Virus record (IMG/VR): IMGVR_UViG_3300030330_001508
Span: 1-41,358 of that record
Direction: 5' to 3' (one strand)
Origin: a virus
Taxonomy: Duplodnaviria; Caudoviricetes
DNA length: 41,358 nucleotides
Positions within the stretch are counted from its first letter, which is position 1, and each line of letters starts with the position of its first letter. Below the pieces are notes generated by a model. The model was not told the origin of the DNA. It saw only the letters and a program-made list of their open reading frames with translations, and ran no database searches. A program made the translations under genes and the position numbers. Shown piece after piece: positions 1 to 41,358 of this stretch.

Positions 1-1
1 C

Positions 2-688
2 TTTATCAATTGTGGTGGTGATATTGATGTAGTGGGAGCATTTTCTATATCTTTTTGGTTTAACGCTGATAATTTTAGTGCAACACCAAGAAATTTTGTT
101 CATCAAGGTACTGGATTTTTTGGTACATCTTTTCTTAATGCAGGGAGGTTAATGTATCAAGGGCAAGGTTCTGGTTCTAACAATTTAGAAACTCAAACTG
201 ATTTATCTACAGGAGTTTGGCATCACGCAGTTTTAACTGTATCTGGAACTAATGCAGGTGATGGTGCAATATATGTAAATGGTTCAAGAGATGATGATGG
301 AGCTTCAACTGTTTTTATGAACGCAGGTGATTTTGTAATTGGTAAAAATCCCGATGCCTCAAATAGGTATATGGATGGAAAGATTACTCAAGTTGCTATA
401 TACAATAAAGCACTTACAAGTACAGAAGTATCTGGAATTTATGATTTAGGCAGACACGGTAATCTTTTAGATAGTTACTCAGATAATCTAAAAGGTTATT
501 GGGTTATGGGTGGCTTAGATAGCAAAACAGGACTTGCAGACACAGATAGCACTATATATGATAGAAGTGGTAACAGTAATCACGGCACAACAAGTGGTAC
601 TGCCACAGGAGACTTAAAATCACCACCAAACGCAGAACCAGAGGGTTATGCAAAAGGTGATACTAATCGTTCAACAACAACACCTTAA
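2..688 (+). CDS. LamG/concanavalin-A-like receptor-binding (tail fibre) protein, C-terminal part (5' truncated; probably the end of the gene starting at 39862)
   Basis: Frame is open from base 2 (FINCGGDIDVVGAFSISFWF). LamG motifs present: FSISFWF, WHHAVLT, IYVNG, GKITQVAIYNKALT, then DRSGNSNHGT. Confidence 0.85.
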   Translation, partial: FINCGGDIDVVGAFSISFWFNADNFSATPRNFVHQGTGFFGTSFLNAGRLMYQGQGSGSNNLETQTDLSTGVWHHAVLTVSGTNAGDGAIYVNGSRDDDGASTVFMNAGDFVIGKNPDASNRYMDGKITQVAIYNKALTSTEVSGIYDLGRHGNLLDSYSDNLKGYWVMGGLDSKTGLADTDSTIYDRSGNSNHGTTSGTATGDLKSPPNAEPEGYAKGDTNRSTTTP

Positions 689-699
689 AGGAAATAATT

Positions 700-1128
700 A
701 TGAGTGAAGAAGTAACAAATAGATGGTCAGATGACTATAGTGGTAGGTGGGTAAACAGGGCATATATGATTGTGCCTGTAGCTGATATTGATTCAGCAGA
801 TGCACCTACAGATTCAAATACAATCGCAGAAATAAAATCTTGGATGGATAGCTACAGCTATGATTATACAAGCTCTATGAGCAAATCAGAACTATTAGAA
901 GCTATTCCCGTATCTAATGCTTTAATAGATAATGCAATACAATCAAGCAAAGAAACACTTAGAAAAAACAATGGAGATGATGGAGATAGTTCTAAAGCAT
1001 TACTAAAGTTTGCTTGTGACAATGATACAGATAATGACCCAAGTGTATTTAGTTTATACGACAAATATTCACACGCTCAGATAATGACAATATTATCTGG
1101 AGCAGAATGGACATCAAACATTGAATGA
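700..1128 (+). CDS. Fibre-associated hypothetical protein (possible chaperone) with internal HeH/SAP-like helical insert
   Basis: SD AAGGA upstream; follows the fibre gene; TIAEIKSWMDSYSYDYTSSMSKSELLEAI resembles a helix-extension-helix motif. Confidence 0.6.
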   Translation: MSEEVTNRWSDDYSGRWVNRAYMIVPVADIDSADAPTDSNTIAEIKSWMDSYSYDYTSSMSKSELLEAIPVSNALIDNAIQSSKETLRKNNGDDGDSSKALLKFACDNDTDNDPSVFSLYDKYSHAQIMTILSGAEWTSNIE

Positions 1129-1240
1129 TGATTGGAAAGATTATCTTAGTATAATATTATTTTTAATAGTTATACTTGGGGGGTTAGTAATCCTTGGAAG
1201 TTGTGATAGTGGATGGTCTATTGTTGGTTATGAGGTATGA
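1121..1240 (+). CDS. Small membrane peptide / possible lipoprotein (39 aa, MNDDWKDYLSIIIFLIVILGGLVILGSCDSGWSIVGYEV)
   Basis: Read manually; TTG start overlapping the previous gene, hydrophobic stretch ending in lipobox-like LGSC, ATGA overlap with the next gene. Confidence 0.55.
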   Translation: MNDDWKDYLSIILFLIVILGGLVILGSCDSGWSIVGYEV

Positions 1241-1566
1241 GTAATGCCAAACCTAAAACGGCAAGGAGCTATCGTGGAGCTATGGTCGATGACAACGCTA
1301 TTATATCTATTAATATTAAATGGCTTATTCAGTCAGTTGTGGTTATCGCTGGACTTGTTTATTCGTACGTACAAGTTGAAAATAGAATTAAAGAACTTGA
1401 ACGAAGAGTGGAACTTGCTGATACTAACATTGAAGAACTTGTCAATAAACATATAGCAGAAGAAGAAGTAAAAATAAGTAAAATGCAAGAACAATTAGAA
1501 TGGTACGAAACAGAATTAAATTTAAACCCTTTAAGCTGGGGAAAGAAAAAAAAGAGAAAAAAATAA
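1237..1566 (+). CDS. Membrane-anchored coiled-coil protein (lysis region; holin/spanin candidate)
   Basis: One TM segment (WLIQSVVVIAGLVYSYV), then coiled coil and a basic tail. Confidence 0.6.
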   Translation: MSNAKPKTARSYRGAMVDDNAIISINIKWLIQSVVVIAGLVYSYVQVENRIKELERRVELADTNIEELVNKHIAEEEVKISKMQEQLEWYETELNLNPLSWGKKKKRKK

Positions 1567-1630
1567 TCTTAACAGAAGATGATTTTAATCATAACTATTT
1601 TATGAATCGTGAAACAAGAAGAAAGAAATA

Positions 1631-1948
1631 ATGAATTTTTTAGAAGTTTACAGCGAAGCGGGTATGATAGGTGTCGTAGGGGCTTTATTAGTGTTTATGG
1701 TTTACTCTATGAACAAAAGAGGGTCTGCGCAGGAAGAAAGTTTAAGAGACTTGAAAACAGAAAATAGAGGACAAAGTGAAACACTTGAAAATATGGAGGG
1801 TATGGTTATTAAACTTATTAGCCGTTGGAATCAGAGTGACGACAAGTTGGACAGAAAGTTTGATTCACTTACGAAGGAAATTAATGATTTGGATAATCAA
1901 ATATCGGAAATAAAAGGAGTGATAAGTAGATTAAATGGCAAACACTAA
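1631..1948 (+). CDS. Holin-like membrane protein
   Basis: N-terminal TM (AGMIGVVGALLVFMVY) plus coiled coil, upstream of the endolysin. Confidence 0.55.
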   Translation: MNFLEVYSEAGMIGVVGALLVFMVYSMNKRGSAQEESLRDLKTENRGQSETLENMEGMVIKLISRWNQSDDKLDRKFDSLTKEINDLDNQISEIKGVISRLNGKH

Positions 1949-2234
1949 AAGAAAAAAACGTGACCCAAAGCTTGTACGTGCTGGTGTATCAGGTTATAAT
2001 AAACCTAAACGTACACCTAATCATCCCAAGAAATCACACGTAGTAGTAGCTAAAGTAGGAGATAAAACAAAACTAATACGTTTTGGTCAGCAAGGAGTAC
2101 GTGGTGCTGGTAAAAATCCTAAGTCAAAAAAAGATAAAGCAAGACGTAAATCGTATTATGCTAGACATAATGCACAAGACCGCAACCCTAGCAAACTATC
2201 AGCTAGGTATTGGTCACATAAAGTTAAATGGTAG
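1935..2234 (+). CDS. Small basic protein (KTKLIRFGQQG...RRKSYYARH...SARYWSHKVKW type)
   Basis: 99 aa, K/R-rich; motif pattern resembles small basic proteins of aquatic phages and large algal viruses (recollection, unverified). Confidence 0.75.
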   Translation: MANTKRKKRDPKLVRAGVSGYNKPKRTPNHPKKSHVVVAKVGDKTKLIRFGQQGVRGAGKNPKSKKDKARRKSYYARHNAQDRNPSKLSARYWSHKVKW

Positions 2235-2242
2235 GAGATAAT

Positions 2243-2365
2243 ATGCCGAGTAAAAAATATAGTAAGAAACAAAAAAAATTAGCTAGAGTTGCACCACCAC
2301 GTAATAAAATTACTGGTGCTGATTTTAGAAAATTAAAAAAACGTAAGAAAAGAAAGAAAAAATAA
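2243..2365 (+). CDS. Tiny basic peptide (40 aa, MPSKKYSKKQKKLARVAPPRNKITGADFRKLKKRKKRKKK)
   Basis: Read manually; SD AGGAG upstream of ATG, TAATG coupling to the next gene; fills the gap in the ORF track. Confidence 0.75.
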   Translation: MPSKKYSKKQKKLARVAPPRNKITGADFRKLKKRKKRKKK

Positions 2366-2568
2366 TGGCAATAAAACAAAAATCTAAAGCACCTAAATCA
2401 GTTAAAGGTATTTCTATGGCTGGTTTAACTTCTAGACAAGCTAATGCTATGAAAAGACACTCAAAGCATCATACAGCTAAACATATTAGAGCTATGGCTG
2501 TAGCAATGAGAAAAGGTAAAACTTTTACTCAGTCTCATAAAATGGCTCAGAAAAAAGTTGGTAAATAG
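2365..2568 (+). CDS. Small basic protein (67 aa)
   Basis: K/R/H-rich; translationally coupled on both sides. Confidence 0.75.
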   Translation: MAIKQKSKAPKSVKGISMAGLTSRQANAMKRHSKHHTAKHIRAMAVAMRKGKTFTQSHKMAQKKVGK

Positions 2569-2804
2569 TGCCTAGAAAATTTAAAAAAGTTGCTAAAACA
2601 AAACGTGGAGTTCCAAAGAAATACGTAAAAGGTTCTAAAAATAAACGTAAAACTGAATCAGAAATAATTAAGACTAGAAAATTGTACAAAGCTGGTAAAT
2701 TAACACCAGCTATGATGGACAAAATATCAAAGCAAAGGAGTAAAAGTGCCAAGAAAAAAAGTCGCAAAAAGAAAACCAGCAAGAAAAAAATCAGGCGGAG
2801 GTAA
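2568..2804 (+). CDS. Small basic protein (78 aa, VPKKYVKG motif)
   Basis: Extremely K/R-rich; GTG start overlaps the previous stop. Confidence 0.7.
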   Translation: MPRKFKKVAKTKRGVPKKYVKGSKNKRKTESEIIKTRKLYKAGKLTPAMMDKISKQRSKSAKKKSRKKKTSKKKIRRR

Positions 2805-3048
2805 AGCTGCCGTATTATCTAAATATTCTAAAAGTTCTGGTATATCAAAATCTACGTTATCAAAAGTATATCAACGTGGATTAGGAGCTTACTACTCAAG
2901 TGGTTCTAGACCAGGCGTATCTGCTCATCAATGGGCAGCAGGACGTGTACGTAGTTTTGCAACAGGTAAAGGTGGTGCTAGAAAAGCAGATAAAGATTTA
3001 ATAAGAGGTGGTAAGAAAAAAACTACTAGAAGAAAAAAGAAAAAGTGA
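2746..3048 (+). CDS. Small basic protein, DUF5824-like (VYQRGLGAYYSSGSRPGVSAHQWAAGRVRSF)
   Basis: SD AAGGAG before GTG; motif recalled from the DUF5824-type viral family. Confidence 0.7.
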   Translation: MPRKKVAKRKPARKKSGGGKAAVLSKYSKSSGISKSTLSKVYQRGLGAYYSSGSRPGVSAHQWAAGRVRSFATGKGGARKADKDLIRGGKKKTTRRKKKK

Positions 3049-3281
3049 AACTAAATACAAATATATCTATTGAAAATATTATAACAATTATTACGTTAAT
3101 ATGTTCCGTAATACTTGCTTTTGGTTTTATGCAATATGATATAGATGCAATACGTAAAGAGTTAGAAAGTAAAGCAAACGTAAGAGAAATAGTTGCTGAT
3201 AGAGAATTGATAGCTTATAAACTTGATGTAATAATGCAAGACATTGCAGAAATAAAACAAACCTTAAAGGAGAATAAATAA
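3045..3281 (+). CDS. Membrane-anchored protein (holin candidate)
   Basis: TM IITIITLICSVILAFGFM plus short coiled coil, two genes before the endolysin. Confidence 0.6.
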   Translation: MKLNTNISIENIITIITLICSVILAFGFMQYDIDAIRKELESKANVREIVADRELIAYKLDVIMQDIAEIKQTLKENK

Positions 3282-3508
3282 TGGATTTTAAAAAAATTAT
3301 GTTAGCAGTAGCTGAACAACAAGCTGACCAATTTAAACAAAAAGCAGTAGAGTGGGTTCAATCTGAAGAATTTCAAGAAGAACTTGCTACTAAAATAAAT
3401 AAAAAAATTGACATACCATTTGTATCAGAAGATAAAGAACAGATATTTTTTGAAAAGTGTGTTGATTTAGTTGCTGATGTTATTGAAGGATTATTTAAAG
3501 AAAAATAA
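3281..3508 (+). CDS. Hypothetical protein
   Basis: SD AAGGAG; coupled to the endolysin by TAATG. Confidence 0.7.
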   Translation: MDFKKIMLAVAEQQADQFKQKAVEWVQSEEFQEELATKINKKIDIPFVSEDKEQIFFEKCVDLVADVIEGLFKEK

Positions 3509-3888
3509 TGTATAAGTTTGGTAAAAGGTCTAAGCAAAGATTAAAAGGTGTTGATGCTAAACTTGTAAATGTACTTAACGAACTTATTAAAATTATGGAC
3601 GTAACAATTATTGAAGGTTTACGTACGCAAGAAAGACAAAATAAATTAGTAAAACAAGGTGCAAGTAAAACAAAGTTTTCTAAACATATTGAAGGTAAAG
3701 CTGTAGATGTAGCACCATATCCTATTGATTGGAAAGATAGAGACAGATTTCATTATATGGGTGGAATGATACGTGGAATTGCTAAACAATTAAATGTTTC
3801 TGTACGTTGGGGCGGAGACTGGGATGGTGATGGCGAAACAAAAGATAATCGTTTTGATGATTTAGTTCACGTAGAAATAAAAGAATAA
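3508..3888 (+). CDS. Endolysin, M15-family L-Ala-D-Glu peptidase (T5-lysin-like)
   Basis: EGLRTQERQ, SKH..GKAVD, WGGDW and DLVHVE zinc-peptidase motifs. Confidence 0.92.
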   Translation: MYKFGKRSKQRLKGVDAKLVNVLNELIKIMDVTIIEGLRTQERQNKLVKQGASKTKFSKHIEGKAVDVAPYPIDWKDRDRFHYMGGMIRGIAKQLNVSVRWGGDWDGDGETKDNRFDDLVHVEIKE

Positions 3889-3892
3889 CGTA

Positions 3893-4324
3893 ATGGCTAA
3901 ACAAAAATTAATTATACGTGATTTTTCAGGTGGTATGAATACAAAACGTGACCCTAGAGATATAGCTGATAATGAATCTAGTTATATGAATAACTTTTCT
4001 ATTGATGCTATTGGTAAACTTAAAACTGCTGGTGGATTTTATGACCATATAGAATCAAATGATGGTTCTACTAATTTAACAGAATATATATCTAATACTA
4101 ATTTTGTAAATTTAAAAGACTTTAGTGATGCAACTATTAACGCTGGTGGTTTTGGTGCTTTTTATTTTGAGTCAGACCACGGATTAAGTAATGAACAAAC
4201 CATAACAGAAACTATATCTGGAACTGTTTTGGCTATTGGCACAGGTGATGGTCAAATAAGTTTTAATAAAGTATCTACAAAAGAAGATGAACCTCCATAT
4301 ATTCCTGTAACAAATACTGAGTAA
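3893..4324 (+). CDS. Tail nozzle/stabilisation protein, N-terminal piece
   Basis: IRDFSGGMNTKRDPRDIADNE...GKLK is the typical start of podoviral nozzle (P22 gp10/T7 gp12-type) proteins. Confidence 0.7.
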   Translation: MAKQKLIIRDFSGGMNTKRDPRDIADNESSYMNNFSIDAIGKLKTAGGFYDHIESNDGSTNLTEYISNTNFVNLKDFSDATINAGGFGAFYFESDHGLSNEQTITETISGTVLAIGTGDGQISFNKVSTKEDEPPYIPVTNTE

Positions 4325-4326
4325 CT

Positions 4327-6897
4327 ATGGCTATACCTAAAAAACAATATATGAAACTAACAGATGGTGATGATGGTACTGCAAGTGACATATATAAAGA
4401 TGGTGTACGTGTTCAAAATAGAATAAAAATTGGAGACACGTTAAAAATTAGTGGTACTGCTAGTAACAACGGTATATTTTCTGTTTCTTCTATAGTTGTT
4501 GATGGTACTGATGTTTACTACGTATTAAAAGGTAGGGCAATTACGAATGAAACTTCTTCTGCTGGAAGTACAGACCCGCAGATAGAAGTTATTAGACCAA
4601 CAGGAGATAAACTTTGTGTAATAGGTGCTGGTGGAGAAGGCGGAGGTATAAAAGCTTGGTCTACTAATAATACTACAGACCCATCAAGTAGAAATAATGG
4701 ATGGACTACTGATGCTATACAGCCTACTATTGGAGTAAAAGGTTTACCTGCAAAGTATATATATTTTTTTATTGATAATGCATTACGTAGTTGCAATATA
4801 AATCCACAATCAGAAGCATTAATTAAATGGTTTGGATTTATACAACGTGACCAGTTTGGTAATGCTGATGATAACAGTATTACTGCAAAATTTTCAGAGT
4901 GGCAAGAACATCCCAATACGTTATCTCCTCCAAAAATTACGGGAGAATATACATTTGCTTACGCAACAACAAATTTTACAGCATCTACAGCTACAAACTA
5001 TTATCAAAATAATCGTGGCGTAGCTATTGCTAAAAAAAATAGTACTAGTGATTTAAGATTAAATCATACACCCGGAACTACTGTTACTACGTTAGTATTT
5101 GAAGATGATGGTGGTGGCGGTACTCCAGCTGAAGTATTAGACCAATCAACTGTAGGTGAAGTTATAACTATAGCAACTGCACTAGGAACTGTTCCTAATG
5201 AATATTTATTTTGCACAAAACCAGCAGGTTCTAATGGTACGTCTAATATTTATCAAAGAAGTTATGGTGGTAAAATTATTGGTACTGCACCTGATAGTTT
5301 GCAAGACCAAGATACTCCAATATTAGAAAGAGGTTTAGGTTGGAACATTGCTGTAAGTGATGGAACATCTGATGGAGATTGGTTAGCAGATACGTATGAG
5401 TTTTATCAAACATTTGTATATGATGGCAATCAAGAATCATTACCAGTTCAAATGGGTAATGGTGCATCTACTATTGCTACGTTTGAACATACAGCATCTG
5501 GAGGTAAATCGTTACGTGTTGCTGTATATACTGACGTAGTTTATAGTGGTAGAATATCTGGTGGTAGAATATATATAAAACGTGCCAAATCAGATGATGA
5601 ACTTACGTTATTATTAGATATAGATATAGTTCAAGGAGTTAGAAGTTCTCTTACGGGAGATTTTTCTACTTGGTCTTATCAAGCTGGTAAAGGTTTTTAT
5701 TTTATACCAGATGCGGCAGGTAATTGTAAAGAACCAAATATAGATACGTATACAACTATAAATGGTTTTTCTAATCAAACAAAGTTTATATCTATTGGTA
5801 AAACAAATGAATTATATAAAGACGTAGTAGTTGCAAATAGAAGAGCTTTTATTGTAAACGTAAGAACATCTGGATATACAGGAGAACTAGAAACATTTGG
5901 CGATAGGTTAATGTTTAGTGAAATAAATAGATTTGATACATTTTTAGAAAGCAATTTTATTGATGTATCTAAAGGGGATTACGGTGAATACGTAGCAATA
6001 AAAACATTTGCTGATAGACTTATTGCGTATAAACACAATCTTGTACATATAATAAATATAGCTAGTCCTAATCCTGCTAATTGGTATTTAGAAGATACAC
6101 TACGTTATGGTGGTATTAATTTTAAATATAGTGCTACAAATACTAAGTATGGTATAGCGTGGGTATCAGATACAGGATGTTATTTATATGATGGCAATCA
6201 AGTTACTAACTTAATTGAAAGAAAATTAGGAGTTAATGAAGAAACAAGCGGAGAAAATGCTATAATAAAATGGGCTGATTTTATAAATGGTTCTTCAAAT
6301 GTAAAAGATGCTATGATAGGATATGAACCTATGAGTAATTCTTTAATTATAGTACGTAGTCCTTCTGATAGTAGTGATACTAGTAATGAAGGATATATAT
6401 ATGATTTTAATACAGGAGGTTGGTCGCATTCATCTAGTTTAATTGGTGATAGTAATGTTATTAGTAATTTTTTTCACGATTGGAATAACAACTTGTGCGT
6501 TTTCTTTAATACAACGGAAGATGAAACTGATATAAAAAAATATTTACCAGTACCATTAGCAACTACCGCTCAAGAATTAGTTACAAGAGACATAGATTTT
6601 GGTGACCCATCTACAGTAAAAAAAATATATGCAGTAACTATTACATATAAAACATCAGCAAATCAAACAATTACATTACTACATTCTAAAAATGGTAAAA
6701 AAAGTTTTTCTACATTTAAACAAGAAACTTTATCTACTTCTTCAGATTATGATGTAAAAACATTTACAAGTTCAACACCAGTACAGGCAGGTAGTATACA
6801 ATTTAAATTTATTTTACCTAATAGTGGTACATTTGAAATAAATGAAATGTCAATAGAGTACAGAGTAATACGTAATAAAACAGTATCTGATGGCTAG
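4327..6897 (+). CDS. Tail nozzle / tail tubular protein B, main piece (856 aa)
   Basis: Beta-rich; C-terminal TRDIDFGDPSTVKKIY...FEINEMSIEYR is typical of nozzle proteins; lies before the ejection genes. Confidence 0.75.
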   Translation: MAIPKKQYMKLTDGDDGTASDIYKDGVRVQNRIKIGDTLKISGTASNNGIFSVSSIVVDGTDVYYVLKGRAITNETSSAGSTDPQIEVIRPTGDKLCVIGAGGEGGGIKAWSTNNTTDPSSRNNGWTTDAIQPTIGVKGLPAKYIYFFIDNALRSCNINPQSEALIKWFGFIQRDQFGNADDNSITAKFSEWQEHPNTLSPPKITGEYTFAYATTNFTASTATNYYQNNRGVAIAKKNSTSDLRLNHTPGTTVTTLVFEDDGGGGTPAEVLDQSTVGEVITIATALGTVPNEYLFCTKPAGSNGTSNIYQRSYGGKIIGTAPDSLQDQDTPILERGLGWNIAVSDGTSDGDWLADTYEFYQTFVYDGNQESLPVQMGNGASTIATFEHTASGGKSLRVAVYTDVVYSGRISGGRIYIKRAKSDDELTLLLDIDIVQGVRSSLTGDFSTWSYQAGKGFYFIPDAAGNCKEPNIDTYTTINGFSNQTKFISIGKTNELYKDVVVANRRAFIVNVRTSGYTGELETFGDRLMFSEINRFDTFLESNFIDVSKGDYGEYVAIKTFADRLIAYKHNLVHIINIASPNPANWYLEDTLRYGGINFKYSATNTKYGIAWVSDTGCYLYDGNQVTNLIERKLGVNEETSGENAIIKWADFINGSSNVKDAMIGYEPMSNSLIIVRSPSDSSDTSNEGYIYDFNTGGWSHSSSLIGDSNVISNFFHDWNNNLCVFFNTTEDETDIKKYLPVPLATTAQELVTRDIDFGDPSTVKKIYAVTITYKTSANQTITLLHSKNGKKSFSTFKQETLSTSSDYDVKTFTSSTPVQAGSIQFKFILPNSGTFEINEMSIEYRVIRNKTVSDG

Positions 6898-7579
6898 TAG
6901 AGAAATACGTAGAATAATAAATACTAAACAAGATTCATTAGAGTCTACAGGCAATCTTTCTATTAACAGTATGGCAGATGGACAAGTATCTATAGGTAAG
7001 TCAACAAATGAATTACTATCTATACGTAAGAAAAAATATGGTAGAGTTTATAAAAGTTATATGACATCTAATGGTAATCAAGTTGTAGATAAAAATCTTA
7101 TAGTGGGCGGTAATTTAGATGTTAAAGGTCACATAACTGGTAGTCAATTTGTATTAATATGCCACAACTTTACTGATACTATTGGTACATCAGAGGTATT
7201 TTTACCTTGGTTTGGAATAAGTGAAGCCTCTAATCTTTCTGGAGTTTCATCATCTTTTTTAACACCATATAAAATGACATTAAAAAAATTAATGATACGA
7301 TTTAGTACTATAACTGATGGTAATTATGATGTGACATTTAGATTAAAGAAAATGGATGACGGAGATAGTACTGTAGATACTGTAGCTACAGCATCTTTAT
7401 CCTCTTTAGCTTTAGCATCAAGAACATTAATAACTGTTAATAGGTCTGATTTTGATAATAATCCAAAGTTTGGAGTAGGTGATAATGCTGGTATTAGTAT
7501 TCAATCTGGCTCAACTTTTAAAAGCTCTGATGTTACATTTACAGCTACATCAGTTTGGGAAGTAGAAATTGTTTTATAA
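6890..7579 (+). CDS. Tail-associated structural protein
   Basis: Overlaps the nozzle stop; beta-rich C-terminal domain, LIVGGNLDVKGHITG fibre-like segment. Confidence 0.6.
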   Translation: MASREIRRIINTKQDSLESTGNLSINSMADGQVSIGKSTNELLSIRKKKYGRVYKSYMTSNGNQVVDKNLIVGGNLDVKGHITGSQFVLICHNFTDTIGTSEVFLPWFGISEASNLSGVSSSFLTPYKMTLKKLMIRFSTITDGNYDVTFRLKKMDDGDSTVDTVATASLSSLALASRTLITVNRSDFDNNPKFGVGDNAGISIQSGSTFKSSDVTFTATSVWEVEIVL

Positions 7580-7607
7580 TTAATTATGAATATTGTATAT
7601 TATATAG
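7573..7607 (+). promoter_or_regulatory. Putative late promoter TTTATA-17-TATATT
   Basis: Shares GTATATTATATA and an upstream TATAATTA with the promoter at 39430-39463; precedes the ejection-protein block. Confidence 0.4.
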
Positions 7608-7628
7608 TAAAAAAGCATAGGTATTTAA

Positions 7629-8720
7629 ATGGCATTACGTACTAGAAGTACATCAGCACGTGCCGCTATAGCAGCATCACGTATTAAACAATCAGAAACA
7701 GAAAGATTGCAATCTGCTATTAAGGATATGGAAAGTGCTATAGAAAAATACAATAAAGATAAACAAAAACGTTCTAATAAAAGAGGTTTATTTAGTGCGC
7801 TTGGTAAACTAGGTAGCATTGTAACTAAAGCTGGTGCATACGTAGGTAATCCTCTTGTAGCTGGAGCTGGTCTTGCTGTAAGTGGAGTATCTGGTTACGC
7901 AGAAGGTTCTTTATCTAAAAAACAAGCAGAAAAAGCAGAAGATATACGTACTGATTTTACTGAACCATTATCTAATTTATTATTTGTAGGTCAAACTGCT
8001 AAAGATGTTCAAAAAGGAGCTGAAAATTTAAAGTCAATAGAAGAACAAGCTACTGATGAACAGTATGCCGCTGATTTATTTAGAATAGGCACAGGACTTG
8101 CTGTACAATCAGTAACGGCAGGTCAAGCAGGTACATTTGGAGAGATTACATCAGATTTTTTAAATAAACCTTTACTTGATTTAGGTGAAGCTCCCGGTGA
8201 AGATGCAGATGCTATGACAAAATTTTTATATAACCAACGTAAGTCTGCTAGTCCTAGCGTAGGACAATTACTTGGTGGCGTAAGTCCAGCGCAACAACAA
8301 ATGGGACAAAATTTTATGGATAATTTTCAAAGTGCAAGTATAGCAAAAAGTAATAAACAATCACTTGATGCATTATCTAGTTTAGGTTCAGAAAGAGCGC
8401 CTAATTTAGGATTCGATATGACGGAAATGTTACAAGAAACTTCAATGGAAATGCCTAGTTTTGATTCTTTATCTCCGGGAATAAGTACATCTAACGTTTT
8501 TCCTAATTTTACTTCTACAATACCTACAGGAACTCAATCTATTGCTCCTTTAAATTTAAATCAAAAACCAATAGACCGTTTTGATTTAATTCAAGATTTA
8601 ATTGGACGTGGTCAATCTATACCATCTCTAATTAATATAAACACAAGACCAAGTAATGTTCAAGATGCTTTTGCTGGATTAACTTCTACTATAAATAGAT
8701 ATAATCAAGGAGGTATGTAG
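7629..8720 (+). CDS. Putative internal virion / ejection protein
   Basis: Gly/Ala-rich hydrophobic helices (NPLVAGAGLAVSGVSG) and low-complexity C-terminus; position after the nozzle. Confidence 0.6.
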   Translation: MALRTRSTSARAAIAASRIKQSETERLQSAIKDMESAIEKYNKDKQKRSNKRGLFSALGKLGSIVTKAGAYVGNPLVAGAGLAVSGVSGYAEGSLSKKQAEKAEDIRTDFTEPLSNLLFVGQTAKDVQKGAENLKSIEEQATDEQYAADLFRIGTGLAVQSVTAGQAGTFGEITSDFLNKPLLDLGEAPGEDADAMTKFLYNQRKSASPSVGQLLGGVSPAQQQMGQNFMDNFQSASIAKSNKQSLDALSSLGSERAPNLGFDMTEMLQETSMEMPSFDSLSPGISTSNVFPNFTSTIPTGTQSIAPLNLNQKPIDRFDLIQDLIGRGQSIPSLININTRPSNVQDAFAGLTSTINRYNQGGM

Positions 8721-8722
8721 CA

Positions 8723-9475
8723 ATGCCACATATGCCCGGACATTCTATGTATAGAAGTGCAGAAGATATATATCAACAAGATTCTGCACAACAACCTAAT
8801 CAAATGTCTACGTCCACTCCTAGTACTGTAAATCCTTATGAATATTATCAAGAATTTACTTCTACTACTCCTACGTATGGGGTAGAACAAGCATATTCAG
8901 ACATAGGTATATCACCTACTTTAGATTTTTTAGGTCAAACAGACCCTGTTACAGGTTTATCTTATGCAGATTTAATACCAGAGTATGACCCATTTAATGA
9001 AGAAATGTTACGTACTAGATTTCGTTCTGGCGTACAAGAAGGTTATCAAGGCGCAGTAGGTCAGTTAAGTGGTATAATGGGGCAAGCCAGACAGCAGTCT
9101 GCACAAGCAGGATTTTTTGGCTCTGGTGCTATACAATCTGCTGTTGATACATCACGTATGGGTTTACAAAATCAATATGGTTCTGCTTTTTCTGATGCAT
9201 TACTAAGTCTTACGTCAGGAATTAGAGGAGAAAGATTAGGTTATCAAGAATCAGTTTCTGATTTACTAACTAGCTTTCAAGAACAATTACCCGGACAAGA
9301 TATTCTAACTACAGAAACAATAGAAGAACAACAACAACAAGAGGTAGGTGAATTAGAGTCTGCATTAACTACTAAAACTACAGAATTTAGAGGTTTTGGT
9401 ATGTTTAGTGATTATGAAAATTCTGGTGTATTACACAGATGGGATGAAGCTCAAGGAAGATACGTACCAACATAA
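8723..9475 (+). CDS. Putative internal virion / pilot protein
   Basis: SD GGAGG; Q/G/S-rich helical segment (QQSAQAGFFGSGA). Confidence 0.6.
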   Translation: MPHMPGHSMYRSAEDIYQQDSAQQPNQMSTSTPSTVNPYEYYQEFTSTTPTYGVEQAYSDIGISPTLDFLGQTDPVTGLSYADLIPEYDPFNEEMLRTRFRSGVQEGYQGAVGQLSGIMGQARQQSAQAGFFGSGAIQSAVDTSRMGLQNQYGSAFSDALLSLTSGIRGERLGYQESVSDLLTSFQEQLPGQDILTTETIEEQQQQEVGELESALTTKTTEFRGFGMFSDYENSGVLHRWDEAQGRYVPT

Positions 9476-9491
9476 TCAATAGGAATAAATT

Positions 9492-11285
9492 ATGGCAAAT
9501 GGATTTGATTCAAGTAAAATAACTAGACAATTACGTAGTCCACGTAACTTATTAGAATTTGCTGACATATCTATACAACCACGTCAATCTACTACTGCTG
9601 AAGTAATAGCTAATACGTTAGATGATGCATTTGAACGTGCAAGTCAAACATATTTACAGGGTAAACAGTTAGATGCACAAGTACAGCAACAACAAATACA
9701 ATCTGATTTACGTAGAGAGCAACTAGATATAGAACAAAAACGTTATCAAAGAAGTGAAGATAAAGCAACTGATAATGTAATAGCTGGTTTTATAAAAGAT
9801 GAAAGTATAATGACAGAAGTAGGTAGAGAATCAATAGAAAAAATGATTAGTACAATAAATGACCCAAGACTTCAATCTCTTTATGACCAAAAATATAGTT
9901 CGGCTAAAATAACTGCAAATCATATATCTAAATATGAAGATGTGTTAAGTGGTAAAGAAATAAAAGAAATGGCTAGTGGTACATATACTGTAAACGGTGT
10001 AGAAAAATCGGGTTTAGAATTAATTAATGAATATTCTTCAATAGCTGATTCAGGTAGTGCGTTTTTTAATTTAGAAAAAAATAAAGTTTTAGAGTCTAGG
10101 ATTTCTAAATACTTAGCAAATCAAGAATATTATAATTTTGCTTACGGAAAATATGAAGACCCAAGTGGTGAAATAATTGACAAGTTAGATAGGTTGGGGA
10201 TGGATGAAGATAAAAAAAGAACATTTAGAGCATTAAACCCAGCTCAAGGAATGACATTTTTAAGAGAGCATTTAAGTAATAGAGGTTTAACTTTAGCACA
10301 AAGTTCTGAAGTAGAACGTATTGAAAAAAGAATAACTGGTATTAACAATACTATTTCAAAAAACAATCAAACAATGGCTTTAGAAAGTCAAAAACCAGAA
10401 CTTGTTACATCTTTAACAAACGACAATGCAACTTATAGAGATAGAATTAAAAATCTTGAAGATGATATAGATAAAATAATGGGATATAAACCAATTAAGA
10501 AAGGTAAAAAAGAAATATCTAAATCAGAAATAGTATCTAATAATATAAACTCATTTAAAAATTTAAACACAACAGAAAAACAATCTTTTTTACAAAATCA
10601 TCCTCAACTTAGTCAAATAAAAACTATTATAAATGATTACACTTCTCAAGATAAAAGTTTAAGCTTAACAAATCCTGAGTTTTTAGATAGTTTAAGTAAG
10701 ATTGGTGTATTTGATGATATAATTAAAACTACGCAAGGTTTTCCATCTATTTCTAATCAATCTGAAAACGTAGTACAAAAAGTAATAGAAGATGATAGTC
10801 CTGCTTTAGCTGACGTAGCAAGACCATCTATTCCCGTACCTACAAGTGCTGAACAATTCCAACCAACAGATGTTAATGTACCTAGCTTTGATGCAACATT
10901 TGATAATGTTCAAGAATTTCAAGAACCACTTGTTACGACTCCAAGAAATATTGAAGATAACCCAAATGAATATATAGCAAATAATCCTGTTACCGCTAGT
11001 GGAACAGTTAGTAAAGATATTAATAAGTTTTTAAAAGAAACAGAAAGACTTCAAAAGTTTAGAGATGAAGGTCAGTCTCAGGTAATTATTAACAATCAAA
11101 ATAAAAAAGTTAAAGAACTACAAAATAAAATAAAGAGTAGATTTTTTGGGTACATTAGCGGAGAAACAGGAAACTTTTCTAATCAAAATTATACTGATAA
11201 TTTTTATAATTCACTAAGTAGAAAGACAAAACAATCACCTCAAAGATTAAAAACTTTAATGCAAATAATAACAAGCAGTAGGTAA
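9492..11285 (+). CDS. Putative internal virion / ejection protein (597 aa)
   Basis: Coiled-coil and Q-rich N-terminus; synteny. Confidence 0.6.
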   Translation: MANGFDSSKITRQLRSPRNLLEFADISIQPRQSTTAEVIANTLDDAFERASQTYLQGKQLDAQVQQQQIQSDLRREQLDIEQKRYQRSEDKATDNVIAGFIKDESIMTEVGRESIEKMISTINDPRLQSLYDQKYSSAKITANHISKYEDVLSGKEIKEMASGTYTVNGVEKSGLELINEYSSIADSGSAFFNLEKNKVLESRISKYLANQEYYNFAYGKYEDPSGEIIDKLDRLGMDEDKKRTFRALNPAQGMTFLREHLSNRGLTLAQSSEVERIEKRITGINNTISKNNQTMALESQKPELVTSLTNDNATYRDRIKNLEDDIDKIMGYKPIKKGKKEISKSEIVSNNINSFKNLNTTEKQSFLQNHPQLSQIKTIINDYTSQDKSLSLTNPEFLDSLSKIGVFDDIIKTTQGFPSISNQSENVVQKVIEDDSPALADVARPSIPVPTSAEQFQPTDVNVPSFDATFDNVQEFQEPLVTTPRNIEDNPNEYIANNPVTASGTVSKDINKFLKETERLQKFRDEGQSQVIINNQNKKVKELQNKIKSRFFGYISGETGNFSNQNYTDNFYNSLSRKTKQSPQRLKTLMQIITSSR

Positions 11286-11292
11286 GTAATCT

Positions 11293-14200
11293 ATGGCAAA
11301 TGGAAACAATCTATTTGAAGGTATAAATATAATAGACGAACCTACTACAAATGTTAATTTGTTTGAAGGTATAAATATAATAGACGATGAAGAAGAATCT
11401 TTTGATTTATTTAAAGACATAAATTTAATAGAAGAGCCTACAAATTTATTAAATAATATTACGCAACAACAGATAGAAGAAGATGATAACTTTATACGTA
11501 ATGAAGAAGAAAAATTAAAACAAGACCCGGGTTTAACTAGACGTTTTGTTTCTAATTTTATTGAAGGTTTATCTCCTGTCCCTGTAGATGTAACATCTGA
11601 TTATCAAGACCCTGATACTCTTGGCGAAAAAGTTGCTGGTGTAGCAGGTCAAGTCGTTGGATTTGGTGCTGGTTTATTTGCAACAGGTGGAGTTCTTGGT
11701 GGATTAAAGATAGTTGGTACAGGAGCAAAAGCAACTAAAGCATTAGCTACAGCAAGTAAAGGTTACACAGAAGTAGCAAGACTACGTAAGATAGCAAAGA
11801 CTGCGAATACCGCAAAAGGTAAAGCTATATTCACAGGACGTGCGCTAAAACAAGAAGCTAAAATAGACGCAGCATTAGATGCTGCTGGTGTTATAAAAAA
11901 CAATTCATTACTTGGTAGGTCAGAAAACTATAGAAAGTTTATTACAAAAGTAGGTTCTGGTGAATACAGTATGGGTAAGTTTTTATCACGTGTTAAAGGA
12001 GCAAAAGCTTCTGCTGATGAAATGTCTATACGTGCTGCTAATACCATTGATTTAGGTATAAATAATTTAGTTGCGTCAGGTATTATGTTTCAAAAAACTA
12101 TACCATTACGTAATGAAGAGGGAGAAATAAATATCTCTGAAAGAATAACAAAGCCAATAGGCGATGCTTTTTTTATGACGTTAGGTGGTTTGCCTAGAGT
12201 TTTAGGTGCGGGCAAGATAGGAAGTCTTTCACTTAATAGTAAAAGCGGAAAAGCTGTTGAGGCTGGAATAGTATTTAGTACTGGTGTAGGTGCATCTTTA
12301 TCTGGCGTAGGAAGTACTGGTAAAAAAGGTAATGAAACTACAACAATGGATAACCTAATTGATGGTGCTATTTTTACAGCAGCTCATTATATTGGAGTAG
12401 GTGCAGATAACTTACGTGTAAAACAATTAGTAAAAGATGGTATATCTACTGCACTTAGTGATAAATCTACGTCTAAAAAATTAATGAATGCATTAAACGT
12501 AGATGAAATAAAGTTATTATTAGCTACAAAAAGACCAGAGTATTTACGTAATAGATTTATAGGCAAAGCTGGTGGTGGTAAAAGTAATCAGTTAGTACAG
12601 CTTCAAACAATTAAAGAAGCCAAAGGTGGCGGTCAAAGACTTTCGTATACAATATTAAAAGACAAAGATGATTTATCTGGTAAAACTATATCTATTACAG
12701 GAGATACAAAACAGGAAGTATTAAATCAATTTTATAAAGATTTTAAAAGTGTAATACCTGACACTAAAAAAATATCTAGGTCTTACTTTAAAAAGAATCC
12801 TTTTAATTTAAAGACTGGTAATGAATTAAAAACACTAAGCCCAGAATCATATAAAGAACATCAAAGCTTAGTTAGTTCTATATCAAAACTAGAAGCAGAT
12901 TTAGGTATAGGTAAGAAAGAATCATTTAGTTTAAAACGTTCTGGCTTTACTAGGTCTTACGGTAAAACAGATAGGATGACAATAGAAGAATTAACTACGT
13001 ATAAACAAATGTTAAAGCCTAAATTAAAAATAAAAAATATTCAGAGAGCAAAGCTAGATGAGGTTTTACCATTTAATATATCAGATGATTTCTTTAAAAA
13101 CAAAAACACATTTAACGCAATTAGAAAATATGCGTTTAGTCCCGAAGCAAACTTTAGACAGTTCGGAGTAGCAGGACAAGAACTATCTAAGAAGGTTACT
13201 GACTATGCTATTACTAAAAATTTAGTAAGAGGTATGTTTAGTAAATTTGCAAATGATACTAAGGCATCTTTTAAACTAGGTAAAAAAGAATTTGATAATA
13301 TAACTGGTGCATTAGGTGATGAGAAAATAGCTTTACTTGCAGACCCAAATAAAATAAAAAATATAAAAGACGTAGGTGATTTAAAAAATCAAGCTAGAAA
13401 TTTCTTTGATGAGTTAGTAGTAGAGTACGCACGTAATGGTGGACAAATAAAAGTTGGTACTAAAAAATTTAAAAACTTCTTATCTATATATGATAAGCAA
13501 GGTAATATAATAAAAGTTTCTGAAGATTCTTTTGACAATGGTGATGTATTAAAAATATTACAACGTAAAGGAAGTAAAGTAAAAAATACAGATGGTAAAA
13601 TTGTAAACGTAGATTATGATTTAACATTTAAAAACTCTGCTTATGTAGAAGATTATGTACCTTATTTATTATCAGAAAAAGCTAAAAAGATTTTAAAAAC
13701 AAACGAGTCTTCTTTCACAACTAAGTTAAGAACTGCTCTCAAAAGAGCAAATCCAGATGCATCAAAAGATGAAATAGATGAAGTAGTAGGTGCTTATATT
13801 ACATTTTCAGACCCTAATAAACCATTAGGAATATTAGATACTAGAAAAGTAGACATCCCACCTTATATGTTATTAGAAAAAGGTACAGGTAAAGTAATAC
13901 AATTAGATGAATTACCTAATGTAAATACATTTAAAAAGGGTCAGTCTATTGTAGATGCTGATAATCAATCAAGAGTAATAGGTGACGTAGTAGAATTATA
14001 TGAAAAAGATTTTAGTAAGATACTAGATTTTTATGGTAATAAAATGGCTAATGCTATATCATTAGCTAGAAATTTTGACGTAGATGGTGCTAGTGGTAAG
14101 GTTGCAAGAAGATTTATAGGTGCTATAGAAAGAGAAAGTAAACTAAAAGGTATTGATGGAGCATCTGATTATACAGATACTACTTTAAAATTATTATTAA

Positions 14201-15804
14201 GCGGTGAAGCAGAGACATCATTTACAGGATTTGGTAGAGGTTTAACTACTACAATTTCTAGTGCGTATCTTTCTGGACCTTCTGCTGCAATTAAAAACTT
14301 TCTTACTGGTCAAGTACAAAACCTTACGTCAGTAGGTACAATAAAATTATTAAAATCTTATTCTAATTACGTAAGAAATAAAAATGTATATAAAGATTTA
14401 GCTAGAAATATAGGTGCTACGTCAGATTCTATTGATGAGTTATTTTTAACTAAAGGTAAACTAAACCCTGCGTTTTTGTTTAGAAATGTTGAAAGATTAA
14501 ATAGAAGAACATCTGTTGCAGTAGCTGACGTAACAATGAGAGATTCTTTTGAAACATTGTTAAGCAGTAAACAAAGTTCTTTAATAAAAAACACCAGAGA
14601 AGCCAGAAGGATATTAAAAGATGCAATAAATCTAGATGGTGAGGACATAGATTATATGCTATCAGAATTGAAAAAGAGAAAAAAGTTTGGTGATAAAGCA
14701 TTTGACCTAGCAATGAATGATAAAAGGTTTGAGGAGATTTACCAGCGAGGGCTTTTTAAATCTCAGGCTGCGACTCAGGGTGTAACCCAACTCCCATACA
14801 TACCTACGTGGATGGCAAAAAATAACGTAAAGCCACTTACGTTGTTTTATAGAACTGCGTACAGAGTTACAGAAAATACGTACAATAATGCAGTAAAACC
14901 TTTTATTGTGGATGGTAATCCTTTCCCGCTTTTCAGGTTCGCTGCTGGGAGTACATTAACGGGAGCTGCACTATATAATTTATATTATGAAAATGCTCTT
15001 GGTAAAGATTTGATTGGCAAAGATTTCAAAAAAGTTCCAATGCAATTATTTGATTATGCGGTTAGGGGTGAGGCTCTTGGTTTATTGAGTAATGTGTTTG
15101 ATGGATATGGTGGGGTGATAGATTCTTATGTGCCAGTACCAGTTGAATTTGTATCAGAGTTTATAAACTATGGTATGAGTCTTTCAGAAATAAAAGACCT
15201 TGACGTAGCTGTAAAAGGCACAATAGATTATGCTACAAAACAAGTTACGTTATTTAAACAAGTTTCTGATTTTTATAAAGAAAAAAATAATGATATTAAT
15301 AAACAGTTTGATGACCAAAGAAGATTGCAGTTTAAATTTTTAGATAATTACCAACAGTTTAAAAACAAAGAACAAAGGTCGGGACTTGAAGCCGTATTAA
15401 AAAAAGGTGAGTTTACTGATAAGCAATTTTACTTTAAGTTCTTATCGCAATCTTTAATAGCAGGTGATGATAAATATTTTGAAAAAGATTTTTTAAAGAC
15501 TAGAGCTTTTTTAGAACACAAATTAGCTAAAACTAAAGCATCTAGAAATGAAAATTTTTATAAACGTACAATAAGAAATGAAGTGCATTCTAATATAAAA
15601 TCTAGTTTAAAGCAAAGATTAAGACCGTATCCCGAAAAATGGGATGACATAGTAATGGGTAAAAAATTTTCAGACCAATATAAAGAATCTTTATCTACCG
15701 ACAATAGAAAGAAGGTAGAAAATCTTATGAAGATATACGAAGATAGAATGCGTTTATTAGATAATGTTATGCGTAATAATTATTTAAAATTTGATAGTTT
15801 TTAA
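11293..15804 (+). CDS. Large internal virion / DNA-ejection protein (1503 aa)
   Basis: Largest ORF and last late gene; acidic N-terminal repeats, Gly/Ala-rich membrane-like helices. Confidence 0.7.
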   Translation: MANGNNLFEGINIIDEPTTNVNLFEGINIIDDEEESFDLFKDINLIEEPTNLLNNITQQQIEEDDNFIRNEEEKLKQDPGLTRRFVSNFIEGLSPVPVDVTSDYQDPDTLGEKVAGVAGQVVGFGAGLFATGGVLGGLKIVGTGAKATKALATASKGYTEVARLRKIAKTANTAKGKAIFTGRALKQEAKIDAALDAAGVIKNNSLLGRSENYRKFITKVGSGEYSMGKFLSRVKGAKASADEMSIRAANTIDLGINNLVASGIMFQKTIPLRNEEGEINISERITKPIGDAFFMTLGGLPRVLGAGKIGSLSLNSKSGKAVEAGIVFSTGVGASLSGVGSTGKKGNETTTMDNLIDGAIFTAAHYIGVGADNLRVKQLVKDGISTALSDKSTSKKLMNALNVDEIKLLLATKRPEYLRNRFIGKAGGGKSNQLVQLQTIKEAKGGGQRLSYTILKDKDDLSGKTISITGDTKQEVLNQFYKDFKSVIPDTKKISRSYFKKNPFNLKTGNELKTLSPESYKEHQSLVSSISKLEADLGIGKKESFSLKRSGFTRSYGKTDRMTIEELTTYKQMLKPKLKIKNIQRAKLDEVLPFNISDDFFKNKNTFNAIRKYAFSPEANFRQFGVAGQELSKKVTDYAITKNLVRGMFSKFANDTKASFKLGKKEFDNITGALGDEKIALLADPNKIKNIKDVGDLKNQARNFFDELVVEYARNGGQIKVGTKKFKNFLSIYDKQGNIIKVSEDSFDNGDVLKILQRKGSKVKNTDGKIVNVDYDLTFKNSAYVEDYVPYLLSEKAKKILKTNESSFTTKLRTALKRANPDASKDEIDEVVGAYITFSDPNKPLGILDTRKVDIPPYMLLEKGTGKVIQLDELPNVNTFKKGQSIVDADNQSRVIGDVVELYEKDFSKILDFYGNKMANAISLARNFDVDGASGKVARRFIGAIERESKLKGIDGASDYTDTTLKLLLSGEAETSFTGFGRGLTTTISSAYLSGPSAAIKNFLTGQVQNLTSVGTIKLLKSYSNYVRNKNVYKDLARNIGATSDSIDELFLTKGKLNPAFLFRNVERLNRRTSVAVADVTMRDSFETLLSSKQSSLIKNTREARRILKDAINLDGEDIDYMLSELKKRKKFGDKAFDLAMNDKRFEEIYQRGLFKSQAATQGVTQLPYIPTWMAKNNVKPLTLFYRTAYRVTENTYNNAVKPFIVDGNPFPLFRFAAGSTLTGAALYNLYYENALGKDLIGKDFKKVPMQLFDYAVRGEALGLLSNVFDGYGGVIDSYVPVPVEFVSEFINYGMSLSEIKDLDVAVKGTIDYATKQVTLFKQVSDFYKEKNNDINKQFDDQRRLQFKFLDNYQQFKNKEQRSGLEAVLKKGEFTDKQFYFKFLSQSLIAGDDKYFEKDFLKTRAFLEHKLAKTKASRNENFYKRTIRNEVHSNIKSSLKQRLRPYPEKWDDIVMGKKFSDQYKESLSTDNRKKVENLMKIYEDRMRLLDNVMRNNYLKFDSF
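11305..11440 (+). repeat. Three tandem acidic peptide repeats (NLFEGINIIDE / NLFEGINIIDD / DLFKDINLIEE)
   Basis: TTTGAAGGTATAAATATAATAGACGA occurs twice, plus a diverged third copy. Confidence 0.85.
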
Positions 15805-16226
15805 AGAACTTCAAACTCATATACTGAACTTGAAGACCTTAATATATTTAGGTCTAAGTAACCTACAAACTTTACAATTTTTTCCTTATCATCAAACTCT
15901 GTTTGCTTTGGCATCTCTTTATACTGCCACTTGTAATCGTATTTCTCTTTATTTAAACTTGTAATATTATATATTACTATACGTTTACCCGAAGCTACTA
16001 CGTATAAAAATTTTCTATCAGTAATGTGTGCATACCAACTATTGTAAGAAAACTTATCAAACTCTATTAACTGCTTATCGTACCAATCTTTTCTGTGCTT
16101 TACTTCTACAATGCAATAATCATTGAATGCATCAAACCTTTCGTATTCAAAATTACTTAACATTAATGTTGATTTAGGAAACCTTTGATTATATCTTTCT
16201 ATTATTTTCTTTTCTATTTCTTTCAT
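15801..16226 (-). CDS. PD-(D/E)XK-family nuclease-like protein
   Basis: FDA....IVEVKHR motif; SD GAGGA. Confidence 0.65.
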   Translation of the reverse strand: MKEIEKKIIERYNQRFPKSTLMLSNFEYERFDAFNDYCIVEVKHRKDWYDKQLIEFDKFSYNSWYAHITDRKFLYVVASGKRIVIYNITSLNKEKYDYKWQYKEMPKQTEFDDKEKIVKFVGYLDLNILRSSSSVYEFEVL

Positions 16227-16238
16227 TGTTTGTTCCTC

Positions 16239-16670
16239 TTAAAATGGTGCTTTTAAAAAATTTTTATAAAAATTAATTTTTTTTACTTGATTATTTTTTG
16301 GCTTATTAACTGCAAAAGCAACTGTATATTTTTCAGTTTTTCTATTATTTTTATACCAAATTATTTTTGTTTTTTTATTTATATGTAATGGTGTAGCAAT
16401 CCAATCTGCTATTGTTGGTAATATTCTTACTTGAATTGAAGCTTGATTTGTAAATGCTGTATGGTACTTTACTTGTATACTTGTGTACTTACCATATTTT
16501 TCTACTAATAAATCCACACCAAAGTCGTCTACTACGGGTGTATAAACACGTAAGTTTTTTCGTAAAAGATAATCAGATACAATCTCTTGCCCAATATAAC
16601 CTTTACGTGTTGTGCTTATTTTAATAGGGTTCAAGCAGTTCTTTCTACTTACTTTGCGCCAACCAAGCAA
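16239..16670 (-). CDS. PD-(D/E)XK endonuclease (group-I-intron-associated/PDDEXK_5-like)
   Basis: KGYIGQEIV..YL...VYTPVVDDFGVDLLV......IQVK; true start may be downstream. Confidence 0.75.
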   Translation of the reverse strand: MLGWRKVSRKNCLNPIKISTTRKGYIGQEIVSDYLLRKNLRVYTPVVDDFGVDLLVEKYGKYTSIQVKYHTAFTNQASIQVRILPTIADWIATPLHINKKTKIIWYKNNRKTEKYTVAFAVNKPKNNQVKKINFYKNFLKAPF

Positions 16671-16952
16671 TTAGCTTTCATTTTCTTGAACCCTACATTT
16701 AGGGCATATCTCTCTTATTTTTCCTATTGTAGGAAAGTCATCATAATAATTATAACTAGTAACAGTTTTTTTATTTGAAGTTTTTTTGCAAGACTCCCAA
16801 ACTTTTTTACAAAAATTACATAATTTTAATCTATTATCAGTACGTTTTGAATCCCAAGTATGTACCTTCTTTATATACTTATCTCTTATAGTAGGGTCTT
16901 GCTTAACTCTATCTTGAAAATTTTTAATTTTAGGTGGATGATTTACGTTCAT
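16671..16952 (-). CDS. Small zinc-finger protein
   Basis: CNFC...CPKC; SD AAGGA. Confidence 0.65.
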   Translation of the reverse strand: MNVNHPPKIKNFQDRVKQDPTIRDKYIKKVHTWDSKRTDNRLKLCNFCKKVWESCKKTSNKKTVTSYNYYDDFPTIGKIREICPKCRVQENES

Positions 16953-16968
16953 ATTAATCCTTAATTAC

Positions 16969-17037
16969 GTAGCCTACAGTCCATACGGAGGTAAGACACA
17001 TACGGTATGTAGAAGAGGAGTGATGACTGTAGGCTAC
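16969..17037 (-). ncRNA. Intergenic stem-loop A: perfect 13-bp stem, 43-nt interior with anti-SD segments
   Basis: GTAGCCTACAGTC (16969-81) / GACTGTAGGCTAC (17025-37); interior on the transcript includes ACUCCUCUUCU and UUACCUCCGUAUG. Confidence 0.6.
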
Positions 17038-17048
17038 TTATCTTTTAT

Positions 17049-17276
17049 TTAAAATGGTACATCATCAGATTGTTGTTTCTGAGACTCTTCTTGTTTCTCT
17101 GAAACTTTTACTGATAAGTATTTCATACCTTTAGCTGATGTGTTTGACCAAGCTGATAACCTATAGTCTTTACCTTCTACGTTTACGACTCCCGTCATAT
17201 TAGGTCTGTTATCACCTTCTTCTTTGGTGTTGTTTGGAAACAATGCACCCGAGTTTGTATTATCATAGTCTGACAT
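17049..17276 (-). CDS. Small ssDNA-binding protein (DUF736-like)
   Basis: NSGALFPN..RPNMTG.VNVEG.DYRLSAW..KYLS and acidic tail DDVPF. Confidence 0.75.
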   Translation of the reverse strand: MSDYDNTNSGALFPNNTKEEGDNRPNMTGVVNVEGKDYRLSAWSNTSAKGMKYLSVKVSEKQEESQKQQSDDVPF

Positions 17277-17277
17277 A

Positions 17278-17523
17278 CTAACTTCCTTTCTGTTTTACGT
17301 TCGTTTCTGGAGCAATACGCTTAGTATTTTTAAGCCAATATTTTTTTACATCCTCATCATTACTAGAGTGTTTTGTAAAATAACAAAGTGAGCTCCCTTC
17401 ATTGTTGCTTATTAAAGTACCCTCTAAACCACCTTCTGTGACAAAGGACATACCTTCTTCTAAGTTTTTTAAAAATTTATAACCTTTAATTGGTTTACGT
17501 TTTTGTTTTGTATTTATCTTAAT
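17278..17523 (-). CDS. Hypothetical protein, start uncertain (ATT at 17523 or ATG at 17451)
   Basis: 86-codon open frame 17535-17278 filling the intergenic gap (KPIKGYKFLKNLEEGMSFVTEGGLEGTLIS...); missing from the ORF track. Confidence 0.6.
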   Translation of the reverse strand: MKINTKQKRKPIKGYKFLKNLEEGMSFVTEGGLEGTLISNNEGSSLCYFTKHSSNDEDVKKYWLKNTKRIAPETNVKQKGS

Positions 17524-17528
17524 ATCAT

Positions 17529-17816
17529 TTACCTCCTACCTCCAATTTCTACTTTTTGACTACTAACTAATTTAAATATTAATTTTTCTTCATTATTGTC
17601 TGTTTTAATAATTTTGTCTACATATATTTCTTCAAGAGCCATAGGGTAATCTTCAAACCAAAGTGGTGTTATGTGTTCACATCCTTTATTAGTCTTATCT
17701 GCTACACAAGCATTTACTATTGATGGCTTTACTAATTTACCATCTAGAGTTCCACCAACATATACAACTTTATCTTTTACAGTATATCTTTTTGTTTTTT
17801 TATTTTTTTCTAACAT
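17529..17816 (-). CDS. Hypothetical protein
   Basis: 95 aa, VVYVGGTLDG; in operon. Confidence 0.6.
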   Translation of the reverse strand: MLEKNKKTKRYTVKDKVVYVGGTLDGKLVKPSIVNACVADKTNKGCEHITPLWFEDYPMALEEIYVDKIIKTDNNEEKLIFKLVSSQKVEIGGRR

Positions 17817-17829
17817 ACCTTATCCTAAT

Positions 17830-18081
17830 TTAATACTTATATTCTATATCGTCACCCGAATTTTTTATTTTATTTTTTGTGTATTCGTGTATCTGAAGTA
17901 TCCTAGCGGCTACGTAAACACAACAATCAAGTATTTCCTCTAGTGCTTCTACGTTCCAATTTCTACCATCGTGTATATCCATTGCACCACCATATTGTTT
18001 TTTGCCTTTTTTTAGTCTTTCTTTTATGAGATTAATAATGTCTTCATTATAATTTTTCTTATCATCTACTATTAGTTTCAT
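17830..18081 (-). CDS. All-alpha NTP pyrophosphohydrolase (MazG-like) protein
   Basis: ERLKKGKKQYG...EALEEILDCCVY (EExxD helix). Confidence 0.55.
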   Translation of the reverse strand: MKLIVDDKKNYNEDIINLIKERLKKGKKQYGGAMDIHDGRNWNVEALEEILDCCVYVAARILQIHEYTKNKIKNSGDDIEYKY

Positions 18082-18443
18082 TCTTCCTCCGTTACTATTT
18101 TTAACATAAGTAAAAATCTATCTAGTGGTAGTGAAATCATAGGGGGCATACGTTCACCTCTGAACACAACACCTATCTCTTCTTTTTCGGGCATTAAATA
18201 TGTAGGTATTCTTTTCCTACGCTTACAACCATAGAACTCACCTTGTATTTCTACATCGCCTTTCTCGTGCATTGCACCACCTCTATCTCTGTTGTGCGCT
18301 TCTAACCCTAATTCTCTACACTTATTAACTAATAGACGTTGCAGTTCTGCACCACGTTGTCTATTTCTTCTACCTCGCCTTACGTTATTCGCAGACTTTG
18401 CACGTTTGTTCTTTAACGCTTTCTTCTGTATAAATGGGGGCAT
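18078..18443 (-). CDS. Holliday junction resolvase (Hjc-like PD-(D/E)XK)
   Basis: RNRQRGAELQR...GDV......GCKRRK...LDRFL pattern. Confidence 0.7.
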   Translation of the reverse strand: MPPFIQKKALKNKRAKSANNVRRGRRNRQRGAELQRLLVNKCRELGLEAHNRDRGGAMHEKGDVEIQGEFYGCKRRKRIPTYLMPEKEEIGVVFRGERMPPMISLPLDRFLLMLKIVTEEE

Positions 18444-18651
18444 CGTATGTAACCTCTCTTTTCTTTAGTTTATTTTCTTCAATTTTTTTAACATCACTTT
18501 TTATCTTTTTAAAATCCTCAAATAAATCATTGACTCTATCTTTTATTACGGGAACAGAATCAGATTGTATTTTAAACCTACGTAAAGATTCTACTATAAT
18601 ATTGAGTTCAGATTTAGTTATCTTAACTTTAAAAGAAAATTCTTTAGTCAT
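18385..18651 (-). CDS. Hypothetical protein
   Basis: 88 aa; overlaps dnaB stop; SD GAGGAG. Confidence 0.6.
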   Translation of the reverse strand: MTKEFSFKVKITKSELNIIVESLRRFKIQSDSVPVIKDRVNDLFEDFKKIKSDVKKIEENKLKKREVTYDAPIYTEESVKEQTCKVCE

Positions 18652-19996
18652 TACTCTTCTCCTCTACTTCATATTTTTCTGCTAGTGCAATAGAGTGGTG
18701 GTCATATATCTTACATCTTTCCCCTACTACACCTAGTTCTACGTTACCAGTTTTACCATATCTATTCTTACCTATGATTGCTTCTATTCCAAACTCTCCA
18801 TTCTTAGAGCCGTCTTGTAAGTATCTATATTCATAGAACATAAACAATATTGTTTCAGAGTCTTGTTCTATAGAACCACTCTCACGTAGGTCAGATGGTA
18901 TAGGTCTTTTGTTTGTACGCTCTTCACACTTTCTATTTAACTGAGATACGATAATAGCACACATATCATAAGACTTGCATAGCAGTTTATATTCTTTCAT
19001 AATACTATCTATACGTAATCTAGGGTCTTCAATATGTCTAAGCGTTGCAAGTCCTATGTAATCATCTACTACTACGTCTGGTTTTACTTGTCTTATTGTA
19101 GATACTGTAGATTCAAAGTCATTACTTCTATCTTTCATTATAAGATTCTTGCCATACTTTTTTAATAGTTTCTTTTTAGTATTGGTAATATCTTCCTTAT
19201 CTTTTTCTGTATATGTACCCGTAACAACTCTAGAATAATCTACTTGGTCTGAGTCTGCAACAATTAACTTAGCTAACATAGATTCATTCTTCATCTCTCT
19301 ATTGAACACAAGAACTTTGTAACCATTAGATAAAAGATTATGTACTATGTTAATAGCCATCGTACTTTTGAAATGACCCGGACGTCCGGCAATAGTAGTT
19401 ATTTCGCCACGTCTCATACCGCCTATGAGATTATCTAATCCCGAAAAACCAAAGCGTATAGTATTATCTTTATTATACATATCTTTTATAGCTTTGTCAA
19501 GCGCACTACGTAAATGAAACTTATCATCTCCGTGTATACTTAATACGTTGCTAATCTTTTTATGTACATTAGTTAATGCATCAACTGTTTTAAGATTATC
19601 TTTTCCTATACTTGTAGATAGCTGCGTAGAAAGGTTTTGAATATTACGTAACTCATACTTCTCATATATATTCTTTGCATATTGAACTGCATTAGATGCT
19701 ACAGACATATTCTTAAAGTAACCCGTAAGTTTAAATGCGGGAGTTTCTCCACTTATTGTAGTATTAGTATCGTTATTAAGTTGAGATGTAACTGTAGTTA
19801 TGTCTACCTTTACTCCGTTACGATGCATAGATATAATCTTATCCCATACTATCTGATTGAACTTAGCATAGAACATATCTGTCTTAATAATAGAATTAAC
19901 TTTGTCAATCTGCTTACTATCTGTCATTACAGAAGCTATCAACGCTTCTTCTGATTCTATACTTCTATGATTGTTTAACTTCATCTGCCCACTCAC
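18644..19996 (-). CDS. dnaB: Replicative DNA helicase DnaB-like
   Basis: N-terminal SIESEEALI domain; AGRPGHFKST Walker A, VVVDDY, SQLNR, SDLRESGSIEQD, KNRYG. Confidence 0.95.
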   Translation of the reverse strand: MSGQMKLNNHRSIESEEALIASVMTDSKQIDKVNSIIKTDMFYAKFNQIVWDKIISMHRNGVKVDITTVTSQLNNDTNTTISGETPAFKLTGYFKNMSVASNAVQYAKNIYEKYELRNIQNLSTQLSTSIGKDNLKTVDALTNVHKKISNVLSIHGDDKFHLRSALDKAIKDMYNKDNTIRFGFSGLDNLIGGMRRGEITTIAGRPGHFKSTMAINIVHNLLSNGYKVLVFNREMKNESMLAKLIVADSDQVDYSRVVTGTYTEKDKEDITNTKKKLLKKYGKNLIMKDRSNDFESTVSTIRQVKPDVVVDDYIGLATLRHIEDPRLRIDSIMKEYKLLCKSYDMCAIIVSQLNRKCEERTNKRPIPSDLRESGSIEQDSETILFMFYEYRYLQDGSKNGEFGIEAIIGKNRYGKTGNVELGVVGERCKIYDHHSIALAEKYEVEEKSND

Positions 19997-20477
19997 TATG
20001 TATCATTGCAACTTTAGACGCTAACCTACCATAGTTAGATTTGTAATCATCATCACTAACTGTAATTAATACTTTCTTACCTACAACATTCTCTTTTGTA
20101 AGTTCGGGTAGTCTGCGCATAATAACACCATCTACTTCTACTTGCTCAAGTTCTATTAAAAGTATATCAAGTATGTTCTTATATATAATGTTACCACGAC
20201 TACTTTTATTACGTGCTTGTGATGGCTCACTTTTAAATCTCCATATTCCTTTATCACTTATTGTAGCACCTTTATTTTTACCCTTTGCTATTTGGTATGT
20301 GGGTTTATATAAATCTGCATTAGTGCCATACCTAGTAGTAACGTTAGACTTATTTAAATCTATTACTGTGGCTGGATATGTACCATCATCAATAGTTACG
20401 TTTTGTTCTTCGTGGTAATAGGCATCCGTATTGGATGCCCCATTACCTAGTATTTCATCAAGGAAATTATCACTCAC
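19965..20477 (-). CDS. Putative ssDNA-binding / OB-fold protein (DUF669-like)
   Basis: IDDGTYPATV...VVGKKVLITV; lies between SSAP and helicase. Confidence 0.55.
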   Translation of the reverse strand: MSDNFLDEILGNGASNTDAYYHEEQNVTIDDGTYPATVIDLNKSNVTTRYGTNADLYKPTYQIAKGKNKGATISDKGIWRFKSEPSQARNKSSRGNIIYKNILDILLIELEQVEVDGVIMRRLPELTKENVVGKKVLITVSDDDYKSNYGRLASKVAMIHSEWADEVKQS

Positions 20478-21150
20478 TACTTACCTCACTTCTGCTATCT
20501 ATGTAATCTGTTATCTTATGTAAAGAACTATCTACATTTTCCTTAGTTATCTTATCTGTCTTCAAAGCGTGTTCAACCTTCTTATAAAAATCATCGTCCT
20601 TGCTTATTGTTTTCTCCATCATATTAAGTACAGATTCTTTTTCTTTATCTGTGAGTGGTGTTACTTGTTTTGTAAGCGCACCGTTTAACTTTGCTTTATT
20701 TTCTTTATACTTATCTGATATTTGATTAACGTATTTGTTATCATCAAACATACCCATAAATACATCAGCATTAAAACCAAGTTTACTTAGTCCTTTTGTA
20801 AGGGCATCAGTAGCTACCTTCTTAAAGAAGTCATCATCTATTCTACCATTACTACTATACTTTATAGATGAGTGCAAAGGTACTTCACCTTCTTCTGCTA
20901 CATCATCTTGCAAGAACCATAACGTAGCTTGATAAACTACGAGTCCACAATCTTTCCATCTTTCTATTCTTTCTTCTCTTACTCCCCATCCTTGACCAAA
21001 AGCACCAAACATTTCTGTTGCTTTCATTACTTGAGATTGCGCACCAATCGCAGTAAAACCACCACGTTGATTTACTTTCTTTGTATACTTCGGGTCTGTC
21101 TCACATACAGATTCCCAAAGAACCATATTGTTGTTTTTCTTTTTTGCCAT
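20470..21150 (-). CDS. Single-strand annealing protein (Rad52/Sak-like recombinase)
   Basis: TDPKYTK..GGFTAI....KATEMFG.FGQGWG...KKVATDALTKGLSKLGFNADVFMG; adjacent to exonuclease. Confidence 0.75.
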   Translation of the reverse strand: MAKKKNNNMVLWESVCETDPKYTKKVNQRGGFTAIGAQSQVMKATEMFGAFGQGWGVREERIERWKDCGLVVYQATLWFLQDDVAEEGEVPLHSSIKYSSNGRIDDDFFKKVATDALTKGLSKLGFNADVFMGMFDDNKYVNQISDKYKENKAKLNGALTKQVTPLTDKEKESVLNMMEKTISKDDDFYKKVEHALKTDKITKENVDSSLHKITDYIDSRSEVSSE

Positions 21151-21179
21151 ATAAACGTTCCTTTCTTATATGATTGTTG

Positions 21180-21276
21180 AGTTAGAGAGCCTCCTACTAT
21201 CCACTATAAACGTACTCACCCTTATCTTAAGATATACGAATTATAATAGCTTCATACTTCGGTCAGCTCTCTAACT
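21180..21276 (-). ncRNA. Intergenic stem-loop B: 11-bp closing stem with inner hairpin
   Basis: AGTTAGAGAGC / GCTCTCTAACT; inner CGAAGUAUGA/UUAUAAUUCG contains a G-U pair on the minus strand. Confidence 0.55.
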
Positions 21277-21283
21277 ACGTTAT

Positions 21284-22057
21284 TTAAAAATTACCTTTAA
21301 TACCTCCACCACATACGTCAAAATATTGACAATATTTTACGTTGCATTCCCACTCTTCAGCGGGTGTTACACCTAAGTTTAGTACGGGCGGTACTCCACT
21401 TTCTTTGGCTTCATTAACTACTTTGTTTGCAGTAATCCAATACTGTTCTGCCTCATCTACTACGTTCAAATCTAAGCTGACTTCTCTCATCCTAGAATTA
21501 TCTTTGTTATAAAATACTAAAACAAGTCCATTAAGTTTTTTGTATTTACGTTTGTACCATAGTCCATACGTACCAAGTTGTAACTTGTAGTTTCTAGATA
21601 TAGCATCGGGTTTTGCATAGCGTCCAAACATTGTCTTCCACTTCCAAGCATTACAAGTTTTAATATCGTATAGCACTCCATCTTCTACAAAACCTAAATC
21701 AATAAAACCTCGCATATTTAAATCGTCTATTCGTATTTCATTCTCTATAAATATTGGTATTCCGTTTTGTTTAGCGTAATCAGATACTGCTTCTTGTATA
21801 TCTGTATGTACAATGTCGCCTAGTCTAAACAATCTGTATGTATTTATATCGTGAGATTGCTTCTCATCGGGTTGAACTACTGAGCCGTAGTAATGTTTTC
21901 GTAAGCATAAGCCACTTACAGATGAATGAAACCAAGACTCTTTACCAACGTATCGAGTCTTAACTTTTACATCATTCTTACCTTGTATGTAGTTGTCGTA
22001 TATTTCTTGTACTGATTTATACTGATAATTATTCTTCTTCGGCATCATTGTCCGCAT
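21284..22057 (-). CDS. Cas4-like PD-(D/E)XK exonuclease with probable Fe-S cluster
   Basis: S....CLRKHYY, GDIVH, GFID, YDIKT, QLGTY, C-terminal WEC....CQYFDVC. Confidence 0.85.
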   Translation of the reverse strand: MRTMMPKKNNYQYKSVQEIYDNYIQGKNDVKVKTRYVGKESWFHSSVSGLCLRKHYYGSVVQPDEKQSHDINTYRLFRLGDIVHTDIQEAVSDYAKQNGIPIFIENEIRIDDLNMRGFIDLGFVEDGVLYDIKTCNAWKWKTMFGRYAKPDAISRNYKLQLGTYGLWYKRKYKKLNGLVLVFYNKDNSRMREVSLDLNVVDEAEQYWITANKVVNEAKESGVPPVLNLGVTPAEEWECNVKYCQYFDVCGGGIKGNF

Positions 22058-22214
22058 TTTTTAGTAAGTGTCCATAGTTTGAGTTTACGTAATCATCAAT
22101 GATATTATTAAGTTTATCTTGAATTGCTACTCCCTCTATTGCAGAAACTATTTTTAGTTTCTTCCACAAACCTTTCTTCGCTCTAAATGATGTAACGATT
22201 GATTTATTTTTCAT
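22029..22214 (-). CDS. Ribbon-helix-helix (CopG/Arc-like) DNA-binding protein
   Basis: VTSFRA strand then LWKKLKIVSAIEG and IQDKLNNIIDDYV helices; first gene after a promoter. Confidence 0.65.
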   Translation of the reverse strand: MKNKSIVTSFRAKKGLWKKLKIVSAIEGVAIQDKLNNIIDDYVNSNYGHLLKNADNDAEEE

Positions 22215-22245
22215 TTACGTTCCTTAGTTTTTTGGTATGTTAAAT

Positions 22246-22327
22246 CTTATATATATAACGTACGTAGTATTTAATATAATAACGTATTAAATATAATAAT
22301 CATAACATACGTTATTATATATATAAG
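22246..22327. repeat. AT-rich imperfect palindrome with ACGT cores
   Basis: CTTATATATATAA (22246-58) / TTATATATATAAG (22315-27); inner AACGTA/TACGTT. Confidence 0.75.
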
Positions 22328-22335
22328 ATATAGTT

Positions 22336-22371
22336 AAATTAATACTTGAAATAACCTATCACAAGTACTTT
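22336..22371 (-). promoter_or_regulatory. Sigma70-like promoter TTGTGA-17-TAATTT for the recombination/replication block
   Basis: Exact 17-nt spacer; shares AAAGTACTTGT with the early promoter at 29339-29374. Confidence 0.6.
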
Positions 22372-22401
22372 TATTATTTTCTTTACTATAATAATACAAT
22401 A

Positions 22402-22896
22402 CTATATAAGATTAGTGGCTCTACCTTTAGAACCAACCTCATCATCGTAACTATCTAGTATATTTTCGTAGTCTATTTGTACAGAACCGTTATCTTTTAG
22501 TATTGGTGAACTGATTATACCACCTTTATTAATTTCGTGTTTATATTCCCACGTAATTGTAAGGCATTCTTTGGAATCATCTATATTATTATGTATACGT
22601 TCTATCTCTTCAGCAGTAGAATTTTCATACTTTTCTTTAGATACTTTTTTCATATATGATTCACATATTAGTACGTAAGCAACTGCTTCAACATCATTTA
22701 AGTATCTTGCTAATATCTTAAATAATACATCTTTATTTTCATAAGAAAATAGTTCATTAAGTCTAGATATTTTTTCTACTCCATTTTTATCATACGTTAG
22801 TACTGTTGGTGAATGATAGCCACTTCTTAATACTATATTTTGCGCAAATGGAACTGTCTTATGCCGTAAATTATATTCAAATGCTTCTAATTTCAT
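22402..22896 (-). CDS. Hypothetical protein
   Basis: 164 aa; SD AAGGAG. Confidence 0.7.
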   Translation of the reverse strand: MKLEAFEYNLRHKTVPFAQNIVLRSGYHSPTVLTYDKNGVEKISRLNELFSYENKDVLFKILARYLNDVEAVAYVLICESYMKKVSKEKYENSTAEEIERIHNNIDDSKECLTITWEYKHEINKGGIISSPILKDNGSVQIDYENILDSYDDEVGSKGRATNLI

Positions 22897-22914
22897 TGGT
22901 TGTTTCTCCTTTAG

Positions 22915-23625
22915 TTATGCTCTTGCTATGTCTGGAAAAATATCTTTCATATCATCATTATTACGTGCTTCATCTAACAATTTTTTCTGTTCTGTTATGC
23001 TATCAGATATTTTATATCCCGTAATTTGAGGTGCTTCAATCTTTATAGATTCTTCTTTTTCATTAACTTTCTTTTTTATCTGCTCTTGTTTTACTTGCAA
23101 ATGTAACATAGCTACAGTTCTTGCAAACTCATCTATATCTTTTAGATTGAACTCTTTGTACGATGATTTAAGTACTTCAAACATACTAGGTCTACGTCTT
23201 ATATAATCAGTTACTGCATCTAAATAATCACTTGGGTCTGCCTCACTTTCCATACTTGCACATAGTATGTTTTCAATATCTAACTGCATATTATTTAAGT
23301 TTGATATTGAATCTTTAAAAGAATGTCCTTCCCCAATTCTAAACTTTAACGTAGAGTTAATCTTATTTCTAGCATTATCTTTTCTGTACTTTAAAACATT
23401 TTCTTTGAATGTTTTATTTCTATCAAAGAAATAATCTACGTCATCTACATTATTTAAGTAGTAACCATTCTCACAACAACAAGCACCACATACTGCATTA
23501 CTTCCTATCATAACACCACCCATTGTATCTTCTCCAAGATTACAAAAGTCGCAACACACTACGTCTCCCATTTCACTTGCTATATCGATAACTTCAAAGT
23601 CATCGAACACGTTTTCTTTTTTCAT
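22915..23625 (-). CDS. Hypothetical protein with N-terminal Cys-rich zinc finger
   Basis: CCDFC...CGACCC; SD AAGGAG. Confidence 0.7.
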   Translation of the reverse strand: MKKENVFDDFEVIDIASEMGDVVCCDFCNLGEDTMGGVMIGSNAVCGACCCENGYYLNNVDDVDYFFDRNKTFKENVLKYRKDNARNKINSTLKFRIGEGHSFKDSISNLNNMQLDIENILCASMESEADPSDYLDAVTDYIRRRPSMFEVLKSSYKEFNLKDIDEFARTVAMLHLQVKQEQIKKKVNEKEESIKIEAPQITGYKISDSITEQKKLLDEARNNDDMKDIFPDIARA

Positions 23626-23639
23626 TACGTTCTCCTTTA

Positions 23640-23789
23640 TTATATTTGAAATTCTCTTTTAGTTACTTCACGTATTAATTCTGCATATTCATTAAGGTCA
23701 GATATTTCTTTTGTCATTTCCCATATGCTATGGTATTTATTGATACGTTCAAGTATCTGTTTATCTGATAATATATTTACATCAAGCAC
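23640..23789 (-). CDS. Small hypothetical protein (49 aa, MLDVNILSDKQILERINKYHSIWEMTKEISDLNEYAELIREVTKREFQI)
   Basis: Read manually; GTG start after GAGG, fills the gap between neighbours. Confidence 0.55.
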   Translation of the reverse strand: MLDVNILSDKQILERINKYHSIWEMTKEISDLNEYAELIREVTKREFQI

Positions 23790-24189
23790 GTTTTAAAACC
23801 TCTGCTCTGTATCTATTACCTAATTGTTTTAATATAATATTATATTCTTGTATTAATTTATCTGCACCAAGTCTTACTTTACGCACACGATTTAAATCTT
23901 TTCTAAACTTATTATTATTCTCTACTTTTTTCTTTACCCAAGGACTCATCTTATCATACGTTTTTTCAAAATCTTTTATAGTATCTAGTAGATTTTCTAC
24001 TGTAGTAGATAAAGATATTACTGCTTGTAAAGCTTCTTTTAAAGTTGGTTCTTTGTCTTTAAATCTATCTTTATTTTCTATTATATATATTACTTCCTCT
24101 ATCTTAGCTTTACATTTTAAAAGATTAACATCTAGTTTTTTTAGATTACGTATTTCACTTTTAAATTCATCTCCAAATATTTTACTCAT
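23782..24189 (-). CDS. Coiled-coil hypothetical protein
   Basis: ATGA overlap with the VWA gene; helical heptads. Confidence 0.7.
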   Translation of the reverse strand: MSKIFGDEFKSEIRNLKKLDVNLLKCKAKIEEVIYIIENKDRFKDKEPTLKEALQAVISLSTTVENLLDTIKDFEKTYDKMSPWVKKKVENNNKFRKDLNRVRKVRLGADKLIQEYNIILKQLGNRYRAEVLKRA

Positions 24190-25328
24190 TTCATTTCCTT
24201 TACTGCTTTTACTATTTCGTTTACATTATTACATTCATAAAGTTTTAGTTTGCCTTGCCATTGCTCACGTAAGTTTGACATCATAGCTTCTTGGTCTTCC
24301 TTACTATAACGTCTGTAAGGATTCTGAAAGAACCAATGTATCTCATTGTATTCGTAAGAAGCACTAATGCTATCTGTAGCATCACAATCGCCAAAGTATA
24401 TTATTGTTCTATTCTCAAAACCTAGCCAATGATATACGTTATCTAACTGCTCATCTGTAAGTGGCACGTATGCACGTTGTGATATAGAATACTTACTATG
24501 TATGTATCCATTAGGTGCATCATACAACTCTACGTGTTCATACTTACAAGCCTCTGTAGAAATCTGACTATATAAATCTGCCATCTTACTACACGAAGGA
24601 CTACTATCAAGTAGTATAATTATCTTTTCTTTATCACGTGAATACTTGCATTGCGTAATTAGTTTTTTAGATACACGTCTAAACATAACCTTCTCTATAT
24701 CCCATTTGTGCCTACCTTCAATTTTATCACCTGTACGTTCCTCTGCAATCTTTGCAAACATTATCGCAAGGTTAGATGACAGTTTACGGTTTTGTAGCGC
24801 AGTAAATGAGAACTGACTTTCTACACGTTGCGTATTTATCTTCCAATTATTGATTTCAATATGACGTTTTGCATACTCTCTATGGTCTTCAAGTCTATGT
24901 TTAGATACGTGTTTCATTGCCCTAGTTTTAGTTGCGCTAGTAGCTACGTTAGTATTACTTGGAATACCAGTATCAGCAAAGCCACGTATTGTAAACTCAT
25001 CATCAGTTAACTCAGCAATGTTAAGTGTTTTACGTTGCAATCTATCTAGTACTTTATCTAGGTCTTCTTGGATAAGTTCATCTTCGTAATTATACGATGC
25101 TGCACGTAACATAGTATCATCTACCTTAGACTCATCAGCTTCAAATACATCTTTAGGTTTTACGTAACTACTTATCGATGAATCGATGGCAGACTTTACG
25201 TCTGCCATCTCATCATTCTGAGCTTCGTTTTTGTTTTGAACAGGAGGTTCTACTTTCTCAGAACGTTCAATTTCTTGAGCATCTCCTATATTCCATATCG
25301 ACCAAGACGGATTTACATTATTGCTCAT
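24186..25328 (-). CDS. VWA (MIDAS) domain protein, MoxR partner
   Basis: IIILLDSSPSC (DxSxS) and IIYFGD; directly downstream of the AAA+ gene. Confidence 0.8.
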   Translation of the reverse strand: MSNNVNPSWSIWNIGDAQEIERSEKVEPPVQNKNEAQNDEMADVKSAIDSSISSYVKPKDVFEADESKVDDTMLRAASYNYEDELIQEDLDKVLDRLQRKTLNIAELTDDEFTIRGFADTGIPSNTNVATSATKTRAMKHVSKHRLEDHREYAKRHIEINNWKINTQRVESQFSFTALQNRKLSSNLAIMFAKIAEERTGDKIEGRHKWDIEKVMFRRVSKKLITQCKYSRDKEKIIILLDSSPSCSKMADLYSQISTEACKYEHVELYDAPNGYIHSKYSISQRAYVPLTDEQLDNVYHWLGFENRTIIYFGDCDATDSISASYEYNEIHWFFQNPYRRYSKEDQEAMMSNLREQWQGKLKLYECNNVNEIVKAVKEMK

Positions 25329-25333
25329 ACGTA

Positions 25334-27433
25334 TTAACTCACTTTCTCTGCCATCTTTTTACGAGTAAACAACATATGTCTGCGCCATTCAATCAAGTCA
25401 TCTACGTTTTCTTTATCCTTTTTAAGCATAGCAACAAACGTTGTATTCTCGTATGTATTAATACAATAAACATCTAACTTAGTATTCGTAGTGTCTCTAA
25501 GCACACGTGTAGATGATTTGTGTTCCCACTTACCACCTTCTGCTTTCGTAGGCATTTTAAGAAATAAACTCTTATCCATATTTACAAACAGAGGTATAGT
25601 CTCACATCCTAACTTTTTCTGTATAAACATTACGTGTAGCGCAAAGTTCTGAGATTCAGTTGGGGTAGGTAGACTCTTTATTAATACGTGATTTTTGTAA
25701 TTAGGTTTACCTTTTAGATGCCAAGAACGTACAACTGCCCATCCCATATCGTACGTTGTCGTACGTTTTGTCTCTTTTATCTTTGCAGTTCTACTTTTGT
25801 ATAACATATTATGGTACGAAAGTTGGTCATTAGGCTTACGTTCACCACTTACAATTACATCAAGTACTTTCTTAGAATTACCAAGAGTTCTAATATTAAT
25901 GTATTTGTCAGTACTAATATGTCCACCCATCAAGTCATACGTTATATTATCTAACCGTACACGTTCTATACCATCGGGATACCAACCAACTTCAACTATG
26001 CTACCACGAAACATTGGTATTGATTTCGTAGGTACAATAAACTCACATCCTTTTTCTTTTGTCCATCTGCCATTATATTCTAGAGTTTTGTTGTGATTAC
26101 GAGTACGTCCACTATCAGTAACTCTAAATATAATCTCATTATTGGTAGCCTTACGTATAAACATATTAGCCTCAGTAATTTCTAAGAAATCAGAAATGTC
26201 AGCTTTACCTGCGTTAGGTTCTACAAATACTAACGTACCATCTGTATTTACTAAGCGTCTAAACTTCTGTTCCTCTTCTACAATTTCACGTAAATCATAA
26301 GACTTAGAACGTTCTATTGTAGAGTTAGTTACTGTATACCAAGATATAAAGTGAGGCTGAGACATATCTTCATCATTATCAATAGCATCTTCGTAAGCAT
26401 TTGTATATACTGCATCATCACGTTTGTATTCTGCGTAGACTTCTTTATCATTGTCATCAATACCAAAGTTAATATCTATGTTAAGTTTCTCCATCATACG
26501 TGGCATAGAACCATAACCATTAGATATAGTTTCAGTTTCTACTTCAGCATCCTTATCAAAGAACGTAACATCTAATGCCTTACTAAACTCTGATTCATTA
26601 CGAAGTTCTCCGTTCTTAATAGCTTCAAGCGCACGTTGTAATTCGTTATGATTTTCTCTGGTCTTCGTAACATTAGTATAGATAAGTTCTTCCCATCTAG
26701 GATTTTTACCATTAGATTTGTAGCGTAGCCAGTCATTGATTACGTCACAAAGTTCTTGTACCGTAGCAGGTTTATCTAAATCACCTAACACAGATGCGTT
26801 GTAAAGATTTATTACTGCGTTGAACATCTGCTCTGCGTCTTTATTACCGCCATACTTACTAGTAAGTATCTGTAGTATTAAACTCGGTGGCATATGTTCT
26901 ACTTCAATAAACTTCATACGTCTGATAAATGGTTCTGAAAATAATCTGTCATCATTACCCGTAAAGAATATGATAAGATTATCTAGATTAGCTTTGTACT
27001 CCTTACCTTTAACGCTGATACGTCCACTTTGTAAGAACTCCAAAAACATACCATCAGCAGAATGTTGCGTTTTATCCCATTCGTCAAGCAACAATACTAC
27101 ACGTTTATCTTTTGATTCCTTTACTGCAAGTAGTAACTCACAGTCTTGTGCCTCAAAACCCGATACTGCATCTTCGTTAGGCACGTAGTTTTGTACGAAG
27201 TCATACCAATCGTAATCCTTGAAGGCTTGTTTTACGTAGATATTACATCCAAGTAACTCAGCTATCTTCTCGGGTAGATATGATTTCCCCGTACCAGCTT
27301 TACCTTTAAGCATTGTAATTGACATAGGTTTTTTGTGCAAAGCGTTCTCTACTACGTCAGCGAACTCCTCTGTACAAAAATATCCTACATCATTCAACTG
27401 CTTATGAAAGCTAGGTTGTTTTGTTTCGGACAT
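25334..27433 (-). CDS. MoxR/AAA_5-type AAA+ ATPase with long C-terminal extension
   Basis: GKAGTGKS Walker A, VVLLLDEWDK Walker B, FTGNDDRLFSEPFIRR sensor-1/arginine finger. Confidence 0.88.
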   Translation of the reverse strand: MSETKQPSFHKQLNDVGYFCTEEFADVVENALHKKPMSITMLKGKAGTGKSYLPEKIAELLGCNIYVKQAFKDYDWYDFVQNYVPNEDAVSGFEAQDCELLLAVKESKDKRVVLLLDEWDKTQHSADGMFLEFLQSGRISVKGKEYKANLDNLIIFFTGNDDRLFSEPFIRRMKFIEVEHMPPSLILQILTSKYGGNKDAEQMFNAVINLYNASVLGDLDKPATVQELCDVINDWLRYKSNGKNPRWEELIYTNVTKTRENHNELQRALEAIKNGELRNESEFSKALDVTFFDKDAEVETETISNGYGSMPRMMEKLNIDINFGIDDNDKEVYAEYKRDDAVYTNAYEDAIDNDEDMSQPHFISWYTVTNSTIERSKSYDLREIVEEEQKFRRLVNTDGTLVFVEPNAGKADISDFLEITEANMFIRKATNNEIIFRVTDSGRTRNHNKTLEYNGRWTKEKGCEFIVPTKSIPMFRGSIVEVGWYPDGIERVRLDNITYDLMGGHISTDKYINIRTLGNSKKVLDVIVSGERKPNDQLSYHNMLYKSRTAKIKETKRTTTYDMGWAVVRSWHLKGKPNYKNHVLIKSLPTPTESQNFALHVMFIQKKLGCETIPLFVNMDKSLFLKMPTKAEGGKWEHKSSTRVLRDTTNTKLDVYCINTYENTTFVAMLKKDKENVDDLIEWRRHMLFTRKKMAEKVS

Positions 27434-27462
27434 TACGTTCCTCCTGTTATGTCTGTATGTAC

Positions 27463-27924
27463 TTATATGTACACACGTTTCTTTGATACTCCATCAATAA
27501 AGAACCATTGCTCACGTTGCGGGTCAAGCCACACGTAGGGAGCATCGGAACTTTCTTTCCATTTAAATTTTGAATAGTACTCACTATCTTTACGTAATAG
27601 ATTAGACCTGTGAGTAGCGTGAAATACTTTGTCGCCAAACCATTCAGGCATACAAATATCTTCTGTAATAATTTCGTAGCCCATAGTGTGACGAAAGCCA
27701 CGTCCCAACCATACTTCTGTATTGATATTGAAGTAGTGCTGTAGTGCAGGTTCGTAGCCTCGCCACATATGTACAATGGGGTGATTGGCGTACCCTTTCT
27801 TTTCTGTACGTTGTAATAGAATGTTTAGTATATGATACGTCTCACTTCGTTGCTTACCTAGACGTTTGTTATCTAATACGTCAAAGCTTTCTTTGAAGTC
27901 AGCGTATGGTAGAAATGTTTGCAT
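27463..27924 (-). CDS. Pyrimidine-dimer DNA glycosylase-like protein (MSMEG_6728/endonuclease V-related)
   Basis: MQTFLPYADF....LDNKRLGKQR.E, HP..MWRGYE, PEW.G, HRSNLLRKD..YY. Confidence 0.85.
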   Translation of the reverse strand: MQTFLPYADFKESFDVLDNKRLGKQRSETYHILNILLQRTEKKGYANHPIVHMWRGYEPALQHYFNINTEVWLGRGFRHTMGYEIITEDICMPEWFGDKVFHATHRSNLLRKDSEYYSKFKWKESSDAPYVWLDPQREQWFFIDGVSKKRVYI

Positions 27925-27943
27925 TAGTTTGCTCTCCTTTTTA

Positions 27944-28061
27944 CGTAAATGCGTAGAGACTTACAACCAAGTACAAGAAGGAAGAAAGACTTGGAATGCT
28001 CTACGCTTACGGAGGTAACAACTGCTACGTTGTAACTAGCGAAGTCCACGCAGCAGTGACC
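27944..28061 (-). ncRNA. Two-hairpin intergenic RNA C carrying a segment antisense to the RBS of gene 28708..29247
   Basis: Stems GCGTAGAG/CTCTACGC with inner CCAAGT/ACTTGG, and ACTGCTACGT/ACGCAGCAGT (G-U on the minus strand); the linker reads CAGUUGUUACCUCCGUAAG on the transcript. Confidence 0.6.
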
Positions 28062-28183
28062 TATATTGATACTCTAATAAATATTAATATGAACCATATA
28101 ATGATAACGTAGAACATCAAATCACTTCCAAGGAAGTCAAATATACGGTCTAGTTTTTCTAGTATGCGGTAGTATAATTTCAT
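28061..28183 (-). CDS. Small membrane peptide (40 aa, MKLYYRILEKLDRIFDFLGSDLMFYVIIIWFILIFIRVSI)
   Basis: Read manually; SD AGGAG, ATGA overlap, C-terminal TM helix. Confidence 0.65.
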   Translation of the reverse strand: MKLYYRILEKLDRIFDFLGSDLMFYVIIIWFILIFIRVSI

Positions 28184-28317
28184 TTGTTCTTACTCCTAGA
28201 CTCACTACGAAAACGTAGTATATCTTGTAATAATAACGTGAATAAACTGCCCATCATCATACATATTGCGATGACAAATATCTCAGTAAATCCACGAAGT
28301 AATTCAACTGTATACAT
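28180..28317 (-). CDS. Small membrane peptide (45 aa, MYTVELLRGFTEIFVIAICMMMGSLFTLLLQDILRFRSESRSKNK)
   Basis: Read manually; SD AAGGAG, one TM helix, basic tail. Confidence 0.7.
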   Translation of the reverse strand: MYTVELLRGFTEIFVIAICMMMGSLFTLLLQDILRFRSESRSKNK

Positions 28318-28416
28318 ATTATTCTCCTTTTGTTACGTTCATTTTAAAAGCTTGTAAGTACGAAGCTTTCTTTGTTAGTAAATTTTTATACGTTTGATTT
28401 GTCCTGATCTACGTAT

Positions 28417-28698
28417 TTATTTTTCCATTTCAAAAAATTCATCTGTAATTAAATCTTGTCTATTATTTTTTATCAATAATTTTAATATAAAATTTTTGTG
28501 CGGGTCTTGGGTCAATTCTGTGCGTTTGCCTCTGCAATAATATTTCTTTTTATTTTCGTCAATTATTGTTTTCGCAGTACGTTTTTTTTGTTTATAAATT
28601 TTGTCCCTTGAAAAAGATTTAGATTTTATTTTTAATAGGGATTTATATTCGTAATATAAGTAAATATGTGAATTAAATTTTTTGATAGAGTTACGCAT
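28417..28698 (-). CDS. Basic hypothetical protein (second early ORF)
   Basis: 93 aa K-rich ORF; no clear SD; start lies within a long-range duplex. Confidence 0.5.
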   Translation of the reverse strand: MRNSIKKFNSHIYLYYEYKSLLKIKSKSFSRDKIYKQKKRTAKTIIDENKKKYYCRGKRTELTQDPHKNFILKLLIKNNRQDLITDEFFEMEK

Positions 28699-28707
28699 TC
28701 GGGTTAT

Positions 28708-29247
28708 TTATATTTCGTTGATTACTTCTGAATCAACGTTTTCTGTTTCGGTTTCAACGACTTCCTTAACCTCGTTGTTTAGGTTTAAACCAAGTTTCAC
28801 CGCTTTTTCAAGTAGTGTTTTTTGATACTCTTTGGCAGTAAAACCTTCCGGCGTACGTGCTGTAAATGTTTCACTAAATTCACGTAGCTTTTGTTTTTTA
28901 TCTAGCCAAAAATATTTTCCATTTATAGAAAATATTTCGTTTTTGTTTTCTCTAACAAACTCCATATGAAGTTCGCTAATACGTTTTTTAAACTCTATCA
29001 TCAAATCAGAATCAGAACCGGTTTTATCCGCTCCGACTTGATATGATGTTATTTGAACGTTATGAGTTTCTAAAACGTCATTAATAGAATCAATTACAAA
29101 TGGTTCTAAAGAATCGTAGTTCAATGCTTTTTTGAATCTATCAAATTGCTTTGACATCATATTCATTTGACTATTTGTTATGATTGCTTTTTTGTCTACG
29201 ACTTTATAGCCTTCGTAGGTTTTGGGCTTGGTTACGTTATTATTCAT
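28708..29247 (-). CDS. First early gene, hypothetical, acidic C-terminus
   Basis: Strong SD GGAGG; first ORF after the early promoter; ends EVKEVVETETENVDSEVINEI. Confidence 0.8.
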   Translation of the reverse strand: MNNNVTKPKTYEGYKVVDKKAIITNSQMNMMSKQFDRFKKALNYDSLEPFVIDSINDVLETHNVQITSYQVGADKTGSDSDLMIEFKKRISELHMEFVRENKNEIFSINGKYFWLDKKQKLREFSETFTARTPEGFTAKEYQKTLLEKAVKLGLNLNNEVKEVVETETENVDSEVINEI

Positions 29248-29338
29248 TTGTTCCTCCGTAAGGATTTGTGAACACGTAACTCTATCGAAATTTTTACGTT
29301 TTTTAAAACTGTTATATATAAGGGCTTCGCCATATCAA

Positions 29339-29374
29339 AAGATAATAATAATAATACTTTAATACAAGTACTTT
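29339..29374 (-). promoter_or_regulatory. Early sigma70-like promoter TTGTAT-17-TATCTT
   Basis: -35 at 29367-62, -10 at 29344-39; AAAGTACTTGT shared with the promoter at 22336-22371. Confidence 0.65.
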
Positions 29375-29421
29375 ATACTACGTATTAAAGATAATTACGT
29401 AATTTGTTGCGCTACTTCGAT

Positions 29422-29463
29422 AGTCTTAATTGCGCCATAAATAGCGCAAAATTAAGACTTTTT
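29422..29463 (+). terminator. Hairpin with T-tail (possible intrinsic terminator for rightward transcription)
   Basis: AGTCTTAAT-TGCGC / GCGCA-AA-ATTAAGACT followed by TTTT. Confidence 0.45.
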
Positions 29464-29535
29464 ACGTACTCATATGTTACTATTAAAATACTATAATACA
29501 CGTATATACAATAAATTAGAGGCACTTTTTATCTG

Positions 29536-29666
29536 ACGTATTGACAGAAAAATTTTACGTAATGGCAGAGAAAATTATCTGCGCTAATCCCTAAAATTAT
29601 TAGTAATGATTCCTAGAAAAACGTAACGTAAAAATTCTAACGTAATTTTTCTAACGTAATTACGTA
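29536..29666. repeat. Iterated ACGTA-core repeats in the divergent non-coding region
   Basis: ACGTATTGACAGAAAAATTTT / ACGTAATGGCAGAGAAAATTA tandem pair, then AACGTAACGTAA, CTAACGTAAT x2, TACGTAA. Confidence 0.7.
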
Positions 29667-29730
29667 AGTCGGGGTGTGGGGGGCATAAAAAAGAGGCGCA
29701 CACATAGCTGGGCTATTTTTTCAAGTTTTG

Positions 29731-29817
29731 GTATATATTATATATATATACTACGTAATAGTATATTAATAGATATTATATATATATATATTATATATAT
29801 ATATTATTAATATATAC
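29731..29817. repeat. (TA)n-rich imperfect palindrome
   Basis: GTATATATTA / TAATATATAC ends around alternating TA tracts. Confidence 0.7.
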
Positions 29818-29899
29818 ACATAAATAAATAAATCAACAAAAAACTTTCGATATAAAACATTTATTTATAATTTATACCATAACTTGATAAAGGAATATT

Positions 29900-30070
29900 A
29901 TGGAAAAACAATTAAAGTCATTTCAAAAAAGATACCTAGAAAGAATAAACCCTAGTTATCTAATGTTTAACAAATCAGAACTACAAACCGAATTATTTAA
30001 AGTTCTTAAATCAAATGAAGAACTTACTTGGTTTATAAAAAAGATAGCTGAAGATACAGAAAGTGTATGA
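29900..30070 (+). CDS. Small hypothetical protein (56 aa, MEKQLKSFQKRYLERINPSYLMFNKSELQTELFKVLKSNEELTWFIKKIAEDTESV)
   Basis: Read manually; SD AAGGA; overlaps the terS start. Confidence 0.65.
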   Translation: MEKQLKSFQKRYLERINPSYLMFNKSELQTELFKVLKSNEELTWFIKKIAEDTESV

Positions 30071-30824
30071 ACGTAAGGTCAAAGGCAAACAAGAGTTTGT
30101 TTTTAAATCTGAAGAAGAGTTTAAAAAATACTTTCCTAATAAAAATCTTGAAAAAAATTGGCGCACCGCACGTAACGGTTCATACACACTTACAGATGAC
30201 GGACAGGTTGTTAGAATTTTAGATAGAAAAAAATTTAATAATAAAACAAATAACTACTACGTGCGAACTTTATTAGGATTACGCAGAGTTAATACAAACG
30301 AAACTCTTTCAGGCAAACCTAGAAAAAATATATATTCTTTTTCATCTGATAAAACTAGCGAACAATCTGTAAGACAAAGAAAAAACCCCACAACTAAAGA
30401 AACACTCTTTGCAAGATACGTTGCAAATGGTGAAGACGTAGTGCAGTCCTACTTAAAAGTATTTAAAACAAATAATGTAGAAGTAGCTAAACAACAATCA
30501 AGAGTATTGCTAAAGCAAGAAAGGATTATAAGTATGATAAGCAAGGAGAACATAGAATCTCTAGACAAAATAGGAATAAATAGAGATTACTTGTTTGAAA
30601 AAACAAAAGAAGTAATAGAAAACCTAGATGGTAGAGATTCTGATAAACTACGTGCGATTGAATTGTTGATGAAAATAAAAGATATGTTTCCAAAAGAAGA
30701 AAAACGTGAAGCTCTTACTGTATTTCAAGGTTTTTCAAGAGAACAACTACAAAAACTAAAAGAAGCAGATGAAATAAAACAAATAGCACACGCAGAAAAC
30801 GTCTTGGAAGAAAGTAATGAGTAG
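30063..30824 (+). CDS. terS: Terminase small subunit with N-terminal extension
   Basis: PTTKETLFARYVANGEDVVQSYLKVF...AKQQSRVLLKQERI HTH and DKLRAIELL oligomerisation helix; upstream of terL. Confidence 0.75.
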   Translation: MYERKVKGKQEFVFKSEEEFKKYFPNKNLEKNWRTARNGSYTLTDDGQVVRILDRKKFNNKTNNYYVRTLLGLRRVNTNETLSGKPRKNIYSFSSDKTSEQSVRQRKNPTTKETLFARYVANGEDVVQSYLKVFKTNNVEVAKQQSRVLLKQERIISMISKENIESLDKIGINRDYLFEKTKEVIENLDGRDSDKLRAIELLMKIKDMFPKEEKREALTVFQGFSREQLQKLKEADEIKQIAHAENVLEESNE

Positions 30825-30954
30825 ATTTAGATTTTCAAGTAGAAAGAAAAAAGAAATAAAACGTATTGATTTTGCATTTGGTCTATTAAAACATCACTAT
30901 GAAGAATTAAATAGCACAGAACCTTGGAAAAAGATAAAGTATTCAATATCATAA
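30817..30954 (+). CDS. Small hypothetical protein (45 aa)
   Basis: Read manually (MSRFRFSSRKKKEIKRIDFAFGLLKHHYEELNSTEPWKKIKYSIS); bridges terS and terL. Confidence 0.45.
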   Translation: MSRFRFSSRKKKEIKRIDFAFGLLKHHYEELNSTEPWKKIKYSIS

Positions 30955-32516
30955 GCCCTTTATCAGAGTTATCTCAAAGAGAAGAGGTATTATCACGTTG
31001 TTTAAACGACCTTATTTACTTTGGACGTGCGTTCTTACCCAATGATTTCTTAAATAAAAGCCAATCCCCACCATTTCACTACGAAGTAGCTAAAAAACTT
31101 ATAACAACAAAACCGGGCGCACGTGTATGTAACATAATGCCTAGAGGTTTTGGCAAGTCTATACTAGCAAAAGCAGCAATATTGCACAAAATATGCTTTT
31201 CACCAGCAGATGAGCGTAATTTTATAGCTTGGGTAGCAGAAGAACAAGGTCAAGCTATTGACCATTTAAAGTATATACGTAATCATTTAGAATCTAATAA
31301 ATCAATACAGTACTATTTTGGACAATTAGCAGGAGATTTAGCTGGTAAACGTTGGACAGAAAAAGATTTAGTCACATCTAAAGGAGATAGAATAATTGCA
31401 AAAGGCACTAGTCAAAGATTGCGTGGACGTACAGAAATAGATGTACGTTATACTGGTATAATACTAGATGACTTTGAGTCAGAACTAAATACTAAAACAC
31501 CAGAACGTAGGTCAGAAATAAAAAAATGGGTTGTATCTACTGTGTACCCAGCATTAGAAGAATCTCCGGGACGTGAGGGTTGGATATGGTTATCTGGTAC
31601 GATTGTACATTTTGATAGCTTTTTGCAAATGACAGTAGATGGATTTAATGATGCAAAACAAAATAATGAGCTATATCCTTGGGATTTAAATTTTTATAGA
31701 GCTATAGAAAATGAAAAACCTATATGGAAAGAACAATTTCCATTATCTAAGTTAGAACGTAAAAAGGCTGAGTTTGCTGAAGCAGGTATGTTAAACAAGT
31801 TTGCGCAAGAATATATGAATGATGCACGTGATGCATCGGCAGCTTCGTTTAGAATAGATAGAATTAATTATCATAATGGTGTATTTAAAAGTGAAGATAG
31901 ATTTTGTTTTTTAGATTGGAAAGGTGAATCAATACCACTAAACGTATATATAGGCGTTGATATTGCAGCAACTGCTACTTCTACTTCAGATTACCAAGTA
32001 ATTGTTGTAATGGGTATTGACTCTAATAAAAATAGATACGTACTTGATTATTATCGTGAACGTATACCAACATTTGATTTACCAGAAGTTATTATACAAT
32101 ATGCACGTAAATACTCTCCTGTTCGTAGAGTTACAATAGAAACTGTAGCTGCTCAAGAAATGGTACGTGATATGACAACTAGACTTGCGTCAGATGATAG
32201 AAGATTGATGCCCGGCATCTTTAAAGGCGTAAAACCTCCTGGTGGAATAAAAAAACAAGATAGACTTGAAACTTCGCTAGGAGCTATAGTAAATTCAAAA
32301 AAATTATACATACGTAAATCTATGACCGAACTGGTTGATGAGATGTTTGAACATCCTGTTTCAAAGCACGATGACTTAATGGATGCGTTGTATTATGCTG
32401 ATTATTTTGCAAAACCACCTGCAAGTGGTAGATTTAAGAAAGGTACTTCAGATACTATATCTAAAGTAAAAAGAAAATTGAAATCATATAACTGGCTAAC
32501 AGGCGCAAGGGTTTAA
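30924..32516 (+). CDS. terL: Terminase large subunit
   Basis: MPRGFGKS Walker A, RLRG, IILDDFE Walker B, FAQEYMN, IGVDIA and HDDLMDAL nuclease motifs. Confidence 0.95.
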   Translation: MEKDKVFNIISPLSELSQREEVLSRCLNDLIYFGRAFLPNDFLNKSQSPPFHYEVAKKLITTKPGARVCNIMPRGFGKSILAKAAILHKICFSPADERNFIAWVAEEQGQAIDHLKYIRNHLESNKSIQYYFGQLAGDLAGKRWTEKDLVTSKGDRIIAKGTSQRLRGRTEIDVRYTGIILDDFESELNTKTPERRSEIKKWVVSTVYPALEESPGREGWIWLSGTIVHFDSFLQMTVDGFNDAKQNNELYPWDLNFYRAIENEKPIWKEQFPLSKLERKKAEFAEAGMLNKFAQEYMNDARDASAASFRIDRINYHNGVFKSEDRFCFLDWKGESIPLNVYIGVDIAATATSTSDYQVIVVMGIDSNKNRYVLDYYRERIPTFDLPEVIIQYARKYSPVRRVTIETVAAQEMVRDMTTRLASDDRRLMPGIFKGVKPPGGIKKQDRLETSLGAIVNSKKLYIRKSMTELVDEMFEHPVSKHDDLMDALYYADYFAKPPASGRFKKGTSDTISKVKRKLKSYNWLTGARV

Positions 32517-34558
32517 TGGAATACGACCAAAAAGCATTATATAACGAAGAATTATTTAAAAGATGGCGAGATGCTAGAGACTCTTGGGATTCTCAAGCAC
32601 GTAAAGATTTAGACTTTTATCTAGGTAATCACTTTACTTCTGATGAGTCTGATGAACTACAATCACGTAATCAGGCAGATATTCCTATGGATAGAATATC
32701 TCCTGCTGTAGAAAAACTAAAATCATTTATGACTGCTAGACCGCCAGTCTTTACTGCTATGCCACGTGAGGATAGCGATGCTAAAATGGCAAAAGTTTGG
32801 CAAACAATACTTGGAGCTATATGGGAAGGCTCAGATGGAGATTCTCAAGTTAAACAAGCTATACACGATTTTTCAACTGTTGGCATTGGATATTTATACG
32901 TATATGTTGATGCCGAAGCTGATATGGGTAGAGGTGATGTAAGATTTGTTCACATCAATCCTTTTAGGGTTTACGTTCCTCCTTCATCAAGAGACAGATG
33001 GTTTGGCGATGCCGATGGAATCATCTTGTCTACTATTTTAACAGGTGAACAACTTGTAAACCTCTACCCTGAATTAGGAGCAACAATAGATAAAGAAACT
33101 GGTGAAGAGTTAGATAGTATCTTAAATGAAATATCTACGTACTCTGATGAAGACTTTCCTAATACTCAAAATAAATTATCAAGAGATGTATATACACCAT
33201 CTGAAACAAAAGATTATGATTACTATCGTGAGAATAAATATCAAGTATTAGAAAGATTTTATAAAAAGAAAGTTACTTTTTACAGACTTATTGATAATCA
33301 AACAGGTGCAGAGTCTATACTAAATGAAGAAGAGTTCTTAATTATATCTGATGAACGTGCTAGTGATTTTGAAAGAAACTTGTTATCATATGAAGCTTTT
33401 ATACAAACAAGAGTTGCAGTAATAGTTACTTGTGGAGAAATAGTATTAGATGAATATCTACTTAATATAAAAGATTATCCTATTGTTTGTTTTCCAAACA
33501 ACTGGACTGAAACACCTTACCCAAGGTCTGATGTATCTAGAGCATTACCAATGCAAAGACTATTAAATAAATTATGGTCACTTGCATTATCACACGCACA
33601 AGCGTCTGCTGGACTAAAACTACTTGTTCCTGTAGGTAGCGCAGTAAATGGATTAGACCAATTAGAACGTGATTGGGCTAACCCTAATGCAGTAATAGAA
33701 GTTGATAGCTCACAAGGAGAACCACATTATCCATCTCCTACTCCACTAGCAGGAGAGTTTTATAGATTAATACAACAATGTGAGTTCTATATAGATTTTA
33801 TATTTGGTATACCAGAAATTATGCACGGTATGGCAGATAAAGCACCAGAAACATTTAAAGGTACGCAACAAATGATTGCGTTAGGTTCTGAACGTAGTAA
33901 ATCAAAACTACGTGATGTAGAACATAGTATTATAAAATTAGGTCGTGTTATCTATGCAATGTCTAAACAACAGTATACGTATAGAAAATATTTTAGAACT
34001 GCATCACCTAATAATGATTTAACAGAAGTTACAATTAATATGTACGATGACGTAACTCAAACAATTATAGATATACATAACATTGAGCAACACGATATAC
34101 GTATAGTACCCGGCTCTACGTTACCTACTTCTAAATATGCAGAACTTAATGTATATTTAGAGGCGTACCAATTAGGTATTGTTGATAAACTTGAGGTTCT
34201 TAAAAAGAATCCAGAAATATTTGATAAAGAAGGTGTAATGCAGAGGTCTGGAGAAATACAACAATTACAAGCAATAAATGCTCAATTACAACAACAATTA
34301 AAAGAATTGCAAGGAGACTTGCAAACCGCCCGAAGGGAGTCTGTAGCTGACAGAAAACGAGTAGAGGTTCAGAAGTTTAAATCTAAACTCGGTAGTGTAG
34401 CAGCAGACGCCAAAGCTGACAAGAGAATAAGTGCTAATGAACTAACAACAAAGGTGAGGCTCGAATCGGAAAGATTACAAAATGCTATCGCACGACAGCA
34501 AGATGCTATGCTCGGTAGTATGGATAGTCCCGTTCCAAATGATGAAGAGACATCTTAA
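32516..34558 (+). CDS. Portal protein (P22-like, C-terminal coiled-coil barrel)
   Basis: Follows terL; DLDFYLGNHF, PMQRLLNK, Q-rich coiled-coil tail. Confidence 0.9.
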   Translation: MEYDQKALYNEELFKRWRDARDSWDSQARKDLDFYLGNHFTSDESDELQSRNQADIPMDRISPAVEKLKSFMTARPPVFTAMPREDSDAKMAKVWQTILGAIWEGSDGDSQVKQAIHDFSTVGIGYLYVYVDAEADMGRGDVRFVHINPFRVYVPPSSRDRWFGDADGIILSTILTGEQLVNLYPELGATIDKETGEELDSILNEISTYSDEDFPNTQNKLSRDVYTPSETKDYDYYRENKYQVLERFYKKKVTFYRLIDNQTGAESILNEEEFLIISDERASDFERNLLSYEAFIQTRVAVIVTCGEIVLDEYLLNIKDYPIVCFPNNWTETPYPRSDVSRALPMQRLLNKLWSLALSHAQASAGLKLLVPVGSAVNGLDQLERDWANPNAVIEVDSSQGEPHYPSPTPLAGEFYRLIQQCEFYIDFIFGIPEIMHGMADKAPETFKGTQQMIALGSERSKSKLRDVEHSIIKLGRVIYAMSKQQYTYRKYFRTASPNNDLTEVTINMYDDVTQTIIDIHNIEQHDIRIVPGSTLPTSKYAELNVYLEAYQLGIVDKLEVLKKNPEIFDKEGVMQRSGEIQQLQAINAQLQQQLKELQGDLQTARRESVADRKRVEVQKFKSKLGSVAADAKADKRISANELTTKVRLESERLQNAIARQQDAMLGSMDSPVPNDEETS

Positions 34559-34572
34559 GAAAGGATATTATT

Positions 34573-35271
34573 ATGCCAGAAGCTAGTGCAGACGCTGTCG
34601 TAGAACAGCAAATCGAACAAGGACAGGAAACATCTGCAAACATAGATGGTGAACAACCTGTAGAAGAACAACAAGTTGAAGCTAATCCACTTGAGGATGA
34701 GGTAAAGAAGTGGCAGTCAATGTATGACAAAGCAAGTGCAGATAATGCAAAATTGCAATCAACCATTACAGAGTACCTCAATATGCAACAAGAAAATCAA
34801 AAACAGGCGCAACAACCACCGCAGGTGCAAATGACCGAGGACGAGTTTAACCCTTGGGATGCATACTACAAACCAGATTCACCGTCATATCAGATGCGAG
34901 TACAAAAAGAACAACAACTAGTACATAATGTAGTAGATAAAGAAATCGGACGTATTCAATCTGAAATGACCTTGAATAACACACGGAACGAACTACGTAA
35001 CAATCATAATATGAATGATACTGATATAAATGAGTTTCTTGATTTTGTATCACAACCAAAATCCAACGTACCAGTAGGTTCTTTGGTAAATCTTTGGCGT
35101 GAACAAACAGGTAGACAAATAAATCAGCAAAACGTACAAGTTCCACAAACGAAACAACCGACTCCACGTACGGCAGGAACGCAGAGCAATCAAGTTCCGG
35201 TACGTAAGTCTAACGAATCGAAAGCTTGGGATAATCTTATGGGAGCATCCAAAGCTGGTAGATTGCCTTAA
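34573..35271 (+). CDS. Capsid scaffolding protein
   Basis: Acidic, Q-rich, KKWQSMYDK coiled coil; between portal and capsid. Confidence 0.75.
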   Translation: MPEASADAVVEQQIEQGQETSANIDGEQPVEEQQVEANPLEDEVKKWQSMYDKASADNAKLQSTITEYLNMQQENQKQAQQPPQVQMTEDEFNPWDAYYKPDSPSYQMRVQKEQQLVHNVVDKEIGRIQSEMTLNNTRNELRNNHNMNDTDINEFLDFVSQPKSNVPVGSLVNLWREQTGRQINQQNVQVPQTKQPTPRTAGTQSNQVPVRKSNESKAWDNLMGASKAGRLP

Positions 35272-35295
35272 CACATAATAGCATAGGAGAATAAT

Positions 35296-36675
35296 ATGGC
35301 TATAACATATAATTCAGGTGGTTTAAAAGCATCTGATATTACAGCCTCAACTACAGCTAGTGATTCTGGCACAGGGGTTGCCCCTGACCGTAGACGGATT
35401 TTTAACTTTGGTGATAGAGTACACGAATTAGCTCCAGAAGAGTCTCCATTCTTTGTATATCTTAGCCAAGTAAATAAAGTTCCTACGGACGATTCAGTAT
35501 TTCGTTACCTTGAAAATAGAAACCCAATTAACTGGACTAATAGAAGTTTCCAATTAGCTAATGCACCCGGTGCTGTATCTGCTGGTTCTTCTTATAGTTT
35601 TTCAGTAGATGATGGTGCTTCGTCTCCAGCTTCTATTGATTGGCTACAAAAAGGTATGGTCTTTGCAGTACAAACTGCTGACGAAGCTACTGGTCTAGCT
35701 AATGTTATTGTTAGAGTTGCATCAGGAGTAACAGACCAAGGAGCTTCTAGCTCTTTTACTGGTCAAGTTATTTCTATCTCTAATACAGGTCCTTCTGGAG
35801 CTGGAACAATAGCTGATAATGACCCTTGTCAAGTAATTGGTACTTCTTTTGAAGAAGGTTCTGGTGCGCCTGATGTTTTCTCAACAGAAATTGAAGATAA
35901 TTATGGATATACTCAAATCTTTAAAACTGCTGCTGAGATGACCGGAACTGCATTAGCAACTAGATTCAGAGGTTATGAATACGAATGGAATCGTGTTTGG
36001 TCAGAAAAACTACGTGAGCATAAAGTAGATATTGAAAGAGCAATGCTCTTTGGACAAAAAGCACGTGTTGGAGGAATCCAATACTCAGAAGGTATAATAG
36101 GTCATATTTTAAAGAATACTGACCCATTGCACGAAAATGAGGCTTTTTCATACTCTTCAGGTAAAGCTTACTATAGAAGAGTAACTGATGCTGAACTTAC
36201 TTATGACAGATTATTAAGTGACCTTGAAGTCATTTTTGACCCTGCTCGTGGTAGTTCATCTGATAAATTAGTACTTTGCTCACTACCTGTTATTTCATTT
36301 TTCAACAAACTAGGTGATGGTAAATTTCTTTCAGCATCAATGAGTCATTCTAATAATCCTTATCAGTATGGACTTGAGTCTCGTACTGGTGAATTTGGAC
36401 ATAAAGTAATGATGATTGATACTGTTCACGGTAGCCTTAACTTAGTTAAAGAGCCTCTATTTAGAGGTATCAGCGCAAGTTATATGCTTATGGCTGATAT
36501 GAGGTACTTAATGTACAGACCTCTTATTGGAAATGGTTTTAACAGAGATACTCAAATAATGACAGACGTACAATCAAAAGATGAAGATTTAAGGAAAGAC
36601 TTAATTATGACCGAAGCAGGTCTTGAAGTTTGTCTTCCTGAGTCTCACGCATTGTACGACTTAGAAGGAGTATAA
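35296..36675 (+). CDS. Major capsid protein (DUF5309/SU10-type)
   Basis: ELAPEESPF, GTSFEEGS, YTQIFKT, EHKVDIERAMLFG, RKDLIMTEAGLEV; strong SD AGGAG. Confidence 0.9.
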   Translation: MAITYNSGGLKASDITASTTASDSGTGVAPDRRRIFNFGDRVHELAPEESPFFVYLSQVNKVPTDDSVFRYLENRNPINWTNRSFQLANAPGAVSAGSSYSFSVDDGASSPASIDWLQKGMVFAVQTADEATGLANVIVRVASGVTDQGASSSFTGQVISISNTGPSGAGTIADNDPCQVIGTSFEEGSGAPDVFSTEIEDNYGYTQIFKTAAEMTGTALATRFRGYEYEWNRVWSEKLREHKVDIERAMLFGQKARVGGIQYSEGIIGHILKNTDPLHENEAFSYSSGKAYYRRVTDAELTYDRLLSDLEVIFDPARGSSSDKLVLCSLPVISFFNKLGDGKFLSASMSHSNNPYQYGLESRTGEFGHKVMMIDTVHGSLNLVKEPLFRGISASYMLMADMRYLMYRPLIGNGFNRDTQIMTDVQSKDEDLRKDLIMTEAGLEVCLPESHALYDLEGV

Positions 36676-36676
36676 G

Positions 36677-37138
36677 ATGAGAAGTGATAAAGCAAATAGT
36701 GCAAGTGGAAAATTTGGCGGAAGGTCAGAAGGCGTAGTATTTTTGCCTGATGCTGCCGCTATATCCATTTCAGCAAATGATTCTGGAAAGATTCACGTCT
36801 GCCCAGATTTAACTGCCGACACTACAATTTCATTACCAACAGCAGAAGTTGGATTATCATACGAATTTTGGTATGGTGGTACAGCCGCTGATGCACAAGA
36901 TTGGTCAATTTCAACAGGTTCTAACAGCAACTTTTATGTTGGTGGACTTGTTCATCACGATACTGATGGTGAATTGGTTAATGTTGTAGATTCAGATAAC
37001 GATAGTAATTCTCTTTTAGGAGTTCTTACTCCTATAGCAGGTACTAAAGTTCATATGGTTTGTGATGGAACAAAGTGGTATGTTAATGGTAACGTAATTT
37101 CTGCTACTAATACAGCAGTTACATTTGGTGATGCTTAA
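36677..37138 (+). CDS. Capsid decoration / fibre-like protein
   Basis: Directly after the capsid gene; DSGK...TISLPTAEVGLSYEF...CDGTKWYV beta domain. Confidence 0.6.
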   Translation: MRSDKANSASGKFGGRSEGVVFLPDAAAISISANDSGKIHVCPDLTADTTISLPTAEVGLSYEFWYGGTAADAQDWSISTGSNSNFYVGGLVHHDTDGELVNVVDSDNDSNSLLGVLTPIAGTKVHMVCDGTKWYVNGNVISATNTAVTFGDA

Positions 37139-37140
37139 TA

Positions 37141-37205
37141 ATCCGAATAAATAAGGATAACAGTTTAATAGTACTGTGGGGAAGGTCAATAAAAGACTTT
37201 CCCCA
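37141..37205 (+). ncRNA. Three back-to-back hairpins after the capsid operon
   Basis: ATCC/GGAT, ACAGT/ACTGT, GGGGAAGGTC/GACTTTCCCC (G-U on the plus strand); no U-tail. Confidence 0.5.
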
Positions 37206-37227
37206 AAACTAAAAAATAAAGGAAACT

Positions 37228-37461
37228 ATGAAAAAAAATTGTGTAAATTGTGGTGAATCAAATAAAGGTGGTTGGTTCTATTGTCGTAGTTGTGGAGAAA
37301 AAGCTTCAGAGCCTTTGTACTCTACGCAGTTTGTAATTAGAGAAGGTAATCCCTATGCTACTGCAATACGTAAAGACCAAATAGATTTTAGAACAGAGGA
37401 TATGGATACTTCTGTAAAAAGAATGCAAAAACAAAAATGGGGTATAAATTATGATGTATAA
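37228..37461 (+). CDS. Zinc-ribbon protein
   Basis: CVNCG...CRSCG; SD AAGGA. Confidence 0.7.
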   Translation: MKKNCVNCGESNKGGWFYCRSCGEKASEPLYSTQFVIREGNPYATAIRKDQIDFRTEDMDTSVKRMQKQKWGINYDV

Positions 37462-37540
37462 AAAAAAGAAAAAAATAAAACCAAGTAAAAGAAAAAAAGC
37501 AACTAAAAAGAAAATGTCTAAGAAAAAATACGGATATTAA
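37451..37540 (+). CDS. Tiny Lys-rich peptide (29 aa, MMYKKKKKIKPSKRKKATKKKMSKKKYGY)
   Basis: Read manually; TAATG-coupled to the next gene. Confidence 0.55.
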   Translation: MMYKKKKKIKPSKRKKATKKKMSKKKYGY

Positions 37541-38643
37541 TGGCAACATTTAAAGCACAAGTAGAAGGACTTACAGGTCTTTCAATAGATAGTAGTAGCG
37601 CACCTGACCAAACTGAATTAACACAGTTTTTAACTGATGGTGCTAAAGAAGTTTTAAATGCATTACCTAAAACTAGACAAAGACTATTTACTACGTCTAA
37701 TGCATTAAATGGTGGTAGTCCTACTTTAACTTTAGGAGGTTCTGAAGTATTTGGTGTCGTTAGAAATGATGATACTATTAATCAACCTTGCAGAGAAATA
37801 GCACCTCAATTAGAGGGTAGAGTTAGAGATTCATCTGATATGGCATTTGCAACAGCTACAGACCCTGTATTTTTTATAAGAGATAACGTATTAAATATTA
37901 TTCCTACACCTACAAATGCTCAAAGTGGAATTGTTCAAACATTAAATTATCCATTAGTAGCTTTTGGGGATTCTGCTATTACAAAATTTCCTGATGATGG
38001 AGAATATTTAGTACCTATTTATGCTTCAATAAAATCATTACAAAATGCATTGTCTGCTAAATCAGGTAATACAGATATAACTACAGCATTAACTGCTATT
38101 AATACAGAGCTAGATGAAACTCAAGATATTTGTGATTTAATTAATACACAAATAGATTCAGCAGTAACAGAATTAGGAGAAGCAGGTACTCAAATTGATG
38201 CAAGTGTTGATACTGCATTATCAGCAATAGCTACAGCCGCTGGTAGAATTAATACGGCAGTTGCTTTGGCAAATACTCAATTTGATAGCGCAGTAAGTTC
38301 TAATACATCTGAAGATGTAGAAATTGCATCTTCTCACGTAAATGCAGGTAATGGGTTTTTATCAGAAGCATCAGCATCTGCTAATGAAGCTCAAACGTAT
38401 GCAAATGAAGTAACTGCTAGATTATCTCAAGTAAGCGGATACAGTCAAGTTATTAGTGGTTACGTAAATGCAGCGCAAGGATATGCTACTGAATTACAAT
38501 CAAAACTAGGAATAGCTCAAGGATATGGTAATGAAGTTGCTAGTAGATTAAATGTTATTAGTACAGAATATTCTTGGATGGAAAAACAACAAGCAAAATT
38601 ACAAGCTGATTATGATAAAGGATTAGCTTATTTAGTAGGATAA
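37540..38643 (+). CDS. Virion structural protein (adaptor-like N-terminus plus long Ala-rich coiled coil)
   Basis: LTQFLTDGAKEVLN, TDPVFFIRDNVLNIIPTP, then heptad repeats. Confidence 0.65.
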   Translation: MATFKAQVEGLTGLSIDSSSAPDQTELTQFLTDGAKEVLNALPKTRQRLFTTSNALNGGSPTLTLGGSEVFGVVRNDDTINQPCREIAPQLEGRVRDSSDMAFATATDPVFFIRDNVLNIIPTPTNAQSGIVQTLNYPLVAFGDSAITKFPDDGEYLVPIYASIKSLQNALSAKSGNTDITTALTAINTELDETQDICDLINTQIDSAVTELGEAGTQIDASVDTALSAIATAAGRINTAVALANTQFDSAVSSNTSEDVEIASSHVNAGNGFLSEASASANEAQTYANEVTARLSQVSGYSQVISGYVNAAQGYATELQSKLGIAQGYGNEVASRLNVISTEYSWMEKQQAKLQADYDKGLAYLVG

Positions 38644-38645
38644 TT

Positions 38646-38996
38646 ATGGCAGTACATTCATTAACAGTAAAACAAATAATTAGTAGAGTGCGTCAGGTAT
38701 TTCCAGATGCACCAGAAGCATATATTATGTCATTAATAAATGATGCATTAGTTGAATGCGGTTTGTATTCAAATAAAAGTATGTCTGCTAAAATTAATAT
38801 AGTAGCAGGTCAAACATATTATGATTTATCAGATAGTGCAAATGATTCTAGTGGTAATGCACTTGAACTTAATAAGATTTATAGAGTAGATTTTATGGAT
38901 AGCAATGGTGATTATATAAAGATACCAAGACTATTAAATGGAGAAGTTTTAGTATCTGATATAGAATCAGAATCAGCAATAGAGCAACCAGATTAA
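38646..38996 (+). CDS. Head-tail adaptor-like protein (N-terminal half)
   Basis: LTVKQIISRVRQ...LINDAL...IVAGQTYYDL pattern. Confidence 0.6.
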   Translation: MAVHSLTVKQIISRVRQVFPDAPEAYIMSLINDALVECGLYSNKSMSAKINIVAGQTYYDLSDSANDSSGNALELNKIYRVDFMDSNGDYIKIPRLLNGEVLVSDIESESAIEQPD

Positions 38997-39421
38997 TGGC
39001 TAGTAATATAAATTTTCCAGAAGATAGAGTAGTATATTTTTTAAAAGGAGATGCAATAGGAGTTGTATCTTCTTTTTCTTCTACTGGAGAGTCACGTACA
39101 GATAGAAAAATGTGGCAACCTGTAGACCACGCAGTTGCTAATGGATTACTTCTTCATTATTGGGCAGAACCTAAAAAAGTAACAGCTATAACAGATACTC
39201 CAGACATAGATAATGCTTTTCATTTAGCAATAGTTGATTACGTAAAAATGTGTTTATATATGGACAGAACTGGTACACAGATGGGAGAAGGAGCTGGTGT
39301 ATCACTACAATTATCACAAATGCACAGAAGTAAATTTTTAGAGACTGTACGTAGATTTGGTGATAGAAGGCGTGAAAAAACTGGTGGCGTTCGTTCTATT
39401 TTACCTGCAAATTTTCAATAA
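38996..39421 (+). CDS. Head-tail adaptor-like protein (C-terminal half)
   Basis: DTPDIDNAFHLAIVDYV pattern; TAATG-coupled. Confidence 0.6.
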   Translation: MASNINFPEDRVVYFLKGDAIGVVSSFSSTGESRTDRKMWQPVDHAVANGLLLHYWAEPKKVTAITDTPDIDNAFHLAIVDYVKMCLYMDRTGTQMGEGAGVSLQLSQMHRSKFLETVRRFGDRRREKTGGVRSILPANFQ

Positions 39422-39429
39422 TAAGTATA

Positions 39430-39463
39430 TTGATATATAATTACGTATTAAGTATATTATATA
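39430..39463 (+). promoter_or_regulatory. Sigma70-like promoter TTGATA-17-TATATT overlapping an ACGT-cored inverted repeat
   Basis: Near-consensus hexamers; ATTACGTATTA (39440-50) / TAATACGTAAT (39486-96). Confidence 0.65.
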
Positions 39464-39560
39464 TATAATAATTAATATATATATATAATACGTAATATAT
39501 ATAACCAAGATACCTATGAGAAATGTCACGCTCGGTAAGGTATAAGATAGGAGAAACAAG

Positions 39561-39857
39561 ATGGCTAATATAAGAAAGTATACAGTAAACGAATCAAGTA
39601 ACGTAGCACTAGGTCAAACAGGTGCTAAATTTATTTCAGATACAGAAGTTCACTCAGGTACATTTGTTGCAATTACAATGTTAGAGGATACTGTATTTAA
39701 TGCACTAACACCTACAGATACTACCAATGGTTATGGTGTGGGTAGTTACAATGGTAATACAATGGCATCTGAAACAATACCACAAGGTGTTACTATCTAT
39801 GGTAGATGGAATACTATTGACCTTACATCTGGACTTGTAATAGCTTACACAGGCTAA
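39561..39857 (+). CDS. Small virion protein preceding the fibre
   Basis: SD AGGAG; TIPQGVTIYGRWNTIDLTSGLVIAY beta-rich C-terminus. Confidence 0.7.
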   Translation: MANIRKYTVNESSNVALGQTGAKFISDTEVHSGTFVAITMLEDTVFNALTPTDTTNGYGVGSYNGNTMASETIPQGVTIYGRWNTIDLTSGLVIAYTG

Positions 39858-39861
39858 GTCA

Positions 39862-41358
39862 ATGCTTGGCTTAGGCAACCTACTAACAAAGAGTGGGGTA
39901 ATAAAAAAGTTCCCCAACGACTTTTCTTTCAATTTCGATGGTTCTAATGATTTCTTAGAAATAAATGATAATGACGGATTAGATTTAACAAACTTCACAT
40001 TATCAGCTTGGATTAAATTAACTGATGTTTCTGATTATAGAGGCATTATAAGTAAACGCTCTTCAAATGATGTTAATTATTCTTTTTTTGTAACTACTAC
40101 AGGAGCTAATGATGGTAAACTTGGTTCTTATGATGGAAGTGCAGAAATAAATAGTAGTGCAACAGTTAATGATGGTAATTGGCATCACGTTGCTCAAGTA
40201 CATAATAGTGGTACAACAACTTTTTATATTGATGGTAGTGCTAGTGGTAGTGGTAGTCAAAGTTTTTCTACAAACGCACATCCTGTTTTAATAGGTGAGG
40301 CGGGTGTAAATCAAAATGATAAATTTTTAGGCAACATTGACGAAGTTGCTATTTGGGATACTGCTTTAAGTGCCGATGATATTGCAAAGATTGGCTCAAA
40401 GCCAGTTGATTTAACTAAAGCATCTAAGTATGCTACGGACAGAACAGGTAATTTAAAACTTTATTTACGTTGTGGAGACAAAGCAGAACCAGAATCAAAT
40501 ACTGCAATCGCAAGACAGGACTTCTATACAGAATTTGATGGAACGGATGACCATATAATAGGAAGTAGTATCGGGATTAGTGGTGATGCTACTTTTAGTA
40601 TATCTTTTTGGGCATATTGGAATGGTAGTTCTTGGTCAACAAGTTTTCCAAGTGTTGTAGGCAATAGTACATATAGCACAGGAGTAGGTCTTTCAACAAC
40701 ATTTAATAATGGTAAACCTGCACTTGATTTTTACAATGTAAGATTTATAGCAGATAGTGCTTTAGATGTACAAAGGTTGTATCATATTGCTTTTACTAAA
40801 ACATCTGGTAATATTTCATCTACATCTAAAATTTATGTTAATGGAGCAGAGGTTGCAGGTTCACTTGAGGGTTCAGACCAAACTCCAAATATTACTAATT
40901 CAAATATAAGAATAGGACATTTAGAAACTTCCTTTCATTATTGGAATGGTAAAATATATAATGTAGCACTTTATAAAACAGCACTCGATGCTCAAACCAT
41001 TTCACAGATGGCAAAGAGCAGATTTACACCAATGCGAGACAATCGCTTTTCTGTAGTGGATTTTGATGGTAGTAATGACCTAATAGATGCAGGAAATTTA
41101 TTTAGTGGAGGAGGTTCTACTGCAACTTTTTCTTTATGGGTATTAGCAGATGAAAGTGGTTCTGGAAGCCTGCGAATTGTAGGACAAACTAATTCGTCAT
41201 CAAATATGCCAGACCCTTTTGGTATTGATTGGAATAATACAAATAATACTATAAGAGCATTTTTTGGTGATGGTACTGCAAGTAATTTTAAATTTATAGA
41301 CTCAAACGCAACAACTGCTGATGTTTGGCATCATATAGTAGTTACTTATGATTTATCA
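39862..41358 (+). CDS. Multi-LamG receptor-binding protein, N-terminal part (3' truncated)
   Basis: MLGLGNLLT start; frame open to the window end (499 codons); three units beginning FDGSND/FDGTDD with SAWIK/SFWAY/SLWVL and WHH motifs. Confidence 0.85.
   Translation, partial: MLGLGNLLTKSGVIKKFPNDFSFNFDGSNDFLEINDNDGLDLTNFTLSAWIKLTDVSDYRGIISKRSSNDVNYSFFVTTTGANDGKLGSYDGSAEINSSATVNDGNWHHVAQVHNSGTTTFYIDGSASGSGSQSFSTNAHPVLIGEAGVNQNDKFLGNIDEVAIWDTALSADDIAKIGSKPVDLTKASKYATDRTGNLKLYLRCGDKAEPESNTAIARQDFYTEFDGTDDHIIGSSIGISGDATFSISFWAYWNGSSWSTSFPSVVGNSTYSTGVGLSTTFNNGKPALDFYNVRFIADSALDVQRLYHIAFTKTSGNISSTSKIYVNGAEVAGSLEGSDQTPNITNSNIRIGHLETSFHYWNGKIYNVALYKTALDAQTISQMAKSRFTPMRDNRFSVVDFDGSNDLIDAGNLFSGGGSTATFSLWVLADESGSGSLRIVGQTNSSSNMPDPFGIDWNNTNNTIRAFFGDGTASNFKFIDSNATTADVWHHIVVTYDLS

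What the first reader, a model, noticed from the sequence alone, without database searches (positions are those of the whole stretch)
28006..29262. Phage-encoded anti-RBS RNA: intergenic RNA C is antisense to the RBS and start codon of the first early gene
Seen: plus-strand 28006-28024 CTTACGGAGG(T)AACAACTG nearly copies the translation-initiation region of gene 28708..29247 as read on the minus strand (29262-29245: CTTACGGAGGAACAAATG). On the early transcript, CAGUUGUUACCUCCGUAAG can therefore form 17 bp with that RBS: 10 perfect, one bulged A, 5 more, one mismatch, 2 more, covering SD and AUG. The CCUCC seed lies in the linker between two hairpins, one of which has a G-U pair only on the transcribed strand. 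Inference: a built-in timer or sRNA that shuts off gene 1 once RNA polymerase has travelled about 1.2 kb, acting in cis or after processing. This is my best candidate for an undescribed system.
Basis: partly seen in the sequence, partly recalled or inferred. Interest (0 to 1): 0.85.

Follow-up and report, generated by a model that had tools for sequence, protein, structure and literature searches.

The report
Phage RNA mirroring first gene's start
An uncultured marine phage and its close relatives keep a roughly 120-base stretch between two early genes whose paired stems are conserved and whose middle is complementary to the ribosome-binding site of the first gene of that block, so it likely acts as an RNA brake on that gene, although the matching bases are predicted to be mostly tucked inside the fold and no transcript has been seen.

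Summary
The letters are as reported. RNA 28024-28006 (minus strand) can pair 10+5+2 bases with the gene-1 start region (29262-29245).

The element (27944-28062) is a conserved structure with no Rfam match: z = -4.9, and 6 of 35 pairs change on both sides across 8 variants.

For antisense: gene 1 is the best partner among all gene starts in 3 of 3 genomes (1/67, 1/54, 1/61). A second intergenic hairpin (16969-17037) carries the same 11-base seed in this genome.

Against:
- The seed is not in an open linker: 4 of the 5 CCUCC bases are predicted paired locally, which alone could explain their constancy.
- After a genome-wide look-elsewhere control, 2 of 32 shuffles do as well.
- One of three sequence types shows no co-change beyond the core.
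- The two distant relatives with a true gene-1 homolog lack the match.
- No RNA data were available.

New here: gene 1 is bracketed by a 17-bp helix, paired in 9 of 9 variants, that buries the gene-2 start.

Verdict: a new structured RNA; antisense brake on gene 1 about 45%; mechanism of the c4/CarZ/icaR kind, not categorically new.

The parts
27944..28062 (-). Conserved structured RNA (RNA1): short closing stem P0, hairpin P1 with an invariant apical hairpin, one free C, and hairpin P2/P3 with an invariant pyrimidine loop
   Evidence: z -4.9; 8 variants, 98.6% of cells paired, 6 of 35 pairs with two-sided change; no Rfam hit
28008..28015 (-). Seed CCUCCGUA, invariant in 8 of 8 variants; complementary to UACGGAGG at the gene-1 start; locally paired except C28012
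28059..28062 (-). AGGU overlapping the stop codon of the 40-aa gene; predicted local mask of the CCU of the seed (P0)
   Evidence: an AGG lies at or within a few bases of the stop in all three types
28021..28057 (-). Hairpin P1; a 43-base extra arm is inserted at 28029/28030 in L204 and in contigs of runs X15, X17 and X18
27944..28011 (-). Hairpin P2/P3; its base pairs the CGUA half of the seed with a local UACG
27973..27985 (-). Invariant unpaired loop UCUUCCUUCUUGU; no conserved phage target found
29245..29262 (-). Gene-1 ribosome-binding site and start codon, the proposed target; folded into a small hairpin (29252-29264) in 9 of 9 variants
28708..29247 (-). Gene 1, 179 aa, first ORF of the leftward block; family confined to unnamed proteins, no fold match
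29270..29286 (-). 5' arm of the 17-bp long-range helix that brackets gene 1
28684..28700 (-). 3' arm of that helix; contains the start codon of gene 2, which has no Shine-Dalgarno motif
28417..28698 (-). Gene 2, 93 aa, likely translationally coupled to gene 1
28061..28183 (-). 40-aa hydrophobic ORF whose stop codon abuts RNA1; a look-alike ORF sits in the same block in distant relatives
27463..27924 (-). Downstream gene, pyrimidine-dimer glycosylase family (PF03013); its Shine-Dalgarno varies among relatives
16969..17037 (-). Second conserved intergenic hairpin (RNA2) behind the SSB gene: 13-bp stem, large pyrimidine-rich loop, same 11-base seed as RNA1 in this genome but CCUCAGUA in two relatives

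Best explanation
27944-28062 is a conserved, stem-paired element on the early strand, and its RNA likely works as an antisense brake that pairs with the gene-1 ribosome-binding site and so would turn down genes 1 and 2 once the early block has been transcribed. Shown by sequence: the fold with compensatory changes, the strand, the invariant seed, its complement at gene 1, and the 17-bp helix around gene 1. Inferred steps: (1) the element is transcribed with or after gene 1; (2) at rest the seed is masked by two local mimics of the target, AGG in P0 and UACG at the base of P2; (3) a ribosome stopping on the 40-aa gene, or a cut that removes the 5' flank, would open P0; (4) the freed CCUCC would pair with the gene-1 site and invade the weak base of P2, giving 9-15 bp over the Shine-Dalgarno; (5) untranslated gene 1 would let the bracketing helix close over the gene-2 start, silencing gene 2 as well.
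For: Gene 1 ranks first among starts for the linker segment in G000 (1/67), G001 (1/54) and G002 (1/61). It is the top pair among all gaps x starts in G000 and G001. With GGAGG held fixed, flank shuffles reach the observed energy in 8, 19, 13, 102, 34, 118 and 66 of 2000 for the seven pairs tested. UAC precedes GGAGG in 8 of 9 gene-1 variants while the spacer varies. Different lineages reach long duplexes with different letters: 10+5 bp in the window, 13 bp in L001, and about 13 bp on the 3' side in L030, which lost the UAC. Cognate pairs beat permuted pairs (fraction 0.017-0.027; sequences not independent). Net binding is -4.4 to -8.1 kcal/mol in 6 of 6. CCTCCGTA occurs 3 times in the genome against 0.24 expected from dinucleotide shuffles (0.3-1.1 from Markov models): in RNA1, in RNA2 and at gene 1.
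Against: Four of five CCUCC bases and all of CGUA have local partners, and the whole element is highly conserved, so the seed's constancy needs no target. Look-elsewhere: 2 of 32 shuffled gap sets match or beat it, and in G002 the pair is only 4th. With the three bases before GGAGG also fixed, only the window (39/2000) and L030 (8/2000) stay under 5%; type C gives 954 and 804 of 2000. Type C RNA fits type B starts (-21) better than its own (-18). Spacer changes at gene 1 are also explained by its own hairpin. In L018 and L022, which have true gene-1 homologs, the equivalent gap is no better than shuffles (7/40, 14/40), and the covariance model finds no element there. RNA2 has a mismatch in the seed in both close relatives. 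Three three-way cognate tests are too small to be significant (1 of 3 and 1 of 6 for the two run).
Confidence: 0.45

Rival explanations
1. The element is a local double-hairpin signal on the early transcript (antitermination as for HK022 put or B. subtilis EAR, nuclease processing, or mRNA stabilising), and the match to gene 1 is a by-product of CCU and CGUA being held by local pairs.
For: Two hairpins are separated by one free base in 6 of 6 folds. L018 and L022 have an AGG-CCU-closed hairpin followed at once by a second hairpin at the same place, without a gene-1 match. All 9 distant loci folded have strong hairpins in the gap before the AAA gene. put is a ~65-nt double hairpin of early phage operons (PMC8632103 passages). 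The look-elsewhere result is marginal.
Against: Only 2 terminator-like sites lie on the early strand in 15000-28000, no more than chance (4 found on both strands, 3.9 expected). No clear promoter lies just upstream. It does not explain why gene 1 ranks first in three genomes or why RNA2 repeats the seed.
Confidence: 0.3
2. RNA1 and RNA2 are broad anti-Shine-Dalgarno RNAs aimed at several phage or host messages, or decoys for an RNA-binding protein; gene 1 is one target or an accident.
For: Both RNAs show conserved unpaired pyrimidine tracts. The RNA1 loop is invariant yet has no conserved best phage target: the top hit differs in each of 3 genomes. RNA2 keeps CCUC(C/A)GUAU across three genomes. 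A second start (18081) also carries ACGGAGG.
Against: The host is unknown, so host targets were not testable (no relative in genome contigs). Among phage starts the linker prefers gene 1 by 1.3-2.7 kcal/mol over the next.
Confidence: 0.18
3. The element is a leader that sequesters the Shine-Dalgarno of the downstream glycosylase gene.
For: In the window the linker can pair with the downstream GGAG (longer fragment).
Against: That site varies (AAGGAG, AAGGAA, AGGGAA, and no GG at all in L204) while the seed is invariant. L207 has a different ORF there.
Confidence: 0.04
4. The stretch is a small coding region (the 41-codon GTG ORF 27924-28049) or a DNA-level site, not an RNA element.
For: A similar ORF is open in L001 and L003.
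Against: A 4-base deletion in type C and the 43-base insertion in L204 break the frame while keeping the fold. One-sided changes create G-U pairs on one strand only.
Confidence: 0.03

Closest known systems
c4 antisense RNA of phages P1/P7 (with P4 CI RNA, recalled)
   Same: Phage RNA encoded in the same operon as its target, separate from the target site, pairing near a ribosome-binding site and dependent on its fold (PMC12197685 and PMC8198154 passages).
   Different: No Rfam match to C4 or any other family. c4 lies upstream of its targets and serves lysogeny through the anti-repressor; here the RNA lies 1.1-1.2 kb downstream of its target, the seed is predicted masked, and no integrase or repressor was annotated.
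CarZ / OppZ autoregulatory sRNAs of Vibrio cholerae
   Same: RNA from further down an operon that pairs with the start region of the operon's first gene; translation of the first two ORFs may be coupled (PMC7398697 abstract and passages).
   Different: CarZ is cut by RNase E from the 3' end and needs Hfq. This element is internal, has no terminator of its own in the scan, and processing and chaperone use are untested.
icaR 3'-UTR anti-SD motif of Staphylococcus aureus
   Same: A short C-rich motif downstream on the same RNA pairs with the Shine-Dalgarno, blocks initiation and makes an RNase III substrate (PMC3868564 abstract).
   Different: Here three ORFs lie between motif and target, and the motif sits in a conserved multi-stem fold.
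HK022 put RNA / B. subtilis EAR
   Same: Double hairpin in an early phage operon (PMC8632103 passages); EAR is an RNA-based antiterminator.
   Different: About 120 nt against ~65; not next to a recognisable promoter; few intrinsic terminators downstream; no sequence comparison with put was possible.

Membership tests
C4 antisense RNA (Rfam) | Match to the C4 covariance models | tested here: not met
   No hit at gathering score in the window, L018 or L022; only two chance-level hits (E 2.9 and 4.9) elsewhere in 27000-30200
C4 antisense RNA (Rfam) | Target is an icd/ant-type operon of a temperate phage | tested here: inconclusive
   Gene 1 and gene 2 match no named family; no integrase or repressor among 52 ORFs scanned, but many are unassigned
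C4 antisense RNA (Rfam) | Complementary sequences exposed in loops | tested here: not met
   Only 1 of 5 CCUCC bases predicted open in native context; a prediction, not probing
Operon-derived autoregulatory sRNA (CarZ/OppZ type) | Predicted duplex with the start region of a gene of its own operon | tested here: met
   Rank 1 in three genomes; net binding favourable; marginal after look-elsewhere
Operon-derived autoregulatory sRNA (CarZ/OppZ type) | Released as a stable RNA by nuclease cleavage | not testable with these tools
   No RNA holder listed
Operon-derived autoregulatory sRNA (CarZ/OppZ type) | Repression shown with compensatory mutants; Hfq dependence | not testable with these tools
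   Needs a reporter; host unknown
Operon-derived autoregulatory sRNA (CarZ/OppZ type) | Located at the 3' end of the operon | tested here: not met
   Internal; same-strand genes continue to 15801; no minus-strand terminator at the element
put / EAR antiterminator RNA | Double-hairpin fold in an early operon | tested here: met
put / EAR antiterminator RNA | Downstream terminators read through in cis | tested here: inconclusive
   2 terminator-like sites on the minus strand, chance level; factor-dependent termination not scanned
Classical cis-encoded antisense RNA (sar, OOP) | Transcribed from the strand opposite its target at the same locus | tested here: not met
   Same strand, 1.2 kb away

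The most novel reading that the evidence does not exclude
A translation-gated RNA timer: the seed is stored between two half-mimics of its target, is unmasked by ribosomes terminating on the 40-aa gene, and then closes the gene-1 site. That in turn lets a 17-bp long-range helix lock the gene-2 start, and a second hairpin 12 kb further down the operon delivers the same seed later. This would be a protein-free, two-step shut-off of the first early genes.
Probability: 0.12. Interest if true: 0.8.

Novelty: new variant of a known kind. Interest (0 to 1): 0.5.

Why it matters
How phages without a recognisable repressor or their own polymerase switch off their first genes is poorly known, and small-RNA control of a phage's own early genes is documented mainly for temperate immunity systems. 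A compact RNA with a named target and natural variants would make the question testable with a plain reporter. Even if the antisense role fails, the locus yields an RNA structure absent from Rfam and a deeply conserved helix around gene 1.

Tried and rejected
Expression: no RNA holder listed among 23 runs, so no evidence either way. Eight DNA runs were laid as contigs; one gave nothing.

Host: no relative of the AAA protein or terminase in genome contigs. The best phage records were 23-27% identical.

More homologs: a gapped pattern gave 112 viral loci, of which nhmmer kept 5, all repeating sequences already held. Gene-1 alignments gave 8 viral and 11 metagenome loci, one of the 11 spurious-looking (L213). 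L205, L210, L212 and L009 end before or at the element and were used only for the gene-1 side.

Distant relatives: model R1 hit only the window and L001 among 15 sources. A direct alignment with L018 and L022 was uninformative. Gap-versus-first-gene test in 9 distant loci: 7, 14, 33, 11, 4, 16, 3, 0 and 34 of 40 shuffles as good. The 0 (L056) is a weak -11.4 duplex, and for seven of the nine the first gene is positional, not a shown homolog.

Gene-1 function: no Pfam or PHROG family, no Atlas hit, no Foldseek hit at E<=0.001, best VIA Z 4.2. This shows neither novelty nor absence of a known fold.

Other checks: no tRNA or tmRNA. No conserved target for the RNA1 loop or the apical P1 hairpin. 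Two extra CCTCCGTA sites in G002 and one in G004 were folded and not pursued.

Print: searches listed no paper on this element. In PMC10690425 six supplementary files had no match, but files 1, 2 and 4 were not searched and could hold the motif.

Full report
Setting. The window is a whole virus record of 41,358 bases, estimated 92% complete. Terminase, portal and major head genes lie on the plus strand, and a leftward block from 29247 to 15801 holds a AAA protein, exonucleases, a DnaB-like helicase, a resolvase and an SSB. Runs that hold it are marine or estuarine DNA. No host was found. Calling the leftward block 'early' and 28708-29247 'gene 1' is inference from gene content and position.

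The observation. 27944-28061 folds at z -4.9 on the minus strand and -2.5 on the plus. No Rfam family matches.

The RNA structure is real. I recovered 8 distinct variants (window included) that fall into three types: A (window, L204), B (L001, L206, L207, L030) and C (L002, L003). On a 35-pair structure, 98.6% of cells pair and 6 pairs change on both sides; slid controls pair 27-38%. The tool warns that relatedness inflates the shuffle control, so these are about three independent lineages. Contigs of three further runs show another two-sided change in P1. A 43-base arm is inserted at one point of P1 in L204 and three runs without disturbing the stems. That insertion and a 4-base deletion in type C argue against coding.

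The seed is not exposed. With the native flank, CCU pairs with an AGG at the stop of the upstream 40-aa ORF, CGUA pairs with UACG at the base of P2, and one C is free, in 6 of 6 variants folded. The two local partners are the two halves of the proposed target. This cuts both ways: it explains the seed's constancy with no target, and it is also what a strand-exchange switch would look like. Opening costs 4.4-8.4 kcal/mol on the RNA and 3.4-5.7 on the target hairpin, leaving -4.4 to -8.1 net.

Is gene 1 special? Evidence for:
- It is first among 49 curated starts in the window, and first of 67, 54 and 61 automatically called starts in G000, G001 and G002. These genomes share ancestry.
- With GGAGG fixed, 8 to 118 of 2000 flank shuffles reach the observed energy across seven pairs.
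- UAC precedes GGAGG in 8 of 9 gene-1 variants; the exception, L030, has a long duplex on the other side.

Evidence against:
- 11 of 5510 overlapping windows elsewhere in the genome pair as well or better.
- Across all 14 gaps and 49 starts the pair is the best, but 2 of 32 shuffled sets match it. It is first in G001 and fourth in G002.
- Beyond the 8-base core only the window and L030 stay under 5%, and type C shows nothing. Type C RNA prefers type B starts.
- The gene-1 site forms its own hairpin in 9 of 9 variants, with spacer changes matched inside that hairpin, which accounts for spacer variation locally.
- L018 and L022 carry gene-1 homologs at about 30% identity and hairpin pairs at the same place, but no significant match to their gene-1 starts, and the model does not find RNA1 there.

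A second RNA. CCTCCGTA occurs three times in the genome: RNA1, the gene-1 site, and a 69-base hairpin behind the SSB gene. That hairpin folds at z -4.5, keeps a rewritten 13-bp stem and pyrimidine-rich loop in G001 and G002, and gives the second-best gap-start pair in the window, again with gene 1. In both relatives the motif reads CCUCAGUA, a mismatch to gene 1; there gene 1 is second in G001 and outside the top five in G002. It supports the idea that the motif matters, less so that gene 1 is its only target.

A helix around gene 1. 29270-29286 and 28684-28700 form 17 pairs in 9 of 9 close variants, with two two-sided and two wobble changes. The helix is kept with wholly different letters in L018 and L022 (z about -6) and is absent in 7 of 7 farther loci, several of which show a terminator-like hairpin with a T run there. 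The 3' arm begins 6-7 bases after the gene-1 stop and holds the gene-2 start, which lacks a Shine-Dalgarno; in L205 stop and start overlap. Translational coupling is the likely reading, and an RNase III stem is the alternative; both are inferred. This feature is better supported than the antisense pairing itself.

Mechanism and odds. I put 45% on an antisense brake on gene 1, 30% on a local double-hairpin signal with an incidental match, 18% on a broad anti-Shine-Dalgarno or decoy role, and under 5% each on control of the downstream gene (its site varies and is lost in L204) or on a coding or DNA role.

Comparison. It would work like c4 of P1/P7 (review passages), CarZ (abstract and passages) or the icaR 3' UTR (abstract), but is a member of none: no Rfam match, not at the operon's 3' end, seed predicted masked. 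The double hairpin also recalls put (review passages); that put's hairpins are one base apart, that P4 CI is a processed antisense RNA, and that CCUCC is the 16S anti-Shine-Dalgarno core are recalled, not from a call. Seven literature searches listed nothing on this element, and three supplements of PMC10690425 could not be searched. Earlier notes of this scan report similar anti-RBS candidates in other phages; they are unchecked and may reflect a shared bias of readers as much as a real class, so I did not count them as support.

Verdict. A new, conserved phage RNA with a plausible but unproven target; new variant of a known kind; interest 0.5.

Noticed in passing
window 29270-29286 with 28684-28700 (-): Long-range helix bracketing gene 1 and burying the SD-less gene-2 start; paired in 9 of 9 close variants and rewritten but kept in L018 and L022. 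Worth a follow-up of its own.
   Followed up: yes
window 16969-17037 (-): Second conserved hairpin with a large pyrimidine-rich loop behind the SSB gene; analogous hairpins with CU-rich loops also follow SSB in G003.
   Followed up: partly
window 29422-29459: Conserved hairpin upstream of gene 1 with changes on both arms in relatives; role unknown (leader, promoter or origin).
   Followed up: no
window 29590-29830: Repeated TTACGT-type motifs, a C-run and a long AT-dinucleotide tract between the divergent blocks, conserved in relatives; candidate origin or packaging region.
   Followed up: no
window 28351-28371 (-); L001 5100-5117: Near-palindrome between gene 2 and the small ORFs, more perfect in relatives; operator or processing hairpin.
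   Followed up: no
whole window: GATC almost absent (2 against 258 expected, both strands); CCWGG, GGWCC and CAGTG/CACTG also avoided, pointing to host restriction sites.
   Followed up: no
L018 1775-2208, L022 5440-5618, L083, L045, L056, L067, L070, L075, L029 before the AAA gene: Distant relatives all have multi-hairpin gaps here; an AAGAUUU-like motif follows hairpins in several, and L045, L056 and L075 share the last hairpin before the start.
   Followed up: partly
L022 6683-6741, 5467-5475; L018 1962-1970: Repeated TGACAAGAA motif (6 copies in L022, three in tandem), possibly a promoter or protein-binding box.
   Followed up: no
window 28061-28317 (-): Two small hydrophobic ORFs (40 and 45 aa); the 45-aa one is missing in L204, L205, L030 and three runs, while a look-alike of the 40-aa one recurs across the family.
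   Followed up: partly
window 17279-17527 (-): Unlisted ORF-like stretch upstream of SSB, conserved in G001-G003.
   Followed up: no
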